From: a virus
Taxonomy: Duplodnaviria > Heunggongvirae > Uroviricota > Caudoviricetes
Reading direction: 5' to 3' (one strand)
Virus record (IMG/VR): IMGVR_UViG_3300037589_000184
Location: 34,523 to 98,522 of that record
DNA length: 64,000 nucleotides
In this document: piece after piece, positions 1-64,000 of the stretch
How the letters are laid out: each line of letters starts with the position of its first letter
How positions within the stretch are numbered: the stretch's first letter is position 1
The notes under the pieces: generated by a model
What the model saw: only the letters and a program-made list of their open reading frames with translations
Told to the model about the DNA's origin: nothing
The model's database searches: none
Program-made: the position numbers and the translations under genes

Positions 1-285
1 GAGAGGCACATGTCACGATAATCCAAGATGGTCCATTGCATGGTGTGGAACACTGTGCAAGAGCAGTGTATGAAGATACTAGAGAAACATTTAAAGATGA
101 ATAAACGTTATGCAATACCGTTGATATGCACACTGTTGGGTGTGGCAATGCTCATCATGTTCTACATATCCTATGAAAACATCACAGCCGAGAGGTTCTG
201 GTGGATGTGGGGTACGGGCATGCTGCTGTTGATCATTTTACTGGTCATATCGTTCTATCAGATGAAAACCTAAAAAACAACCGTT

Positions 286-516
286 ATGAGAACACTATTG
301 TTGATAGCATTGTTCTCCCTGTTGACCTCCTGTACATTCTTTACCACTACGCACACAAATGAGTTCAAAGTGGTAAGGATAGAGGGGACCGAGAGGGGGT
401 CACAATGGTACACTGTCGAGGCAGTGAAGAACACCGACTGTACATTCCGTTTCAAATCCTCCGAGAGATTTGCAATAGGGGATGTACTTGAATTGACCAT
501 TAAACAATCGTTATGA
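286..516 (+). CDS. small lipoprotein (signal peptide ending LLTSC lipobox)
   Basis: N-terminus MRTLLLIALFSLLTSC is a typical signal peptide with lipobox Cys. The stop overlaps the next start in an ATGA arrangement. Confidence 0.3.
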   Translation: MRTLLLIALFSLLTSCTFFTTTHTNEFKVVRIEGTERGSQWYTVEAVKNTDCTFRFKSSERFAIGDVLELTIKQSL

Positions 517-954
517 GCTTGATAAAATTTGGCCCGAATATGGGCGAGCAGCACCCAACAATAGGTTCAGTCGAGAACTTTATCTATGATGGGTTCGGAT
601 GCGAGACAAAGAAAGGTTTCGCACCATTTGAGGTGAAAGAGTTCATTGAATGGACAGATGATCCGGGAATCGTACATGTGCTGTGCACTGACAATGTTCC
701 CAGACGTATCCCATCATGTCAACTTTCACGTGAACTGTTGGACACATTCCCGGAACCTCCCAAACTTGATCCCTTCAATGGTAAGGGTGTATTGTTTGGA
801 CTGCCCTCGACATCATGAAAAGAAAAGATTTTATAATGATGGTAATTTGGCTTATATGTTTACTGTCCATTGTTGCCATAATAGATGGAATGGTGGAAAT
901 TATAGCAGAAGAGACCTCAAAAAGGACAATTGAACTTTTAAAAAAAGAAAAGCC

Positions 955-1227
955 ATGTCAAGCAGAATAACGGGAGGACCTGTCTGTATGGACTGTGGAG
1001 GAAGGTACAATGGATCACACCCACAGGGTATGTGCTCTGATTGTGGGGCCGATAATTGGTTGGATGAACAAGATGTTATGGAACGGAATGAATATTTTGG
1101 GGAAATGGTGAAAAGAGTCCAATGTACGCCAAGAGACCTTGAAGAACTGTTCTTAATGACAAATTATAGTCTACAGGTGACAACTCAAAACAGAAAAACG
1201 AACAAAAGACTGTTATTGATATCATGA
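955..1227 (+). CDS. small zinc-ribbon protein (CxxC...CxxC)
   Basis: CMDCGG...CSDCG gives two CxxC pairs spaced about 13 aa apart. Confidence 0.3.
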   Translation: MSSRITGGPVCMDCGGRYNGSHPQGMCSDCGADNWLDEQDVMERNEYFGEMVKRVQCTPRDLEELFLMTNYSLQVTTQNRKTNKRLLLIS

Positions 1228-1982
1228 GTACAAGGATATTATTATGGGCACTCTTCATCGTAGGGGTGTTCTTTACCGTTATTGCCACTGTACTTGCGAA
1301 CAATGGTGCAACATTTATGTTGGTGCTCACATCATTTGTGTCCGGTGCATTCTATGGTATGTCGATACCCGCACTGGTCAACAGCTATCTTACCAAAAAA
1401 GAGGACGAATATTATGATGTACCATAACTTTGTGAACGACCTCAACGATATACTGTTCATAAACGGTGTCGTTGAGGTGGAAAGGATGACAAGCTCAAAT
1501 GTGGAGCATGAAAGAAATGTTGAACTTGCTTTGATATTGTCAGGGCAAGGTATAAATTTGTCAAAACCATAAAAAAGCTATTATTATGAAGACCATAAAA
1601 AAGCTTCTCAAAAAGTGGGACAGTTTCAAAAGGATTGAACAATGGAAGATATGGGATGCTCTTGGAGAGTGTGGCAGATCTGCAAGTTGGGCAATCCATA
1701 GATAAAAAATACAATGGAAAAAACAACAATAGTATTGGGTAATGGAGGAATTGCTGCACACAGTGCTGCAATAAGCTCTTTAATGAAAACTAATCCTGAT
1801 CTCATCATTGTTGATGACCTTGAACAATCTCAAAAAGAAAATATCATGACATTGAACAGTATTAGGGATTTTATCCCAGATTTAACACCAAGTGGTTATA
1901 TGATAGCCCCGGGGAGTCCATTTTATTCTCCTACAAAGAGCCAAAAAATCAAAAGGAAACGTCTGTTGGCACACAACCAACG

Positions 1983-2468
1983 ATGCAAAAGAAAAAAGAG
2001 ATGAGAACATTGTTCTTATTTCTTTTGTTACTACCCAGTATGATGAGTGCCCAAATCCACATGGAGGTGGGCACTTTGAATGTGTGGGACAGAGAGGATG
2101 GTGATCCTGTTACTTGGAGCATTGGCTATGGACAGGAGATTGTCCATGGATTTATATTGGATGCACAGATAAGGTATACCGGCATCCTTTGGGACACATA
2201 TTATTCCCCTGAACTATATCTCAAGCAGAGAATGGACATAGGGGATTTTATGGTTGAACCCGGAGTAGGTATGGGATACAATCTTGATGATTGGGACATT
2301 TACCCTATAATCGATACTAGATTGGGTGTGGACATTGATGATGGTATCTATATAATCGGCACTGTTGTACAAACCTTTAGAGACAAGAAAGAGACTTATT
2401 TCACAGTGGGCATCATGTTCAGAAGGCCGTTCATGAAAGGAAAGCGACAACCAAAAAGATTCTTCTGA
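1983..2468 (+). CDS. secreted hypothetical protein with signal peptide
   Basis: N-terminal MRTLFLFLLLLPSMMSAQ hydrophobic signal. Complete 161-aa ORF. Confidence 0.3.
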   Translation: MQKKKEMRTLFLFLLLLPSMMSAQIHMEVGTLNVWDREDGDPVTWSIGYGQEIVHGFILDAQIRYTGILWDTYYSPELYLKQRMDIGDFMVEPGVGMGYNLDDWDIYPIIDTRLGVDIDDGIYIIGTVVQTFRDKKETYFTVGIMFRRPFMKGKRQPKRFF

Positions 2469-2983
2469 TGAGAAAGTTCATATTCCTTGACATTGATGGT
2501 GTACTGAACCATCAAATTTGGTATCACATAAGAAAGAACATGCCCGAATGGTTGAACCTTGAAAAGAAAGGACAGGATTATGACCATCATTTTTGGGAGA
2601 TATGCCCAAAGACAATTGGAAATCTGAATGAACTTATATTCAATACAGGTGCAGAGGTCATTGTGTCATCGACTTGGAGACTTGGCAGAACTGCTGATGA
2701 TATCCAGAAAATCCTTGATAAGAGAGGGTTTGAGGGCAATATTATAGATGTGACCCCAAGATTGAGCTTTAACGGTGTTGGAGGAAGTGTGCCAAGGGGT
2801 TCCGAAATAGACCAATGGCTCAGAAACAACAATTTTGGTTGGCCGTTCAATAGATATGTCATATTGGACGACGATTCCGATATGCTCTTGAACCAAAGGG
2901 AAAACTTCTTTTGGTGTGATCCCTATTCAGGATTGACCCCCAATATAGCATATAAGGCAACTCATTTTCTAAATCGACCATAA
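2468..2983 (+). CDS. HAD-superfamily hydrolase, probable (deoxy)nucleotide 5'-phosphatase
   Basis: HAD motif I is FLDIDGVL (DxDx[TV]), motif II is VSST, and motif IV is ILDDDSD. Size of about 170 aa is typical of phage NT5C-like nucleotidases. Confidence 0.5.
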   Translation: MRKFIFLDIDGVLNHQIWYHIRKNMPEWLNLEKKGQDYDHHFWEICPKTIGNLNELIFNTGAEVIVSSTWRLGRTADDIQKILDKRGFEGNIIDVTPRLSFNGVGGSVPRGSEIDQWLRNNNFGWPFNRYVILDDDSDMLLNQRENFFWCDPYSGLTPNIAYKATHFLNRP

Positions 2984-3390
2984 TGAAACTTGTAAGCAAA
3001 AAATTGGCCATCTTGGCAAAGAGTGTTGGATACAATGAAGTGACCGATATGTTCTTCAATTCCTATTATCCAAATGGTACCGATAATATCAATGGTCTCA
3101 GAAACCATGACGATGCCCTTGGTACAAGGCCTGATTTTGTGTCATGGCCCTATCAATATGAACTGTTGGACTGGTTACGTGAAAAGCATTATATGTACAT
3201 AGTGTTGATGCCAAAGATAACTCCACAGAACAGTGTTATATGGTATAGGTTCACAGGAAAGTTGAAGAGGGATTGGAAAGGGTGTGAACCGGATTATAAT
3301 ATTCTGTTGGAGAAATGTCTGGAAAATGATCTTGAAGTTTTAAAATCAATGAAAAAACAGCAAAATGTACATACTCAACAGAAAGGGTAA
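2983..3390 (+). CDS. hypothetical protein
   Basis: 135-aa ORF with a TAATGA overlap to the upstream gene. Confidence 0.3.
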   Translation: MKLVSKKLAILAKSVGYNEVTDMFFNSYYPNGTDNINGLRNHDDALGTRPDFVSWPYQYELLDWLREKHYMYIVLMPKITPQNSVIWYRFTGKLKRDWKGCEPDYNILLEKCLENDLEVLKSMKKQQNVHTQQKG

Positions 3391-3730
3391 TTTTAAGACA
3401 ACCGAGTCACTCAACCAATGTAAGGATGTTGGCCATAATAATTATTTCTACCATCTACAGATTGTCACGAAAGGTCTTGATAAGGATGGGTTTGTCATTG
3501 AGCACCAAGAGGTTCAGGATGCAATCGAAGCAGCCCAACTCTATGGCAGTTGTGAGGAACTTTCAAAAAAGATCTTCAAAATTGTCAAAAGGCTCATGAA
3601 AGGACAGAAGTTCTATGCCTATAGGTCAACGATTGCCCCAAAGAGAGAGTTCGGGGCACTTGATTCCTATATGGAGTTCAAATGGTACAACAAAAAGATA
3701 GGGCCTGCTGCCCTATTGTACCTATCATAA
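3365..3730 (+). CDS. hypothetical protein (weak QueD/PTPS-like size and C..GH motif, not supported)
   Basis: 121 aa with CKDVGHNNY loosely resembling the QueD C-x-HGH motif, but the Zn-ligand histidines are absent. Confidence 0.25.
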   Translation: MYILNRKGNFKTTESLNQCKDVGHNNYFYHLQIVTKGLDKDGFVIEHQEVQDAIEAAQLYGSCEELSKKIFKIVKRLMKGQKFYAYRSTIAPKREFGALDSYMEFKWYNKKIGPAALLYLS

Positions 3731-4672
3731 GAATATAGGGGATAAAGCATACTTGGATGGATACAAGTAAAATATTTCCGTGCCTTAGGGTTTGAGGTGT
3801 CGCTGAGGTCTTTGACCAACTGGTGCGAATAAATTTGATGTACAAAAACCCATTCCTCTATTTTAGGACAAAGGTTAAACCTTGAAACCTTATAGTATAC
3901 GAAGCCGTGGAAACGGGGCACAGTATACTATGAAAGAAAGATAGATGAAAAATGTAAAGTTCGAGCATAGATAATATGTCATGAGGGTGCAACAACAGAC
4001 AAGGTCTTCTATGACCGTGTCTAGGGCCTCGATGTATTACATATAAATCTATTCAGTGTACCCCTGATATGCCATTTGAGGGGGAATAAGATAAGCCAGT
4101 AGCCATTGAGGATACTAGCCTATACGACTACAGGAACCTGCTATTCAGGTAAATGGTATCCAATATCATGGTTGTACGGATTGTAGTTGGTCCAGTACAA
4201 TGACCCTGTCTTTGATACACTGAGGAGTTGGCAGCTAGACTTCCATATTTCAGCTATCACACTTTAGTGTTGTGGTGTAAGCCAATATGGTGGTGCTAAA
4301 CAATATTATGGAATCCCCCTCCTGTCCCAGTCCCGTGAAGAACGGACCTGTATAATTACCGTGGTGACCAGATGTGAAGATTGGAAACTTGACATCCCTC
4401 CGGTGCCGGGGCAACACGTGGATAGGGGGGTTATGGAACATGGGTGTCCCATAATTGTCGTTGACAGCATTTTCGGAATGTAGGCCCCGAAGGTGTGGGA
4501 CATCCCATCTTTTTATGTCGGCACCATATCGTGAGCGTGGTGGGCATTGGATATGAAGGACAAAAAGTGAAGTCTTGGATGTGCAGTACAACTGGTCCAA
4601 GGAGGTGCTGTACTACCATTGTCCTTCTATTTTATGTATCTTTGGAATGTTTAACCAAAACATTAGAAAGAT

Positions 4673-4864
4673 ATGGAATTCAGTTTTTTAGGTTTTATCC
4701 TATACACTGCTATAATTGCAGTCGTGGGAGGTTTTATCGGCATCCTTGTATATCGCAACAACGAGAAGAAAATGGATGCACGGTTTGACAAAATAGATGA
4801 AAAGTACGATGAAAAGCTCAAGCATATTGTTGAGGACATCAAGGAGACTTTGAAAAAGAAGTAA
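4673..4864 (+). CDS. small membrane protein
   Basis: 63 aa with one hydrophobic helix (FLGFILYTAIIAVVGGFIGILVY) and a charged C-terminus. Confidence 0.3.
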   Translation: MEFSFLGFILYTAIIAVVGGFIGILVYRNNEKKMDARFDKIDEKYDEKLKHIVEDIKETLKKK

Positions 4865-4892
4865 TGCCGTGAATTTTTGAGATTGATGAGAG

Positions 4893-4920
4893 AAACCCCT
4901 ATAATTGGGGTTTCTTTTTG
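4893..4920 (+). terminator. rho-independent terminator hairpin
   Basis: GAAACCCC-TATAATT-GGGGTTTC followed by TTTTTG, directly after the 4864 stop. Confidence 0.5.
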
Positions 4921-5083
4921 TCAATAAAGAAAAAAGAACCAAAAAAGAAAGGCACTCTTATACTGGATTCATCTGTGATGAGGCCGGTTTCAAGGAATTG
5001 CTTCGCAATTGCCTGAAAGGCCGAGCCGAAGTTACACGATATCAGTGACAAAATCAAATTTTTAATCAAACACAACAAAAATT

Positions 5084-5731
5084 ATGGCACAGAAAGCAAG
5101 AATACTAGGTTATCTTGGTGATGATAGGTTTGTTATCGGGTTAAAGGAAAACCAACCTTCCGATGGATCCCCTGATCCCATAAAGATAAAATTGGCCCAT
5201 GACTATGTGGAAATAGAGGGTATGTCCAACTTTATGGTAGATGATAGCTCCGATTACAAATCAAGTAATGGAGTATCCAATTGGGTAAAAAGCCGGGCAT
5301 CCATCCAAATAGGTATCCGGGAGTTCAAGGATATCCTTTTGCCCCTGTTCATGAACGCCCATTATCTCTCTGATGAACATTTTAAGATGAGAAAACATGA
5401 GGAGGATGACAAATATTTTGAACGATATGGTCTGGAAAGTCCTAGATGGACAAAGGGAGAAGAATATCCTCCATATACTTTCAATTCCAGTGTGATAGAG
5501 TTCTTCAATGAGAGGACACAACAACAGATGGTGACTTTTCGTAGGGCACACAGTCTTGTATATGAGACTGTCACAAAGGATCTTTTTGATCTTATCCGGC
5601 CACAACTGGAACTCTATAAATCCGAGTGGGACATGAAAAAAGTGATCGGGACCACTGTGATCGAAGAAGAAAAGGTGGATGACAGTGCCGAGATTGTCAA
5701 CGAGGATGAAAACATCCCACCGGAAGCATAG
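5084..5731 (+). CDS. hypothetical protein
   Basis: 215-aa ORF with an ATG start, ending in TAG. Confidence 0.4.
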   Translation: MAQKARILGYLGDDRFVIGLKENQPSDGSPDPIKIKLAHDYVEIEGMSNFMVDDSSDYKSSNGVSNWVKSRASIQIGIREFKDILLPLFMNAHYLSDEHFKMRKHEEDDKYFERYGLESPRWTKGEEYPPYTFNSSVIEFFNERTQQQMVTFRRAHSLVYETVTKDLFDLIRPQLELYKSEWDMKKVIGTTVIEEEKVDDSAEIVNEDENIPPEA

Positions 5732-5752
5732 ATTTCTTTCTTATAGGTATAT

Positions 5753-5787
5753 GGGAACAGGTTTGTTTTGAACCTGTTCCCTTTTAT
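5753..5787 (+). terminator. rho-independent terminator hairpin
   Basis: Perfect 9-bp stem GGGAACAGG/CCTGTTCCC with an 11-nt loop, followed by TTTTAT. Confidence 0.55.
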
Positions 5788-5800
5788 CGTAACTTCCTCC

Positions 5801-5826
5801 CCTCAAGACCCTCACTAATTTATACC
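5801..5826 (+). promoter_or_regulatory. conserved promoter-like motif copy 1 (CCTCAAGACCCTCACTAATTTA), T3-promoter-like core
   Basis: One of three near-identical copies of CTCAARACCCTCACTAATyT. Its core ACCCTCACTAA equals the T3 RNAP promoter core. It sits between a terminator and the lipoprotein gene. Confidence 0.4.
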
Positions 5827-5851
5827 ATAAACATAATTGATAAAAAAGACC

Positions 5852-6454
5852 ATGAAAAAACTCATTATCGTGCCCCTGTTGGCACTTCTTGCATCATGTA
5901 CCATCTCCGAACAGTGTGATGGGTGCAAGGAACCAATCGTACAGACCATTGTGGATACTCTCTACATAGAGACACCACCTGTCATCGACACATTGTATGT
6001 GGAAGTCCCTGTAGTGGAGATCGACACTGTATATGTTGACAATATCATTGTGGATACCCTGTTATGCAAACAAGTGTCCAAAACCTTTGATTTCAAGGAT
6101 TTTCCAAAGGGGTGCACAGATGTCACGCTTGACGGTATTGTCATTGACAGTGATGCACAGTATTCCGTGGTGGACACCTATGCAGGACTAGGACTCTATG
6201 CGGAGGACGGAATCTCATTTGATTTTTCCTCCTATGGAGAGGGTACCGAGCTTGATTATATCTACTATAAGGCCGTGGACTGTCCCGGGGAATACATCTA
6301 TTGGGACAATGGACAGATGGAACTGCCACACAGGTCCTATGGACAACCTGTTTACCTTAACATTGACCAGATCACAGAGGGGTTTTATCTTGATATCAAG
6401 AAAAAGCTCATCCTGTTGGAATTTGGCATAAAAACCTATGAATGTGATGAATAG
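5852..6454 (+). CDS. lipoprotein
   Basis: MKKLIIVPLLALLASCT is a signal peptide with a lipobox. The track ORF starts at a TTG at 5837, and the ATG at 5852 is the likelier start. Confidence 0.45.
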   Translation: MKKLIIVPLLALLASCTISEQCDGCKEPIVQTIVDTLYIETPPVIDTLYVEVPVVEIDTVYVDNIIVDTLLCKQVSKTFDFKDFPKGCTDVTLDGIVIDSDAQYSVVDTYAGLGLYAEDGISFDFSSYGEGTELDYIYYKAVDCPGEYIYWDNGQMELPHRSYGQPVYLNIDQITEGFYLDIKKKLILLEFGIKTYECDE

Positions 6455-7454
6455 ACTCTTTATTATAATGCTCCTGTTTGTGTGCAGCATATCTGCACAG
6501 GAGTTCAAGCCGTGGACATTCGAGCTTGGAACAGGCCTCCACTGGGTGGATGGCCAATGTGACCTTTCATTGGATGACAATACAGTGGATGTAAAAGCAA
6601 GGGCAAGGTACAATTTCAACGAGACCTTCGGCCTACAGTTGTCGGCACAACATTCAGCCCTATCTTTTGAGGGATTTGGAAAAGTGCCATATCAAAGGGC
6701 GGCACTTGGTGTATCGACAAATCTCTGGAACATTCTTGACATACGTTCAAACACGTTCAAGGTACTGATGTACGGGGATGTGGGGTACTCAAGGATGACG
6801 GCAAAGGATTATATCGAGGCACAGAGGATGTTCTCCACTTCATTGTCCATTGCACCTGTTTTCAGGGTCAATGATGACATTTCCATAAAACTTGAGGCCA
6901 CTTCCATAATGAACCATGGAAAACATGCCTCCTTTGATTTCCAATCGGCTACCCAACACACCTTGGTCAATACCCTGCACATAGGGGTCATGTACCACAT
7001 AGGTAAAAAAGGTTCCCCCGCTGATTGGTACAAAAGAAGGGTAAAAGTGGACACTGTTGTGCTTGAGAGGCCCTCCACTGCCGTTGTCGAGAGGACAATA
7101 GTGGAAAAGGAGTGCATCAAATGTGATGCCCCATCCGATATCATGGAACATGTCTATTTCAGGTATGATGTGGACTCCATTGACAAGGATGGCCTTGATG
7201 CACTGCAACATATAGTGGAAGGGTGGAAATCTGGGGACAGTATCACTGTGACAGGTCATGCATGTCCTTCCGGAAATCCCGGGTACAACCTTGACCTTTC
7301 CCGAAGAAGGGCAACAAACGTAAAACAAAAACTACAAAGGGCAGGTATCCCTGAAAGTGCCATCTTACTTGAGTATAAAGGAGAGGACACCAATAAGGGG
7401 AAACATGACCATGATATGGCAAGAAGGGTGGACATTGTCCTGAAACGGAAATGA
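6438..7454 (+). CDS. OmpA-family protein (signal peptide plus C-terminal OmpA peptidoglycan-binding domain)
   Basis: Signal MNRLFIIMLLFVCSISAQ. C-terminus TVTGHACPSGNPGYNLDLSRRRATNV...ARRVDIVL matches the OmpA_C-like motif (TGHTD..G....N..LS..RA). Confidence 0.55.
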   Translation: MNVMNRLFIIMLLFVCSISAQEFKPWTFELGTGLHWVDGQCDLSLDDNTVDVKARARYNFNETFGLQLSAQHSALSFEGFGKVPYQRAALGVSTNLWNILDIRSNTFKVLMYGDVGYSRMTAKDYIEAQRMFSTSLSIAPVFRVNDDISIKLEATSIMNHGKHASFDFQSATQHTLVNTLHIGVMYHIGKKGSPADWYKRRVKVDTVVLERPSTAVVERTIVEKECIKCDAPSDIMEHVYFRYDVDSIDKDGLDALQHIVEGWKSGDSITVTGHACPSGNPGYNLDLSRRRATNVKQKLQRAGIPESAILLEYKGEDTNKGKHDHDMARRVDIVLKRK

Positions 7455-7484
7455 CCCTTCATGGTTGGTTAATTTAGTTGAAAA

Positions 7485-7512
7485 GGCAGATATCTTTATA
7501 TCTGCCTTTTTT
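7485..7512 (+). terminator. rho-independent terminator hairpin
   Basis: GGCAGATAT-CTTT-ATATCTGCC followed by TTTTTT. An A-tract upstream makes it potentially bidirectional. Confidence 0.55.
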
Positions 7513-7528
7513 GTTGATACCTCCCTCA

Positions 7529-7556
7529 CCTCAAAACCCTCACTAATTTAGGGACT
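7529..7556 (+). promoter_or_regulatory. conserved promoter-like motif copy 2 (CCTCAAAACCCTCACTAATTTAGGGA)
   Basis: Same motif as at 5801, immediately after a terminator and before a small gene. It includes a downstream TTTAGGGA reminiscent of the T3/T7 +1 GGGA. Confidence 0.4.
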
Positions 7557-7598
7557 TAGGTGCCGTGCAATCTTTATGGTGCCAAAAAACAGATAGCC

Positions 7599-7817
7599 AT
7601 GACCGAGTTTTTAAGAAAATTGGGCAATAACATAAAACCTGAGAGACAACATATATTGGATGCCAATCAAATGGCGGATGATATATTCTCAAGGGAACCT
7701 GCCCTCCATCTGGAAATGTTCGAGGCCATAGCAAAGAGGCTTGCCGCCAACTATGAGGTTGGACGCAACAATTTTGTAAACTTCAAAAAACCAGACACAG
7801 ATGAAGAAAAAAAGTAA
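7599..7817 (+). CDS. hypothetical small protein
   Basis: The track ORF starts at a GTG at 7560 overlapping the motif. The ATG at 7599 (MTEFLRK...) is the likelier start. Confidence 0.25.
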   Translation: MTEFLRKLGNNIKPERQHILDANQMADDIFSREPALHLEMFEAIAKRLAANYEVGRNNFVNFKKPDTDEEKK

Positions 7818-8044
7818 GTACACGGAATCAGGTGCCCTTGCCTCGTTGAGGAAAAAGGGTGTGGTTCCCGGAAAAAAGAAGAGATTGATCCTGAAAGACT
7901 CCTCTAGGGAGATAGGTTCGGGATCATGGGGAAAATTGGATTTCCTCACAGGAATAGGCTACACCGTTGTGGACAAGAGATCAGGTCAGTGATGGCCCAA
8001 TTCCCATATTGTGTAGAAAGTAGGTGGTTAGGTTTTTTGGGAAC

Positions 8045-8091
8045 AACAGGGCCACTATAAGACCATTTTTAGAAAGGCCCGTGGCCCTGTT
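8045..8091. repeat. perfect 11-bp inverted repeat (AACAGGGCCAC...GTGGCCCTGTT) with 25-nt spacer
   Basis: Seen directly in the intergenic region between the 7992 and 8119 ORFs. No U-tract follows it. Confidence 0.4.
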
Positions 8092-8118
8092 ATATTCAAC
8101 CTTAAAAGACCTTTTACC

Positions 8119-8454
8119 ATGACATTTAGACAATTGCCCAAATTTGTGCCGTACCTCAACCAGAATGGGCATCTATCCATGATAGTGGCCGAACATGGCA
8201 AGACTGCACATATAATGAACCACCATGGCAGTGTATGGTCCCTAAAGAGGGACAGTGCCTATGCCACAAACGTACATCTGTCCACTCCTGATATCACACC
8301 AGAGGAGTTTTTTGATGAAATGCCCCCCAATCTATTGGAAGGGTACAGTTCAAAATATTTCAAAAAGACCTTTGATATGGCAAAAGATGCCTATCTGAAA
8401 TCAAAAGGACAGCCCTTGCTTCCGTGTGCCCATAGATTGTTGTTAATTTGTTGA
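8119..8454 (+). CDS. hypothetical protein
   Basis: 111-aa ORF with an ATG start. Confidence 0.3.
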   Translation: MTFRQLPKFVPYLNQNGHLSMIVAEHGKTAHIMNHHGSVWSLKRDSAYATNVHLSTPDITPEEFFDEMPPNLLEGYSSKYFKKTFDMAKDAYLKSKGQPLLPCAHRLLLIC

Positions 8455-8663
8455 TCATGGACCATAACAACACAACCTATCAAGAGGCCCTGCTCAAGAG
8501 ACTGGAAAATAAGGAACAGTTCTACTTTGAAGCCTATGGTGGCATAGGTAAGGTTCCCTCCCCTGATGCATATTCCATACAGATGGCAATGTACATGAGG
8601 GTACAAAGGGCATTTGCCCATAAAAAATATCGACTATTATTAATCTGTTAAAAACCCGTTGAG

Positions 8664-8960
8664 ATGAAAATTTTGGAAATCCTTTCTCAGGACAAAGAGA
8701 CACTTGAAAAGAAAAAGGCCGAAAGAGTGGCCAAGGCCCTTGCCAGAAAGCAGGAGGCACTTATCGATAAATTGGAGGACCAGAAGGATACCCTCTTGGC
8801 CAAGAAGGACAGTCTGCTGTCCATCACGGTAAGTAGTGTCAACCAAGAGACTTGGAACGATCAGTTGCAAGAAACTCTGGTGGAGCTTACCACGCTCGAT
8901 AAGCAGATCGAGATTGCCAAGAATACCTCCGAGGAATTCTTCTCCGAAACACAGGCATAG
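8664..8960 (+). CDS. hypothetical coiled-coil protein
   Basis: 98 aa rich in K, E and L heptads. Ends in TAG. Confidence 0.3.
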   Translation: MKILEILSQDKETLEKKKAERVAKALARKQEALIDKLEDQKDTLLAKKDSLLSITVSSVNQETWNDQLQETLVELTTLDKQIEIAKNTSEEFFSETQA

Positions 8961-8962
8961 CC

Positions 8963-9493
8963 ATGGCTTCCCTAAAATGCTATCTCTCCGTGTCCAATCT
9001 AGTGGACACGGAGAGAGTGGATCAGGTCTCCAACTTTCTTGCCCCGAAGAACATACAGGTAAGTTTCCATAAGCGTGGAAAGAACTATGATGAATCAAAA
9101 TTGGTGAACTCAGATTTTGTACTGTTCATTCCTTGGGCCAAGACCGTTTCAAAGGACAGGTCACAATCAAAGAAGACATTCGAGAACGTGGTAGGCAAGG
9201 GGCAGTTCGGGGAGGCAACACACTGTTGTATGCTGAACAAGCCTGCTTTTGTCTTCCAAGGGTTCGATGATGATGGACAACTGCTCATGACCAAGCTCTA
9301 TGAAGAGGACCATGAGCACCTTGCCATCATGGAGGACTGGAAGAAGAGATGGGGATGGATAAGGAGCTATGTACGTGGCAATGGCCCCGTGCCACTTATC
9401 CAGTTCTTGGAAGGTTTCTTCGGTTGGTACTCACCTGTACCGGAACAACTTGATCTATTTGACAAGAATAAAAGATTTCTACTACTTTTGTAG
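8963..9493 (+). CDS. hypothetical protein
   Basis: 176-aa ORF ending in TAG. Confidence 0.3.
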   Translation: MASLKCYLSVSNLVDTERVDQVSNFLAPKNIQVSFHKRGKNYDESKLVNSDFVLFIPWAKTVSKDRSQSKKTFENVVGKGQFGEATHCCMLNKPAFVFQGFDDDGQLLMTKLYEEDHEHLAIMEDWKKRWGWIRSYVRGNGPVPLIQFLEGFFGWYSPVPEQLDLFDKNKRFLLLL

Positions 9494-9565
9494 AAGTGTT
9501 CATCGTGGGGAGGGACCTGCTTTCGTCACCCAGTGATGTCTTCCTCCCCTCTTTGAACCTATAAT

Positions 9566-9950
9566 GGGGCATACAGGCTTTGACAGGTGATATGACCTAT
9601 AATGTTCAGCCAAGAGAGATAACTTGTAAAAACTAAGGTGAATTTACTTAAACGGCAACGTAGAAGATCAAATTCAGGCCAACATGGACACAGTCCATGC
9701 AATTTTGGGAAGCGAAGTAGAAGTAGCTGCCTAAATTTGGCAAGGCCCGTACAAGGTCTCTAGGCATCGGCCATTGTACAATTTTAGGTTAAGTGAGTCA
9801 GGCCACTCGACTGGAAGTGGACAGAGGTTTCCATCTTTACTCTGGATCGTACAAGGATGGTGGTGGAACCCAACTTCGGTTGGCCCCTAAGCTGTATAAA
9901 ACATTGTAGTGATTACATTTTGGACCGGGGTTCGATTCCCCGATGCTCCA
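9566..9950 (+). ncRNA. ssrA: tmRNA (ssrA-like transfer-messenger RNA), phage-encoded
   Basis: 5' GGGGCAT pairs with 3' ATGCTCC to form a 7-bp acceptor stem carrying the G3:U70 wobble that is the alanine identity element, followed by discriminator A. The T-arm is CGGGG-TTCGATT-CCCCG. The 5' D-analog GGCTTTGACAGG resembles E. coli GGATTCGACGGG. The overall 3' end GGACCGGGGTTCGATTCCCCGATGCTCCA is close to E. coli GGACGCGGGTTCAACTCCCGCCAGCTCCA. An internal ORF ends ...GSEVEVAA-TAA at 9732-9734. Length is about 385 nt. Confidence 0.6.
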
Positions 9951-10481
9951 CAAAATATGGTGAATGTACATCATCATAGGAGAAAATTGAAGCAGAACAA
10001 AAAGCATAGGGAAGTTCGAAGAAGTTGACGCAGAGAAAGAACAGGCATCCGGATTGACTTTTGAACATCAATGGAACGTGGCTACTTACCACTTCAATTT
10101 TCTCACCTTATTAAAAGTCTGGCCACCCTTTAGGCTGAGTCCAACTTACGTTAGAGTAAGAAGAGGATAGTAATCGGGTGGCACAGCAACAATAGTGAAG
10201 ACCATATCGATCTGATGATACGTAAGCGAGGCTTTCATCTTAACTGGATTGAACTCGATGTGCATGGCAAGCCGTTAAACTCCTCCTCAGGATCAGCACC
10301 CCGAACATCACAATGATCTAGGTCTTTGTGGTCTTCCTATAAAGTATTCAAGATCAAACAGTCATCTGGGACACACTCAGTACCCATAATATAAGACAGC
10401 TTATTGTGGGGAACGTGGACACAGTGGCCAGTGTCATGTCCCGGATACTGTTTGTGTTATTATGGACAGTTCTGTCCTTAT

Positions 10482-10506
10482 CTCAAAACCCTCACTAATC
10501 TGGGGA
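10482..10506 (+). promoter_or_regulatory. conserved promoter-like motif copy 3 (CTCAAAACCCTCACTAATCTGGGGA)
   Basis: Third copy of the motif, preceded by a small hairpin (GGACAG..CTGTCC), upstream of the 10740 gene and the helicase gene. Confidence 0.35.
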
Positions 10507-10739
10507 ACAACATAAAGGAAAAGGCCCGGAGGTATGTGAAAGGCTGTGAGAACCATGTATACGAAAAATGTCACGGTACCCTGTGGACATGTAGTAGGTA
10601 CAAAGGGTGTCCAATCCGGTTAGGTGGAGATAAGACCATCGATGGAACATGTTTTCTTATCCATGTTCCCCTTTTCCTTTTCAATTTGGATTTAATTATC
10701 ATACATATTTTTATTAACATTTTTTAAAAGCGTTTTCAA

Positions 10740-11366
10740 ATGGAAACTACAGCAACAGAAAGCAGAATCAGGAAGGAAGTGTCCAAAAGTACACTGGACG
10801 TAAGCCGTGTGTACAGCAGTGATTATCAGAAAGAGGGCACCCAGACTGCCGAGCTTCGCCAGAAAGTGACCACTAAGTCCTTTTATCCCACAAAGGCCAT
10901 TGCCAATGACAAGCAGGACAATGTCTTCGGTATGGAGGAATTCGGGTTCGAGGAACAGGAGTATGTCAACGAGGAGAACCGTGTAGCTTGGATCGATGTC
11001 CCCGTAGGGACCACAATCGAACAGGTGAAGGCAAAATTGGCTGCCCATCCAACTGCGGGTCTGTACAGGATATTGGCCAACAAGCCCATCCTTACGGACA
11101 ACCAGAAGTATGCAGTGGAGAACAACATTGCCAGTTATGACACCTTTGCCAATAGCCAAGTGGTAAGGTTCCCGGAAGGTGCCGAGAGAGCAGGTGAACT
11201 TGCCCTTGACCAAAATGGCAAGCCACAGTACCGTGCAATCTTCTTCAAGAAGGAAGATCCTGTGGACCAAGATCTCCGTACCATGGACGAGGTTTTCTAT
11301 GCATCTCCCCAAATCCAAGAGGAGCTTAACGAGAACCCACATGTGGTAACAGGTCAGCAACTTTAG
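10740..11366 (+). CDS. hypothetical protein
   Basis: 208-aa ORF with an ATG start. The antisense 222-aa ORF is judged spurious because it is rich in L, C, H and W. Confidence 0.4.
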   Translation: METTATESRIRKEVSKSTLDVSRVYSSDYQKEGTQTAELRQKVTTKSFYPTKAIANDKQDNVFGMEEFGFEEQEYVNEENRVAWIDVPVGTTIEQVKAKLAAHPTAGLYRILANKPILTDNQKYAVENNIASYDTFANSQVVRFPEGAERAGELALDQNGKPQYRAIFFKKEDPVDQDLRTMDEVFYASPQIQEELNENPHVVTGQQL

Positions 11367-11377
11367 TTCAACCTAAG

Positions 11378-12808
11378 TTGAAAGGGACATCCGAGAGGGT
11401 GTTCCTTTCCTTTTTTAATACCAAGACAAAAATGCCATTGACACCACATCAACAAGAAGTGCAGGACAGTGCACTCAGTATCATAAAATCAGGGAACAGG
11501 CTCCTTATAAAGGGGAGTGCCGGTGTGGGAAAGACCTACCTGATGAACAGCTTCATAGAGGAGGCCAGAAAATATCTTTCCCCCTACAAGACGATATACT
11601 GTTCGGCCCCTACCAACAAGGCAGTGGCAGTTCTCAAATCGAAGGTGACCAATACGGACAATGTGGAGTTCATAACCCTACATTCCGCACTGAAATATAA
11701 GAGGATAGTGGACAGAAAAACAGGAGAGGTCTCCTTTGGCCCCGTGTTCTCCGAAAGGAACAAGCCATTGAAAGGGGTCTCCATGATAGTGGTGGACGAG
11801 GCTTCTATGGTGGGACATGACCTGCACAGGGACCTTGAGCACTTTGCCAACCTCATGGGGGTAAAGGTGGTGTTCGTCGGGGACCACAAGCAGCTCAATC
11901 CTGTCCAAGAAGAGATAAGCCCTGTCTTTATGGGAACGTCAAAGACCTATACACAGGAAGAGTACCAAGAGAAGGGGATTGTACCGGGACCTGATGAGAT
12001 TTTAATTGAAAAAGAGGGATCCATCACTGTTTCCACCCCATATCCCACAGTGGAGCTTACCGAGATTATAAGACAGGGGGACGGAAATCCCATTATAGAC
12101 CTCAGCAGGAACTTGAAAAGGATATGGACCTATGAGGACAACCTTGTATCCAATGAACCTAAGGTGGGGTATATGCACTCAAGGGACAAGGAGAGGGTCA
12201 TATCCACCCTTGCGGCAATCAATGGTTCGGATGAGCTGAAATACCTCGGTTATACCAATCAGGATGTCGATGCACTGAACACTGCCGTGAGGAAGAGAAT
12301 ATATGGCAATCCCAGAAAGGTCGAACCCGGGGAGAGCATTATATTCAATTCTCCCTATAAAGATCTGTACTATACCAACCAAGAGTTGAAGATAGAGGAG
12401 CTGACAGTCGTTGAGCAATTGTTCTACCTTCCCTATCAGGATAGATCCGATAAGGTAAAGCTCAAGGTGTATGTCATCAACGGGAAGGAGATGGAAGGTG
12501 GGTGGAACGGAGTATTCGTGGTGCACGAAGAGCATGAAAAGCAGTTCCGTACATTGGCCATGGTCACAAAAAGGGCCTGTGAGGCAAGGAACATGACTTG
12601 GGTGGACAGGGATGCATTCCTTTCCCAGTTTGCCGATATCAAGTACAACCATGCCATCACGGTGCACAAAAGTCAGGGCAGCACCTATAAACAGGTCATC
12701 CTGAACATTTCCAATCTCTCCATAAACAGGGATGAGATAGAGAAACAGAGACTCTTTTATACAGGGGTCACAAGAGCAAGTGAACTATTAATACTTTTTA
12801 ACAACTAA
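11378..12808 (+). CDS. Dda/RecD-like SF1 DNA helicase
   Basis: Walker A GSAGVGKTY, Walker B VVDEASMV, and C-terminal motif TVHKSQGSTY characteristic of the RecD/Dda/Pif1 family. The start may instead be the internal Met of MPLTPHQQ. Confidence 0.7.
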   Translation: MKGTSERVFLSFFNTKTKMPLTPHQQEVQDSALSIIKSGNRLLIKGSAGVGKTYLMNSFIEEARKYLSPYKTIYCSAPTNKAVAVLKSKVTNTDNVEFITLHSALKYKRIVDRKTGEVSFGPVFSERNKPLKGVSMIVVDEASMVGHDLHRDLEHFANLMGVKVVFVGDHKQLNPVQEEISPVFMGTSKTYTQEEYQEKGIVPGPDEILIEKEGSITVSTPYPTVELTEIIRQGDGNPIIDLSRNLKRIWTYEDNLVSNEPKVGYMHSRDKERVISTLAAINGSDELKYLGYTNQDVDALNTAVRKRIYGNPRKVEPGESIIFNSPYKDLYYTNQELKIEELTVVEQLFYLPYQDRSDKVKLKVYVINGKEMEGGWNGVFVVHEEHEKQFRTLAMVTKRACEARNMTWVDRDAFLSQFADIKYNHAITVHKSQGSTYKQVILNISNLSINRDEIEKQRLFYTGVTRASELLILFNN

Positions 12809-12811
12809 ATT

Positions 12812-13339
12812 ATGAAAATCGAAGAATATCAGGGACTTGCAGCAAGGACCCTACCGGATCTGGGATCACAGGAGAAAAATGGGGCACACATGGCCCTTGG
12901 GATAATGTCCGAACTGTTGGAACTATATCTGGCGGATGACAATGACATTGTCAACAAAATGGAGGAGCACGGGGACATGAACTGGTACATTGCCGGTATG
13001 TGCACCATTTATGGACTTGACTATGCAAAACTTTTCTCGGAAGCAGTAGTGCCCACATCCGATGCAGATGAGGAAGTGATCAAGGCCTTTGCCGATACTG
13101 TTGACCTTGTGAAGAGGGAACTTGCCTATGGTGCAAAGATGGAAGGGGAAAAACTGGCCTGTGTGGCCACATTGTTACTGTCCTTCTGTAAGGCCTATGC
13201 AAAACAGGAGAATTTTGACTATATTCACTCCCTCCAAAAAAATATCGAAAAGCTCAGGACAAGGTTTCCTGACAATTTTGATGCCGAAAAGGCCATCGAC
13301 AGGGATGTCGATAAGGAGAGAGAAACACTTGAATCTTAA
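12812..13339 (+). CDS. MazG-like all-alpha NTP pyrophosphohydrolase (tentative)
   Basis: About 175 aa, acidic and helical, with MALGIMSELLELYLADDND resembling the MazG EExxE region. Confidence 0.35.
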   Translation: MKIEEYQGLAARTLPDLGSQEKNGAHMALGIMSELLELYLADDNDIVNKMEEHGDMNWYIAGMCTIYGLDYAKLFSEAVVPTSDADEEVIKAFADTVDLVKRELAYGAKMEGEKLACVATLLLSFCKAYAKQENFDYIHSLQKNIEKLRTRFPDNFDAEKAIDRDVDKERETLES

Positions 13340-13344
13340 CAATT

Positions 13345-13623
13345 ATGGCACAGATACCTACAAAGCTAAGGGCACTCCTAAAGGAAAAAGGCCCTAAAAG
13401 GACCTTCAAGGAAGGTACTCTGGCAGAGTTCAGTAAAATGGTCCTAAGTCTTGTCACCGTTGATGACCAAATGTTGTTCGTGGAGGTAAGGAACAGAAGG
13501 ATAGAGGAACTTGACAATATTCCGGAAGGGGCCATTGTCAATGTTGACTTTATCTTTGCAGGCTCCGAGAAGAACGGGAAAAGATACAACAACCTCATAG
13601 TCACGAAAATATCAAGGATATGA
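13345..13623 (+). CDS. hypothetical protein
   Basis: 92-aa ORF. Confidence 0.3.
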   Translation: MAQIPTKLRALLKEKGPKRTFKEGTLAEFSKMVLSLVTVDDQMLFVEVRNRRIEELDNIPEGAIVNVDFIFAGSEKNGKRYNNLIVTKISRI

Positions 13624-13940
13624 GGGCACTTTCCCAGACCGAGTTCGATGCACTTTCGGACAGTGAGAAGAACGACTACCTTAAAAAGAGGGAGGACCAT
13701 CTCAACATGCTCATGCGTGGAACAGTGGTCCTTTCCTCTCTTTTAGTGGAATGGTTCGATGAACTTGAGAATGCAGGATATGCAAGACAGAGGCTCAAAC
13801 AGGTGCTGAAACTCTCGAAAAAGGAATCAGAGGCCTATCTTGACAGGATTTTTGACAAGTTGGAAAATACATTGCCATCCTCTTCCTATGTACAGGAGGT
13901 GTCCGGAAAGGTGGAGGAACTGCTGATAAAAAACCATTGA
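13620..13940 (+). CDS. hypothetical protein
   Basis: 106-aa ORF whose start overlaps the upstream stop. Confidence 0.3.
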   Translation: MRALSQTEFDALSDSEKNDYLKKREDHLNMLMRGTVVLSSLLVEWFDELENAGYARQRLKQVLKLSKKESEAYLDRIFDKLENTLPSSSYVQEVSGKVEELLIKNH

Positions 13941-13943
13941 CCT

Positions 13944-15848
13944 ATGGAATATACCATTTTTGATAAGGAGACAAACGGTCTCTACAGGGAAGTCACAAAG
14001 ATACATTGTATAAGCTATTCCGATTTCAGGGATGGTGAACTTGTGGGGAAGGGTGTCCTTACCGATTATGGTGACATGAAAGCTTTCTATTCCACCAGAC
14101 CTGTTCTGGTGGGCCATAACATCACCAGATATGACCTTCCAGTGGCAAAGAAGATATTGGGAGTGGAATATGGAGGGACCGTTGTGGACACACTCGGGAT
14201 TTCTTGGCAGATGTTCCCCATGAAAGGATATAAACATGGCCTTGAGGCTTGGGGGGAGAGATTGGGATTTCCCAAGCCCCCAATCGAGGATTGGAGGAAC
14301 CTTTCACTGGAAAGATACATTGAAAGGTGCAACGGGGATGTCGAGATAAACACACGGCTGTTCCATGAACAGTTGAAATACCTCAAGGAACTGTATGCCC
14401 ATGGTGGTGACCTTGCCTCATTGTTTTCCTATATACATTTCAAGATGCAGTGCCTTTGGGACCAAGAGCTTGAAGGGATACCATTGGATGAGGAAATGTG
14501 TATAAGGAGCAGGGATGCCGTACAGGCAGAGATCGATGAAAGAGTGGCAACATTGAGTGCCGAAATGCCCCCTGTACTTGATAAGACCGCACCAAAGAAG
14601 ATGTACAAACAGGATGGGATGTTGTCCAAACATGGTGAAAAGTGGATCGATTACATAACCGAGCTTGGATTGCCAGAGGATACCATGGAGACCTATGTTC
14701 CCGGAAATCCGGGGAGTCCGGACCAATTGAAATCTTGGTTGTTCAGCCTTGGATGGGAACCTATCACTTTCAAGACATCAAAGAATACAGGGGAGGAAAT
14801 TCCACAGATTTCACTTCCATTCGGTGGTGGGATATGCCCCAGTATCGAGGATATGTACGATGACCATCCAGTATTGGAGGCCCTTGGGGGATTCTATATG
14901 CTCAGGCATAGGTTGGGGCTGTTCAAGTCCTTTCTTGAGGCCAAACATGAAAACGGAAAGGTCTATGCCACTGCCCATGGGTTTACCAATACCATGAGAT
15001 TGAAGCACTCAAAGCCGATTGCCAATCTTCCCGGTGTGGACAAACCTTGGGGCAAGGAGATAAGGGGATGTTTCAAGATCCCCGACCACAACCATATCAT
15101 GTGCGGCTCCGATATCAGTGGACTTGAGGACAATACCAAACAGCACTATATCTACTTCTATGATCCAAAATATGTGGAGGAGATGAGGGTGCCGGGATTT
15201 GACCCCCACTTGGATATTGGAAAGCTTGCAGGTCTGATAACACAGGAAGAGGAGGATTTCTATAAAAGGGTGGACTCCCTGTCAAGGGAGGAATATGATT
15301 CCCTGTCGGAAGAGGATAAAAAGACCTTTAAGGCCATAAAGAAGAAACGGGGCACATCAAAGACAGTGAATTTCTCCGCTACTTATGGTGCAGGGGCAGC
15401 AAAGATAGCCATCACCGCAAAATGTGATGTACCCTTTGCACAAAAGCTCCACTCCATATATTGGCAAAGAAACTCGGCAGTAAAGAAAACTGCAAATGCC
15501 TGTGTGGTAAGGAAAATAAGGGGCCAAAAATGGCTCTATAATCCTGTTGCCAATCTCTGGATGTTCCTAAAGGCCGATAAGGACAGATTTTCGACACTCA
15601 ACCAATCCACAGGTGTCTTTGTGTTCGATTCTTGGCTCAGAAGGGTCAGGCAGAACCTAAAGCCCTATGGGATCAAGATCTTGATGCAGTACCATGATGA
15701 GATCATGTTGATACTGCCCAAAGGATATGAGGATGTGGTGGAGGCAGTGCTCAGGAAGAGTATGCAGGAGGTGAACGACCAGATAAGGCTCAACGTGGAG
15801 ATAGGCATATCCGTTGATTTTGGAAACAACTATGCCGATTGTCACTAA
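13944..15848 (+). CDS. family A DNA polymerase with N-terminal 3'-5' exonuclease (DnaQ-like) domain
   Basis: Exo I motif FDKETNGL. Pol A motif A GSDISGLED, motif B RGTSKTVNFSATYGAGAAKIA, and motif C QYHDEIMLI. Confidence 0.85.
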   Translation: MEYTIFDKETNGLYREVTKIHCISYSDFRDGELVGKGVLTDYGDMKAFYSTRPVLVGHNITRYDLPVAKKILGVEYGGTVVDTLGISWQMFPMKGYKHGLEAWGERLGFPKPPIEDWRNLSLERYIERCNGDVEINTRLFHEQLKYLKELYAHGGDLASLFSYIHFKMQCLWDQELEGIPLDEEMCIRSRDAVQAEIDERVATLSAEMPPVLDKTAPKKMYKQDGMLSKHGEKWIDYITELGLPEDTMETYVPGNPGSPDQLKSWLFSLGWEPITFKTSKNTGEEIPQISLPFGGGICPSIEDMYDDHPVLEALGGFYMLRHRLGLFKSFLEAKHENGKVYATAHGFTNTMRLKHSKPIANLPGVDKPWGKEIRGCFKIPDHNHIMCGSDISGLEDNTKQHYIYFYDPKYVEEMRVPGFDPHLDIGKLAGLITQEEEDFYKRVDSLSREEYDSLSEEDKKTFKAIKKKRGTSKTVNFSATYGAGAAKIAITAKCDVPFAQKLHSIYWQRNSAVKKTANACVVRKIRGQKWLYNPVANLWMFLKADKDRFSTLNQSTGVFVFDSWLRRVRQNLKPYGIKILMQYHDEIMLILPKGYEDVVEAVLRKSMQEVNDQIRLNVEIGISVDFGNNYADCH

Positions 15849-16304
15849 AAACCAAAAACAATATGATACAGTTCCAATGTAAGTTTTTTGCCCCTGCCCT
15901 GTTGACGGAGGACCAGAATTTTTCCGATATTTGTAAAGAACTGTACCAAGACCTTGCAATACCCATTATGCTCTTTGACGAGCATGAGATAATCAATAGT
16001 ATGCAAAAACAGTTCCCCAGAACAAAATTCAAACTGATGTTCGTGGCCATTGGCTATGACAAACCCTATGAAGCATGAGAGTAAGAGCAATTTTACATTC
16101 TCCTGACAAGAAGACCTTTTCCTTGGATATAGTCGATGATCAGGGGAACACCGTGAAGAAGGGAGCCTCATATCCAATGCACCAGATAAGGAAGAAGGGG
16201 GTCTCGTTCTATACCGAACTAGAGGATAAGTGTATTTTCAGGCTCACTGTCCTATCCTATGAAGGAGAATATGAAATAGTCTGTGTAAACCCGTATATAA
16301 ACAT

Positions 16305-17462
16305 TTGATCATGAACAACAAGGAAAAGACATTGTTACAGAAAGAAATAGTGGATTCCTTGGATCCCCATCCACATGGCAGATTGCTGTTGGCCCCAAGG
16401 GTGGGGAAATCGAAACTTGCAATCGACATTATAAAAAGGGAGAAACCAAAATCCATTACATGGGTGACCCCATCGACAAAATTGGCCGAAGAGGACATCC
16501 CACAGGAATTTGAGACTTGGGGGGCGAAGAGGTATCTTAAAAAGCTCACCACTGTCACTTGGGCATCCCTTGACAAGATAGAGGGCCACAGTGAACTGGT
16601 GATATTGGACGAAGAGCAGTTTGCAACCGAGAACAATCTTGAAAAACTGTTGAACGGAAAGCATACCTTCGACTATATCATCTCGATGACAGGCACTGCC
16701 ACAAAGCACAAGGAAAAACAGGAGCTTTATGATAAACTTGATCTTTCGGTACTCTACGAGCTGAACATCAATGATGCAGTGGACATAGGGCTGTTGAGCA
16801 ACTATGACCTGTTTGTACTGGAAGTGGACATGGGCAACCAGAAAACCATATTGGCAGGTACAAAGGCCAAGCCCTTTATGGTATCGGAAATCAGCCAGTA
16901 CCAGTATCTTGATAGGATGGCAAAACAGGCCATGTACCAAAAGAGAAGGGATGCCCAGTTCAGGATCTTGGCAAGGAGAAGGTTCATAGCCAATTCCATG
17001 TCCAAGTTCAATGCCGCAAAGTTCCTTATGGAAAACCTTGAAGGCAGGAAACTGCTGTTTGCGGGGAGTATAGCCCAAGCTGAGGACCTGTGCAAAAATG
17101 TGTACCACAGTAAATCCGACAACAAGGCACTCAAAGCTTTCCAGAAAGGGGAGATCAATGAGATTGCCATGGTGGATGCAGGGGGCACAGGATTCACCTA
17201 TAGGGCCATTGATCATTTGATAGTGGTCCAGACGGACAGTGACAAGAATGGCCGTACATCACAGAAGATCAGTAGGACACTGTTACAGCAAAAGGACTAC
17301 AAGGCCATCATCTGGCTTGTCTCCCTTACCGGCACCCAAGATGAAAAATGGGTGGAGAGTGCCCTTGAAAACTTTGACAGGTCAAAGGTGAGATATGAAA
17401 GGCTAAAGAATTTTCTAACAGGAGAAGAATATTTTAAGAAACATTTTATTAACAAGCTATGA
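16305..17462 (+). CDS. SF2 (DEAD/DEAH-like) helicase-family ATPase
   Basis: Walker A LAPRVGKSK, DExx box VILDEEQF, and motif III-like SMTGTAT. Confidence 0.4.
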   Translation: MIMNNKEKTLLQKEIVDSLDPHPHGRLLLAPRVGKSKLAIDIIKREKPKSITWVTPSTKLAEEDIPQEFETWGAKRYLKKLTTVTWASLDKIEGHSELVILDEEQFATENNLEKLLNGKHTFDYIISMTGTATKHKEKQELYDKLDLSVLYELNINDAVDIGLLSNYDLFVLEVDMGNQKTILAGTKAKPFMVSEISQYQYLDRMAKQAMYQKRRDAQFRILARRRFIANSMSKFNAAKFLMENLEGRKLLFAGSIAQAEDLCKNVYHSKSDNKALKAFQKGEINEIAMVDAGGTGFTYRAIDHLIVVQTDSDKNGRTSQKISRTLLQQKDYKAIIWLVSLTGTQDEKWVESALENFDRSKVRYERLKNFLTGEEYFKKHFINKL

Positions 17463-17998
17463 CTTTAAATCAGCAGATAAAGGAAAGGTTGAGGGAATAT
17501 AACATTCCTGTCGATGATGGTATAAATTTCCTGTTGGGAATCTATTATGGACATATCTCAGAATACTTTCCCTTGGTCTTTAAACTAAGAATCATGGCCA
17601 CAAAGATCTATGAAGGTGACCCAAAGGCCAGTAATACCATTAAATGGAACATTCCATTGTTCGATGACCAAGTCACTGGATATGAATGGGTAAGTGGTTG
17701 GATGGACATGTTCGGGGAAATAAATCCCGATAGAAGGGGGACCAAGTCCTTTGTAATGTCACGGATGAAGAAATTCTTTGTGGAGAACCCAACTGTCCGT
17801 GTTGACGATATCATGGGGGCCACAAAGATGTATTTCCGCAATGTGGACAATGCCAAGTTCCTGAAATCTTCACATAAGTTCATTATGGAGGGCAAAGGTG
17901 CCGATAGGTATTCACTGCTCTTGGAATGGGTGGAAAAGTACCAGAACTGGCAGAAGGCCGATAAGGAAAGGAACAGTATCAGTAACACGATGCAATGA
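17459..17998 (+). CDS. hypothetical protein
   Basis: 179-aa ORF. Confidence 0.35.
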   Translation: MTLNQQIKERLREYNIPVDDGINFLLGIYYGHISEYFPLVFKLRIMATKIYEGDPKASNTIKWNIPLFDDQVTGYEWVSGWMDMFGEINPDRRGTKSFVMSRMKKFFVENPTVRVDDIMGATKMYFRNVDNAKFLKSSHKFIMEGKGADRYSLLLEWVEKYQNWQKADKERNSISNTMQ

Positions 17999-17999
17999 T

Positions 18000-18350
18000 A
18001 TGACAGATTTAGCCATACTATCAAAGAATTCCATTATATCCTTAGTAAAGGATAAGCTTGACACCATTATAGAAAAGGATGTGCAGGTGAGGATAGAAGG
18101 GAAGGGAAATTGTTTTTCCCTTAGTCCATACTCCGATAAGATAGGTGTAAAAAATCTCTTGAGATACTATATGGGTAAAGAAGCTTCTGTCAGAGAGAAC
18201 AAATTTTCTTTGTCCATTATATCCCTTACAGGAGAAGACAGGGGCTTTCTTTCACTTGATTTTGATAAAGTAAGAGTCATATCCCTTGAGATGCATGGAG
18301 ACTGGACAGCAATAAGAATGGATGAACTTACAATAAATTTTAGATTATGA
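18000..18350 (+). CDS. hypothetical protein
   Basis: The ATG at 18000 overlaps the upstream stop in an ATGA arrangement. The track ORF at 17898 overlaps the previous gene. Confidence 0.3.
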   Translation: MTDLAILSKNSIISLVKDKLDTIIEKDVQVRIEGKGNCFSLSPYSDKIGVKNLLRYYMGKEASVRENKFSLSIISLTGEDRGFLSLDFDKVRVISLEMHGDWTAIRMDELTINFRL

Positions 18351-18584
18351 TTGAACTGTTGAAATTCGTGCTGTCAAGCTTTTGGAAATTTCTTGGCTTT
18401 TTTCTCATTCTTTTGGTGATCGGGGAATTTCTTGAAATTTATTTCACAATATTCTTTGATTGGCTCAAAAGTCTCAGCAGAAAAAAGTAACATTGCCCCC
18501 GTTCTGGTTATCGGGAATCTTCAAGGTTCCATATATCTATGAATGTTGGGGCAGTAAAAAGAACAATTTGACCTATTATTATCT

Positions 18585-19724
18585 ATGAACTTTATAGAGG
18601 AATTCAAAAAGGGCCAAGAGGGCCATAATGAGGGACTCCCCATGGGACCCGGACTCTACAGTGTCAGTAAGTCCATCAATGACCTTCAAAGAGGGATGCT
18701 CATAGGTGTGGCCTCTGCCCCAAAAGTGGGAAAGTCCACTTTGGTGGATTCCGGAATGGTCATACATCCATATCTATATGCCCTTGAACATGGTCTTGAG
18801 ATAGAGTTCAACTACTTCTCGTATGAGATAGACAGGGTAAGCAAGGAATTTGATTTTTGTGCCTTCTTCCTCCATTACGATTTCAATATTTCCCACATAA
18901 GGTTGGAAGGGGGCCGAAAATATCTTGGAAAGGATACCATAGAGGTCTCATCCACCTATCTCAGGGGCAGGTTGAAGGATGACAATGGACAGTTGATAGC
19001 TGTAAAGCCGGAGGTAATGGAGGCAGTGAAGACAACCTACACCAGAAGGATAGTGCCGCTGTTCGGGGAATACTCCATGACCGGCAAGATGCTAAAGAAA
19101 GGTGTGATAAACTTCATCGATTTCAGGGAAAATCCCACAGGGGTCAGGAACTGGCTCATTGCCTATGGGGAGAAGAACGGAAAATTCGTCTATGAGCATT
19201 TCAGGGACAAAAATGGCAAGAGTGGAAAAAGGACAGTAGGGTATATTCCCACCAATCCTGAAAAACATGTCATCATAATAATGGACCACCTTAGAAAGCT
19301 GATTCCCGAAAGGGGATTTCTGATGAAACAGACAGTGGACAAAATGGTGGAGTACTTTGTGGAGTTCAGGAACTGGTGTGCATGGACGATCATTGCCATC
19401 ATCCACTTGAACAGGGCCATGACGGATCCTGCAAGGTTGAAGATATATGGTGACATGCTCTACCCCAATGGTGACGATGTCAAGGACACCGGAAACTTTA
19501 GTGAGGAGTGTGACCACCTGTTCACGATGTTCAACCCGAATGACGAGAGGTACAATCTTCAAAAGCATTTTGGAAAGGTCATCAAGGACAGGCACAACAA
19601 TGAACTTTATCCAAACATGAGGACACTGCACCTTGTGGAGAGCAGACATGTCTACTTTCCACAACATTTCAGGGTCAATATGTTCGGGAACATCAAAAAA
19701 TTCGAGAAACTTGATATACAATAG
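18585..19724 (+). CDS. DnaB-like replicative helicase (RecA-fold C-terminal domain type)
   Basis: LQRGMLIGVASAPKVGKST matches the DnaB G.L.I.AARP.MGKT pattern. The Walker B-like region is IIIMDHLRKL, and IAIIHLNRAM resembles the H4 motif SQLNR. Confidence 0.55.
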   Translation: MNFIEEFKKGQEGHNEGLPMGPGLYSVSKSINDLQRGMLIGVASAPKVGKSTLVDSGMVIHPYLYALEHGLEIEFNYFSYEIDRVSKEFDFCAFFLHYDFNISHIRLEGGRKYLGKDTIEVSSTYLRGRLKDDNGQLIAVKPEVMEAVKTTYTRRIVPLFGEYSMTGKMLKKGVINFIDFRENPTGVRNWLIAYGEKNGKFVYEHFRDKNGKSGKRTVGYIPTNPEKHVIIIMDHLRKLIPERGFLMKQTVDKMVEYFVEFRNWCAWTIIAIIHLNRAMTDPARLKIYGDMLYPNGDDVKDTGNFSEECDHLFTMFNPNDERYNLQKHFGKVIKDRHNNELYPNMRTLHLVESRHVYFPQHFRVNMFGNIKKFEKLDIQ

Positions 19725-19935
19725 TTATGCCGGAAAAATTCATAGTGGCAGAGGTCACAAAAAATTGGGTGAGAGCAACCCCCGTGGAAGGGGATCTATT
19801 GAGCCAGAAGTTTGAAAAGGTCATAAATACCAATTTTAAGAGGGGGTATGATCTTATTGAATGGAAGATAACCTCCTTCATAAATGGAGATGTACTGACA
19901 GAAACAATAATAGCAATCTTTAAATTGAGAGAATA

Positions 19936-20283
19936 ATGGCAAAATTATCCATTAGGGAAATTCGGGCTTTAGCTGCTAAAATAAAGAAGGAGCTGAATGA
20001 GGCCATCAACGAACAGAACAAGAAGAATCGGGAAGAGGCCGAGAAAAAATTCTTTACCACTGCCATTGGAAAAAAAGTAAGGGCAGTAAGGGAATTTGAC
20101 AAAAGGCTCATAAGTACTTCCGAGCTTAGCAAACATCTTGATTATAAGCATAACAATACTTATGGAAGTTGGGGCGAATGTCCCATTGAAAGTGAACTCA
20201 TCATAGCACAGATAGACTCCAAGGACGACATCATGTCAAAGGTCGATGAAATCACAAAAAGATTAAAAGCTAAAATCAAATAA
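19936..20283 (+). CDS. hypothetical protein
   Basis: 115-aa ORF, charged and helical. Confidence 0.3.
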   Translation: MAKLSIREIRALAAKIKKELNEAINEQNKKNREEAEKKFFTTAIGKKVRAVREFDKRLISTSELSKHLDYKHNNTYGSWGECPIESELIIAQIDSKDDIMSKVDEITKRLKAKIK

Positions 20284-20284
20284 C

Positions 20285-20998
20285 ATGGCAACAACCTATC
20301 TTATCGTCGGTGAATCCGGCACAGGGAAATCCACATCCCTTGGAAAAGTGGACAGTCTTGGCCTTATAGGTCTCGACCCAAAGGAAACGGCCATCATAAA
20401 TGTGATGGACAAGCCTCTTCCCTTCAAGGGTAGCAAGGCCCAGTATGGTAACCTTATCAGTGCAGGGGGCAACTATGCCGCAGTATCCGATGGTGTCATC
20501 ATATTGAAGATACTTGCCTCCCTAAAGGAGAGACAGGACATCAAGAACATTGTCATTGACGATTTCCAGTACATCATGGCCGAAGAATTCATGGCCAAGG
20601 CACTGAAAAAGGGCTATGACAAGTTCAACGAGATCGGTAAACATGCCTATGATGTGATCACACAGGGCAAGAACCTAAGACCGGACCAGAACTTCATCTG
20701 TCTCACCCACTCCGATTTTGATGACAAGGCAGGCACCTATAAGCTCAAGACCATTGGAAAGATGCTCGATGACAAGGTAAACCTTGCCGGACTCTTCACG
20801 GTGATCCTGTACACACAGGTGGATGCAGTGACCAAGGACGGGGAGACAAAAGTGACGTACAACTTTGTCACCAACAAGTACAGCAACAATGCAGGGATAG
20901 AGATCCCCGCAAAATCCCCGATAGGGATGTTCGATGAGCTATTGATACCGAATGATCTCGGGCTTGTGGTGCAAAAAGCCTCCGAATACTATGGATAA
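20285..20998 (+). CDS. RecA-fold P-loop ATPase (Sak4-like recombination mediator, tentative)
   Basis: N-terminal Walker A GESGTGKST and Walker B IVIDDF. About 237 aa, sitting in a replication and recombination neighbourhood. Confidence 0.4.
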   Translation: MATTYLIVGESGTGKSTSLGKVDSLGLIGLDPKETAIINVMDKPLPFKGSKAQYGNLISAGGNYAAVSDGVIILKILASLKERQDIKNIVIDDFQYIMAEEFMAKALKKGYDKFNEIGKHAYDVITQGKNLRPDQNFICLTHSDFDDKAGTYKLKTIGKMLDDKVNLAGLFTVILYTQVDAVTKDGETKVTYNFVTNKYSNNAGIEIPAKSPIGMFDELLIPNDLGLVVQKASEYYG

Positions 20999-21201
20999 TC
21001 CAATTGAATTCGTTGCAGGACTGCTCATAGGGGCATTTGTAGGCTCCCTTTTCACACTGCTGCTTTGGATAAGGTCCAAGACAATGAAGAGGGACACAGA
21101 GAGTAAACTGTTGGAGGATGAGGCCAAGGAAATTGAACGTGGCCTCACGGACAGGAATTGAGAGTTTTTAATCAAGTTAACTTTATTAAATTTTTATTGA
21201 C

Positions 21202-21483
21202 ATGTCAAACGACAAACAACAGATCAAGGTATCCGATGTACTCAGGATGCTGAACGAGGGAAAGACAAGGGACGACATTGCCCAAGAGTACGGTCTCAGT
21301 AAGGCCGACACAAAGAGACTGTTCCTACATCCTGCATTGAAGGGCAAGAAGACCAAGGTGATAAAGGAACTTCCATTCGAGATAGTGGACGACTCCGAGG
21401 AGATGGCACAGGCCCCCGGGCCAGTTGCAGGTGCCCCTGAACCTGCTTCCGTAGAGGAAGGTGACCACGAGGAAGAAGAGTAG
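21202..21483 (+). CDS. small putative HTH DNA-binding protein
   Basis: DVLRMLNEGKTRDDIAQEYGLSKADTKRLF looks like helix-turn-helix. The C-terminus is acidic. Confidence 0.25.
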   Translation: MSNDKQQIKVSDVLRMLNEGKTRDDIAQEYGLSKADTKRLFLHPALKGKKTKVIKELPFEIVDDSEEMAQAPGPVAGAPEPASVEEGDHEEEE

Positions 21484-21536
21484 ATCAGGCCCTTTCGCAA
21501 AAAAAGCAAAATTAACATTATAATATCACATCTATT

Positions 21537-22289
21537 ATGAGTGAACAAGTATCGAAGATCGGTTTCGGATATGTGGATGACACCGATGAAAAGTTAAAGT
21601 CAAGGTCAGGTGGATCATTTGGTCTCAATCAGGCCCTGTTGACAAAATTTGAGTACAACCCGAATGCCGGTAAGGATGGTACTGCCGCAAATGCCATTGA
21701 CATTGTCTTCCAAGTGGGGGACAGGGAATTCAACAGCCGTATCTATGAGACCACAAAGGTCTATGACAAGAACAGCAACGAAATCACCGATGTCAACAGC
21801 AAGGAGTACATCGATGCCTACAATGCCGACTGGACACAGAAGAATGCAGTGATAGTGCACATATTGAAGGCATTCAGGACAGATGCAGAGGTAAAACAGG
21901 CCTTTTCGGCCCCGATTGCCGATTTTGCATCCTTTGCGAACATTGCCCAGTCCCTGCTGCCGGATGGTTTCAATACCAAGCCGTTGGATGTGTTCCTTGA
22001 GTACCAATGGAGCATTTCCGATGGTCAGGACAGAACCTATCTACAGCTTCCGAGGAACATGAAGGGGGGCTATTTTGTGGTCCCTGCACAGCCCGGAACT
22101 TGGAAAGAGGAAATTGCAGAGGATGGTTCCCTGTCCTATAAGAACGAATCAGGTGCAGAACATCCGTTCAAAAGGGACAAGAACTTCATGGAAGGCCCAA
22201 AGGCCAACCAACAAAAGGAGGGTGAGGAACTGCCTGCCCCCGGATCAGCATCTGGTGGTGCAGGTTCCGCCACTGCAAGTACTTGGTAA
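21537..22289 (+). CDS. hypothetical protein (possible ssDNA-binding protein)
   Basis: 250 aa with a Gly, Ser and Pro-rich flexible C-terminus. It sits between a Sak4-like ATPase and a primase. No definitive motif. Confidence 0.2.
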   Translation: MSEQVSKIGFGYVDDTDEKLKSRSGGSFGLNQALLTKFEYNPNAGKDGTAANAIDIVFQVGDREFNSRIYETTKVYDKNSNEITDVNSKEYIDAYNADWTQKNAVIVHILKAFRTDAEVKQAFSAPIADFASFANIAQSLLPDGFNTKPLDVFLEYQWSISDGQDRTYLQLPRNMKGGYFVVPAQPGTWKEEIAEDGSLSYKNESGAEHPFKRDKNFMEGPKANQQKEGEELPAPGSASGGAGSATASTW

Positions 22290-22310
22290 ACAATATCTTA
22301 GCTTCCCGTT

Positions 22311-23345
22311 ATGAATTTTGGATATAAATCGGACAGACCTGACATAAAAGGTTTCATAGATAGGGAGAACATTCTTGAAATGTTCGACGAAGAGGACATA
22401 TTCTCATTGGTGTTCGGGTTCAGGCCCAGACTCTATGAATATGTCCGATCACCTTTCAGAAGTGATTCCTCACCGGGCTGTTTCTTTACAATATCCCCTT
22501 CGGGACGTTTAAGGTTCGTTGATTTTGCCAATAAGGATGTGGTGTACGGCATCAAGATGTCCAACATGGACTGTTTTGATGCCGTACAGACATTCTTCAA
22601 GTTGCCCAATTTCTACCTTGCCCTCAGGTTCATCGAAAGGAATCTGACGAAAGGGGGCAAAAGGAGAAAAGTGTTGAAGAGAGGCCCCAGACCTGTAAAG
22701 GAGAAGGTCGAAATGTTGTTCCAAGGGAGGAACTTTGTGAGAAAGGATGCAGAGTTCTGGTCCCCCTATGGAATATCAAGGGTCAATCTATTGGAGGACA
22801 ATGTGTTCCCTGTCAGTAGGATACTTATGAGGAACACAAGGAACGGGGATGTGGACACATTGTTGAAAGAGACCTGCTATGCATATACAGGTTTTGAAGA
22901 GAGGATAAAGTTCTATTTTCCCTATAGAAAGGGAAGGGGCAAATTTGTCACCAACTGTACCATGGACGATATAGGGCACCTTGATAGGTTGCCCCCCTAT
23001 GGAAGACAGCTCATCTATACCAAGTCCTATAAGGACAGAAGGGTACTGGTCAACTCCGGCAGATATTCCGTGTGGAACCAGAACGAGGGCATGGAACCCT
23101 CCGATGATGTGCTCTTCCCGATGGTAAAGAGGTTTGACAGTTTTGTGATCCTGTACGACAATGATGCACAGGGTATAAAGGCCTCACTTGCACTTGCCCA
23201 GAGGGTGAATGCACAGTTCCCGCACAGGGCAAGGCCATTGTGGATACCCGAACATCTTCTGTCCAAAGGTCTCAAGGACCCTTCCGATCTTAGAAAACAC
23301 TCCCTTACGGATTATAATGAATTCCTTAAACACTCACTGATATGA
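22311..23345 (+). CDS. DNA primase (TOPRIM domain, DnaG-like)
   Basis: TOPRIM acidic motif VILYDNDAQG. The N-terminal region resembles a degenerate primase zinc finger. Confidence 0.5.
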   Translation: MNFGYKSDRPDIKGFIDRENILEMFDEEDIFSLVFGFRPRLYEYVRSPFRSDSSPGCFFTISPSGRLRFVDFANKDVVYGIKMSNMDCFDAVQTFFKLPNFYLALRFIERNLTKGGKRRKVLKRGPRPVKEKVEMLFQGRNFVRKDAEFWSPYGISRVNLLEDNVFPVSRILMRNTRNGDVDTLLKETCYAYTGFEERIKFYFPYRKGRGKFVTNCTMDDIGHLDRLPPYGRQLIYTKSYKDRRVLVNSGRYSVWNQNEGMEPSDDVLFPMVKRFDSFVILYDNDAQGIKASLALAQRVNAQFPHRARPLWIPEHLLSKGLKDPSDLRKHSLTDYNEFLKHSLI

Positions 23346-24058
23346 GCATCTTGAAGAATATACATCCCTCTTGGCAACCAGTGCTATACAAATTGCACGA
23401 GGCCCCGTTGAGGGAACTCAATACCAAAATACTCCCAAACATATCTTACCAACCAAGGCCGGAACATATCTTCCGTGCTCTTGAACAACCTGTGGATGCC
23501 ATAAAGGTCACCATACTTGGCCAAGACCCATATCCCACACCCGGAAATGCAATAGGACATGCCTTTGCAGTTCCCCAGAATCGGACAAAACCAAAGTCCC
23601 TCCAAATAATAGAGAGGGAAGTACTGAACACCGATCCACTGAATGTGAACAAGGGGAGTGAGATAGATATGAACTCTTGGCCCGATCAAGGTATATTATT
23701 GTTGAACACAGCACTTACTGTAGAGACTGGCAGGGCAGGTTCACACCTGAAATACTGGAAGGAATTCACGGGACACCTAATCAGGTTCCTGAGTGCCACC
23801 AGACCCTGTATATGGCTCCTTTGGGGCAAAAATGCCCAATCCTTTGAACAGATGGTGGCCAATCCAAGGCACCATGTCAAGGGATATAACAGGGAGACCA
23901 TAGAGACCATGCCGATGAATCCTGACTGGAACTATATCCTAAAGGCAAACCATCCGGCAGCAGAGGCCTACGGAAGTGGAGGGTTCTACAATCGTGACCA
24001 TTTTTATTTTGTTAACAGAATCCTTGCCCTACAGGGCAGGGGAACCATTGTTTGGTAA
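23342..24058 (+). CDS. ung: uracil-DNA glycosylase (family 1)
   Basis: ILGQDPYPTPGNAIGHAFAV matches the UDG water-activating loop and the GQDPYH motif. About 238 aa. Confidence 0.85.
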   Translation: MSILKNIHPSWQPVLYKLHEAPLRELNTKILPNISYQPRPEHIFRALEQPVDAIKVTILGQDPYPTPGNAIGHAFAVPQNRTKPKSLQIIEREVLNTDPLNVNKGSEIDMNSWPDQGILLLNTALTVETGRAGSHLKYWKEFTGHLIRFLSATRPCIWLLWGKNAQSFEQMVANPRHHVKGYNRETIETMPMNPDWNYILKANHPAAEAYGSGGFYNRDHFYFVNRILALQGRGTIVW

Positions 24059-24078
24059 ACCATTAATTTTTTAAACTC

Positions 24079-24813
24079 ATGAGTACAAGAACAATTACCG
24101 TTTTTTCCACAAAGGGAAAACAAAAAGCAAAGATTGACACTGACGTAAAAACTTGGGGAGAACTCAAGCCATTGGTAGAAGCGGAAGGTTATGACCTTTC
24201 AAAACTACATGCCACCGAGAATGTGAACCGCCATGACCTCAACCATAAGGATGGGTCATTGCCAGAGGGCAACTTCACATTGTTCCTGAGGCCCAAGAAG
24301 ACGAAGTCCGGACTTGATGTAAAGGGAAAGAGTTTCAAGGAACTTCGTGCCATGGTAAAGGAGCACCAAGATGAGGAGGGCTTCATCGAGCACCTCAACA
24401 AGACAGGTGTGAACTATACCCGGTTGAAGACAGAGGACCTTGCAAAAAGGTTGAAGTCTTGGAAACCAAAGGCAGGTAAGAAAACAGCCAGTGCCCCTAA
24501 ACCTGAAAAGGCCGCTGCAAAGGAGGAGTCCGCAAATGCAATCGAGGCCACTACCAATGCCGACAGAGTGGGACTGATCGAGAACCTTCTTGAGGAGATC
24601 CTTTCCAACAGTTCATCCGAGGATGTCACCGCAAGGGTGGAAATCATCCAAGATGAGGTGGCAGGCCTTAAAGTGGAAATCCAAGAAGAAGAGGACGAGA
24701 ACTCCGAAGAGGCCCAAAGAAGAAGGGAAGAAGAGGAGCAGAGAAAAGCTGACGAAGCCGAGACAGAGGAGCTTGCCAATGAGGCAGACGACTTTATGGA
24801 TGGGTTTGAATAG
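24079..24813 (+). CDS. hypothetical protein with basic N-domain and poly-acidic C-tail
   Basis: C-terminus EEEDENSEEAQRRREEEEQRKADEAETEE. Ends in TAG. Confidence 0.35.
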   Translation: MSTRTITVFSTKGKQKAKIDTDVKTWGELKPLVEAEGYDLSKLHATENVNRHDLNHKDGSLPEGNFTLFLRPKKTKSGLDVKGKSFKELRAMVKEHQDEEGFIEHLNKTGVNYTRLKTEDLAKRLKSWKPKAGKKTASAPKPEKAAAKEESANAIEATTNADRVGLIENLLEEILSNSSSEDVTARVEIIQDEVAGLKVEIQEEEDENSEEAQRRREEEEQRKADEAETEELANEADDFMDGFE

Positions 24814-24837
24814 GCACATTTTTTATGAACAACCAAA

Positions 24838-24866
24838 ATGGGCCACCACTGTATGGCCCATTTTTT
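24838..24866 (+). terminator. rho-independent terminator hairpin
   Basis: ATGGGCCA-CCACTGTA-TGGCCCAT followed by TTTTT. Confidence 0.5.
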
Positions 24867-24880
24867 AATATCGGATTTTT

Positions 24881-26128
24881 ATGAACCTAATTTCCAACAG
24901 TTCCCATCTTGAAGATTTTATGTTTGCTGCAAGATCTATGTCAAGAACAAAGAAAGTGTCTTGGATAACAAGGATGGCCATGCAGAACAGGCTCTGCTAC
25001 AGCAACGGTAAATGGGATGCCTTCTATATGGACAAGTACATAGAGTTCATGGAAAAGCTCGTGGACACCATGGACAGGGTGTTCGGCCAAGAGTGGGACA
25101 TGCATGCACAGTCCTTCATGGCAGAAGGGCCGGACAACTATGAAAGGGAGGACGTATATGAACTGTTCCCCGTGATCCGTTTCAAAAGGGTACTCCTCAA
25201 AAATTCAAAGGGACTTGAGAAACCCTTGAACGATATGTTCATGTCATTCAGGGTGGAGAAGTCACCGGAGGGCCATTTCTATTTAAGATACCCCACAGGG
25301 ACAAGGGCGACCTTCCCAGTGGAGGACATGAACACGGGCTTTGTCCACTCACACCTGAGGTACAGGAGCATCAACCGTTTTTCCGATGCCTTCATGCTAC
25401 AGGGGTTCTGTACCGGCAGTGGGGAGATAAACGATTTTCTTGCACAGATGAGGGGGGAGGACGTGGATTCCGGGTTTTTGGAATTTTTCTTTGTGTTCCT
25501 TGATACCTTCATCTCTTGGGAGAGCCTTGAAGGGACCCCCCATGCCTATATGAGCAAGACCCTGTCCGAATACGACAGGCAACAGGTCAATCCGGGAGAG
25601 GCCATGTGCAGGGAGTGCTATATGGGCCTTCGTGAAAAATTGGCCGAAAATCCCGAACTGTTCTCAAGCCCGGACTTTGTCTTCCACGATGGAAGATATA
25701 TCATAAAGGACAACCCAAAACTCGATATGCTGTTGAGAAGGGTGTCCATGTCCTCGGCCTTTATAAAGAAAAAAGTGCTCTGTAAGCTTTCCCCTGATGG
25801 AAAGTATTACTCCATGAAAAAGGGTTCCGCCTCACGGCAAGATCTCGGAGAGTACAACAGGAGCATGGAGAACAGCTTTGGTGAAAGACCATATTTCCTG
25901 TTACAGGGGGAGAAGGTCCATTACACCATTGTCCAGTCAAGACAGGAAAAGGACGACCCAGAAGAATTCAATGTTCACCCAAAATTCAAAGAATATGTCA
26001 AACAAAGAATGGAAGAGAAGTTATACAGCAGGGCAATTAGATATAGTGAACTTGCAGCCCAACGTCAAGGTAATGATGCCGGATCCAGTGTTGTTGAAGA
26101 TCAAGTACCTGTGCAAGAGCATTCCTGA
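24881..26128 (+). CDS. hypothetical protein
   Basis: 415-aa ORF directly upstream of the JAB and E1 pair. Confidence 0.4.
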   Translation: MNLISNSSHLEDFMFAARSMSRTKKVSWITRMAMQNRLCYSNGKWDAFYMDKYIEFMEKLVDTMDRVFGQEWDMHAQSFMAEGPDNYEREDVYELFPVIRFKRVLLKNSKGLEKPLNDMFMSFRVEKSPEGHFYLRYPTGTRATFPVEDMNTGFVHSHLRYRSINRFSDAFMLQGFCTGSGEINDFLAQMRGEDVDSGFLEFFFVFLDTFISWESLEGTPHAYMSKTLSEYDRQQVNPGEAMCRECYMGLREKLAENPELFSSPDFVFHDGRYIIKDNPKLDMLLRRVSMSSAFIKKKVLCKLSPDGKYYSMKKGSASRQDLGEYNRSMENSFGERPYFLLQGEKVHYTIVQSRQEKDDPEEFNVHPKFKEYVKQRMEEKLYSRAIRYSELAAQRQGNDAGSSVVEDQVPVQEHS

Positions 26129-27182
26129 TGTGGAATGGTCGGGCATACTTTTCTACTCAATAAAGGGCAGTATAAAAAAACCTGCCACCATGCAGATCAT
26201 ATTGGAGGACATCCTCCCAATGGACAAAGGATCAAAGACCTATACCGAATACAACATCGATGAGAGGTATATGGAGTACATCATGGAGGATGAGAGCAGG
26301 ATGGAGTGGAAAATGGGCCATATCCATTCACACAATACCATGAACGTGTACTTCTCGGGCACTGATATGTCCGAACTCAATGACAATGCCCCATCACACA
26401 ATTTCTATCTGTCCCTTATAGTGAACAACTATATGGACTTTACAGCAAAGGTTGCCTTTGTGGGCAGCATGAAGGAGAAAGTGAAAAAGCTCAATTACAT
26501 GGCCCTTGATGAAAATGGCCAAAAATATGTGATAGAGAAAAGGGACTTCACCATTGAGAAGGAAAAACTGTATGTTCTGGGATGTGACATAAGGCACAAT
26601 GCAGAGACCATAACAGTGGGGCAGGACTTTGCCGATAAGGTAAGGGAACTCCTCAAACCAAAAGTGGTGCAGCCCGTACAGACAACACAGCAAAAAAGAA
26701 ACCCGAACACCCCACTCTTACCTGCCCCGAAAACAAACATGAAGGACAGGCCGGGAAGAGGGGATGCCGTAAAGAAGAACGGGAAAAAGAACAAGAGCCT
26801 TGCCGAAATGTTCGATGAATGGGAGGCCGATGTGAACCTGTTCCAAAAGGCAACGGATTCCACACACGAGGGATTCTGTACCAGTGTCCTGAACTTTTCA
26901 CTGGGTGTCCCGGATGAAGTGGGGATAGAGGATATCCTCAGCAGTTACGAGGATCTCAACATGACACCACAGGAACTCGCAAGCAGTGTGATGCACGTGT
27001 ATGTGGCAGTCTATGAAGGATACTATGATGATGTGGACGATACTGAAATGTTCATTGAGAGGACACAGATTTTCTTGGAAAACCTTGAGGAGTGGGAAAG
27101 TGTGTTCCCCATAGTATCGGACACCATAGACGTAGTAAGGGAAATGTTAACCAAATTTGAAGAATATGGAACATCAGTATGA
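26073..27182 (+). CDS. JAB/MPN+ (JAMM) metalloprotease-domain protein
   Basis: HIHSHNTMNVYFSGTD matches HxHx7Sx2D, with an upstream Glu in ILEDILPMDKG. Start is assigned to the internal ATG at 26073, because the track ORF from 25878 overlaps the upstream gene in another frame. Confidence 0.55.
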   Translation: MMPDPVLLKIKYLCKSIPDVEWSGILFYSIKGSIKKPATMQIILEDILPMDKGSKTYTEYNIDERYMEYIMEDESRMEWKMGHIHSHNTMNVYFSGTDMSELNDNAPSHNFYLSLIVNNYMDFTAKVAFVGSMKEKVKKLNYMALDENGQKYVIEKRDFTIEKEKLYVLGCDIRHNAETITVGQDFADKVRELLKPKVVQPVQTTQQKRNPNTPLLPAPKTNMKDRPGRGDAVKKNGKKNKSLAEMFDEWEADVNLFQKATDSTHEGFCTSVLNFSLGVPDEVGIEDILSSYEDLNMTPQELASSVMHVYVAVYEGYYDDVDDTEMFIERTQIFLENLEEWESVFPIVSDTIDVVREMLTKFEEYGTSV

Positions 27183-27840
27183 CAGGTTCAAAGATGCCCC
27201 TTGGTTCCCAAGGAACGAGGAGGCCTGCCTCATAGGAGGAGCAGGTGGAATAGGCAGTTGGCTGACCTTCTTTTTGACAAAAGCGGGCTTCAAGCCCATT
27301 GTATATGATCACGACACCATAGAGGAGCACAACATAGGTGGTCAATTGTTCCGTGTAAAGGACATCGGAAAACCAAAAGTGGAGGCAATATCCTCCATAG
27401 TGAAGGAGTTCTGTGGTGATGACATATCCACTTTTGAGACAAAGGTGGACCTCAATTCCCCCACTCACCATTTCTGTTTCTCGGCATTCGATAACATGAA
27501 GGCCAGAAAGGATCTGTTCGAGGTGTGGAAGAGGTCCATTCCGGGATGTACGGTGATACCCCTGTTCATAGATGGCAGGCTCACCATGGAACAGTTGCAG
27601 ATATTTGCCGTGACCCCGGACAGGGTGGCACAATATGAGGAGCACCTGTTCGATGATTCGGAAGTGGAGGACGAGGCCTGTACATTGAGACAGACCTCAC
27701 ACACCGCTGCAATGATAGCCTCCCACATGACATCCATATTTACGAACCATCTCACCAATGTCTATGAACGTCAGGTATACAGGGACGTACCCTTTTTCTA
27801 TGAGTTCTATGGCCCGGTGAGCCTTACAAACATAGAGTGA
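27157..27840 (+). CDS. ThiF/MoeB/E1-like adenylyltransferase (ubiquitin-activating-enzyme-like Rossmann domain)
   Basis: GAGGIGS nucleotide-binding loop, YDHDTIEEHNIGGQ corresponding to DxDxVExxNLxRQ, DNMKARKDL, and CTLRQTSHTAAMIASHM. It overlaps the JAB gene stop. The likely start is the ATG at 27166. Confidence 0.6.
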   Translation: MKNMEHQYDRFKDAPWFPRNEEACLIGGAGGIGSWLTFFLTKAGFKPIVYDHDTIEEHNIGGQLFRVKDIGKPKVEAISSIVKEFCGDDISTFETKVDLNSPTHHFCFSAFDNMKARKDLFEVWKRSIPGCTVIPLFIDGRLTMEQLQIFAVTPDRVAQYEEHLFDDSEVEDEACTLRQTSHTAAMIASHMTSIFTNHLTNVYERQVYRDVPFFYEFYGPVSLTNIE

Positions 27841-27841
27841 T

Positions 27842-28903
27842 ATGAACCTTACCACAGCACATAGGGGCAGGGGAATGAAAAGGGACAGGTTCCAGATGGC
27901 CACCACTTCATCGAATGGATATTATCCATTCTATACAATGTGTGGTGACCTTCGACCTATAGGGAACGAATTTGTCTATCACAAACCCTCCATAAAAGGG
28001 TATTACAATGTGATAGGCAGATATGACCAACTCTTACAGGACCTGCACAGCTCCGATAGAATGGACAGGTTCGAGTTCGTATACTCGGATGTCATGTACC
28101 ATATATATGCAATGAAGCATTGTATCATGGATACGGAAGGTGACTTTCTGTTGTTGATGACCTTCAAGGAAAGGGAATTTTTCCAAGAGGCATCAAATGA
28201 AAGGAAGAGAGAGTTCAGGAAAGATGAAATGTGGTGCTTCAAGCTATTTGTTTCCACAAAACTGATGTTGGATGCAAGGTATACCAACCTTTGGAAAAAG
28301 CTTGATAAGGAATATGTGTCGGAATGCTACAAAAAAGGTGTGGCAGTGGAGTTCACCACATCGGAAGAGATCGATGTACAGGTGTTCTCCAACAATTTCA
28401 ACCCCACATACCCCACCATATCACAGTTCATGAGACACCTCAAGGAAGATGTGCCAAGATTGTTGATGGATGCCATGACAACCTCATTGGAGGATCCCGT
28501 GGAGGATGAGATGGAAGATGAAGGGGTCGAGATGTACACACACATGGGGGGAACCATCAGTGGTACGGATATCAGGATAAGCAGTCAGGATACCATACAA
28601 CTGTCAAACCTCAATGTGGAGCAGGCTTCCCCCGAGAGTTATACCGTCACATTGTCGAATGATGCGGGAGAACAACGGTACATAGCGGGAGTGGACAGTT
28701 TTACAAGCTCTGCTGATGCCGTTGTAAGAACCGAATATGTGGACATTGTATCCGATTCCACCGATATGCAGGAAGCAATCCGACAGGTGGATATGCCGAT
28801 TGTGGCCCCACAGGGATTCGAGATCATTGACGACACTGCCGAAGATTATCAGGAAATCGGTACCTTTGAGGCAGATGGCCAAGTCGAACCAGACAGCCAG
28901 TAA
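27842..28903 (+). CDS. hypothetical protein with acidic C-terminal half
   Basis: 353 aa. The ATG overlaps the E1 stop, indicating an operon. Confidence 0.4.
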   Translation: MNLTTAHRGRGMKRDRFQMATTSSNGYYPFYTMCGDLRPIGNEFVYHKPSIKGYYNVIGRYDQLLQDLHSSDRMDRFEFVYSDVMYHIYAMKHCIMDTEGDFLLLMTFKEREFFQEASNERKREFRKDEMWCFKLFVSTKLMLDARYTNLWKKLDKEYVSECYKKGVAVEFTTSEEIDVQVFSNNFNPTYPTISQFMRHLKEDVPRLLMDAMTTSLEDPVEDEMEDEGVEMYTHMGGTISGTDIRISSQDTIQLSNLNVEQASPESYTVTLSNDAGEQRYIAGVDSFTSSADAVVRTEYVDIVSDSTDMQEAIRQVDMPIVAPQGFEIIDDTAEDYQEIGTFEADGQVEPDSQ

Positions 28904-28922
28904 CCTTAAAAAAATCGATATT

Positions 28923-29312
28923 ATGGCAGGAGGAAACAACAAGAGAAAAGGCTCCGATGCCGAAAGATTATATGCCAAGGTCTTTAGGGACCTTGGTTTT
29001 TCTTTCGTGCAGACCTCTAGGTACGGGAGCAGGATACACGATGATGCGGGGATAGACCTGATAAATCTCCCCATCAATGTGCAGATCAAGGCCGGCAGGC
29101 AAAAGGGGATGAACCCCAGTGCAGTAATAGCGGACATCAAACAAAGAATTTCCCAGATGTTCCCAAAGAAGTCAGAAGAACATACCAACCCTCTTGTGGT
29201 GATACATAGGAAGGAAGTCGGTAGAGGTAAAAAAAGGGGAGAGGTGGACGACATTGTCCACATGAGTTTTGAAGATTTCAAAAAACTGTTAATTAGAATA
29301 AAATGGGAGTGA
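28923..29312 (+). CDS. Holliday-junction resolvase, Hjc-like (PD-(D/E)xK fold)
   Basis: KGSDAERLYAKVFRDLGFSF...DDAGIDLI resembles the archaeal Hjc GSxxER...GF...D.IA pattern. Start is assigned to the ATG at 28923, because the track ORF starts upstream inside the previous gene. Confidence 0.5.
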   Translation: MAGGNNKRKGSDAERLYAKVFRDLGFSFVQTSRYGSRIHDDAGIDLINLPINVQIKAGRQKGMNPSAVIADIKQRISQMFPKKSEEHTNPLVVIHRKEVGRGKKRGEVDDIVHMSFEDFKKLLIRIKWE

Positions 29313-30478
29313 TTATTGCCACAAAAGAGCAGATAGATGAATATTTTGCGTCCACTGCACTCAGCCAATCAAGTTTGAAGGCCCTTGCACAGGGCTTGGA
29401 CTCTTTTTTGGCAAACCAAACAGAGACAACCGAACTTTTTTATGAGGAAAAGGGCCATTTTGTGATAGGATCCGGGGTGGATTGCCTGCTCACGGGCCAA
29501 GAGGGCCAGTTCGACAATGAATATCATGTGTCCACTATGGAAAAAAAGCCAAGTGACACCATAATGAGCATAGTCAACCAGACCTTTGCCCTTGTCCTTG
29601 AACAATTTGAGATGGAAAGGGCAGACTATCCGGAGATGACCTTTGAATCCTTTATCCTTGATACAGGGAACGAACTACAGGTGTACCATGAGCATGTCCT
29701 CAGGGCATGTGATGACCATGAGTACCAGATGAGGTGGAAAACGGAGACAAGGGTGAACAAGATCTTGGAAGAGGGCAATATCTATTTTATAGATCTACAG
29801 GAAGGACATGGAAAACAGATCCTTGATGCCGAACAGCACAATAAGATCCGTGATATCGTAATGTCCCTTACCACCAATCCCTTAACGGCAAAATATTTTG
29901 ACAGGGAAATGCAGTCCAGACAGGAGAACATGGATTTTTACTATCAATTGCCCATCTACTTTACCTACAGGGGAATTGAATGTAAGGCCCTATTGGATTT
30001 TGTTGCCGTCACAAAGGACAAGGATGGAAAGATCATAAAGATCGAACCTTTTGACCTAAAGACAATGTCGGGCAATACCATAGGTTTTTCCCGTAGTGTC
30101 TCCTCAAGGAGATATGATATCCAAGGAGCTTGGTACACCATGGCCCTTTGGAACAAATTCATAGGAGAGGTCAATGACGGTGATGATGTCATCTCTCCCT
30201 TTACCTTTATAGTGGAGTCCACTACCCAAACCGGTAATCCTCTTGTCTATAGGTGCCATCCATCCCTTTTGGAAATGGGAAGAAATGGTAGGCCACCCTT
30301 GAAATTGGGGGATCCCCAGATCATCGAAAAGACCCCATATCTTGTAAGGAATGAGATAAAAGGGTATGAACAATTGTTGGAAGAGTATCTATGGTACGAA
30401 GAAAACGGTTGGGAAAAGGAGAGAAAGGTAGTGGAGAACCAAGGAGTTTTGGAACTGGACTGGAACGGAATCATTTGA
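29303..30478 (+). CDS. RecB/Cas4-like PD-(D/E)xK nuclease (tentative)
   Basis: ALLDFVAV...IEPFDLKTMSG matches the RecB-family motifs II and III (hhhD ... DxK-T-G). Confidence 0.4.
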   Translation: MGVIIATKEQIDEYFASTALSQSSLKALAQGLDSFLANQTETTELFYEEKGHFVIGSGVDCLLTGQEGQFDNEYHVSTMEKKPSDTIMSIVNQTFALVLEQFEMERADYPEMTFESFILDTGNELQVYHEHVLRACDDHEYQMRWKTETRVNKILEEGNIYFIDLQEGHGKQILDAEQHNKIRDIVMSLTTNPLTAKYFDREMQSRQENMDFYYQLPIYFTYRGIECKALLDFVAVTKDKDGKIIKIEPFDLKTMSGNTIGFSRSVSSRRYDIQGAWYTMALWNKFIGEVNDGDDVISPFTFIVESTTQTGNPLVYRCHPSLLEMGRNGRPPLKLGDPQIIEKTPYLVRNEIKGYEQLLEEYLWYEENGWEKERKVVENQGVLELDWNGII

Positions 30479-30481
30479 CAC

Positions 30482-31066
30482 ATGGAAATAGAGATTGGAA
30501 AGTATTATGTGAACAAAACGTGGAAATACCTGAGGCCCTGTCTAAGGGAGTATGGTCCCACCTTTGTCATAAAGTTCAATGCCCTTTTCAAACTCGCCAT
30601 GGGAATACATGATTGTGTACTGGATGGTACGGATTTCGAGAACCAAAGGCTCATCTATATGTTATTGGACAAAAAGTACAATCCAAGGGCATACGAGAGC
30701 TTCATGAACTGGATAAAGCACCAGAATTTCTATGTAACGGACTATTCCCATGATGTCACACTTGATGGAAGAAGGCACATGGTAGTAGTGAAGGTCCCGA
30801 AGAAATTTGAGGATGCCCATGAGCAGTTCATAAAAAGTAGATACAGCAGTATGTACCTCCCCGAAGAAATAGAGACCCTGTTCGAGGGAGAGGACTCAAG
30901 GAAGGTCAAGGAAATCCTATTACAATATGATTCGGCAAGGAAGGAGTTTGTTGATAAGGTCAACAACACCTTCAAGACTGCCATGAGAATCGAGGATACC
31001 TATGGTGGGGAACTGGATTTCCCCATAGAGAAGGAAAAAGAGTATTTTAACTATAGAGGGGGTTGA
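30482..31066 (+). CDS. hypothetical protein ending in C-terminal Gly-Gly
   Basis: 194 aa. The last residues are ...EYFNYRGG followed immediately by a stop. Confidence 0.35.
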   Translation: MEIEIGKYYVNKTWKYLRPCLREYGPTFVIKFNALFKLAMGIHDCVLDGTDFENQRLIYMLLDKKYNPRAYESFMNWIKHQNFYVTDYSHDVTLDGRRHMVVVKVPKKFEDAHEQFIKSRYSSMYLPEEIETLFEGEDSRKVKEILLQYDSARKEFVDKVNNTFKTAMRIEDTYGGELDFPIEKEKEYFNYRGG

Positions 31067-31425
31067 TGCCCCCTCTTCAAAAAACCATTACCATGATAAA
31101 TATTTTGATCCACTGCAAAGAGGACAGTAAGATTCTGGACAACTTCCAGAAAAATTGGAAACGGGAAACCTATACCTCAACAGATGATGAGGGGTATGAG
31201 GTGGAGCTTACAAAGGGAATCAGGCAAAGTGTCACAGGGGTCCCGGTAAGAACAGTGACGATAACATCAGGTGCCGAGAAGGTACAGTTGGTGGACACAA
31301 GGAAGGAGGACAGCCCACTGTTCACATTGGAAGGGCCAAAGGCCCTACAGCTTACAGTGTTGGAGGACTATCTGGTAGGACTGCTAAAAAGAGGGAAAAG
31401 CCATGGTAATAGGGATTTCAGGTAA
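31063..31425 (+). CDS. hypothetical protein
   Basis: 120-aa ORF. Confidence 0.3.
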   Translation: MMPPLQKTITMINILIHCKEDSKILDNFQKNWKRETYTSTDDEGYEVELTKGIRQSVTGVPVRTVTITSGAEKVQLVDTRKEDSPLFTLEGPKALQLTVLEDYLVGLLKRGKSHGNRDFR

Positions 31426-32182
31426 GATAGGGTCCGGAAAGGACCTTGTCGCCAAGATAATACAGGCACTGACCTGTCAACCAAGTTCCTTGGACAGGCT
31501 CAACAACCCGGATCTGGGGAATATCGATATCGAAAGATTCATAGAATCGAAGATATGGGACATTCCCAAATTCACCGTGCACAGGTTTGCGGATGCCTTG
31601 AAGGACAATGTGTGCAATATCATCGGGTGTACACGGGCACAGTTGGAGGACAGGGATTTCAAGGAGACCCCGTTGCCAGAGGAATGGTGGTGCTATAACA
31701 TTGGTGGAAACCTCCTTTCAAGAGGATATTACGATAATGAGGCCGACCATAAAATGGCAGAGGAGAGGTATCTTGTGAAGACAACCCCAAGGATGATACT
31801 CCAAAGACTTGGTACGGAAGGTGGAAGAATGTTGATACATCCAAATATCTGGGTCAATGCCCTGTTCAGTGGATATCAAACCAGACCTGTGACCTTACCT
31901 GATGAAACTACTTTTATCAAGGATGAGGAAAAGTGGTTTGAGGATAGAACTTCACACTGGATAATCCCGGATGTAAGATTCCCCAATGAGCTTGAGGCAA
32001 TCCAAAAACGAGAGGGGATTACCATCAGGATTGAAAGGCCCGGTTATGAGGCCACAGGAAATCACCTATCCGAGACTTCCCTTGACGATGCCCTGTTCGA
32101 TTATACCATACAGAACGATTCCAGTATAGAGGATCTTGTACACACTGTGAGGTTGATACTGAACAAGGAAAAAATCCTATGA
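31403..32182 (+). CDS. deoxynucleoside monophosphate kinase-like P-loop kinase
   Basis: N-terminal GISGKIGSGKD resembles the phage dNMP kinase GxSGxxxSGKDT loop. Confidence 0.45.
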   Translation: MVIGISGKIGSGKDLVAKIIQALTCQPSSLDRLNNPDLGNIDIERFIESKIWDIPKFTVHRFADALKDNVCNIIGCTRAQLEDRDFKETPLPEEWWCYNIGGNLLSRGYYDNEADHKMAEERYLVKTTPRMILQRLGTEGGRMLIHPNIWVNALFSGYQTRPVTLPDETTFIKDEEKWFEDRTSHWIIPDVRFPNELEAIQKREGITIRIERPGYEATGNHLSETSLDDALFDYTIQNDSSIEDLVHTVRLILNKEKIL

Positions 32183-32371
32183 AATGGAAGGAATGAATTG
32201 GAAACAGGCCAGAGAGGCATTTCAGGCTGCGGAACAGACCATGCACGCTGCGGATGTGATAGCCGATGACATGGCAAGGATGTTGGTGGGCAGGCTCAGA
32301 AAGGTGAGGTCCAAACATATTCTTGACAGATTGAAAAAAGAACTTTCGAAGTATAACATGAAAACCAAAAC

Positions 32372-33853
32372 TTGGAACAAATGATAGCAAGCAACAGACA
32401 AAGGGCTGTTTATGAGACTTGGGACAATACCGATAAAAATATGCTGATAGAGGCAGTGGCAGGGAGTGGAAAGACCACTACCCTGTTGGAGCTTTTGAGA
32501 AGGTGCAACCACAGGACACTGTTCCTTGCATTCAACAAATCCATACAGGAGGAGATCCAAGGTGTGATAAACAATAGGGGACTTGCACAGGGTAAGGCCC
32601 TTACCATGCATGCCATGGGACTGTCCGCAATCAGGAAGGTGTCAAAGTTCCGTATCAACAATAAAAAGAACTTTGATATGATCAAAGTATTGCAGGAGAG
32701 GAACAGACATTGGTTCAACACCCTTACATGGGAAAAGAAGGTGAGATTGTCCTTTACGTTAATGGACTTCAACGATACCTCAAGGCTGTTCCTTACGGAT
32801 GATATAGACCAGATCACAGAATATATGAGAAATATGGACAAGTCCTATTTTGAGGTTGATTGGTTGGATGATCTTTGGGAACAGATGTTGGAACTGAGGG
32901 AAGAGTACCACAATGAAAGGGTATTGGAAGTGGATTTCCATGACATGATATTCATTCCCCTACAGAAGGATCTTGAAATTCCCGTGTACTGTACCTATTT
33001 GATGGTGGACGAGGCACAGGACCTCAACCTTGCACAGCATTATCTGATTGATAAACTGTTGTCACAGGGGCATATCCAAAGATGGATAGCAGTAGGGGAC
33101 AGTAGGCAGAGCATCTATGGTTTCAGTGGAGCCTATGAATCCTCCTTTCAAAGGTTCAGGGAAAAGGAGAACACTGTACAACTGCCACTCGATATCTGTT
33201 ATAGGTGTCCCGTGAGTGTTATAGAATCGGCAAACGAGGTATATGATGTGATGCAGGGATATAAAGCGGATGAAGGTGTGGTAGAGACAATCTCCGACCC
33301 ACACCTGATCAAAGAAGGTTCCATGGTCATCTGTAGGAACACCACTCCCCTAATAGAACTGTATTTCAACCTTCTTGGACAGGGAAGGAAAGTGTTTTTG
33401 AAAGGTGAGGACATCATCCCACTTGTAAAGAAATTCTTGAAACCCCACACCTATAAGACCATAGGCACTGCTCTTTCAAAATTGAACGATGAGCTTATAC
33501 AGTTGGAGGAAAGGAAGGATGAGTCCGATAATGATAGGATGAGGTACTATTGGTTCAAACAACAGCTCTCTAATGTGAGGGTACTGACAAGCCACCTGTC
33601 CTCTCCGGGGGACAAGGTACAGGATCTGTTCGATCAATTGGACAATATGTTCAGTGAGGAAGGGCCGGATGCAGTGACCCTTTGTACGATACACAAGTCA
33701 AAGGGACTTGAAGCAGATGTGGTATATATACTCAACGAGTATCTGATACCCTCAAAATTCGCAGTCTCCGACCAACAGTTGAAACAGGAGAAGAACCTGA
33801 AATATGTTGCAAGGACACGGGCAAAGGAAGAACTTTATTTTTTGAATCTATGA
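32372..33853 (+). CDS. UvrD/PcrA-like SF1 helicase
   Basis: Walker A AGSGKTTT, motif II VDEAQDLN, and TIHKSKGLEADVVYIL as a motif VI-like region. Confidence 0.8.
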   Translation: MEQMIASNRQRAVYETWDNTDKNMLIEAVAGSGKTTTLLELLRRCNHRTLFLAFNKSIQEEIQGVINNRGLAQGKALTMHAMGLSAIRKVSKFRINNKKNFDMIKVLQERNRHWFNTLTWEKKVRLSFTLMDFNDTSRLFLTDDIDQITEYMRNMDKSYFEVDWLDDLWEQMLELREEYHNERVLEVDFHDMIFIPLQKDLEIPVYCTYLMVDEAQDLNLAQHYLIDKLLSQGHIQRWIAVGDSRQSIYGFSGAYESSFQRFREKENTVQLPLDICYRCPVSVIESANEVYDVMQGYKADEGVVETISDPHLIKEGSMVICRNTTPLIELYFNLLGQGRKVFLKGEDIIPLVKKFLKPHTYKTIGTALSKLNDELIQLEERKDESDNDRMRYYWFKQQLSNVRVLTSHLSSPGDKVQDLFDQLDNMFSEEGPDAVTLCTIHKSKGLEADVVYILNEYLIPSKFAVSDQQLKQEKNLKYVARTRAKEELYFLNL

Positions 33854-34118
33854 TAGGAGTAATAAGACATCAGGATATGTCACCGAATGGAAACCACATG
33901 ATAAAGTTCTATGGTTCCCTTCTTGATTTTGCAATACAGGAAGCCAATTTAAAAGTACATTCAAATGGTACTGTAGAGGCTTTTGGAAGACCTTTGCCAC
34001 ATTCCTATATAATGGAGCAATGGACAGAGGAAGAAATAATAAGGGATGTTGCCCGTACCACAAAATTCAAGGAAGTGGCAAAGGCCAATTTCTACACTTT
34101 TTATAAAATGGAAAAATT

Positions 34119-34655
34119 ATGAGCACAGAAACAGAAGTCAAAAAGCATTTCAAATTACCGGAGCCATTTTTTACAAACTGGTTGGAGGCTTTGAGGTCAG
34201 GGGGCTATGACCAAGGTGATGAGTTCTTGGCCACAGAGGGGGTAGATGAAGACGACCAATATGATGGAACCTATAAATATTGTTGTCTAGGTGTTGCAGG
34301 AGCTATTTGTAAAGTTCCCCTTCCTTTGATGACGGGAGTACCTTTATTGACCCCTGAGGAAATGTCACAAGATGTTTCAGAAAATTATGGGATACCAAAA
34401 ATATTGACAGAACAGGGGACTACTGCACCTTTAAAATATTCCCTTGTTGAGATACTTACATCATTGAATGATGGAAATCTAGCAGAAAAACTTTACCACA
34501 CCCTTGAGGAATACCCCGGAATATGGTATCCAGAGAATATCCTAAGAGAGATAAAGGAAGCCTCCAAAAAGCGTGTAAGCTTGGATTTCAAGGGGATAGC
34601 AGAGTTTTTGGAAAGAAATGTCGAACCTATAAAGGAAACAGATGATATTGCTTAA
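34119..34655 (+). CDS. hypothetical protein
   Basis: 178-aa ORF. Confidence 0.3.
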   Translation: MSTETEVKKHFKLPEPFFTNWLEALRSGGYDQGDEFLATEGVDEDDQYDGTYKYCCLGVAGAICKVPLPLMTGVPLLTPEEMSQDVSENYGIPKILTEQGTTAPLKYSLVEILTSLNDGNLAEKLYHTLEEYPGIWYPENILREIKEASKKRVSLDFKGIAEFLERNVEPIKETDDIA

Positions 34656-34905
34656 AGATTATATTGCCGAGCTACAGAAAGTAGCTGAAACACATCCATC
34701 ATTCGGTGAACTTCCGGTCATATATGCAGAGGATGATGAGGGCAACGGATATCAGTTGGTATCCAATCTTCCTTCCCTGTTCTCTGTTGTGGACATAAAA
34801 GAAAGGAATTTGGAACCGGACCTCGGTACCTTACAAAAGGCACAGCAGGGGTTGGATACCGAATCAAAGGATTTTAAAAAGTTGAACTGTGTAATTGTAA
34901 ATTAA
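34642..34905 (+). CDS. hypothetical protein
   Basis: 87-aa ORF. Confidence 0.25.
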   Translation: MILLKDYIAELQKVAETHPSFGELPVIYAEDDEGNGYQLVSNLPSLFSVVDIKERNLEPDLGTLQKAQQGLDTESKDFKKLNCVIVN

Positions 34906-35183
34906 TGAGAACAGAAGAAGAAAAACAGGAAATGCTCGACAAGCTTGAGCAGATGAAAGGGACCCTACCAGAGTTCAGTGCCTTTGGGGACAATAACTGG
35001 CAGAGGTTGGATGACCAGAAAAGGGTCATTGTCGAGGAGATGGACGAAGATGATGTCTATGGTATGTACGAAGGGGAAAGTGAGGACTGGGAAGAAGAAT
35101 TTTCGGAGGATATATCTACCTGTCTTACAGTAGTCCAATGGTTAAGTGGACAGGATGTTGAAGATGAAATCATCGAACTATGA
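34905..35183 (+). CDS. hypothetical acidic protein
   Basis: 92-aa ORF, very acidic. Confidence 0.25.
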   Translation: MRTEEEKQEMLDKLEQMKGTLPEFSAFGDNNWQRLDDQKRVIVEEMDEDDVYGMYEGESEDWEEEFSEDISTCLTVVQWLSGQDVEDEIIEL

Positions 35184-36328
35184 GTCAAATAGACGTTACC
35201 TATAACAGATTGTTGGATTCCATCTTAAAGATGGGGTACAATTACAGGACTGCGAACAGACCTGATATCGATTGCAGACAGATAGCCTCCGTGAACATGG
35301 AAGTTACCTTGGAGACATTCCCATTGATCACGACAAAGGAAATGTACTGGAAGGGGATCGTGGCAGAGCTGATATGGTTCCTCCGTGGGGATCAGAACAT
35401 CAAGTTCCTTGTGGACAATGACGTGCACATCTGGGACAAGGATGCCTACAACTGGTACAAGAAACTTTGCTCTGAACAGGACACTGTTGCCATAGACTTC
35501 ATTGATTTTCTGACAGAAGTCAAGGCAGGTACCAAAAATGTGGCCCTCGGTGACTATACCTATGGGGATGTTGGCCTCAACTATGGGGTACAATGGAGGA
35601 AATGGGCAGGGCATGAGAAGTTTCCTGCCGGACCAAGGGATTATATAGATTTGGTGGAATTTGATCAGATCAAAAATCTCATTGTCAACCTGAACAAGAC
35701 CAACCCCATTAACCGTAGACACATTGTCACTGCTTGGAACCCTGATGAGGTGAACGATACCGCACTTCCACCATGCCACTGGTCATGGGAGATCATACCA
35801 AGGCCACTGTTCCTACATGATAGGATAAACCTATGCAGACAAGAGGACCAAGAGCCTTTGGCAGAGCTGTGGGGGGAAATGTCAAAGGGTAACAAGGAAG
35901 CCGAGGAAAAGTTGAGGAAAAGCCTTGTTCACATACCCAAGTATGCCTTTACATTGAAGTGGCACCAAAGAAGTGTGGACACATTTTTGGGACTCCCCTT
36001 CAACATTGCATCCTATGCACTGCTTGCACACATCATAGGGGAACTGACGGAAATGCTCCCTCTTGAGCTTATAGGTGATCTCAGCAATGTGCACATCTAT
36101 GGCCCCCACAATGAAATGGTCACCGAACAACTGTCAAGAAATCCCTTGGAATATCCGGGATGCCATCTTGAACTCAGTGAGAGGTTTGTGGCCGATGTGG
36201 AAAAATTTAAGAAAGGAAAGCTCTCTATTGATCTGTTGTTCAAACAGTTACAGATTTCAGATTTTCAAGTTCCGGATTATGAGTCCTTTGGAAAATTGAA
36301 GGCCGAAATGTTTGAACCAACGGAATAA
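35180..36328 (+). CDS. thyA: thymidylate synthase ThyA family (with about 40-aa insertion, possibly a dUMP-modifying paralogue)
   Basis: FPLITTKEMYWKGIVAELIWFLRGD, active-site LPPCH, and QRSVDTFLGLPFNIASYALLAHI with the dUMP-specifying Asn retained. A large insertion lies between the PCH and QRS motifs. The protein is 382 aa, where 264-320 aa is typical. Confidence 0.8.
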   Translation: MSQIDVTYNRLLDSILKMGYNYRTANRPDIDCRQIASVNMEVTLETFPLITTKEMYWKGIVAELIWFLRGDQNIKFLVDNDVHIWDKDAYNWYKKLCSEQDTVAIDFIDFLTEVKAGTKNVALGDYTYGDVGLNYGVQWRKWAGHEKFPAGPRDYIDLVEFDQIKNLIVNLNKTNPINRRHIVTAWNPDEVNDTALPPCHWSWEIIPRPLFLHDRINLCRQEDQEPLAELWGEMSKGNKEAEEKLRKSLVHIPKYAFTLKWHQRSVDTFLGLPFNIASYALLAHIIGELTEMLPLELIGDLSNVHIYGPHNEMVTEQLSRNPLEYPGCHLELSERFVADVEKFKKGKLSIDLLFKQLQISDFQVPDYESFGKLKAEMFEPTE

Positions 36329-36423
36329 AATCTCTATATTTGCTTTCCCCAGAAATATTTCAGAAGCCAGAAAGTATGTCAAGCAGACCCTCAGAATTTT
36401 TATTTCTATTATACATTCAGGAA

Positions 36424-36460
36424 AATCCCTGTCCATAGATTTTGGACAGGGATTTTTATT
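36424..36460 (+). terminator. rho-independent terminator hairpin
   Basis: 12-bp perfect stem AATCCCTGTCCA/TGGACAGGGATT followed by TTTATTT. Confidence 0.5.
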
Positions 36461-36473
36461 TAATCAAACGACC

Positions 36474-37451
36474 ATGAAAAGAAGTCTATTGAAAAGGAGG
36501 GACAGTATCCTCCCAGAAGAGTATCCGGAATTTCTACCCTTTCTGGATGCCATAAACAGTACAATGTGGTTCGTCAACAAATGGGATTTCTCCTCCGATA
36601 AGAATGATTTTCTCCATTTTATGACAGAGCAGGAAAAGATGGTGACCATCCGTGGACTGTTGTGCATAGCACAGCAGGAGATAAAGGTAAAAAGAAGTTG
36701 GGTGAACCTCCATGGTATGTTCCCCAAGCCAGAGATAGATGCAGTGGGCATCTCCTTTGGGGAAAGTGAGGTAAGGCACCAAAGGGGATATAAAAAATTA
36801 TTACAGGTACTTGGACTGGAACAGGAGTTCCTTGATCTTGAGAGGCATCCTTCCCTTTTCAACAGGATGAACTATCTCGATAAATACCTGAAAAAGAGCA
36901 AGGGGGATGTGAAGGACTATGTGATGTACCTTACCCTGTTCACCTTGGCAGTGGAGAACTCCTCACTGTTCGGCCTGTTTGCCATATTCAAGGTCATCAA
37001 CAAGGAAAGGAATTTCTTGAAGGATACCGATAACGTGATAATGGATACTACCAAGGAAGAGAACATACATGCCCTGTTCGGGGTATTCCTTATAAACCTG
37101 TTGAGAGAGGAGGAACCCGAACTGTTCCCAGAGGACTTTGGGGATGTGGTATCCTCTGCCATGGCCAAATCATATCAGGCAGAGTCCGATATAATCGATT
37201 GGGTCTTTGAGCACGGGGAACTTCCATACCTCACAAAGGACCAGATAAAGACCTATATCAAGTACAGGATCAACTATTCCCTTGAACTGTTGGATCTTCC
37301 AAAAATCTATACACTCGATCAACAGCAACTGGAAAAATTTGACTTTTTTGAGCTTGAGCAGGATTCCACGATACATGTGGACTTCTTCCACAAGACAAGT
37401 CCCAATTATAACAAGCACAGTAGAACTGAAACTAAAGACAGCTTATTTTGA
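36474..37451 (+). CDS. nrdB: ribonucleotide reductase small subunit (NrdB/R2-like, ferritin-like di-iron)
   Basis: ExxH pairs SEVRH and EENIH, with a typical helical ferritin-like composition. Start is assigned to the ATG at 36474 after the terminator. Confidence 0.55.
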   Translation: MKRSLLKRRDSILPEEYPEFLPFLDAINSTMWFVNKWDFSSDKNDFLHFMTEQEKMVTIRGLLCIAQQEIKVKRSWVNLHGMFPKPEIDAVGISFGESEVRHQRGYKKLLQVLGLEQEFLDLERHPSLFNRMNYLDKYLKKSKGDVKDYVMYLTLFTLAVENSSLFGLFAIFKVINKERNFLKDTDNVIMDTTKEENIHALFGVFLINLLREEEPELFPEDFGDVVSSAMAKSYQAESDIIDWVFEHGELPYLTKDQIKTYIKYRINYSLELLDLPKIYTLDQQQLEKFDFFELEQDSTIHVDFFHKTSPNYNKHSRTETKDSLF

Positions 37452-37452
37452 T

Positions 37453-39153
37453 ATGAAGGAACATACATACGACTGGATAAACGAGGCCTCTATGGCCTAT
37501 CTCAATGATGGTGACAAAGGATATCTCCTCCCGGGTGAGACCCCGGCACACAGATTTGAGGCCATTGCCGATACAATACAGGAGACCCTCCCCAAGAACC
37601 CCGAGTTCAAGGAAAGGTTCCTACATTACCTTGATGGTGGATATTATGCCCTGTCCACACCTTTCATCACGAGTATAGGGAGAAAATCGGCACTCCCGTT
37701 TTCCTGTAGCAACCAATATATAGGTGACTCACTCGGTGAGATTGCCTTTGCAAAGGGAGAATCCTCCATTATGACAAAGGTGGGCATGGGATGTTCCGGT
37801 TATATGGACCTTCGTGGAAAGGGGGCCAGTATCACCAACAGTTCGATACCCTCTCCCGGATCCCTTTATTTTGCAGAGGGCTTCAACCAGATAATCAAAG
37901 AGGTCAACCAAGGTGTGAGAAGGGGGTACATGGCCCTGTACTGGGATGTGGACCATCCGGACATACTTGAGGTCCTCGACATACAGAGGGACAACCACCC
38001 CATTGACAAGCTCAACTATGGTGTGTGCCTTGACAAGGATTTCCTGCAAAGGGCAAAGGACAATCCCGAGGGAAAGGAGAGGGATGTACTCTTCAAGATA
38101 CATGAATCAAGGTCCATGACAGGATTGCCCTATATATTCTTCAAGGACAATGTCAACAATGCAAGGAACGATGTATATATGGCCAATGGGTATGAGATAA
38201 AATCATCCAACCTGTGCACGGAGATACTTGAGGTCTCGAATGAGAAATATTCCTTTGTGTGTGACATTGCCGCAATGAATGCCACAAAGTTCGGGTCCGA
38301 AGGTTTTGAGGAGGCCGTCAGGATATTGGCAATGGCCCTTGACGGTCTACATACCATATTCCAGACTACCATTGAATCTTGGAGGGACAGTGAACTGAAA
38401 GAGGATAGATATAAATGGATGTTCTTGGAGAAGGCCTACAATTCCTCGAAAGATTTCAGGGACATAGGTATCGGATGTACAGGCTATCATACCCTGTTGC
38501 AACAGAAAATGATAGCATTTGAATCCATGGAGGCAAAGTTCATCAACAGTGCCCTGTTCCGTACCATACAAAAGGAGACACTTGCAGCCTCAAAGATCAT
38601 GGCAGGAATATATGGGGAACCAAAAAAACTTAGGGGCTTTGGAAGAAGGAACTGTCTGCTCAATGCAGTGGCCCCGAACACTTCCTCGGCATTTATCCTC
38701 GGACAGGTGTCACAAGGAGTGGAACCCATTTTCAGCAACCATTATATCAAGGACATTGCAGGGGGGAAACATGTGATCAAAAACCCACAGTTGGAGGAAC
38801 TGTTGGAGAGCCTTGGCCAGAATACAAGGGAAACATGGATGTCCATTGGCAAACATGATGGTTCCGTACAGCACCTTGATTTTTTGGATGACCATCAAAA
38901 GAATGTCTTTAAGACATTTCAGGAGATAAGTCCGGCAGAGATTCTTATACAGGCATCCCAGAGACAGCAGTTCATAGATCAGGGACAGTCCACCAACCTC
39001 ATGATAAACCAAGAGGTCGGGTACAAACAGATGAACGAACTGTTGTTCATGGCCTCCGATCTTGGTATCAAGACCCTATATTACCAACATGGTACCAATG
39101 CCGCACAACAATTAAAGAAGAACATCACCGAGTGTGAGAGTTGTGCAGGCTGA
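37453..39153 (+). CDS. nrdA: ribonucleotide reductase large subunit (class I NrdA-like, no ATP cone)
   Basis: Thiyl-radical loop SSNLCTEI, C-terminal YY pair (TLYYQHG) and C-terminal CESC redox pair. Start is assigned to the ATG at 37453 just after the nrdB stop. Confidence 0.85.
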   Translation: MKEHTYDWINEASMAYLNDGDKGYLLPGETPAHRFEAIADTIQETLPKNPEFKERFLHYLDGGYYALSTPFITSIGRKSALPFSCSNQYIGDSLGEIAFAKGESSIMTKVGMGCSGYMDLRGKGASITNSSIPSPGSLYFAEGFNQIIKEVNQGVRRGYMALYWDVDHPDILEVLDIQRDNHPIDKLNYGVCLDKDFLQRAKDNPEGKERDVLFKIHESRSMTGLPYIFFKDNVNNARNDVYMANGYEIKSSNLCTEILEVSNEKYSFVCDIAAMNATKFGSEGFEEAVRILAMALDGLHTIFQTTIESWRDSELKEDRYKWMFLEKAYNSSKDFRDIGIGCTGYHTLLQQKMIAFESMEAKFINSALFRTIQKETLAASKIMAGIYGEPKKLRGFGRRNCLLNAVAPNTSSAFILGQVSQGVEPIFSNHYIKDIAGGKHVIKNPQLEELLESLGQNTRETWMSIGKHDGSVQHLDFLDDHQKNVFKTFQEISPAEILIQASQRQQFIDQGQSTNLMINQEVGYKQMNELLFMASDLGIKTLYYQHGTNAAQQLKKNITECESCAG

Positions 39154-39374
39154 TGGTATATGATGATATCTTGGAAACGGCAAAGAGCTGTGCACAGATC
39201 TGCCTTATCAACATGCAGCATGAGGCAGATATCCACAGTGGATATGTACCGTTTCCAAATGGGCTGATGACAGAGAACGGGGAGTATACAAAAGAAGCAA
39301 GATTAAAGTTCAATGAAATGTTGGTACATTTCATAGCAGTTTTGGAAGAAAGTGTAAAGTAAAAGAAAGAACAG

Positions 39375-39839
39375 ATGAGCAATAAAGTACAGGTCAAGGT
39401 CGGAAACTATGAGAACCTTGAGGATTTTTGCAATGTGGATACCATGGACTGCATATTGCCGGTAAAGGTGAAGCATCTTGTATCGGCATACAAGGGATCG
39501 AGTGAGATGCCCGAAGACAAAAGGAACAAGATGGCCAAGGGATTTTCCGAGAGGGGCTATATCAAGATAAGGGAACAGGAGAGACTCTTGTTCTCAACCG
39601 GTATGTACCTTGAAATACCAAAAGGTGTAAAGGGCCATATCAATACCCATCCAAACATTTCCATATTCAAGGGACTCAGGGTAGTGGGTCCCGAACTGAT
39701 AGTGTCAGGAAATGGTGAGTTACAAGTACTGGTGCACAACGACAGTCTGCACCTGTCCCAGATAGATATGGACGAGGTCCTTGCAATGGTTACCTTTAGT
39801 CCGGTGATGAACCTTGACTTTTCAATCAAAGAGCCATGA
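39375..39839 (+). CDS. dUTPase-fold (beta-barrel) protein with degenerate catalytic motifs
   Basis: Overall pattern L.STG.YLEIP.GV.G.....-....KGL.V...-IVSG.GELQVLVHN...L.....D..L.MV follows trimeric dUTPase topology. The RSG, GxIDxDYRG and C-terminal RGxxGFGS motifs are absent. Confidence 0.3.
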   Translation: MSNKVQVKVGNYENLEDFCNVDTMDCILPVKVKHLVSAYKGSSEMPEDKRNKMAKGFSERGYIKIREQERLLFSTGMYLEIPKGVKGHINTHPNISIFKGLRVVGPELIVSGNGELQVLVHNDSLHLSQIDMDEVLAMVTFSPVMNLDFSIKEP

Positions 39840-40333
39840 TGTTTTCAGAGGACAGGGAATTTGCAGCAAGATTGAAAGCCTTTTTATCCTTGGAGGACGG
39901 AGTTTACAGAAGGTCTGGTAGAACTACGTTATTGGCAAGGATATTTGTGGAAATAGCATTGGAGACAGGAAGGGAGATAAATGTCTTTGACCACTACATA
40001 GCCTTTGGGAATGAACAGAGAAAAGTACATGAGATGCTCAGGGCATGTGAAAGATACTGGATGGAATTGAAAGAGCATACCCCTTATATGAAACTGATGG
40101 TAGACCCAAAAAGGGGAACCATTAAGTTTGCACAGCTACAGCCACACCCTGTTGTCCCTCCTTATTATCTGAGGAACAGAATAGAGCCTAGGGGACATGT
40201 TATGGAAATGGTGCCCAAGACAGTCTTTGCTCCCTATGATGAGACTGCCGGTATATTTCCAATCAAGGAACTGAAAGAGCAGTTGAAAAAACTGGAATCA
40301 AATAACAAAAAACTATTATTGATATGTTGTTGA
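39836..40333 (+). CDS. hypothetical protein
   Basis: 165-aa ORF. Confidence 0.3.
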   Translation: MMFSEDREFAARLKAFLSLEDGVYRRSGRTTLLARIFVEIALETGREINVFDHYIAFGNEQRKVHEMLRACERYWMELKEHTPYMKLMVDPKRGTIKFAQLQPHPVVPPYYLRNRIEPRGHVMEMVPKTVFAPYDETAGIFPIKELKEQLKKLESNNKKLLLICC

Positions 40334-41034
40334 ACAAAAATCTTATGTGGGTCTTGGGGACCATTTTAGTGTTTTCCCTGATTTCAAATGGCCTATTGAT
40401 AAAGGATGCCTATGATAGGGAAGATGTCATAGAGGGGCTTGGAAAAGAACTCAAGGTCTATAGGAACAAGGATGGCCAACAGGTTGCAAGGATAGAGTAC
40501 CTTGAGCAGAAGGACCTGAAAGCTCTGTTGGACATCAAGACCAAGGATGCACAAGTGGTCGAAATGCAACAGCTTGTCGAAAAGTACAGGAAGGAACTCA
40601 AGAAAGGTGGCACTGCCACTATCATAGAGGGGACTACAAAAGTAGATACTGTCACCACAGAGGTGATAGTCAAAGGTGACAGTATTTTCCCCACCTATAT
40701 AGGGGGCATAGACCTTGGGGAGTGGGTAATGGCACGGATAGAGGCCAATAGGGACTCCATTTCACTGGATCTTGACATCAGGAACAAATATTCCGTGGTG
40801 TTCGGTAAAGAAAAGACAGGTTTTCTTGGTCTAGGTAAAAGGAAGCCGTTTGCAGAAGTCACCAACCATAACCCATATTCGGAGACCAGTATGATCAAAA
40901 CATACTCCGTGACCCCTCCACGACCATCTAGGTGGGGAGTGGGGCCGTTAGTAGGCTATGGACTGACAGCAGGAGAAGAAGACCCGGGACTAATTCTGGG
41001 TGTGGGATTAAGTTATCATCTTTTTAAATTTTAA
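40324..41034 (+). CDS. membrane-anchored hypothetical protein
   Basis: N-terminal TM helix LMWVLGTILVFSLISNGLLI. 236 aa. Confidence 0.35.
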   Translation: MLLNKNLMWVLGTILVFSLISNGLLIKDAYDREDVIEGLGKELKVYRNKDGQQVARIEYLEQKDLKALLDIKTKDAQVVEMQQLVEKYRKELKKGGTATIIEGTTKVDTVTTEVIVKGDSIFPTYIGGIDLGEWVMARIEANRDSISLDLDIRNKYSVVFGKEKTGFLGLGKRKPFAEVTNHNPYSETSMIKTYSVTPPRPSRWGVGPLVGYGLTAGEEDPGLILGVGLSYHLFKF

Positions 41035-41036
41035 AT

Positions 41037-41498
41037 ATGGACTTTAAAGAACTTAGAAAACAATTGATCATCTTGGACAATACAACCGAGATGTTGTATC
41101 CCAGTGATGAAATGATGTTGGTCCAAATGTACATCAAGGAAGCATCAATGCTGTCCGGAAAGATGTTGGGGGCATTGGGGATTTCCCCTTCCCCATATAT
41201 CAACGATGGGAACAGGGTAGGTACAAAGGATATTGAACCAAAGGTGGATGATACACAGGAGACACTTCCTCCCACCACAATCTCAAAAGGTACCGTGGGA
41301 ATTGTGGACACTATGAGGGAAATGCTCAAAAAGCAGTTCGAGGAACTTGTGGAATGGGAACTCCATGCTGTACGTGGTGATGTGGACAATTATGAACGTG
41401 ACCTCATCCTCAACAACATAAGCTCAAGACTTGTGCTTGCAAGGTTATGGTTGGGGGCCGAACTCGGTAGAATCAGGAAAGAGGCTGTAGGGGATTAA
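41037..41498 (+). CDS. hypothetical protein
   Basis: 153-aa ORF. Confidence 0.35.
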   Translation: MDFKELRKQLIILDNTTEMLYPSDEMMLVQMYIKEASMLSGKMLGALGISPSPYINDGNRVGTKDIEPKVDDTQETLPPTTISKGTVGIVDTMREMLKKQFEELVEWELHAVRGDVDNYERDLILNNISSRLVLARLWLGAELGRIRKEAVGD

Positions 41499-41516
41499 AA
41501 ATTTTTTTGTAATTTA

Positions 41517-41588
41517 GGCCCGTTAGCTCAGTGGCTAGAGCAATGGTCTCTAAAACCGTGGTCATGGGTTCAATTCCCATACGGGCCT
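41517..41588 (+). tRNA. tRNA with anticodon CUA (amber/UAG suppressor tRNA); amino-acid identity undetermined
   Basis: Full cloverleaf: acceptor GGCCCGT/ACGGGCC, U8, D-stem GCTC/GAGC with an AGTGGCTA loop, anticodon stem ATGGT/ACCGT, loop C-U-CUA-A-A (U33, anticodon CUA, A37), 4-nt variable loop, T-stem ATGGG/CCCAT with loop TTCAATT, and discriminator U. Confidence 0.85.
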
Positions 41589-41661
41589 CTTAACATTAAT
41601 TAATTGTATTATGAAAAAAGATACAGAATACTAGGTAAACAAAGGGGACTTTATCACAGTA

Positions 41662-41964
41662 GTGGTAAAGGAACACCTCACACCGGGCCAAAAAGTGGTC
41701 CAGACCTCACATGCACTTGCTGACTTTGCAGTGCAGTTTCCGCAAGAATTTACATCATGGCAGAGCAGTTCCAACTATCTATGTTGTCTGGAACAGCCTG
41801 ATTTTAAGTTTGATAGGCTCATAGATCTTCTTGAGCTGTTAGAGATCAAGTATTCCGTCTTCTACGAACCTGACATTGACCAAAATACTGCCGTTGCAGT
41901 AGGACCATTGAACAGGACAGAACACAGAAAAATCTTTAAAAATTTTAAACTTACATTATCATGA
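41662..41964 (+). CDS. peptidyl-tRNA hydrolase, PTH2 family
   Basis: PGQKVVQTSHALADFA matches the PTH2 GK[IV]AAQ.SHA motif. C-terminus NTAVAVGPL matches the T[VI]L.IGP motif. The track start is a GTG, and an in-frame TAG at 41632 limits any N-terminal extension. Confidence 0.55.
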   Translation: MVKEHLTPGQKVVQTSHALADFAVQFPQEFTSWQSSSNYLCCLEQPDFKFDRLIDLLELLEIKYSVFYEPDIDQNTAVAVGPLNRTEHRKIFKNFKLTLS

Positions 41965-42245
41965 AAAAATTCGAATTGATCAGAACGGAGGTAAAAAGAG
42001 TGGCAGAACAACAGAGACCACTCAAGTTGCAAAGGAAGACCAAGACCTTTAAAGGAAAAAGGGAGGTCGAGGCACCAAGGGCGGCATGGCTCGTAAAGGA
42101 CAACAAAACCTATTTGATGCATCTTTACCATGCCTATGCAAAGATGAGGGGAATCGAGCTTGAGGCCCCGAAGAAAAAAGGGCTTTCAGCCGATATGGTA
42201 AGAAAGCTCATGGAGAAATTTGCTCCGAAGGTAGAAACAGTTTAA
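41961..42245 (+). CDS. hypothetical basic protein
   Basis: 94-aa ORF. Confidence 0.3.
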   Translation: MKKFELIRTEVKRVAEQQRPLKLQRKTKTFKGKREVEAPRAAWLVKDNKTYLMHLYHAYAKMRGIELEAPKKKGLSADMVRKLMEKFAPKVETV

Positions 42246-42268
42246 CCGGAACAATAGTGTTCCACAGA

Positions 42269-42308
42269 CGGGCCAAGGGAATTTACGGGACCTTGGCCCG
42301 TTCTTTTT
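42269..42308 (+). terminator. rho-independent terminator hairpin
   Basis: 10-bp stem CGGGCCAAGG/CCTTGGCCCG followed by TTCTTTTT. Confidence 0.5.
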
Positions 42309-42323
42309 AATGAACAATGTTAC

Positions 42324-42869
42324 ATGGGACAGCTTAGAGAATTCCTAGAGTACATCTTCAAGATCTTTAAGATCTGGGTGATAGTACAGCCTTGGGAGCA
42401 AGCCTTGATAGTAAGGTATGGAAAGAGAATCAGAAAGAAAGAGGGGGGAATCTATTTCAAGCTTCCCTATCTCGACAGTGTATATGTACAGGAGGTCAGG
42501 TTAAGGGTGGTCGAGATGCCCATACAGACCTTGACCTTAAAGGACAAGAACACTGTTACCCTCAGAGGATCCTTGGGATATAGGATAACCGATCTGGAAA
42601 AATTGTACAATACCCTTTACCACCCGGAAAAGACCGTACAGAACATTCTTATGGCCAATATTGCAGAAGTGATATATGGTATGGATGTGAAGGACATTTC
42701 CCCAAAGATATTGGAGGAAAAGATGACAAAGGTACTTGAGGACACTGACTATGGGTTAAAGTTCGAGTACTGTAAGATAACCGATTTTGCAATCGTGAAG
42801 ACCTTTAGGCTCATACAGGACCAAAGTTGGTTGAGTGAAGAAATTGACATTGAGAAAAAACGTGAATAA
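42324..42869 (+). CDS. SPFH/band-7 (stomatin/HflC-like) domain protein
   Basis: VIVQPWEQALIVRYGKRIRKKEGGIYFKLPYLDSVYVQEVRLRVVEMPIQTLTLKDKNTVTLRGSLGYRITD follows the SPFH consensus (V.EGE.AVV.RFGK...G.HF.IP.ID.V..VD.R.Q...TKD...V.VD..V.YRI.D). Confidence 0.5.
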   Translation: MGQLREFLEYIFKIFKIWVIVQPWEQALIVRYGKRIRKKEGGIYFKLPYLDSVYVQEVRLRVVEMPIQTLTLKDKNTVTLRGSLGYRITDLEKLYNTLYHPEKTVQNILMANIAEVIYGMDVKDISPKILEEKMTKVLEDTDYGLKFEYCKITDFAIVKTFRLIQDQSWLSEEIDIEKKRE

Positions 42870-43132
42870 TGAGAGTAGAAACTATAAAACAGGTACTCAA
42901 AAAGCTGATTGGTCCCATAACACCTGTAGCAGATGCTACTATAGATTCAGAAAGAGGAGAAAATATGGACACTTTTATTACATTGTTTCATGATATGTAC
43001 AGGGACTTAGAGTACATAGCAAGAGAAAAAGAAAAAAGTATCTATGCATCTGAAAAAAGGTTGGGGCAAAAAGCTAGAAGAGCTTTGGATCTTATAAAGG
43101 AAAGTTTTGAAAATTCTGAACAAGGCTTATAA
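42869..43132 (+). CDS. hypothetical protein
   Basis: 87-aa ORF. Confidence 0.3.
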   Translation: MRVETIKQVLKKLIGPITPVADATIDSERGENMDTFITLFHDMYRDLEYIAREKEKSIYASEKRLGQKARRALDLIKESFENSEQGL

Positions 43133-43533
43133 TGGGAATACTTAAAAAGAAAATCATCTATGGATGCGAGGAACGTGGGGATTTTGACAGTCCGTACCTG
43201 ACAAGGTATTATCTGATCAACACGGAGAGACTTCGATTGTGCCTACATATTTTCCATAGATTCGATGCGGATGATCTCCATGACCATCCTTGGAACTTTG
43301 TTACCTTTATCCTATGGAGAGGTTATATAGAACATACCCCGAAAGGAAAAAGAAGGGTGTGGCCATTGTTCCTGTTGTATAGAAAGGCAACACACCGACA
43401 CAGAGTGGAACTGGTGAATGGCAAGAAGGCTGTGACCCTTGTGTTGATGGGCAAGTATGTAAGGGACTGGGGCTTTATCACCAAGAAGGGGTGGAAACAG
43501 TGGCAAGAATATTTTCGTGAACTGGGGTGTTGA
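43132..43533 (+). CDS. hypothetical protein (His-rich HxxxDxxxHDHPW motif)
   Basis: 133-aa ORF. A possible metal-binding motif is noted, but no fold is assigned. Confidence 0.3.
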   Translation: MGILKKKIIYGCEERGDFDSPYLTRYYLINTERLRLCLHIFHRFDADDLHDHPWNFVTFILWRGYIEHTPKGKRRVWPLFLLYRKATHRHRVELVNGKKAVTLVLMGKYVRDWGFITKKGWKQWQEYFRELGC

Positions 43534-43728
43534 TTATGATGATAGGAAAATATTATCCTTTATTCACTTCCATAGGATGGGTAGCAGGATACAAATATGT
43601 AAGTAAGATCACAGGGAAGAAGACAGAAAAAATGTTCCGGGATTTTTTGGGAGATGTCCTTATCTTTGATTCAGAGGAAACAGCCATTGAATGGTGCAGC
43701 GCAAAAAATATTATTGATGAACAGTTAT

Positions 43729-43757
43729 AAGGTAGGTTTCGGCCTACCTTTTTTTAA
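43729..43757. terminator. bidirectional rho-independent terminator between convergent blocks
   Basis: AAGGTAGG-TTTCGG-CCTACCTT flanked by an A-tract and TTTTTT. It overlaps the stops of the last + gene (43730) and of the 1549-aa - gene (43754). Confidence 0.55.
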
Positions 43758-46700
43758 TCGCTACCAATATATTGCTGCTCGTCATCGTATAGGTACCTTG
43801 CAGGATATGGGGCAGTTGCATTTATCTCCTTGTTGATGAGCTTTGTGATCACGGCATCAAGTTCCTTTTGTGTGGGGATGTCCTGATTGTCGTAATCAAA
43901 TTCCGATTTCCAATATTCCAACAGTTTTGACCTCTCTATGCTCCTGTCCACCCTTGCTTTCTTTCTGTCCTTCTTATAGTCCGTGAAGAACCAAGAATCC
44001 ATGTTCTCATTGGGATCGAACTCCCTTTCCAACATCCTCTCGAAACCAAGTGAACCCTGTCCTATGGAGGGCACGAATGTCCTTTGCAGTTCATTGAGCA
44101 ACCTTGATTCCCCTGCATTTGGCCCGGTGGAAATCTCATCAAGTCCCTGTGATGCCTTATTGATGGCACCACTGATTCCCTTTATCCTTTCCAACCAAGT
44201 CATAAGTGAAGTGGTGGTCATGGAATTGTACATTGCATCCGGGTTCATGTACAGGGTGACATCATTGAGTGTCTTGCTGATCTGGTTCTCCATAAGGTTG
44301 TAGAACTGTTTCTCCTGCTCTGTCCTTGAGTTTTTTCCAAGATATGGATTGGGCACCCCTTTTGCCAAGGTCTTCGGCTCCTCGTCATCATTTGGCCCGA
44401 AGGAGGCCTTTATGATGATCTTTGCAAGGGCAAGCCCCAATAGTACCGAGATTTCGGTCACCAGTGACTGTAGGTTCTGCCTTTCGGCCTCCGATACCTG
44501 TAACCTGTCAAATTGGTGGGCCTTTACGATATCCTTGCCCGTGATGGTGTTGATGGGGAGGCCTATCATTTTTTTCAGGATTGCAATACCTGCATCCGCA
44601 AGCTGTTCTGCAATGAGGAGTTCCTCCCCTCCTGCCCTTGCCTTCCTGTTCAGGTATACATTTCCTGCAATTGCCCCCAGTGCAAGTGCACCTCCCATTC
44701 CCACTCCGAGTCCCATCACACCTGCTGCCATGAATCCTGTCGTGAACAGTGCAGTGGATGCAGTGGATGTCTTGGGAGAGGTGTAGGCACCTGTATAGAT
44801 ACCATCAAAATTCTCCTTGTCAAGTGCAAGGTCCCTTTGGCCATAGGCAAATCTTTGCCAGATCTGGTTGGGGAGCCAAGTCTTAAAGGTCATTACTGTC
44901 TTTCCAAGATTACTGGACTTTATGTACGTGGAACCTGTACGTGAGTAGTCCCCGTTGAGGATGGCTATCATCTCACTTATCCTCGATTTTATATCAGCGG
45001 ACCTATCATTTGAAAAGTCCTGCCAAGTTGCCCTGTTATCAGGGGTATCGAATTCCGGTTTTAGGACTATTTCCCCGTTCTCATCTATTCTATGTGCAGG
45101 GAATGATGTCCCATCGAACACTGGAACTTGGTTTCCATCCTTGTCAATGACCCTCTCGTCCATCAACATGGACAATATCTGTGGGGTCTGGTTATGCCAT
45201 TCCGTATACTCTGTAAGGTAGAATGGATTGAGCTTCTTCACTGTTCCCGTAAATCCGGAATCGTTCCTTGCCCTGTCGATCTCATTGGTGGCATCCTGTA
45301 TGATGTTGAGCTTGTCGATGAAGAGCCTTGTCTTCTTGATCTCGTTCTTGTACTTGTTGTTCCCGGGGATATGTCGTAATCCCTTCTTGTTTATAAAGGA
45401 GTTGGACACTGTAAAGTTCCCTGCCGTCCAATACTTGCCGGTATCATTGATGGCACCGGAGTACCAACCTTGGAACCTGTTGGTAATGTTGGAAGGGATG
45501 TTCCAAGCAAGTCCCACGAATATCCTGAACTTGTTGAACACTGCATTGTACATCTCGGCAAGTGTATAGTTCTTTCCAAGATTCGCAATGGTGTCGTCCA
45601 CTTCAAAGAGTTCGGTCTCATACCTGTCCCTTTGTTGCTCGGTGATCTCACTGCTCTCCAATAGTGAGGACAGCCTTTTCTTTTCCTCCTGTGCCGCTTT
45701 CAGGTATTCCTTCTCGTTTTTGTCATAGAACTTTCCGAATGTGACCCAGTATTCCTTGTCCTCAAGGTTCATCACATTTTTGTTGAACCAGTGGTCCATT
45801 CTTTTATTGGCCCTCATCCTCTTGTCCTGTATCCCGTTCTCCCTAGACCTTGACCTGATGGAATTGGCAATCTTGCTCACCGGATCAAAGCTGTTCTTCT
45901 TTTCAAGACGGATGTTCTCGTACAGGTTCTTGAAGACGGATATCTTTGGCAATGAATCCCTTTGTGATTTGTACTCGGACACCATGTCCAGATAGGCCCT
46001 GATGATCACGGGAAGGTTGAATGACTGCTCCATGGCCACATCATGGGTGACCTCCTCCCTCAATTTATCCAACACCTTTCTTGGTATAGGTTTGTTACCA
46101 TATTCCTGTTTCAGTTTCAGGAGTTCGGTCTTATAGCGAAGACCTACCCTATCCTGTATGTGCTGTATGTTCGAGTTGTTGATATCCTCTATATCACTGG
46201 CCTTGATGTCCCTTATCCTAGTGGAGAAAAGGTTGCCTATGGTCTCCCTTGTATTGGACAACAGTGTGGAGAATTTCGAGGCAGTGCCCATTTCCTTGTC
46301 CAACAGGATATCCGTGGTGAACTTCTGCATGTACGGCAAAGAACTGTGCACCAGTTTTTTAGAGGCATCACTCAAGGTCATGTTCATAAAGGTGACACTA
46401 TCATTGAGGATTTCCCAAAATTCCAATAGATCTTGGTCCTCCTTTATCTGGTTGAAATTGGGATCAAAATATCCACTGTCACTGCTTGTCCTGTTCCCTG
46501 AATTGAAGTCCACCTTTTCAACCGTGGACTTTGGGTAGAACACATTGTACTTTAGGTGTGACTGATATTGGTTGCCCGTGTTGCCTATGGTATAGTCCAC
46601 CCTTCCCTGTTGTCCCCTTTTATGGGAGGACAGGAACTCAAAGGGGCTGTTCCTCATCAATGTGATGTTGAGGGAGTGCTGTACATTATCAGGGAGGTCG

Positions 46701-48403
46701 GATACCTTTGCAACACCATGGGAGGCCAACAGTGTGGAGATCTCATGTGTGGCCATGTCCACAAAATCCTCAAGCTTTTCGGCCTGCTCCTCGACCAATC
46801 TGTCATAGTTCTGCCTACCTATCTTGGATATGGTCTCCTGTCTATAGTCATCACTGGCTGAAAAATGTGGTGCAAATCTCTGGAACCGGGCATCCTCTGC
46901 AAGTTCCGGGATTTTGGTAATATCAAGGAACTCCGTGTTGTCATTGAGCCAAGAATATTTTTCCACAAGGGAGGTGTTCACCTCTTCCCAGTTCCTTGCC
47001 ATAATGGCCTCACTGTACTTTTTGTTGAACTTACGGAAAAAATTTGCCTGTGCTTTGTACCATTTGTTTGAGTAGGGGCCTACCAATCTTCCTGTCCTGT
47101 TACCATTCTCCGTTTTCTGGTAGAACAAATCATAGCTCACTTCGGAAAAGAGGGAGTTCAGGGGTCTCCAAGATATTCCATATCCCTTTTCCAAAAGCTT
47201 CCTCTTTACCTTGGGGACAAGTGCATTCATCTTCTGTACCTGTTCTGCGGCATAGGACTTGTTCTTGCTCCTACTGTTCTCAAGTTCCAACTTTATAAGC
47301 TGCCCCAACAATGAGTCCTGTCTTGTGAACTGTTTGTCTATGGTCCCGAAGAACTGTGATACCACACCTATGTCATCCTTGTCACTTAGGATCTCGTCCC
47401 TTATCTCCTTTGCCTGTTGTCCGGGGAATATGCTCTTTACCTTTGGTGAGGACTCTATAAGGTCCAACAGATATTTTTTCTTTGCATCGTACACCTTTGT
47501 CTTATGCTCGGTGACAGTGGCCCTCAACTTGTCAAGGGTCTTCTTTATCATGGGGTCCAGTTTTGTGGGGTCGGAGGTGTCCACGAACTGGTTCAATGTG
47601 TTCGATGAGGAATAGTCCGATATGATATCAAAATAGGATATCATGTACTCTGCCGTATGTATGTCCTCTATGGCAGGCCTGTCACCGGACAATAGTTCGT
47701 TTATAAGGGAAAGGTCGTCATTGAAGATGGACATGGTGGTCTCGAAGATATTGTCGGAATTGGTAAGGTCATGTACCTCTTTTTCCAGTCTCTCGGCAAT
47801 CTTCCTTACTTTCTGTATCTCCGATTTTATATCCTTCCCGGATTCATACTTTCTCCTTGCCAATAGGGTCTCCAATCTGGTGGTCACCTTTTTCAGGAGG
47901 TTTTTCTTTGCATTCAGGTAGTCGTTGAAATTTGTACTGTCCTGTCCATTGTCAAACGAGGGGAGCATATCGGAATCCATTTCCATGGCATGTTGCATGT
48001 CCTCCACTGTGGGGTACACCTGTCCGGCATAGACATATTCATTGGAGAGTGTCCTTTGTTCGTACATCTCGGCAAGGCTTTTCTCATTGTCCAGTTTCTG
48101 CTCATAGGCCTTCAACAGTACGGGAGGAAAATTGACTTCCAGACCAACGGTATTGCCAAGTTCCAACAACCTTGTCCAACCTCCGTACCTTTTGTCACCA
48201 AAGGTTTCCTCTGACCATTTCTCCACGGCCTGCTGCTTTTTTTGTGCTACCGCAAGTGCCTGCTCCTTGGTCCTGATCTTTTTCCCCGTCAGTTTAAAGG
48301 TGGCAACATTCCCCTCGAACACTATGTTCCTTGCCTTCCCCTTTATCAGTTCCCTTACCTTTTGGGTCCCACGGTCCTTGATTTCATTTATGTTGCATGC
48401 CAT
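43754..48403 (-). CDS. giant virion-associated protein (1549 aa) with Gly-zipper membrane segment
   Basis: Uninterrupted 4.65-kb ORF. Its ATG is 1 nt after the upstream gene's TGA. It has a central hydrophobic Gly-zipper, LFTTGFMAAGVMGLGVGMGGALALGAIAG. Confidence 0.6.
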   Translation of the reverse strand: MACNINEIKDRGTQKVRELIKGKARNIVFEGNVATFKLTGKKIRTKEQALAVAQKKQQAVEKWSEETFGDKRYGGWTRLLELGNTVGLEVNFPPVLLKAYEQKLDNEKSLAEMYEQRTLSNEYVYAGQVYPTVEDMQHAMEMDSDMLPSFDNGQDSTNFNDYLNAKKNLLKKVTTRLETLLARRKYESGKDIKSEIQKVRKIAERLEKEVHDLTNSDNIFETTMSIFNDDLSLINELLSGDRPAIEDIHTAEYMISYFDIISDYSSSNTLNQFVDTSDPTKLDPMIKKTLDKLRATVTEHKTKVYDAKKKYLLDLIESSPKVKSIFPGQQAKEIRDEILSDKDDIGVVSQFFGTIDKQFTRQDSLLGQLIKLELENSRSKNKSYAAEQVQKMNALVPKVKRKLLEKGYGISWRPLNSLFSEVSYDLFYQKTENGNRTGRLVGPYSNKWYKAQANFFRKFNKKYSEAIMARNWEEVNTSLVEKYSWLNDNTEFLDITKIPELAEDARFQRFAPHFSASDDYRQETISKIGRQNYDRLVEEQAEKLEDFVDMATHEISTLLASHGVAKVSDLPDNVQHSLNITLMRNSPFEFLSSHKRGQQGRVDYTIGNTGNQYQSHLKYNVFYPKSTVEKVDFNSGNRTSSDSGYFDPNFNQIKEDQDLLEFWEILNDSVTFMNMTLSDASKKLVHSSLPYMQKFTTDILLDKEMGTASKFSTLLSNTRETIGNLFSTRIRDIKASDIEDINNSNIQHIQDRVGLRYKTELLKLKQEYGNKPIPRKVLDKLREEVTHDVAMEQSFNLPVIIRAYLDMVSEYKSQRDSLPKISVFKNLYENIRLEKKNSFDPVSKIANSIRSRSRENGIQDKRMRANKRMDHWFNKNVMNLEDKEYWVTFGKFYDKNEKEYLKAAQEEKKRLSSLLESSEITEQQRDRYETELFEVDDTIANLGKNYTLAEMYNAVFNKFRIFVGLAWNIPSNITNRFQGWYSGAINDTGKYWTAGNFTVSNSFINKKGLRHIPGNNKYKNEIKKTRLFIDKLNIIQDATNEIDRARNDSGFTGTVKKLNPFYLTEYTEWHNQTPQILSMLMDERVIDKDGNQVPVFDGTSFPAHRIDENGEIVLKPEFDTPDNRATWQDFSNDRSADIKSRISEMIAILNGDYSRTGSTYIKSSNLGKTVMTFKTWLPNQIWQRFAYGQRDLALDKENFDGIYTGAYTSPKTSTASTALFTTGFMAAGVMGLGVGMGGALALGAIAGNVYLNRKARAGGEELLIAEQLADAGIAILKKMIGLPINTITGKDIVKAHQFDRLQVSEAERQNLQSLVTEISVLLGLALAKIIIKASFGPNDDEEPKTLAKGVPNPYLGKNSRTEQEKQFYNLMENQISKTLNDVTLYMNPDAMYNSMTTTSLMTWLERIKGISGAINKASQGLDEISTGPNAGESRLLNELQRTFVPSIGQGSLGFERMLEREFDPNENMDSWFFTDYKKDRKKARVDRSIERSKLLEYWKSEFDYDNQDIPTQKELDAVITKLINKEINATAPYPARYLYDDEQQYIGSD

Positions 48404-48404
48404 A

Positions 48405-51400
48405 TCAAATACAATCTGGTAGTTTCTTATGATTCGATTCAGGAAGCAGGTCCGTCACCGGTTCCTGTGGTGTCTGTGTATCAGGATCGAAGTCCGTGTC
48501 CACATTCTTCTTGAATGTATCAAAGGTATTGTTTTTTTGTCTTTTGAGGGTCTCTTCCTCTATAAAAACAAGGGTGTCCAACAATGCGGACTCTGCAAGT
48601 GAGCCTGATTTTATATCTGGGTTCAACGCTCTCAATATCCTCATAACTGCCTCCCTGAATTTATCAACGAGGGTCATATTGGACCTTTTGTACATTACCT
48701 TTGACATTTCCTCTTGGAACTTGGGTTCCGTAAGGGCAGTGGTAACAAATTCAAATATGTTCACGGAACCATATATATAGGCATCGTTCTCGTTGAACTC
48801 CGTGGGCAATCCAGGTTTTCTGTCATCCAGTTTCTTTTTCAGTACCTCTGTGGCCTCTGCCCCTATATGTTTCTTGAATTCGTTGAACACAAGGTGCAGA
48901 TTGGTCACATATCCGGGAACGGTGATGTCCGATCTCAATGTATTGCCGTCACTCTCATAGTATTTCCTCAGTTCCGTAGATGTTACCGAATGTACCGATT
49001 CATGTACAAAGGTACGGGCAGTCTTTTCTGGCCCCTTCATAAGGGAGTTGTCCACGTCAAGATAAATGGTGTCCTCTTTCCTGTTGTACCTCCCCGAGGC
49101 ATTGGTGCCCCTCCTTACCTTTATGTTCGTACTCTCCTTCAATACGGGAATCAGTGCCCTTGCGGCCTCTGGAAGGTTCTTGTACCTCTCGAACTTTGTG
49201 TTGGAGATCATTTCCATCACATCGGCAGGAAGACTGTCATCCGTTATGTCAAAAGGGTTGGTCAACATCTTGGCAGTGGCCTTCTTTATATTTGGCTCTT
49301 TTTTCGGCCTTGTGTCCACATTGTCCAAAAGGGACTTTGCATCCTGTTCATTGTACTGGTACTCCGACATACCATGTGTTCCCAAGATGGATATCCTTTT
49401 ATAAAGGGAGTTGCCCTGATGCTCAAACAAATGGAACTTGTCCTGTTTTCTTTTGCTCTTGGTGGGTACCCTCATCGATATGAACTTTGGCCTGTCATCA
49501 CTGTTCAAAATGAACGATGTCATCTTACTGCCCTTTCCCTCCTGTGGGGAAAACAGTTGTTTCTGTTGTTCCTTACTATACTGCCTTGCCTTTTCGGGAA
49601 AATGCTGTATATACTGTTTGGTGAACAGGTGGGTACTGTTTTCAGTGGTCTCCCTGTGCCCCAATACTTTTTGGAATATATCGGGCCTTCTGTTAGAGTT
49701 ATAGGACTGCATCACATTGGCAGCGGAAACAAACCTGTCCCCTGATCTTACGCCCACGGACTCAAGATACTCTATGGGCACATATTTTATGAACTGGATG
49801 GCCTCCTGTATCCCTCCCTCTATGTAGGCATAGGTTATAAGATCCTGTGCAAGTTCCCTAGTGGAATATGGTGATCCATTGAGGTCTGGCAATGGCCTGT
49901 CCTCCACTATCAGTTCGGCAAAGGAATTGTAAAGGTACTCCTCATCAAAATTGTCGTTGGATGTATTGTTGAACTTTATCAATGAAGGTTCCCCCATATT
50001 GCCCAGTGAGTATGAGAACTTGTTCAACAACCTGTTTTCCTTTACTGCATTTGTCCCCTGTGAGAATCCCCCGAACTTTTTGCCCCTGTTGGTGATGTCA
50101 TTGAGGTACCTTGCCAAGGAAACATTGGTGTCCGAGTCCATAAACAATCTTTTTCTTTCATTGTTGGCAGTATCGGTGAACAATCCATTGTTCTTCCTTG
50201 AATAGATATACTTCTTGATTTCCCTGATGACTTCCTGTCTTCCCTCGATTTCCTTAAAGCTGCTCTCTGTGTCCGTGTTCGAGACAATAAGGGTCTCATT
50301 GACCACTGAGTTGAAATATCTGTCATTATATGGGAAATATGAGTTCCAGAGACTGTTGCCCAATCTTGTGCCCTCAAGGACTATCTGTCCCTGTGGTGTC
50401 CTTGCCTGCATATAATTGTCACCGACTATATGGTATCCCTCTGGGGCCTCCCCTCCCTCTATCGGCCTACTGTCACCTATAAGGGAGAAGGCATTGGCCA
50501 CTCTCTGGTTGTTGGGGAGATCTGCAAGGTTGCGGAAAAGTACAGCGGATTCCACTATGGACTTTCCTAGATTGTTGGTATTCAGTACAGACTGTAACCT
50601 TGATATGCTCCTTGCATAGGTATCGAGTTCAAGGAACTTTGCCAATGCGGCCAACTGTACCTTTTTGTCCTCTCCGAAGGAACTTATTCCCTCCAACATA
50701 TTATCCCCCGTCAACATGGTGGACCAATCCACTTCCTCGTATGTATCGGATGTCAATAGACTGCCCTCCGAATATACAAGGTTTCCATTTGAATATGTTG
50801 ACACAAGGTCTGCCACTGTCCTTTCCTGTAGGTCACGGACATAGTCGGACACTATCCCCTTCCCGTTCTCCATACGGGATACATATTCCCTCAATATGGG
50901 CTGTGAGAGCAACAGATAGGAAATGGAGTTCCCATTGCTGTCCTTGTCAAAACCAAGTGCAGTGAGCAGGGAATCCACATTGATGGTAGTGGAGTTTATG
51001 TTCACCCTACCAAGTATCTGTTCCTTCTCATTGTCAGTGGCAGTGTTCTGCCTTTCGGCAAACACTTCTGCAACGGATCTTTCCCCATCCAATGTCCTTT
51101 CCCTTCCAAGTGTGCCATCCGATCTTAGATTGCCCATCACCACTTCTTTTGGAACCATTTCATCCTCTCCTACATTCTCCATCAATCTCAATGGATCCGG
51201 AACCTGTTGTGAAAGTCCGTGGAAGGTCACATAGTTTGAGTAGACACCAATGGCAAGCTTACCTGCCGCACCAAGTCCCATCTTCTTTTTCTGGTACTCA
51301 TCGGACAACATGGTAAAGGACGTAACATCCTGATTATCAGACAATGCTTCTATCATATCTGCCTGTCCGGATGCAAACTTCATTGAAAGTACCTTATTGA

Positions 51401-54400
51401 TCTTCTTCTGAACCTCTGTGTCCGGATTGGAGAACACGGCCATGTGGATCTTTATGAACTCGTTCTCAAGGAGCTTCTCATCGAACTTTTCATTTACAAG
51501 GTCTATCTTCTCCTGTATGTTGGTCAACTTATCATTTATTGCCTCTTCATAGGCATCCCCCAACATTGCCCTCATCAACCTGTCCTCTGGGCTGTCCTTT
51601 ATCAATTGCTCCTTTTCAAGGGCATCCAACAGACCTTTCAACCTGCTTTCCCTGTGCTCCTCGGAGAGTATGGAAATCTTGCCATTGGTCTCCACTATGT
51701 GGTTCAACTGATATGCGGTCTCCTTATCGATATCATAGTCAAGTCCCTTCTGTTTTGTAAAGTTTTTTGGTACTATCATAAGATCCCCTACCTCTGGTGG
51801 GAGAATACCCACTATCTCTATGTTGGATCCGGACACATGTGAGGATGTGGGGGTACGGAAACTGAAATTTCTGAGCAATGCCGGGTCCACCATATCCATG
51901 TTGAGACCAAATGTGCCATCTTCGTTTTCCACAAGATAGACATAAGCACCATTCTTTTTCTGGTATAGGTCCATAAGGTTTCCATTGGCATCCTTGAACT
52001 TTGATGGCATCAATACCTGTGCAGGCTGCATCTTTCCATCCACTTCTTTTGCCCCTTGTAGCTCCTGTCCATTCCACCCCTGTAACCTTATTATACGGGA
52101 CCTGTCCATATCATCGAGTGTGGAGAGTGTTGCAAAACCTGTCTCAGATCCTGCAACAAAGGAATTTCCGGGTATCTTGAAATTCATCAACCTGTTGGAC
52201 ACAATGGAATTCAAAAGGGATTCGTACCTATTACTGTTGGTGGAGAGCCATAATGGGACCTTGAATTCCTGATAGGTGTTTCCATTGATATCCGCTTTCT
52301 CCTCAAGTTCCAATCCCTTGATATCCTGTATGGGGTATCCCCTTTTCTCGGCCTCGGATTTCAAAAGGGACTGTAACTTTTCCATTGTCACAGAGCTGTC
52401 CACTGGCTCCCCGTTGTCATCCAATCCAAGCTCACGGAAAAGTTTTTTTCTTTTTGAAGCAACCAGATCCGTGAACACTGAGTTGTACCTGTCATATAGC
52501 TGTTGGCCATCAAGTTCTTCTCCATTGTACGCAAACCCCTTTGCCTTCATGACCCCATCACCGAACAACAATTTGAACATCTGTGTCCCCATTGAAACCT
52601 TATCTTCCTTGACCTGATCGGATTTGAAGGGCACATCCTGCTGTATCCTGAAACTGTCCCTTGATAGTTCCAACATGGTCTCCTCTATGTCCTCAAGTTC
52701 ATCGGAGAAGATATCCTTTGCATTTGACATTGCCCCTACTTTATTGGCAGTCTGGTAGGACAATCTCACGGGTTTTCCATGTTTGGCCTCAAGTTCCTCC
52801 ATCTTCTCCCTGACCCTGTCAAGTGAGGTGCCTGCCGTAAGTTGTGGGATCAGGGGGAATGAGGAGGACTTTATGTACACTGTCCTCATCACATCCTGTA
52901 CAGGATCATATACCTGCCCGGTGAACACGGGCTTTATGGGCTGTAATACAAGCCCCATCTGTTCCTTTGTCAAAGGTCTCTCCGCCAAGAGTGCATCCTT
53001 TATTTCCGACATCTGGGAATCGGACAGCCTTCCTTGGTTCTGTAGTATATGTACATGTTCCCAAACAGTGGTATATTCCTGTGCATCCGTGGACTCTATG
53101 TCAAAGTAATCCGAAAGTTGTGGAAACGTGTCGGCAAGAGTGTCCCTTACCTTTGCGGCCTCTTCCTTTCTTCCATTTGACACAAGGTCCGAGTAGGTCT
53201 GCAACAACGGTCTTGCTTTTTGTACCCCTTCCTGCCCATAGAACAGGGATACCAGATATTCGGAGTTTTCCGAGATGTCCACGGAATCCTTTGCAAACAG
53301 TTGTATGTAGGCATCATTGAGGGAATTGGCCAACTTGTTCCCGGGGGCTATCAAGAGGGCCAACCTCTTTCCAATATTGGTACCTATCTTCTTTGAGGTA
53401 TCTATATAGAACTGGTCATTTGCGGAATGTACCAAAGGTCTGATGTTCAGTTTCAGTTCATTGTACATTTCACGGCTTATGGCACCTGTGGACACAAGAC
53501 CATCGATTCCCTTCAAGAAACTTGAATGGTCGGCATAATGGGAGAAAAGTCCCTCTTTTCCATAGGCCTGTGCAATTGCCCTTATCCTTTGGTTGTCCAC
53601 TCCCAGTTTTGAGAACAGTTTATCCTGTGAATAAAGGGCGGGATCCCCTGCAAAAAGATAGAAGGAATTTGCATTTGCCACCATGGAATTGAGCACAAAA
53701 TCATAGGTTCCCAACCTGAACTTTTTATCAAGGTCCCCCTTGCCCATGGAAAGATACTTTTTGTCGAACAGATCTAAGGATGTGATCTTTCCACTGCTGT
53801 CCCTTTCGACAAGGCCATTTTCCCAAAGGGCCATTTTTTCGTTCACCAATTCGGATATAGTGGTCTCCATGGTGTCCAACATCTGCTCTTTGAAGTTCTG
53901 TTCCACATAGTCCAAAGTGACCTTATCGGAAACGGAGATGTATTTTATCAACCTTATCCCACCCTTGTCCTTCACATTGTTGAGCTGTGGCAATAGGTGG
54001 AACATCTGGGCACCGAGGTCATAGCCCTCTATATCGGTCCCATTGACATCTTTTGAAAACTTCAACATACGTTTCAGTTCCGGCAATATCAATTGGTCGT
54101 ACATAAGCTCCCTCAATGACTGTGACAACTTTACATTACCGGTAAGGTCATCTACCAAAAATGCTGAATCGGCCTCTTCCAAAAAGTTGAACACCCCTGT
54201 CTTGAGCATCAACATCTGGGATTTGTCCGACATTGTGGGAAGGAACATGTTGGCCATCCTCATTCCATAACCCTTGTACTTTCTTTTTATGGTGCCCTGT
54301 TGTGTATCCTGAAACCCCGTAAGCTTTGCAAGATCATGGTCCATGGTGTTGAGGTCGGTGATGGAAGAAAAATTGGAAGATGATTTTCCCAATTGTTTCA

Positions 54401-57400
54401 ATGCCGTGATACCATTATGACTGATGCCGAACTTCTCGGCAAAATTTGGCTCGTTCTGCAAAAGGTCGAGTACCAATGAATTGGATGAGAAGGAAATGTT
54501 CCCGAACTCCCCCAACAATCTTTTATCCGTAAGTGCAGATCTCTTTAGATCGTTTACCCTGTCCGTCACAAATTTTGTGGGGACCTGTCCGGATACCTGT
54601 TTGCCCCCGTCCCTAAAAGTAAGGGTCATTGATTGTGGGGTATACTTTGCCTCTATCTTGGAGAGTGTGTTCAATACCCCTTGCATATCGGTAAAGGGGT
54701 GGTTCTTCTCATTTTCCTCAAACTCCGTGTTCCTTACATGATCCTTGGTGATATTGTCCAGATATTCCCTGAGCAGGGAGAAGATGCCAGTTTTGGTATA
54801 GAACTGCTCGTCGTATTTTTTATATGAACTGTCATAATAGAACTTTCCGTCCTTTAGTTCCCCCCAAGTCTGGTCCGAGACCTCCAATCCAAAATTTGAT
54901 AGCCATTCCCTTATCCTTATATCGTCCACCAAATGTTTTTCGGCCCCCCAAGAATCATAGGTATCCAACAGCTTCTTTGCAAATACCTTGTTGATGGTGG
55001 CAGTTTCCTTGCTCTGGTCAACGAGTTTGGTGACCATGAAATTGTTCCTCCATTTATCCCTTACCAATCTTGTGACCTCGTTTGCATTGGTATCGAATAT
55101 CTTCAATGTTGTCCCATTGTTACCAGTACTGTACATGGCAAACTTCATCTGCAACGCATGTTTTGTGTAGTTGTACACAAATTCCCTTTTTATCTGGTCA
55201 TCGGCAGCTTCCAATTTTTCGATCAATTCCGATACCCATGGCTCGGTCTGTTCCATTTCCCTCAGTTTCCCCAACATCGTGTGGTAATCGGACTGTATGT
55301 CCACTCCTGTACCAAAGTATTGGGCCACACTGTTGTACACATCGTTGAAGCCTATATAGGTGGGGAGTCCCAAAAAGCCCCTTTTAATGTTGCCATTGGG
55401 AGAGTACTTTCTTATCCCGGCCATGAACCTTCTCAATCTATAGGAGGTCTTCTGTTTTCCATTTTCCTCTATGGAGGATTTGTTGTAGTCCTTTTCCCTT
55501 ATGGACATATCCTCCTCAAGTTTTGCCTCATCGTCCAAGGTCTCGGTGATGCCCGTATATTTGCCTACTTTCTGTAATGCCTTGTCCTCTATGGATTTCC
55601 AGTTGTCCTCTATGCTCTGATACACATCAAGTGCATTTCTGTAATCCTTGATGAGCTTTGAGAGCCTTTCCTGTTGGGAGGGGTTTGCATCATAAAGTTC
55701 CTGCAATTTTGGCAAAACCTCCTGTATCTGTTTTTTTGAAGATCCCGTGATGGTGCTATAGGATCCCTTGAGTTCTTCCAACAACAACTTCTTGTTTATC
55801 TTTGCACCATATTTGAGGTCCACACTGGTCAGTAGATTATTGAACAGGAAGTCCACTATCTGGCTTTCCTGTAATATGGAAAGTCCCGGGGCAATGTTGA
55901 ATATGTTCGAGAGCCTATCGACACTGTCCAGTTCGGCAGGCAGTTCATCCATATCCTCGGAAAGGTTGAAACCTATGTCCTTGATAAGATCCTCATAGCC
56001 CTTGATCGTTCCCTCTATGTCATCTTCCACTGTGGCAGGGATTTCCGGAACCTGTACCTCAGAAGATGCTCTTTCTTTGAAATCCTCTATCGGGGCCTGT
56101 TCGGTATCAATGTTGAAAGTGACCACTGGTTGTATGGAGGTTGCATATATAGGATTCTCCTGTGTACCAACATTGAAGGATTTTATGTTGGTGGTGAGGA
56201 CCGTCTTCAAATAGTCGGGGTACCCCATCTCCATATCCTCCACAATACCATCCTTTATATTGGCCATGGACATCTTTCTTGAAATGAACCTCAACTGTGT
56301 CAGTTGTCTGAAACCTTCCTCATTTGATGTGAACAGGGTCTTTCCATATTGGGTCAGGGTGTTTGAGTTCCCCTGTGGTACACCATAGGCATTCATAAGG
56401 TCAACGGCATCCCTACCTATCCTAATATCGGTACCGGTGATCTTTTTCACGTCTTCAACTATTTTAGAGGCCTTTTTTTCCTCCATATCATAAGGGGTCC
56501 CCGCAACATACTGTTCATACATGGATCTTACCCTTTCATTGTCAAGGTTCAACCTTGCCTGTGCGGCCCATATCCACCTAAGGGTCTCAAGGGCCTCTGT
56601 ATGTATACCATTATTACCAAGGTTGTTCCTTCTGGTCACAGGAAATGCCCTCCATGTCTCTTTCCCCGTTTCCGGGTCCGTACCTATTCTCCTGATGTCC
56701 CAAGTATGTCCATCGGTCCTATATCTACTTTTTTCGTTTATCTGTTTGAAATCCTTTGCCCTATCGTTGACCAACATCCTGTTCTCGTTCTCAAATGGGA
56801 CATTATAATCAAGTTCAAGTGAGGACCCTCTTTGTACGGCAATGATGGACTGTGGATTTGCTTCCGAGATGGATATCTCGGGCCTGTCCATGGGTATCCT
56901 ATAAAAGGCCCCCTCCCTTTTGGAGGTCACCTTCAATGTGGAGGTACTGCCGTCAATAATGCTGTTCCTCAATGTCGATACATTGTCCTTGCCCTTCTGT
57001 ATCAATTCGGCATGTGATGGGGAAATGTTCGAAAGGTCCACAGTATCCATGTCACTGGTAGGGTCGGACACATTGAAAGGGTTGTACCAGTCCACATCAT
57101 GTATGTATGCCATGGGCACACCTTTTTCATTAAGGGCAAAGATCGGCACCCTGTCCCTGAACTCCTGTGTATCCCTGAAATTTCTGTCGGACAGTTCCCT
57201 CTCAGAGACCCAGTCCGAAAAGGGTTTTACGATTGCTGAACCATCCGGGTTCCTGCCAACTGTGAGCTTTATCTTTTGCCACATGTCCTCCGGGGCCACC
57301 ATTACCTGTATGCTGCTGCCCTCATTGAACTTATCAGGGTGTAAAAGATCGGAGAAGTCCACTATGCTGTCGGCATCTATGTTGAGCCTTCCATCATCTG

Positions 57401-60400
57401 CCTGTACCCTTTTCCAGTTTCCTTCCTCGTCCACAACTTCATTGTAGGCAATGGCATTGAACCCCAGTTTGGTGTCCGCAATGGCCACCCTTTTTCCACT
57501 TACTTTCTTGATAGGGACATTCTGATCTGTGAACCCGACTATGGGAGCAGCTTTCTCCCCTATCCTCTCCTCCTGTGAGTCGAGATGCTGTGAGACTTCC
57601 TGTTGTCTTTCGGGAAGGGTCTGTGAGAATATGTTGTTTATGGCATCCAATGCCTGCTGTGTCACTCTTTTCAATGGGTCGAACAGCTCATCATATATGG
57701 CCTCGAAGTCAGGCTCCTGATAAGAGTTGCCCTCCCATCCCAATCTATAGGCATTGAAGTTCTCCTCTATCATTTCCTGTGGGGCATAGGCCAATAGATG
57801 GTGCATGAACTCCTTGAAGTCCGGTTTTCTGTTGTTCTTCTTTTCAAGTGCCCCATAGATGTTGGCCACACTGTCAACAATGGTCTGTCTCTGCTCGGGG
57901 GTCAGGCCCTCCGTACTGTTGGGAAGTTCATCAAAATTGTCCAGAACATCATCCCTGACAACGAATGCGGAATTTATTTCGGATACATTGTCATTGATTT
58001 CTTTCCCGATATCCGGATCCAAGGGTTCCTCAACGACCTCTGCCGGAGTTTCCTCTATAGGTGTCCCGGATACGTTCCTGTCTATGGTGTCCTCCTGTTT
58101 CTGTTGATCGGCATCTGCTTTGAGCTTTACCTGTTGTTTGAAAAAGTCGGATATCTGTTTCCTTTCGTTCTTTGTAAGCCCCTGTCCAAAATTCTTTGAT
58201 GCCGTGGACATTACTGTGTCCACTGTGGCCTCGTCCACTTCTTCCATCAGGTTCAACTGTTTGGCAACCTCTGATGAAAGTTCTTTTTTCTGTCTCTCGC
58301 TCTCTTGGAATTTTGGTGATACCTGTCTGTTGAACTCGACAAGGGAATCGTCCACTGTCCTCTGCACCTCTTCTTCCACTGTATTCAAGAGGTCATAGGT
58401 CTGTACAGAGGCAATGTCCTCTTTTTCCAGTACATCCAAGAACTTTTTATAGTTTGCTTTCTCTGTCCCGTCCACAAACTCGTTCTTTGTATAGAGATCA
58501 TCAAGGGTATAGGATACATTGAGGTTCTTCCGTTTGATAAGTGCATCAAGGTCCTCCCTCACATCATCGGAGATCTCCACCTTTCTCTGGGAAAGGTCGT
58601 TTAATGTCCTTCTTCCAATAATCTTGTTTGACTGTAACTGTACTATGTCCCCGATATTTGGAAGGTGCCTGTACCTGTCATATACTGTTTTCAGTTTATC
58701 CACATCCTGCTTTGCAAGTTGTGCATTCATCCTTGTGCTTTCCGATACATCTGTATTGGTTGACAATCTGTCAAGGGAACTTATGAACTCATCCGCAGTG
58801 TTTGTCTTAAAGGATTTGACGGCAAGATTGTAGAACATCTTTTGTTCCACCTTATCTGCCTGATCGTTTTTACCCTCATTTCTCAGTTGCTGTACCTTCA
58901 ATCTCTGGTCAGCTATGGTAAATCCCGATTGGGCAGTGGAGAAGTCAATGATCGAGGATACCTCTTCATCTGATACGGCATTCCTCAATTGTGACATTCT
59001 TTTTCTAATCTCTTCCCTGTTTCTGTAGAATTCTGGATTGTTGATCCTACTGGGCAGTGTCAATCCGGCCCCAAATGCCCTGAACCCCACTCCCATAAGG
59101 GCAGTCTGCCCAAGTATGTCTATATGGGTATCAGCGGAACCAAGGGCCTTTATCTCGTCAAGGTTCCCACTGTTCAGGGAGTTCAAGGGAGCGACAAAGA
59201 GTTCCTCAAAATATTCCCCGGGGATACTGTTCAGACCTATGGCATCGGAGAACTTCGATGTCCCCTCCTTTATGTTCTTATAGACTTTTCCCAACCTTGT
59301 GTTGACAAAGTTCCCACTTGCCCTTTTCAATACGGGGAGCTTTGCCAGTCCCGAATCAAAAAGTTTTCCACCAAACTTTTCGGATACCAGTTCATTTGCG
59401 GTATCAAAGAATCCCTGTCTTATGGCCTTGCCCACACTTACGGGTACCATTCTGTCCAACATCTCGTCGTATGAGATAGTCCCCGGAACATCCTTTGTGC
59501 CCAATCTCCCATCTATCTCATCAAGCTCTATTGAAAGTTCTTCGGAAAGGTCCCCGGAAATAGACAATATTTCCTGTCTCCTCTTTTCATCGGCCTTCCT
59601 CAATATGGCCACTTCATCTTTTGTCCTGTTATAGAGGTCATCCCTGAAATACACCTTTGACACACTTCCATTGTCATCAAAATCGACCTCCATTGCACCT
59701 TTGTACCTATCAACCATATTGCTATAGGTCAAGGGCATGGCAAGGGCCTGTGTGCCCACTGCAAGTGTGTTTGCGGCAGTTCCCGATATTCCAGTGGCAA
59801 CGGATCTCCTTACCCCCTGTTTGATAAGCTGCTTGGCACCCCCCTGTACACCTGTCCTGACACTGTTCGACACTCCACTTGTAGCTGCCATCTGTGCAAG
59901 AAAGGGCAGGGATTTCATGGTCCCATCGACTATCCTATAGCCACGGGAGTGTTGCATGTCACTTGAGGACTGTATCTGTTCCGTTAGGGCAGTGGCCTTG
60001 AACAGGGCATCTTCGGAGGGTTCCAGTTGTGACCCCTTTTCAGCCTTTAACAATACTGGCAAGGTGAACATCACATCCTGTACGAACCCGTACATTCCCA
60101 GTGTGCCCAGTTCCCTGTCCATTCCATCAAGGGCAGCCTGCCACCCAGAGGATTTGTTTATCACGGCATCCACCGATTCCATGGATTCCTCCAACTTGTT
60201 CATGGCCATCTTGAACTCCCCTCTTTTATGTGAAAGGAGCTTGTCCTCCCCCTCCCCATACTCAAATTCAAGGAATGCCATACGGGCATCACTCAGGTTC
60301 CTGTTCAATCTTTCTTTTATTTCATTGAGGACCGGAAGGGATTTTGCATGGATGCTCTCATTTATTTCGTTGACCCTTTTTGCATTCTCACCCGACATAC

Positions 60401-60935
60401 CAGAGGTCTCTGAAAGGAAGAACCTTCCTGCACCCAACAACATGTTCTCAAGGAACTTTGGTTGTCCCGACAATGTAGGCTCGTACCATTTCTTTGCGAT
60501 CAGGTCATTTGTTTCCTGTCTTTCCTTTAAGACCTGTGAGTGGGAGGGGTCCTCTCTGAGAATCTCATCCTTTCTCTTTTTCAGGTCCTTCAAATTATTG
60601 TAGTCCTCCTTGGCAAGGATCTCCTGTGCCACTGTCTCCACATAATCATTTGGTCTATAGGACACCTGTTTCTCGATGGCCTGTGCAGCTTCCCTCTCTA
60701 TCCGGAGGTCCTCTTCGGACTTTTTGACAAGGTTCTTCAACAGTTCGTCATTGGAATAGTTTCCGGATGTTGCACGTTGGGCATTCTCCAATGTACTTTC
60801 ACTGGAAGTCGTGCCACCTGTCTCCACTTCTGTCAGAGTGGATGGCCTGCTCAAGGGATTTTCCTTGGCATCACGGTACATTTTCAGGATTTCGTCCTGA
60901 GTCAAAGGAGCTGAAATTTCGTTCTTCTTGCCCAT
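48405..60935 (-). CDS. giant multidomain virion protein (4176 aa), candidate virion RNA polymerase or polyvalent ejected protein, with C-terminal zincin-like HExxH domain
   Basis: Uninterrupted 12.5-kb ORF. DYDID (DxDxD) is encoded at about 51726-51740 in the context KQKGLDYDIDKETAY. HESVH (HExxH) is encoded at about 48990-49004. It is flanked by other large - strand genes with 1-2 nt intergenic gaps. Confidence 0.65.
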   Translation of the reverse strand: MGKKNEISAPLTQDEILKMYRDAKENPLSRPSTLTEVETGGTTSSESTLENAQRATSGNYSNDELLKNLVKKSEEDLRIEREAAQAIEKQVSYRPNDYVETVAQEILAKEDYNNLKDLKKRKDEILREDPSHSQVLKERQETNDLIAKKWYEPTLSGQPKFLENMLLGAGRFFLSETSGMSGENAKRVNEINESIHAKSLPVLNEIKERLNRNLSDARMAFLEFEYGEGEDKLLSHKRGEFKMAMNKLEESMESVDAVINKSSGWQAALDGMDRELGTLGMYGFVQDVMFTLPVLLKAEKGSQLEPSEDALFKATALTEQIQSSSDMQHSRGYRIVDGTMKSLPFLAQMAATSGVSNSVRTGVQGGAKQLIKQGVRRSVATGISGTAANTLAVGTQALAMPLTYSNMVDRYKGAMEVDFDDNGSVSKVYFRDDLYNRTKDEVAILRKADEKRRQEILSISGDLSEELSIELDEIDGRLGTKDVPGTISYDEMLDRMVPVSVGKAIRQGFFDTANELVSEKFGGKLFDSGLAKLPVLKRASGNFVNTRLGKVYKNIKEGTSKFSDAIGLNSIPGEYFEELFVAPLNSLNSGNLDEIKALGSADTHIDILGQTALMGVGFRAFGAGLTLPSRINNPEFYRNREEIRKRMSQLRNAVSDEEVSSIIDFSTAQSGFTIADQRLKVQQLRNEGKNDQADKVEQKMFYNLAVKSFKTNTADEFISSLDRLSTNTDVSESTRMNAQLAKQDVDKLKTVYDRYRHLPNIGDIVQLQSNKIIGRRTLNDLSQRKVEISDDVREDLDALIKRKNLNVSYTLDDLYTKNEFVDGTEKANYKKFLDVLEKEDIASVQTYDLLNTVEEEVQRTVDDSLVEFNRQVSPKFQESERQKKELSSEVAKQLNLMEEVDEATVDTVMSTASKNFGQGLTKNERKQISDFFKQQVKLKADADQQKQEDTIDRNVSGTPIEETPAEVVEEPLDPDIGKEINDNVSEINSAFVVRDDVLDNFDELPNSTEGLTPEQRQTIVDSVANIYGALEKKNNRKPDFKEFMHHLLAYAPQEMIEENFNAYRLGWEGNSYQEPDFEAIYDELFDPLKRVTQQALDAINNIFSQTLPERQQEVSQHLDSQEERIGEKAAPIVGFTDQNVPIKKVSGKRVAIADTKLGFNAIAYNEVVDEEGNWKRVQADDGRLNIDADSIVDFSDLLHPDKFNEGSSIQVMVAPEDMWQKIKLTVGRNPDGSAIVKPFSDWVSERELSDRNFRDTQEFRDRVPIFALNEKGVPMAYIHDVDWYNPFNVSDPTSDMDTVDLSNISPSHAELIQKGKDNVSTLRNSIIDGSTSTLKVTSKREGAFYRIPMDRPEISISEANPQSIIAVQRGSSLELDYNVPFENENRMLVNDRAKDFKQINEKSRYRTDGHTWDIRRIGTDPETGKETWRAFPVTRRNNLGNNGIHTEALETLRWIWAAQARLNLDNERVRSMYEQYVAGTPYDMEEKKASKIVEDVKKITGTDIRIGRDAVDLMNAYGVPQGNSNTLTQYGKTLFTSNEEGFRQLTQLRFISRKMSMANIKDGIVEDMEMGYPDYLKTVLTTNIKSFNVGTQENPIYATSIQPVVTFNIDTEQAPIEDFKERASSEVQVPEIPATVEDDIEGTIKGYEDLIKDIGFNLSEDMDELPAELDSVDRLSNIFNIAPGLSILQESQIVDFLFNNLLTSVDLKYGAKINKKLLLEELKGSYSTITGSSKKQIQEVLPKLQELYDANPSQQERLSKLIKDYRNALDVYQSIEDNWKSIEDKALQKVGKYTGITETLDDEAKLEEDMSIREKDYNKSSIEENGKQKTSYRLRRFMAGIRKYSPNGNIKRGFLGLPTYIGFNDVYNSVAQYFGTGVDIQSDYHTMLGKLREMEQTEPWVSELIEKLEAADDQIKREFVYNYTKHALQMKFAMYSTGNNGTTLKIFDTNANEVTRLVRDKWRNNFMVTKLVDQSKETATINKVFAKKLLDTYDSWGAEKHLVDDIRIREWLSNFGLEVSDQTWGELKDGKFYYDSSYKKYDEQFYTKTGIFSLLREYLDNITKDHVRNTEFEENEKNHPFTDMQGVLNTLSKIEAKYTPQSMTLTFRDGGKQVSGQVPTKFVTDRVNDLKRSALTDKRLLGEFGNISFSSNSLVLDLLQNEPNFAEKFGISHNGITALKQLGKSSSNFSSITDLNTMDHDLAKLTGFQDTQQGTIKRKYKGYGMRMANMFLPTMSDKSQMLMLKTGVFNFLEEADSAFLVDDLTGNVKLSQSLRELMYDQLILPELKRMLKFSKDVNGTDIEGYDLGAQMFHLLPQLNNVKDKGGIRLIKYISVSDKVTLDYVEQNFKEQMLDTMETTISELVNEKMALWENGLVERDSSGKITSLDLFDKKYLSMGKGDLDKKFRLGTYDFVLNSMVANANSFYLFAGDPALYSQDKLFSKLGVDNQRIRAIAQAYGKEGLFSHYADHSSFLKGIDGLVSTGAISREMYNELKLNIRPLVHSANDQFYIDTSKKIGTNIGKRLALLIAPGNKLANSLNDAYIQLFAKDSVDISENSEYLVSLFYGQEGVQKARPLLQTYSDLVSNGRKEEAAKVRDTLADTFPQLSDYFDIESTDAQEYTTVWEHVHILQNQGRLSDSQMSEIKDALLAERPLTKEQMGLVLQPIKPVFTGQVYDPVQDVMRTVYIKSSSFPLIPQLTAGTSLDRVREKMEELEAKHGKPVRLSYQTANKVGAMSNAKDIFSDELEDIEETMLELSRDSFRIQQDVPFKSDQVKEDKVSMGTQMFKLLFGDGVMKAKGFAYNGEELDGQQLYDRYNSVFTDLVASKRKKLFRELGLDDNGEPVDSSVTMEKLQSLLKSEAEKRGYPIQDIKGLELEEKADINGNTYQEFKVPLWLSTNSNRYESLLNSIVSNRLMNFKIPGNSFVAGSETGFATLSTLDDMDRSRIIRLQGWNGQELQGAKEVDGKMQPAQVLMPSKFKDANGNLMDLYQKKNGAYVYLVENEDGTFGLNMDMVDPALLRNFSFRTPTSSHVSGSNIEIVGILPPEVGDLMIVPKNFTKQKGLDYDIDKETAYQLNHIVETNGKISILSEEHRESRLKGLLDALEKEQLIKDSPEDRLMRAMLGDAYEEAINDKLTNIQEKIDLVNEKFDEKLLENEFIKIHMAVFSNPDTEVQKKINKVLSMKFASGQADMIEALSDNQDVTSFTMLSDEYQKKKMGLGAAGKLAIGVYSNYVTFHGLSQQVPDPLRLMENVGEDEMVPKEVVMGNLRSDGTLGRERTLDGERSVAEVFAERQNTATDNEKEQILGRVNINSTTINVDSLLTALGFDKDSNGNSISYLLLSQPILREYVSRMENGKGIVSDYVRDLQERTVADLVSTYSNGNLVYSEGSLLTSDTYEEVDWSTMLTGDNMLEGISSFGEDKKVQLAALAKFLELDTYARSISRLQSVLNTNNLGKSIVESAVLFRNLADLPNNQRVANAFSLIGDSRPIEGGEAPEGYHIVGDNYMQARTPQGQIVLEGTRLGNSLWNSYFPYNDRYFNSVVNETLIVSNTDTESSFKEIEGRQEVIREIKKYIYSRKNNGLFTDTANNERKRLFMDSDTNVSLARYLNDITNRGKKFGGFSQGTNAVKENRLLNKFSYSLGNMGEPSLIKFNNTSNDNFDEEYLYNSFAELIVEDRPLPDLNGSPYSTRELAQDLITYAYIEGGIQEAIQFIKYVPIEYLESVGVRSGDRFVSAANVMQSYNSNRRPDIFQKVLGHRETTENSTHLFTKQYIQHFPEKARQYSKEQQKQLFSPQEGKGSKMTSFILNSDDRPKFISMRVPTKSKRKQDKFHLFEHQGNSLYKRISILGTHGMSEYQYNEQDAKSLLDNVDTRPKKEPNIKKATAKMLTNPFDITDDSLPADVMEMISNTKFERYKNLPEAARALIPVLKESTNIKVRRGTNASGRYNRKEDTIYLDVDNSLMKGPEKTARTFVHESVHSVTSTELRKYYESDGNTLRSDITVPGYVTNLHLVFNEFKKHIGAEATEVLKKKLDDRKPGLPTEFNENDAYIYGSVNIFEFVTTALTEPKFQEEMSKVMYKRSNMTLVDKFREAVMRILRALNPDIKSGSLAESALLDTLVFIEEETLKRQKNNTFDTFKKNVDTDFDPDTQTPQEPVTDLLPESNHKKLPDCI

Positions 60936-60936
60936 A

Positions 60937-63141
60937 TTATTTATTGATTATGGTGTTCAACAACCCTTTCATCCTTGGGTCGTCGAGACTTTCGGTGATA
61001 TATCCCCCCTGTCCATTCGGGATAAGGAGTTCCTGTCTTTTGAGGCTTCCATCGGAGTTCCTCACGTTCTTGACCTTTACCCCCTGTCCTCCGGGAATGG
61101 TGACCTCGGAGGCATTGCTTATCTTGGTAAGGTAATAGTTTGTCCTGAGCATGTCACTGTTGACGTTCTCAAAACCTTTTAATTTTGTACTGGTGATGTC
61201 ATCTATCTTGGCAATCCTTTTCTCCCCCCTGAAATCGACTATCATCCCAAGTTCAAGCTTTCTGTCATCATCATAGGAAGTGGCAGGTGCAATGGATTCA
61301 GGGGATACCGAGAAACCTATATACCCAGAACCATCCACCATTTTGTACCTTACCTCATATTCATCCGGGGTGATCTGTAGGCCTTCCTTGTTCTTGAGTC
61401 CGGGAGTGACATGTTCATAAGGGATCTTTACAGGTTCCCTCTCCACTATCCCCTTTCTCAACATCTGGTCAAGGCTCATATTGGAGATGTCCACTTCCCT
61501 TCCATTCTTGTCAGTTGCAGTGGCCCCTTGTGGAAAATCTATGTTGTACAACCTGTACATACCACTTTCCACTATCCTTTTTGAAAAAGAGGCTGCCTCT
61601 TTCGGAGTAACACCCGTGCCCTCCCAAGTAAATTTCTGTGGTACTGAGATCTTTTCGGTCTCGTTAAGGTATCTATTGAAATCCGGTTCCTGTTGTTGTA
61701 CATATTCTTCCAATGTGAGGCCCTGTGGGGACCTGTTGTTGTATTCTTTTTCCTTTTCCCTTTCCCAATCCGATCTTATTGCCTGTATTGCCGACATGTT
61801 CAACCTCTCCTCTTTGTAACCATCCTCAAGCTTTGCTATTGTGCCGGACTCGAACATAGGGGTACCATCGGGATTTTTCAAGCTGTACAGATATGAGAAG
61901 TTTCCCTTCTCTATGGCCACTTCGGCCTCCAATGGAAGATTGGTGTCCATACCAAGGCCAAGTTCCCTCTTGACAATCTCACGGGCATCGTCCTTGATGT
62001 TCTGCATCTTCTTCTGGGTGAACAGGATGTTCTGGTTATACTCCTCTATATTGCCCCCTGCAACACTGTTGAGGGTACTGTTGGAGACATACTGTACGAA
62101 ATCATCTTGTTTATTGTCCTCCCATTCCTTATATTTTTTCTTGTTCTCAAGCTCTTGGTTCTTGAGGGCAAATGGGCTGGCCTTTATTCTTTCGGAACTC
62201 TCAGTGCTCTCAAATCCGAATTTTTCCACTCCTGCCCTAAATGCACTTCCAAGAATATTGTCACTGAACCCCAGTGTGGGCACCTTTACCACATTCCCTT
62301 TGTCATCCACCATTTCCACATCCCTGATGGATGAGATGGGGTTTATGTTCCCGTCAGTGGAAATTCCATTGAACCCGTCCATTCCCAGTTCCTCCCTTTG
62401 TAGGATGGCCCTTTGCAGTTCGGTATCGGCATTGAAGGAGTTGGTAAGGATATCATTGAGTTCCCCTGCCGTCATAGTCTTTGTCCCCTCTTTCGTGGTC
62501 ACTATCCATCCTCCTGAATTGACATCCCTTTCAACTGATTGTGCATCCGGGATGGCATCCTTCAACCTTTCGTCCACCCATTCATTGAGATTGCCAAGAC
62601 CATGTACACTGTTTGCGGAGTAGGGGGTGTAGTCGTTGTTGCCCTTGTATGATACCGTTCCAGATTCCTCAAGGTTCCTTCTTCTCAACCTTCTCAGATA
62701 GTCATCCGTATAGAGCTGTGGATCTTTTTTCTGTAGTTCCTTTGCATCCTTCCACCACTGGGCATCCTCATTGAAACGTTTTTCTATTGCGGCCACCTCA
62801 CCTGTACCGAAATCGGATCTTATCTGTCTTCCAAGGTTTCTGATGTCCCCAAGCTTTCTTGAGTATTCCAAGGGGTTTTTCTGTATCTCCGATACAAGGT
62901 CGTCCACCTGTCCCTCATAGCCTTGTACTATCTCCCGTAATCTTGGAGTATCGGCAACCAAGGAATTGGCATCTAATTTATCATATAGGGAGACTGCCGT
63001 ATCTATGGTATCATCCACATTTTTATCTGCGTTCAGGACCACCTTTGACATAAGGTCATAGGGGAGTTCCAACATTTTGTCGGCCACGAAGTTTGATTGG
63101 GCCGTTTGATAGAATCTAGCCATTTTTCTCTTCCTTGACAC
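60937..63141 (-). CDS. large virion-associated hypothetical protein (734 aa)
   Basis: Its TAA stop lies 1 nt before the ATG of the 4176-aa gene. No recognisable motif. Confidence 0.55.
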   Translation of the reverse strand: MSRKRKMARFYQTAQSNFVADKMLELPYDLMSKVVLNADKNVDDTIDTAVSLYDKLDANSLVADTPRLREIVQGYEGQVDDLVSEIQKNPLEYSRKLGDIRNLGRQIRSDFGTGEVAAIEKRFNEDAQWWKDAKELQKKDPQLYTDDYLRRLRRRNLEESGTVSYKGNNDYTPYSANSVHGLGNLNEWVDERLKDAIPDAQSVERDVNSGGWIVTTKEGTKTMTAGELNDILTNSFNADTELQRAILQREELGMDGFNGISTDGNINPISSIRDVEMVDDKGNVVKVPTLGFSDNILGSAFRAGVEKFGFESTESSERIKASPFALKNQELENKKKYKEWEDNKQDDFVQYVSNSTLNSVAGGNIEEYNQNILFTQKKMQNIKDDAREIVKRELGLGMDTNLPLEAEVAIEKGNFSYLYSLKNPDGTPMFESGTIAKLEDGYKEERLNMSAIQAIRSDWEREKEKEYNNRSPQGLTLEEYVQQQEPDFNRYLNETEKISVPQKFTWEGTGVTPKEAASFSKRIVESGMYRLYNIDFPQGATATDKNGREVDISNMSLDQMLRKGIVEREPVKIPYEHVTPGLKNKEGLQITPDEYEVRYKMVDGSGYIGFSVSPESIAPATSYDDDRKLELGMIVDFRGEKRIAKIDDITSTKLKGFENVNSDMLRTNYYLTKISNASEVTIPGGQGVKVKNVRNSDGSLKRQELLIPNGQGGYITESLDDPRMKGLLNTIINK

Positions 63142-64000
63142 TAAGTTGATAATCCTTGTCCAGAGTGATCCCGTATTTGGAAAGTTGGTCTATGAGTGCC
63201 TTTACGATCTTTCTCTGTTCCACTGCATTGAGATCCTTTCCAATTTGCTGTATCCCCGTACCCATAGTGGAAATGTCCCTTCCCCTTTGGGTATAGAAAT
63301 TGTCCTTGTCCTGTCTGTCGGCAAGGTCCCTCTGCTGTTCACCTGCCATGACGACCCTGTCCTGTTGGTTCTCAAGGCCTGCCCTTTCGGAGAGAAGTCC
63401 CAACATTGTCCTTGCAAAGGCATCCTGTGCATCCAATCTTGCCCTGTTTGCCTGCATCTCGGCACCAAGGTCAAGTGCCCTTGCGGCATTCACGCCCCTT
63501 ACGGAATTTCTCCCCCTTTTGATGAGGGCATCCCTTGAAAGGTCTATTTTTCTTTCGGTGTTCGTCTTCAATGAGGCTGCCTGCTCCTGTGCCTGTTCAT
63601 TGGTGTCCAGTGCATCTTTTCCAAAGTCCTTGAAGGCATTTATGTTCGGAGTATCCGTTGCACGGTTCTTCAAAGTGTTCCTCAAAGGTCCAAAAGCACT
63701 GACCAGATCCCCCAAGATACCAACGGCATCCCCTGCCGTGACCTCACTGTTTCCGAACAGATTGTCCAAGAAGGTGCTTGCTGCACCACTGTTGGAGGTT
63801 TCAATGGAGTCCCCACCTGAAAAGTCGGTGATTCCGGGGATGGAGACATCGGACATTCCAAGATCGTTACTTGCATTATCCGATTCCATGATATCGAAGT
63901 CCTTGAACTTTGGGTCCCTTTTCTTAAAGAGATTGGAGAATATCCCGTCACCAAAAGCTGACTCCCCCTCTTTTCCAAAGAACATGTCCACCATCTGTTG
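63116..64000 (-). CDS. hypothetical protein, 5'-truncated by window end (at least 292 aa)
   Basis: The ORF is still open at the window edge. The first in-window Met is at 63994. Coiled-coil-like and Ala, Arg and Gln-rich. Confidence 0.45.
   Translation of the reverse strand, partial: QQMVDMFFGKEGESAFGDGIFSNLFKKRDPKFKDFDIMESDNASNDLGMSDVSIPGITDFSGGDSIETSNSGAASTFLDNLFGNSEVTAGDAVGILGDLVSAFGPLRNTLKNRATDTPNINAFKDFGKDALDTNEQAQEQAASLKTNTERKIDLSRDALIKRGRNSVRGVNAARALDLGAEMQANRARLDAQDAFARTMLGLLSERAGLENQQDRVVMAGEQQRDLADRQDKDNFYTQRGRDISTMGTGIQQIGKDLNAVEQRKIVKALIDQLSKYGITLDKDYQLSVKEEKNG

Follow-up and report, generated by a model that had tools for sequence, protein, structure and literature searches.

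Some phages encode suppressor tRNAs without any recoding of their genes, a puzzle raised by the Zeta crAss-like phages (PMC12386605), and the targets of the tRNA(CUA) of phage XacN1 were not found by its authors (PMC5852040). The same question is raised by the locus described here, which comes from a crAss-like phage of about 98 kb: what does its CUA-anticodon tRNA read? We analysed a window of 64,000 nt of this genome. The initial annotation had placed a PTH2-type peptidyl-tRNA hydrolase next to the suppressor tRNA and a tmRNA at about 9.6 kb, and had proposed that the three form a translation toolkit. Their co-occurrence in this phage is real, and the tmRNA was found where it had been reported. 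The parts of the locus are listed below.

9566..9951, + strand: phage tmRNA with tag GNVEDQIQANMDTVHAILGSEVEVAA (ARAGORN; Rfam RF00023, 65.7 bits against a cut-off of 47)
41517..41589, + strand: suppressor tRNA, anticodon CUA (ARAGORN; Rfam RF00005, 67.5 bits)
41611..41964, + strand: PTH2-like coding sequence from ATG 41611, 117 aa, with an in-frame TAG at codon 8
41611..41631, + strand: leader of the PTH2-like gene (MKKDTEY), ATG plus six codons
41632..41634, + strand: in-frame TAG, codon 8, followed by GTA; proposed gate for tRNA(CUA)
41635..41964, + strand: PTH2-fold domain (VNKGDFITVVVKEHL...KLTLS), including the TGA stop
41961..42245, + strand: ORF94, conserved partner gene of 94 aa, whose ATG overlaps the TGA of the PTH2-like gene (ATGA)
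42270..42311, + strand: terminator-like hairpin (GGGCCAAGG...CCTTGGCCC) followed by a T-run (sequence and terminator scan)

The open reading frame first called here (41662-41964, + strand, GTG start, 100 aa) exists and carries PGQKVVQTSHALA and the AVAVGPL motif, but it is a 5'-truncated form of the gene, whose coding sequence begins at ATG 41611. Upstream of GTG 41662 the frame is open as far as this ATG, with the TAG at 41632-41634 as the sole interruption. Homologues conserve the residues encoded between TAG and GTG (VNKGDFITVV), which make up strand beta1 of the PTH2 fold; GTG 41662 sits in the middle of this strand, a start there would drop half of it, and no in-frame start 3' of the UAG in the window gene keeps it whole. 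The reported closeness of tRNA and gene holds, although the gap to the GTG is 72 nt instead of 74, and only 21 nt separate the 3' end of the tRNA from the leader ATG. A terminator scan of the + strand detected no terminator-like site between the tRNA and ORF94, and placed an inner stem at 42285-42301 plus TCTTTTTAAT; the hairpin at 42270-42311 closes a unit made of the tRNA, the PTH2-like gene and ORF94. Given the ATGA overlap, ORF94 and the PTH2-like gene are probably translationally coupled. The interval between tRNA and gene contains no HDV-like or theta ribozyme and no other Rfam family, and RNA folding around the TAG is not unusually stable (z -1.45). Megablast of positions 41000-43600 against deposited phages returned no match, and NCBIfam and PADLOC gave no useful match. 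A role against host defences that cleave tRNAs, which the initial annotation had also raised, would be speculative, PADLOC having produced no hit.

The assignment of the protein to the PTH2 superfamily is backed by both profile and fold. A search with PF01981 did give a match (E 6-8e-4), with single-sequence scores of 20.1 bits (100-aa ORF) and 20.5 bits (117-aa form), which fall below the Pfam gathering score of 23 bits. The same Pfam model matched 54 of 57 relatives (best E 1.2e-12), phrog_1866 matched the PTH2-like protein with an E of 3e-9, and the family profile matched seven distinct solved PTH2 sequences (E 1.9e-11 to 1.7e-5). An AlphaFold model of a 57% identical homologue, P0002, of moderate quality only (pLDDT 64, pTM 0.57), has the element order beta-alpha-beta-alpha-beta-beta-alpha-beta and the four-stranded sheet expected for PTH2. 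In a Foldseek comparison with the PDB, the best nine matches were PTH2 chains (TM 0.57-0.62) and the tenth was an uncharacterised protein, 2gax. By these comparisons the window gene is genuinely related to the PTH2 peptidyl-tRNA hydrolases, though divergent from them, and the homology is clear at the family level.

The divergence touches the presumed active site. Like Pth2 (PF01981; PDB 2ZV3, 1XTY, 1Q7S, 3ERJ, 1RLK), the phage protein is some 115 aa long and has its secondary-structure elements in the same order, and the two families have in common Q..HA and, probably, an acidic motif before the last strands. Of the PTH2 signature claimed for the ORF, Q..HA is invariant, but the canonical GK lysine aligns (HMMER) with a variable position, at which family members have Y, Q, A or L and the window protein has Q. 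In Sulfolobus Pth2, the lysine of GK..AQ..HA is reported to be catalytic. The invariant Glu of the phage EPD motif aligns with the Asp of the PTH2 D-A-G-x-T motif, with an Asp two residues later, and the 4-residue loop that follows the acidic motif in Pth2 is deleted in the phage family. With a variable GK position and a missing loop, catalysis could differ or be lost; because the canonical lysine is not conserved, we infer the peptidyl-tRNA hydrolase activity instead of reading it from the motif. The phage family is, unlike archaeal and eukaryotic Pth2, essentially viral, since 185,579 cellular genomes yielded only 9 loci, mostly on phage-like contigs. Nor is PTH2 unusual in phages, as had been supposed: tblastn found the family in 210-242 deposited phage genomes and a profile search in 1826 representative clusters.

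A further difference from Pth2 is the in-frame stop at the N-terminus. We surveyed 92 distinct homologous proteins from 109 metagenomic and viral loci, covering a close subfamily and a more distant one with only 35-45% identity; many of the proteins belong to 100-675 kb phages. In 90 of the 92, an ATG is followed by 0-8 further codons and then by a stop at the same aligned position, 18-26 codons 5' of the Q in the Q..HA motif. The leaders comprise 1-9 codons including the ATG (mode 2) and their sequence is not conserved, with MKKDTGY (L007), MK (L011), MM (L012) and MKNK (L013) among those preceding the stop, which is also present in L017-L023. The feature is retained down to 35% protein identity, and no second in-frame stop, and no stop at invariant or other Gln positions, occurs in any of the 92 genes. 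In the P0002 model the stop site lies within a disordered N-terminal tail (residues 1-12, pLDDT below 50). Among the 92 leader stops, TAG accounts for 86, TAA for 4 and TGA for 2, compared with 52 TAA, 34 TGA and 3 TAG among 89 terminal stops of the same genes (Fisher's exact test for TAG enrichment, p 5e-40); neighbouring ORFs end in TAA in 286 of 432 cases. The base 3' of the leader stop is a purine in 91 of 92 genes (A 68, G 23, C 1, T 0), a context that reportedly favours amber suppression, as Bossi in 1983 and Miller and Albertini, also in 1983, are said to have described.

Downstream of the stop, a canonical start is mostly distant or absent. The next codon is ATT, a weak non-canonical start, in 49 of the 92 genes, and neither ATT nor a canonical start in 41, with GTA, GTT and ACA the commonest of these. 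Shine-Dalgarno motifs, which most of these phages lack, precede the leader ATG in 11 of 90 genes and the post-stop codon in 3 of 90; Pectobacterium phage CBB, for example, has AAGAGG 8 nt before the leader ATG and none before the codons after the TAG. Some database proteins carry a Q at the stop site, which is a code-15 translation of the TAG, and the contigs that encode them do not translate to these proteins. The same leader, next to a tRNA(CUA), recurs in eight of nine additional loci taken from MAG contigs, and Tenacibaculum phage pT24 has MK-TAG together with an annotated tRNA-Sup. Across the homologues compared, the early in-frame stop in the PTH2-like gene is a conserved feature that spans over a hundred phage lineages.

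The stop is matched by the tRNA beside it. A suppressor tRNA with the matching anticodon lies within 3 kb in 68 of the 92 loci, and there are no mismatches. In 18 of 19 loci of the close subfamily it lies upstream, with a median of 46 nt between its end and the stop, and in the distant subfamily it is usually about 1 kb away, inside arrays of many tRNAs. Where the leader stop is TAA, L022 and L038 have a tRNA(UUA) about 50 nt upstream, and L045 and L047 have a tRNA with an 8-nt anticodon loop that contains UUA. In the loci compared, then, the stop type of the PTH2-like gene tracks the anticodon of the adjacent tRNA. No suppressor tRNA was found in the 20 kb read around the gated genes L013 and L014, or in the available locus DNA of L040 (TGA) and L061 (TAA). 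XacN1 has tRNA(CUA) genes and yet carries an HD-PTH2 fusion without the stop, so that its tRNA(CUA) is not explained by gating.

The tRNA in the window has a canonical cloverleaf, an anticodon loop CUCUAAA and no encoded CCA. ARAGORN labels it 'Pyl', which reflects the anticodon alone; we consider pyrrolysine decoding unlikely, since the tRNA is canonical, scoring 67.5 bits with the general tRNA model, and is not an atypical tRNA(Pyl), and since the Pfam labels of neighbouring genes include no pylS or pylBCD. The nearest typed tRNAs to it are spread over 15 isotypes, and we therefore assign no amino acid to it.

Although tRNA(CUA) is encoded, genome-wide TAG recoding (code 15) is ruled out over at least 83 kb. 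The 64-kb window has no long ORF with an in-frame TAG, about 8 of its genes end in TAG, and in at least 83 of the 98 kb no other gene needs TAG read-through, although the remaining 15 kb or so may hold other TAG-containing genes. Two flanks, of 9.5 kb and 10 kb, are likewise uninterrupted when read in the standard code; they include the 1843-aa crAss_MUZ gene and the Ring, 485-aa, 734-aa and amidase genes. In the ORF-free stretch at 3731-5083, reading TAG as sense opens no ORF.

With this in mind, we propose that the locus encodes a suppressor-gated PTH2-like hydrolase whose output is tied to the activity of the tRNA(CUA), an explanation to which, taken as a whole, we give a probability of about 0.6. 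From the conservation of the stop and the match of codon and anticodon, we infer that the TAG at 41632 is read through. According to this model, action of the release factor at the UAG would yield a heptapeptide only, and decoding of the UAG by the phage tRNA(CUA) would yield the full 117-aa PTH2-fold protein; read-through would probably allow ORF94 to be made too, via the ATGA overlap. The amount of protein would then be a direct read-out of suppressor tRNA activity, forming a feed-forward gate. The protein most probably hydrolyses tRNA esters, of peptidyl-tRNA or of N-blocked aminoacyl-tRNA, and we presume that its enzymatic activity serves to recycle tRNAs lost to the drop-off and non-stop events provoked by UAG suppression, alongside the phage tmRNA. 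Of the toolkit first suggested, the tie to the suppressor tRNA is borne out by the conserved stop whose type follows the anticodon, and the hydrolase activity remains presumptive.

Other readings accept the gate and differ on the protein. It may have another substrate or a binding role, acting on a different ester at the tRNA end or with ORF94 or an HD-like partner, as would suit the variable GK position, the deleted loop, the sub-threshold Pfam score of the window protein, the obligate-looking partnership with ORF94 and a recurrent fusion to an uncharacterised HD-like domain (phrog_14850, which scores only 15 bits against PF01966). We consider this unlikely, because the family invariably has Q..HA, the acidic EPD motif and the conserved T and W residues, the genes are located in tRNA arrays, sometimes with a tmRNA, and relatives are annotated as peptidyl-tRNA hydrolases by their depositors and in PMC5966550, an annotation made without assay. 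Alternatively, the PTH2-like protein may be a negative-feedback governor that cleaves the aminoacyl- or peptidyl-ester of the suppressor tRNA itself; as its synthesis needs UAG read-through, suppression would be capped at a set level, by a logic analogous to RF2 autoregulation. All the evidence for gating applies equally to this governor, and the very short distance between tRNA and gene, here and in the close subfamily, would suit it, as would the persistence of the pair in a phage of which at least 83 kb show no further recoded gene, which fits a tRNA regulator better than a housekeeping enzyme. Against this stand the location of the tRNA among many others in the distant subfamily and the lack of any sequence sign of specificity for one tRNA. 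Canonical Pth2 enzymes, moreover, are general and not tRNA-specific, and on balance we think a governor distinctly unlikely.

The gate itself would disappear if the TAG truly ended a tiny leader ORF and the protein arose from initiation or re-initiation at GTG 41662, or at ATT or GTG elsewhere. The frequent ATT after the stop, the very short leaders and the choice of GTG 41662 by standard-code gene callers are in keeping with this, and the mycobacteriophages Bxz1 and Phabba show (A/G)TG-TAG-GTG with a Shine-Dalgarno 7 nt before the GTG, at which their annotated start lies. However, the window has GTA after the TAG, which is no start, and its GTG cuts beta1 in half; 41 of the 92 genes have neither ATT nor a canonical start right after the stop, and the residues between stop and beta1 are conserved as protein. 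Termination would also give no reason for 93% TAG where TAA dominates ordinary stops, and would not be expected to switch the stop to TAA beside a UAA-reading tRNA. We regard a leader ORF as improbable for the family, though some lineages may initiate 3' of the stop: the GTG directly after the TAG in Bxz1 and Phabba has a well-spaced Shine-Dalgarno. The TAG might, finally, be neutral, being one more sense codon of TAG-reassigned phages or a mark of pseudogene decay. Many of the relatives do belong to large phages in which code 15 is probably in use, and TAG is read as Gln in crAss-like phages according to metaproteomics (PMC9523058). Yet each gene has a single stop, which falls in the N-terminal tail in every case and never at a Gln position; it is kept at low protein identity, has TAA and TGA versions at the same site, and stands alone in our phage, where at least 83 kb contain no second in-frame TAG. 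Purifying selection on the remainder of the gene is clear, with 24 invariant alignment columns, and a neutral stop is thus highly improbable.

The suppressor-gated reading resembles two classic systems in part. In prfB, the RF2 gene, an early in-frame UGA makes synthesis depend on the decoding of that very stop, and a +1 frameshift is needed. An early in-frame stop would likewise gate the synthesis of a translation factor here, at codon 8, but the frame stays the same, a tRNA would decode the stop, and the product is a PTH2-fold protein and not the factor that reads the stop. We rejected frameshift autoregulation of the prfB type, given that the conserved protein continues in frame and is no release factor. 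The lambda bar minigenes (AUG AUA UAA) are very short ORFs and a classic source of peptidyl-tRNA drop-off, for which cells need Pth. The MK-stop, MT-stop and MM-stop leaders common in the PTH2-like family are similar to these; the leader in the window differs in having 7 codons, in a frame that runs on into a conserved protein, and in a TAG matched by a suppressor tRNA.

Stop-codon recoding in phages has been described as a timer for late and lytic genes, with a 'code change module' in Jade phage (Borges et al., bioRxiv 10.1101/2021.08.26.457843). As proposed here, a suppressor tRNA enables genes with in-frame stops in those phages, and modules of translation genes accompany the tRNA. The phages of Borges et al. 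have many in-frame stops, in structural and lysis genes, with the code-change genes themselves in the standard code, whereas our phage has just one, placed at a fixed site of a small gene related to translation, and no detectable recoding elsewhere. That study makes no mention of peptidyl-tRNA hydrolase or tmRNA.

The presence of phage PTH2 genes near tRNAs and tmRNA is already known. Cluster C mycobacteriophages carry PTH2-like genes, tmRNA and RF1 inside tRNA arrays (PMC5966550), and the 'peptidyl tRNA hydrolase' genes of these Bxz1-like phages and of jumbo phages are homologous to the gene in the window at 30-35% identity. As in our phage, the cluster C genes lie among tRNA genes, in genomes that also have a tmRNA (PMC5966550). 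In Bxz1 and Phabba the annotated start comes directly after the TAG, and just downstream lies a tRNA whose loop is of the CUA type; read-through may not be needed there, since a GTG with a proper Shine-Dalgarno follows. We found no publication on an in-frame stop or on suppressor-tRNA dependence in the PTH2-like genes of cluster C or jumbo phages, and gating of such a gene by the stop and an adjacent suppressor tRNA is apparently new and undescribed.

The gated gene offers a concrete target for suppressor tRNAs in otherwise standard-code phages, a question left open in the two studies of crAss-like phages and XacN1 cited at the outset. One may tentatively go further, and regard the gated PTH2-like gene with ORF94 as the conserved, perhaps even the original, client that suppressor tRNAs serve in phages, a portable 'suppression sensor' found from crAss-like to jumbo phages. 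If this were so, the sensor module would explain why non-recoding phages keep suppressor tRNAs that have been called non-functional, and would mark a first step in the evolution of genome-wide stop-codon reassignment; gating may in any case bear on how phage code changes begin. The proposed switch is a simple translational one, through which the suppressor tRNAs of phages would be linked with a PTH2-family protein and with ribosome rescue, and it could find use as a suppression reporter. Gene callers working with the standard code consistently cut the gene short, as in the 100-aa call here, CBB_406 and pT24 gp293. The tmRNA and the PTH2-like gene are 32 kb apart in our phage, and in two other loci (L052 and L054) a tmRNA lies within 2.5 kb of the PTH2-like gene.

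The initial annotation combined a PTH2-type peptidyl-tRNA hydrolase gene, an adjacent CUA suppressor tRNA and a tmRNA at 9.6 kb into a translation toolkit. All three elements are found in the window (44.6% G+C over 64 kb), with ARAGORN and Rfam agreeing on both RNAs. However, the start assigned to the hydrolase gene, a GTG, did not hold, as the frame is open further 5' to an ATG with a TAG as its sole interruption. The features are:

9566-9951, tmRNA
41517-41589, + strand, tRNA with anticodon CUA
41611-41964, + strand, PTH2-like gene of 117 aa, its ATG 21 nt past the tRNA end
41632-41634, + strand, in-frame TAG (codon 8), the single break between ATG 41611 and GTG 41662
41662-41964, + strand, the reading frame of the initial annotation, GTG start, 100 aa, with both motifs quoted there
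41961-42245, ORF94, overlapping the stop of the PTH2-like gene as ATGA
42270-42311, terminator-like hairpin that ends the unit

Translation from the ATG gives MKKDTEY-stop-VNKGDFITVVVKEHLTPGQKVVQTSHA..., and database homologues of 113-116 aa have the N-terminus MK..Q(V/I)..GDF.T....DL. The 'Q' of these homologues is an artefact of code 15 gene calling: their DNA has TAG where the proteins show 'Q', and standard translation does not give the deposited protein. Homologues conserve the protein sequence encoded between the TAG and the GTG, which matches strand beta1 of the fold. The AlphaFold model of a 57% identical homologue (P0002) has a disordered N-terminus (residues 1-12), with beta1 at residues 15-19. 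GTG 41662 is codon 18, and a product started there would therefore lack half of beta1.

Homologous loci were gathered without reference to the N-terminus. They comprise a close 'SNYLCCLE' subfamily (7 IMG/VR and 25 metagenome loci) and a distant subfamily, 35-45% identical to the window protein (80 IMG/VR loci, many on contigs of 100-675 kb). The main count is 92 distinct proteins from 109 loci, with a genome-collection set of 9 loci kept out of it. In 90 of the 92, an ATG, zero to eight further codons and a stop stand just 5' of beta1, the leader being 1-9 codons long with the ATG included. The leader stop is TAG in 86 genes, TAA in 4 and TGA in 2, one of the two TGA (L085) merely bounding the open frame of an ungated gene on its upstream side, and it lies 18-26 codons ahead of the Q in the invariant Q..HA. 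The 92 genes contain no further in-frame stops, and a canonical start 3' of the leader stop is mostly far downstream or missing. As an internal control, the terminal stops of the same genes are TAA in 52, TGA in 34 and TAG in 3 (leader versus terminal stops, Fisher p 5e-40); for long ORFs nearby the counts are TAA 286, TGA 99 and TAG 47. Leader stops are followed by A in 68 genes, by G in 23, by C in 1 and by T in none, and ATT is the next codon in 49 genes. A purine 3' of an amber codon is the context classically tied to efficient amber suppression, a point reportedly going back to Bossi and to Miller & Albertini, both in 1983. The same leader with an adjoining tRNA(CUA) was seen in 8 of 9 extra loci on MAG contigs. 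As judged from these sequences, the leader stop belongs to the family as a whole and keeps a specific position. Because it lies in a disordered, unconserved tail, it is apparently the stop, and not the inserted amino acid, that is under selection.

The pairing with a suppressor tRNA recurs across relatives. A suppressor tRNA with the matching anticodon was found in 68 of 92 loci, each read to about 3 kb on either side, with no mismatches, and none was detected in the remaining 24, often short contigs. Close-subfamily loci have the tRNA upstream in 18 of 19 cases, with a median of 46 nt from its end to the stop; most distant-subfamily loci have it about 1 kb downstream. Where the leader stop is TAA, two pairs of loci show covariation. 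L022 and L038 read ATG AAA AAA GGA TAA, with a tRNA of anticodon UUA about 50 nt upstream. L045 and L047 read MKEKEFT-TAA and have an adjoining tRNA (Rfam 55-56 bits) 460 nt downstream, at 3786-3859 and 1854-1927, respectively; its 8-nt anticodon loop, GUUUUAGU, has UUA inside and ARAGORN was unable to name the anticodon. No tRNA was found in the DNA at hand for L040 (TGA) and L061 (TAA), and no CUA tRNA among 25 tRNAs in 20 kb for L013, L014 and L016 (TAG). In L014, a 78-kb contig, the 25-tRNA array surrounds the TAG-gated gene (4990-11107), and the tRNA directly 5' of the gene, missed by ARAGORN, is Glu(UUC).

The best-supported reading of these patterns is that the PTH2-like protein would reach full length only if the leader stop is decoded by the phage suppressor tRNA. 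Suppressor activity would then set the level of this protein and probably of ORF94 too. Most likely, the purpose would be to supply a tRNA-ester hydrolase while suppression is active. Read-through at UAG is expected to raise the number of non-stop and drop-off events, and the enzyme would therefore act together with the phage tmRNA. In a rival reading, the same gate could be a negative-feedback governor of the suppressor tRNA. Two further rivals are that the leader forms a tiny ORF of its own, the protein being initiated 3' of the stop, and that the TAG is a neutral sense codon. These two are hard to reconcile with the bias towards TAG, the use of TAA instead next to a tRNA that reads UAA, the presence of non-start codons 3' of the leader stop, and the lack of recoding over at least 83 kb of this genome.

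This last point concerns a crAss-like phage of 98.3-98.4 kb, whose flank encodes CrAss_Ring_1 and crAss_MUZ (1843 aa) and whose window part holds genes of 4176 and 1549 aa. Long ORFs of the 64-kb window contain no in-frame TAG, and genes in the 9.5-kb and 10-kb flanks are intact in the standard code, leaving at least 83 of the 98 kb free of recoding. Among coding-strand genes, an ATG-x-TAG leader occurs on the PTH2-like gene only. About eight genes end in TAG (5729, 6452, 9491, 11364, 19722, 21481 and 24811 on the + strand, 63118 on the - strand), and read-through by an active tRNA(CUA) would add 5-36 codons to them before the next stop. The coding strand at 3731-5083 (1.35 kb) is without any ORF of at least 90 aa; treating TAG as a sense codon does not change this, and an Rfam search gave no match at E <= 0.1. 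The segment from the tRNA to ORF94 has no terminator-like hairpin. ORF94, with 442 homologues, keeps its position in most loci of the close subfamily and in many of the distant one; its model is a helical hairpin (pLDDT 87.6), for which a fold search gave no specific match. In two jumbo phages a tmRNA gene (L052 621-973, L054 808-1159) lies about 2 kb upstream of the gated gene.

PTH2 homology and fold are established for the protein. PF01981 (PTH2), the family proposed by the initial annotation, is its sole meaningful Pfam match (E about 6e-4), but at 20.1-20.5 bits it scores under the curated threshold of 23. NCBIfam gave no match, and PHROGs an uncharacterised family (phrog_1866, E 3e-9). 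A profile search across 1.84 billion representative proteins retrieved 1826 relatives. The assignment is established because 54 of 57 sampled relatives match PF01981 (best E 1.2e-12); the family profile matches solved PTH2 chains (2ZV3 at E 1.9e-11, also 1RZW/3ERJ, 1WN2, 1Q7S, 1RLK and 1XTY); the AlphaFold model of P0002 (pLDDT 64) has the element order of PTH2; and its nine best Foldseek PDB matches are PTH2 chains, the tenth being 2gax, an uncharacterised protein. In the alignment, Q..HA, W, S/N, E-P-D and T are invariant, the canonical GK lysine position is variable (Q in the window protein), and the 4-residue loop after the acidic motif is missing. The active site is thus conserved in part only, and peptidyl-tRNA hydrolase is a plausible but putative activity. 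The family is essentially viral.

A phage-borne PTH2 gene is not the new part, and the initial annotation's view of it as unusual there falls away: PTH2-like genes, tmRNA and RF1 are described from tRNA arrays of cluster C mycobacteriophages (PMC5966550), and peptidyl-tRNA hydrolases are routinely listed in jumbo phages. The observation in the initial annotation is partly confirmed, and its interpretation partly supported and sharpened. That stop-codon recoding regulates late genes is an established hypothesis (Borges et al.), and metaproteomics has shown TAG read as Gln in crAss-like phages (PMC9523058). Our literature search found no paper joining peptidyl-tRNA hydrolase and alternative-code terms, and no mention of the enzyme in the alternative-code papers retrieved. 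What is new here is a conserved, putative stop-codon gate at the gene start, matched to the suppressor anticodon; its interest lies in its wide distribution, its unambiguous statistics and the fact that it can be tested directly. It addresses two stated open problems, the 'non-functioning' suppressor tRNAs of Zeta crAss-like phages without recoding (PMC12386605) and the untraceable targets of the XacN1 tRNA(CUA) (PMC5852040), leaving XacN1 itself unexplained.

Some cultured phages carry the leader as well. Tenacibaculum phage pT24 reads MK-TAG-ITKNS..., with an annotated tRNA-Sup 2.5 kb upstream; the gene as deposited begins further downstream, in truncated form. In Pectobacterium phage CBB, AAGAGG is followed by an 8-nt spacer and ATG GCA CAA TAG AAT..., a spacing by which the Shine-Dalgarno sequence serves the leader ATG; its deposited gene, CBB_406, is truncated. 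The cluster C mycobacteriophages Bxz1 (L134 2965-2973) and Phabba (L135 2968-2976) are ambiguous as cases of gating: (A/G)TG-TAG-GTG stands between the Shine-Dalgarno sequence and the PTH2 gene start, the spacing fits the GTG, and a tRNA with a CUA-type anticodon loop, labelled 'tRNA-OTHER' in Bxz1 and tRNA-Arg(tct) in Phabba, lies 130-300 nt downstream. In RAS14, XacN1 ORF364 and Aeromonas phage 65, PTH2 domains are fused to other domains and have no stop. Fusion to an uncharacterised HD-like domain (phrog_14850; 15 bits only against PF01966) recurs, on either side, in pT24 (L133), Stenotrophomonas phage RAS14 (L132), Xanthomonas phage XacN1 ORF364 (L137) and the homologous proteins P0029 and P0037. 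In Prevotella phage Lak-B1 (L139), the PTH2-like gene has a tRNA with anticodon UUA (2338-2410) at a distance of 600 nt on its upstream side and three in-frame TAA (2878-2902) ahead of its first ATG.

What the first reader, a model, noticed from the sequence alone, without database searches (positions are those of the whole stretch)
48405..60935. 12.5-kb ORF encoding a 4176-aa protein with DxDxD and C-terminal HExxH motifs: candidate virion RNAP or polyvalent ejected protein
One uninterrupted ORF sits in a back-to-back operon of giant - strand genes with 1-2 nt spacers, typical of crAss-like tail or ejection-protein modules. It contains DYDID in the context NFTKQKGLDYDIDKETAY, which could be the Asp-triad metal site of a two-barrel (DPBB) RNA polymerase as in crAss-like gp66. 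About 200 aa from the C-terminus it has TFVHESVHSV, a zincin HExxH motif common in MuF-like or polyvalent proteins injected with phage DNA. Either function would be notable for a protein of this size.
Basis: partly seen in the sequence, partly recalled or inferred. Interest (0 to 1): 0.65.

Follow-up and report, generated by a model that had tools for sequence, protein, structure and literature searches.

The report
Giant crAss-type virion RNA polymerase polyprotein
This 4176-residue phage protein fuses an RNA polymerase of the kind that crAss-like phages carry in the virion and inject to start infection, an unknown N-terminal module and a small zinc-protease-like domain; it is a new example of a published kind of protein, not a new kind.

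Summary
The ORF, both motifs and the 1-nt gene spacers are exactly as described.

- **RNA polymerase:** residues ~1684-3871 are collinear with phi14:2 gp66, the solved and biochemically proven virion RNAP of a crAss-like phage. DYDID aligns column for column with its catalytic DFDID. The barrel-1 lysines, bridge helix and trigger loop are conserved in 29 sequences.
- **N-terminal module:** residues 1-1650 are a separate ORF in some relatives. Their function is unknown.
- **Neighbour:** the next gene (1549 aa) is the gp65/gp49-type RNAP-associated protein.

Closest cultured relatives are the Flavobacterium phages of the FpV4 group, where the homolog is labelled only "virion structural protein". 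Published work already notes that these proteins are fused into huge polyproteins in some phages. The fused form is the norm in this clade: 74 of 75 giant representatives carry the motif.

Verdict: new member of a known kind, of modest interest. Virion packaging, RNA synthesis and proteolysis are inferred, not shown.

The parts
48405..60935 (-). Whole ORF: 4176-aa polyprotein (N-module, then gp66-type RNAP, then zincin-like domain).
   Evidence: It matches phrog_16227 'virion structural protein' with E=0. It is 34.5% identical end to end to FpV4 gp32, 4287 aa.
55986..60935 (-). N-terminal module, aa 1-1650, function unknown. It is a separate ORF in split relatives.
   Evidence: Residues 1005-1631 align to the stand-alone 1650-aa ORF of L019. 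An exhaustive search finds 124 clusters, mostly inside giant proteins. There is no reproducible Pfam domain. Similarity to phi14:2 gp67 is weak and collinear only.
55887..56138 (-). Acidic linker and module junction, aa ~1600-1683.
   Evidence: Residues 1601-1700 hold 23 D/E against 5 K/R. The L019 gene boundary falls here. L021 has a second zincin-like copy inserted at this position.
49323..55886 (-). gp66-type RNA polymerase module, aa 1684-3871.
   Evidence: It is 33% identical over 2391 columns to the 2427-aa RNAP ORF of L019. Profile alignments are collinear with gp66 residues 167-2017 and with crAss001 gp50.
50874..53120 (-). Catalytic core, aa 2606-3354: barrel 1, connector, barrel 2, bridge helix and trigger loop.
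   Evidence: phmmer to 6vr4 gives 5e-16. blastp to gp66 residues 952-1656 gives 5e-26. Near-invariant residues in 29 sequences are listed. The model's only significant structural match is 6vr4.
51726..51740 (-). DYDID, aa 3066-3070: predicted Mg-binding catalytic triad.
   Evidence: It aligns with gp66 1361-DFDID-1365. D3066, D3068, D3070 and K3071 are near-invariant. Mutating any of the three Asp in gp66 abolishes activity (preprint 10.1101/2020.03.07.982082).
51216..51323 (-). Bridge-helix equivalent, aa ~3205-3240.
   Evidence: It aligns to gp66 residues 1529-1559. Q3215, G3225, I3229, Y3232 and N3234 are near-invariant.
50958..51080 (-). Trigger-loop equivalent, aa ~3286-3326.
   Evidence: It aligns to gp66 residues 1598-1636 and shares the DNxK motif with gp66 and crAss001 gp50.
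48579..49241 (-). Zincin-like domain, aa ~3899-4119. It contains HESVH (48990..49004) and the conserved E4062 (48750..48752).
43754..48403 (-). Downstream 1549-aa gene: gp65/gp49-type RNAP-associated protein, without the zincin domain.
   Evidence: It matches FpV4 gp33. Profile residues ~960-1190 match gp65 982-1218 (prob 94.9%, E 4.5e-8) and crAss001 gp49 923-1158 (prob 95.4%, E 2e-8).
60937..63141 (-). Upstream 734-aa gene of the same block, a homolog of FpV4 gp31. Function unknown.
43731..43755 (.). GC-rich hairpin followed by a T-run, where the minus-strand giant-gene block meets the plus-strand replication block. Probably a terminator.
   Evidence: Read directly from the sequence: GGTAGGtttcggCCTACCttttttt. 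Not tested further.

Best explanation
The gene encodes a fused 'transcription-block' polyprotein of a crAss-like-type phage with a genome of about 98 kb.

**Shown by sequence and structure comparison**
- Residues ~1684-3871 are a single-chain two-barrel DNA-dependent RNA polymerase orthologous to phi14:2 gp66 and crAss001 gp50. D3066, D3068 and D3070 are the Mg-binding catalytic triad. The barrel-1 lysines, bridge helix and trigger loop are conserved.
- Residues ~3880-4176 are a gluzincin-like HExxH...E domain, orthologous to the N-terminal domain of phi14:2 gp65.
- Residues 1-1650 are a module that is a separate gene in some relatives.

**Inferred from the experimentally studied relatives**
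- The protein is made late, packed into the capsid as cargo in a self-inhibited state, and pushed partly unfolded through the tail into the host ahead of or with the DNA.
- It then refolds and transcribes the early genes, here probably the plus-strand small-gene and replication block, independently of the host RNAP.

**Inferred more weakly**
- The zincin-like domain processes or activates the polyprotein, for example at the acidic linker at aa ~1600-1683, or attacks a host target.
- The N-module serves packaging or ejection.
For: **Homology to gp66 / PDB 6vr4**
- phmmer E=5e-16 and blastp E=5e-26, with DYDID aligned to DFDID.
- Profile alignment is collinear over gp66 residues 167-2017, with probabilities of 85-99.6% for four of five blocks.

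**Catalytic residues:** 42 near-invariant core positions across 29 sequences, including gp66 and crAss001 gp50.

**Experimental basis in relatives**
- gp66 makes RNA and needs each Asp of the motif. It is rifampicin-resistant and transcribes early genes (preprint 10.1101/2020.03.07.982082).
- crAss001 gp47, gp49 and gp50 are found in virions by mass spectrometry and assigned to the capsid cargo zone; the authors infer partial unfolding for ejection (PMC10172136).

**Fusion**
- L019 and L020 encode the modules as separate ORFs of 1650 and 2427 aa.
- 74 of 75 giant representatives carry the motif, and 62 also carry the downstream HExxH.

**Zincin:**

**Synteny** with FpV4 and phi14:2.

**Genome layout:** the giant-gene block converges on a replication module.
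Against: - No experiment exists on this phage or on its FpV4-group relatives. Their 'virion structural protein' label has no stated experimental source in the records I saw.
- In the split relative L019 the first His of HExxH is Lys (KEIVH), so catalysis by this domain may be dispensable.
- Cleavage of the polyprotein is conjecture.
- Homology of the N-module to gp67 is not established.
Confidence: 0.85

Rival explanations
1. The zincin-like domain is not a processing protease of the polyprotein. It is instead an ejected effector that cuts a host target, such as peptidoglycan, envelope proteins or defence proteins. Alternatively it is a non-catalytic structural domain.
For: - The phi14:2 authors themselves offer peptidoglycan digestion as an alternative role.
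- In L019 the first zinc-binding His is replaced by Lys. This is compatible with a structural role in some lineages.
Against: - H, E, H and the downstream E are near-invariant in 23 giant relatives, which argues for catalysis.
- In L021 a second copy sits precisely at the N-module/RNAP junction. That placement fits a cis-acting role at module boundaries better than a host-directed effector.
Confidence: 0.35
2. The protein is a structural or ejectosome protein whose polymerase core has decayed. It would be a pseudo-enzyme that only forms part of the DNA-ejection channel.
For: - Database labels say only 'virion structural protein'.
- More than half of the protein has no recognisable enzymatic domain.
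- The N-module has conserved Gly-rich, moderately hydrophobic segments.
Against: - All three catalytic Asp, the following Lys, the barrel-1 lysines and the bridge-helix and trigger-loop residues are near-invariant across 29 divergent sequences, including two from phages where the enzyme is studied.
- The core is the best-conserved part of the protein, at 60-69% identity to FpV4 gp32 against 20-30% at the N-terminus.
Confidence: 0.06
3. It is an N4-type virion RNAP (a T7-like single-subunit fold), or a mini-RNase III as JGI labels fragments of it.
For: - Its size and virion-RNAP role resemble N4 gp50.
- JGI names seven fragments that contain aa 3873-4176 '23S rRNA maturation mini-RNase III'.
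Against: - The PDB sequence search finds only 6vr4, and no N4 or T7-type polymerase.
- Pfam and NCBIfam show no RNase III or Mini-III signal even at E up to 10.
Confidence: 0.01

Closest known systems
Cellulophaga phage phi14:2 gp66 (PDB 6vr4), the virion-packaged two-barrel RNAP of a crAss-like phage, together with its neighbours gp67 and gp65
   Same: - The RNAP module is collinear with gp66 residues 167-2017.
- The catalytic D(F/Y)DID motif aligns, with Ile at the fourth position.
- The bridge helix and trigger loop are conserved.
- The zincin-like domain is homologous to gp65 residues 116-378.
- The C-terminal half of the downstream gene is homologous to the C-terminal part of gp65.
- The gene order and the convergent position against the replication block are the same.
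   Different: - There is one 4176-aa chain here instead of separate gp67 (1797 aa) and gp66 (2180 aa).
- The zincin-like domain is attached to the RNAP C-terminus rather than to the N-terminus of the next protein.
- Identity is only ~24% in the core.
- The motif has Tyr instead of Phe.
- N-module homology to gp67 is unproven.
Flavobacterium psychrophilum phages FpV4 and Fpv1-3 (genus Fipvunavirus), gp32, 4287 aa
   Same: The architecture matches end to end at 34.5% identity. DYDID and HExxH are conserved. The flanking genes gp31 and gp33 are the same.
   Different: The records annotate it only as a 'virion structural protein'. It comes from a different, cultured host system. NCBI places the genus outside the order Crassvirales.
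Bacteroides phage crAss001 gp50, gp49 and gp47 (RNAP-associated cargo proteins)
   Same: The gp50 core aligns, with DFDVD in register. The C-terminal part of gp49 matches the window's 1549-aa protein. Virion presence is shown by mass spectrometry.
   Different: The proteins are separate in crAss001. No HExxH was found in gp49 or gp50. Gene order differs, with gp47 on the opposite strand.
Thermus phage P23-45 tape-measure-fused virion RNAP, and coliphage N4 gp50 vRNAP
   Same: These are giant virion-carried, ejected polymerases fused to non-polymerase modules, and they transcribe the first phage genes (abstracts).
   Different: In P23-45 a two-barrel RNAP is fused to a tape-measure protein. N4 vRNAP has a T7-like single-subunit fold (my own knowledge). 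Neither was recovered by any sequence search here.

Membership tests
crAss-like virion RNAP (gp66 family, single-chain two-barrel RNAP) | Significant, collinear sequence similarity to gp66 / PDB 6vr4. | tested here: met
   phmmer gives 5e-16 and blastp 5e-26. hhalign blocks cover gp66 residues 167-1768 at 85-99.6% probability.
crAss-like virion RNAP (gp66 family, single-chain two-barrel RNAP) | Catalytic DxDxD motif with Ile or Val at the fourth position, aligned to gp66 residues 1361-1365. | tested here: met
   DYDID at aa 3066-3070 aligns to DFDID. It is D[FY]D[IV]D in all 29 aligned sequences. The Ile/Val rule is stated in the preprint.
crAss-like virion RNAP (gp66 family, single-chain two-barrel RNAP) | Second-barrel basic residues, connector, bridge helix and trigger loop are conserved. 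| tested here: met
   Near-invariant residues are K2668, K2689, K2732, the QxDxP motif, Q3215, G3225, I3229, Y3232, N3234 and the DNxK motif.
crAss-like virion RNAP (gp66 family, single-chain two-barrel RNAP) | Two double-psi beta-barrel folds forming the active site. | tested here: inconclusive
crAss-like virion RNAP (gp66 family, single-chain two-barrel RNAP) | Lies in a block of giant virion-protein genes next to a gp65/gp49-type gene. | tested here: met
   Synteny with FpV4 gp31-33 and phi14:2 g068-g065. The 1549-aa neighbour matches gp65 and gp49.
crAss-like virion RNAP (gp66 family, single-chain two-barrel RNAP) | Packaged in virions, ejected, and performs rifampicin-resistant early transcription. 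| not testable with these tools
   This is known only for phi14:2 and crAss001.
Zincin-like metallopeptidase domain of gp65 orthologs | Homology to the N-terminal domain of phi14:2 gp65. | tested here: met
   An HMM of 23 C-terminal domains hits gp65 residues 116-271 and 286-378, with E=4.6e-12. The shared motifs are HExxH and N(I/V)xEF.
Zincin-like metallopeptidase domain of gp65 orthologs | HExxH on the active-site helix after a beta-sheet, plus a conserved third ligand. | tested here: met
   In the model, strands at residues 178-201 precede a helix at 210-229 that carries HESVH, with pLDDT ~85-93. H3978, E3979, H3982 and E4062 are near-invariant. Metal binding itself is not testable.
Zincin-like metallopeptidase domain of gp65 orthologs | Fold similarity to solved zincins. 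| tested here: met
Zincin-like metallopeptidase domain of gp65 orthologs | Membership of a curated peptidase family (Pfam or NCBIfam). | tested here: not met
   There are no hits above threshold. Relatives give only sub-threshold SprT-like and Peptidase_M76 hits. A PDB profile search was also negative.
Polyvalent or MuF-type ejected proteins | Presence of MuF, LPD or other PolyVal-associated Pfam domains. | tested here: not met
   The only hit is LPD14 at E=5.6e-4, 20.4 bits against a cutoff of 27. It is absent from five relatives' N-modules. There is no MuF hit.
Order Crassvirales (taxonomic membership of the phage) | Crassvirales-type capsid, portal and terminase genes, and their phylogeny. 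| not tested
   The structural genes lie outside the 64-kb window. The nearest cultured genus, Fipvunavirus, is listed outside Crassvirales. Fpv3 was described as related to and colinear with crAssphage, but it groups apart from the five human-gut crAss-like groups of the 2021 TerL analysis.
Mini-RNase III (JGI label on fragments) | RNase III catalytic domain signature. | tested here: not met
   There is no Pfam or NCBIfam signal. The fold matches are zincins. The label is attached only to fragments that contain aa 3873-4176.

The most novel reading that the evidence does not exclude
The zincin-like domain is a built-in maturation protease. The 4176-aa chain would be packaged as an inactive polyprotein and cut at module boundaries, notably the acidic linker at aa ~1600-1683, during maturation or after ejection. 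This would release and activate the RNAP in fixed 1:1 stoichiometry with its N-module.

Three observations would then be evolutionary snapshots of a protease that migrates along the block to sit beside its cleavage sites:
- the second zincin copy inserted exactly at that linker in relative L021;
- the zincin-to-neighbour boundary shift between phi14:2 and this clade;
- the degenerate KExxH in the already-split relative L019.
Probability: 0.3. Interest if true: 0.5.

Novelty: new member of a known kind. Interest (0 to 1): 0.3.

Why it matters
The finding gives a concrete, evidence-based function to a 12.5-kb gene that public records call 'hypothetical', 'virion structural protein' or, wrongly, 'mini-RNase III'.

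The gp66-type injected RNA polymerase is present in an environmental clade around the Flavobacterium FpV4 phages, whose genus NCBI lists outside the formal Crassvirales. There it normally occurs as a single fused chain of more than 4000 residues.

The mapped module boundaries, the catalytic residues and the zincin residues give direct targets for mutagenesis. They bear on an open question raised by the phi14:2 work: how the self-inhibited virion RNAP is activated, and whether proteolysis is involved. It is not a new kind of system.

Tried and rejected
- **Megablast** of the gene against 50,697 phage records found no match. Relatives are detectable only at the protein level.
- **Full-length query** to the search for homologous proteins timed out. 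The C-terminal 387 aa alone gave no hits in that word-indexed search.
- **An out-of-frame reference** and a core fragment that was too short gave empty PDB searches. These are artefacts of my queries, not evidence.
- **gp67 relatives:** the IMG/VR scan returned only phi14:2 itself. tblastn found only short patches in other Cellulophaga phages. No gp67 family profile could be built, so the correspondence between the N-module and gp67 stays inconclusive.
- **LPD14 Pfam hint** rejected.
- **Tails beyond the zincin domain** in L015, L017, L018, L021 and L029 share no detectable similarity with each other, with gp65 or with the window proteins.
- **Downstream-protein HMM** did not hit gp65 directly. 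Only profile alignment of its C-terminal half did.
- **Promoter search for the vRNAP** was not attempted. The phi14:2 study found no common motif upstream of gp66-transcribed early genes.
- **Transmembrane helices in the N-module:** the best Kyte-Doolittle 19-residue windows reach only 0.85-1.3 in the window protein, below a typical TM threshold.
- **JGI 'mini-RNase III' label** rejected.
Full report
**Observation.** The minus-strand ORF 48405..60935 is real and uninterrupted, and it encodes 4176 aa. It starts at ATG 60933-60935, four codons after the preceding in-frame stop, and ends at TGA 48405-48407. One nucleotide separates it from the 734-aa ORF upstream and one from the 1549-aa ORF downstream. 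From the protein's own composition, 1.8 DxDxD motifs are expected by chance, and a second, irrelevant one exists at aa 4146. That motif alone proves nothing. HExxH is expected 0.04 times.

**What the polymerase part is.** A PDB sequence search returns one significant hit, 6vr4, the virion-packaged RNAP gp66 of the crAss-like Cellulophaga phage phi14:2 (E=5e-16, window aa 2606-3354). A direct blastp against gp66, taken from NC_021806, gives E=5e-26 over gp66 residues 952-1656. It places DYDID exactly on gp66's 1361-DFDID-1365, inside the conserved block GILPxxxGDxxxxxxxxxxxxGxD(F/Y)DIDK.

In gp66, each of these aspartates is required for Mg-dependent RNA synthesis. The fourth position is Ile or Val in all crAss-like RNAPs, rather than the Gly of cellular enzymes (preprint 10.1101/2020.03.07.982082). 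The window protein has Ile there.

I aligned the cores of 29 sequences: the window protein, FpV4 gp32, relatives from the IMG/VR loci, gp66 and crAss001 gp50. This gives 42 near-invariant positions. They include:
- three lysines in the first-barrel region (K2668, K2689, K2732);
- the QxDxP motif;
- R3027 and P3029;
- GxLP;
- G3064, D3066, D3068, D3070 and K3071;
- bridge-helix residues Q3215, G3225, I3229, Y3232 and N3234.

The trigger-loop DNxK motif is also shared with gp66 and crAss001 gp50. The gp66 landmark positions come from the paper.

Profile-to-sequence alignments extend the relationship far beyond the core:

| Window aa | gp66 aa | Probability |
|---|---|---|
| 1751-2150 | 167-572 (includes the cleft-blocking region) | 96.6% |
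| 2151-2600 | 710-1019 | 96.3% |
| 2601-3100 | 952-1373 | 99.6% |
| 3101-3500 | 1606-1768 | 85.4% |
| 3501-3800 | 1925-2017 | weak, but collinear |

The pattern is the same for crAss001 gp50.

**What the HExxH part is.** HExxH is conserved 906-1102 residues downstream of the DxDxD in all 23 relatives that have both motifs. A profile of this 400-residue region hits the N-terminal region of phi14:2 gp65 (aa 116-378) with E=4.6e-12. The phi14:2 authors, citing Yutin et al. [quoted passage not shown]

The shared signature is hhHExxHxhT, followed about 80 residues later by Y-G-x-x-N-(I/V)-x-E-F. H3978, E3979, H3982, Y3992, P4007, Y4055, E4062 and F4063 are near-invariant. This is a two-His-plus-Glu, gluzincin-like ligand pattern.

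No curated peptidase family is matched. The domain is therefore zincin-like by fold, motif and homology to gp65, but it cannot be assigned to a known family.

**What the rest is, and the fusion.** In phi14:2 the block reads g068, g067 (1797 aa), g066 (RNAP, 2180 aa), g065 (1421 aa), and it converges on the replication genes. In the window, and in Flavobacterium phage FpV4 (gp31, gp32, gp33), it reads 734 aa, 4176 aa, 1549 aa.

Among the 25 related IMG/VR loci, most whose giant ORF is complete in the locus have a single ORF of 4221-5398 aa. L019 and L020 instead have separate ORFs of 1650 aa and 2427 aa, with the DxDxD in the second. Direct alignment maps three regions:
- window aa 1005-1631 onto the 1650-aa ORF;
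- window aa 1684-3871 onto the 2427-aa RNAP ORF, at 33% identity;
- window aa 3948-4148 onto the N-terminus of a further 1131-aa ORF.

The junction falls in an acidic linker, with 23 D/E against 5 K/R in aa 1601-1700. In relative L021 a second zincin-like copy, with HEEIH and SIEEFITYGLT, is inserted exactly at this junction.

The downstream 1549-aa protein is the gp65/gp49 counterpart in its C-terminal half. It matches gp65 982-1218 at 94.9% probability and crAss001 gp49 923-1158 at 95.4%. So, relative to phi14:2, the zincin domain sits on the other side of the gene boundary.

Homology of the N-module to gp67 is unproven. Two weak signals are collinear: hhalign E=1e-3 for window aa ~515-890 against gp67 301-663, and a profile domain E=4e-6 in a single-target search against gp67 284-761. 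The whole-sequence score is not significant. No Pfam domain is reproducible in the N-module. Its conserved Gly-rich segments are only moderately hydrophobic.

**How common it is.** An exhaustive HMMER search with aa 451-1650 against 1.84 billion cluster representatives finds 124 clusters. Of these, 75 are proteins of at least 3500 aa. Among those 75, 74 contain D[FYW]D[IVL]D and 62 also have HExxH 800-1300 residues downstream. The fused architecture is thus the standard form in this clade. The exact protein occurs on contigs of about 98.4 kb in a JGI metagenome and a Logan assembly.

**Context.** The plus strand of the window carries a replication and nucleotide-metabolism block: Dda-like and other helicases, a DNA polymerase (best PHROG matches phrog_17 'DNA polymerase' and a DNA polymerase I family), an exonuclease, thymidylate synthase and ribonucleotide reductase. 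It converges on the minus-strand giant-gene block at a hairpin followed by a T-run. This is the crAss-like layout described in the literature.

**Mechanism: shown versus inferred.** The orthology, the catalytic residues and the domain order are shown. The following steps are inferred from phi14:2 and crAss001:
- late synthesis;
- packaging as capsid cargo in a self-inhibited form;
- extrusion, partly unfolded, through the tail;
- refolding;
- host-RNAP-independent transcription of the early genes.

A proteolytic role of the zincin-like domain in processing or activation is inferred only weakly. The phi14:2 authors raise this idea, alongside peptidoglycan digestion, as an open question.

[quoted passage not shown] Fpv3 was reported as related to and colinear with crAssphage.

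What this analysis adds:
- a residue-level domain map for this clade;
- the different placement of the zincin domain relative to phi14:2;
- the evidence that the linker is a module boundary;
- correction of uninformative or wrong database labels.

This makes it a new member of a known kind. Interest 0.3.

Noticed in passing
window 9566-9953 (+): A phage-encoded tmRNA. Rfam RF00023 scores 65.7 bits against a gathering score of 47, over the full-length model. ARAGORN predicts the tag peptide GNVEDQIQANMDTVHAILGSEVEVAA.
   Followed up: partly
window 41517-41589 (+): A tRNA with a CUA anticodon, of amber-suppressor type; ARAGORN calls it tRNA-Pyl and Rfam confirms a tRNA. TAG ends 7 of 47 plus-strand ORFs, and also the minus-strand ORF 63116..63994 just upstream of the giant-gene block. 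The three giant-block genes end in TAA or TGA. This may signal late stop-codon read-through or recoding, as reported for crAss-like phages.
   Followed up: partly
L019 14461-19585 (same in L020): In the split relative, the region homologous to the window's C-terminus is divided. Profile columns 3-144 lie at the end of the RNAP ORF, and columns 134-375 at the start of a 1131-aa ORF. A 596-aa ORF with no Pfam hit lies between them. The HExxH there reads KEIVH, so the first His is lost.
   Followed up: partly
L021 giant ORF, aa ~1670-1890: A second zincin-like copy (HEEIH plus SIEEFITYGLT) is inserted at the position that corresponds to the window's acidic linker, aa ~1623-1685.
   Followed up: yes
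L023 versus L029: These are two contigs of one lineage. L029 has a single 5398-aa ORF, while L023 has 3883 aa plus 1534 aa, split between the RNAP and the zincin parts. This is probably a frameshift or an assembly error.
   Followed up: no
L015 and L024, downstream proteins, aa ~145-150: The protein encoded after the giant gene carries its own HExxH (HEILHAMSYKELR), which resembles the zincin motif, at a position reminiscent of phi14:2 gp65. These lineages may therefore have two copies. The profile hit was not significant.
   Followed up: partly
P0031 (a relative's C-terminal fragment), aa 818-901: A circularly permuted YpsA SLOG domain (Pfam PF12694, E=3.8e-10) follows the zincin-like domain in one relative. 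This is an extra module that the window protein lacks.
   Followed up: no
window 48408-49319 (aa 3873-4176): JGI/IMG names seven fragments that contain this region '23S rRNA maturation mini-RNase III'. No profile or fold evidence supports the name.
   Followed up: yes
window 59736-59792 and 59061-59117 (aa 382-400 and 607-625): Gly/Ala-rich, moderately hydrophobic segments are conserved in the N-module across relatives, for example AQT(L/A)hhGhxFGxhG. The Kyte-Doolittle 19-residue maxima for these two regions are 0.2-1.6 across the aligned relatives, mostly below a typical transmembrane threshold. A role in membrane contact during ejection is speculative.
   Followed up: partly
window 43731-43755: A GC-rich hairpin followed by a T-run lies exactly where the converging plus-strand and minus-strand gene blocks meet. 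It is probably a terminator.
   Followed up: no
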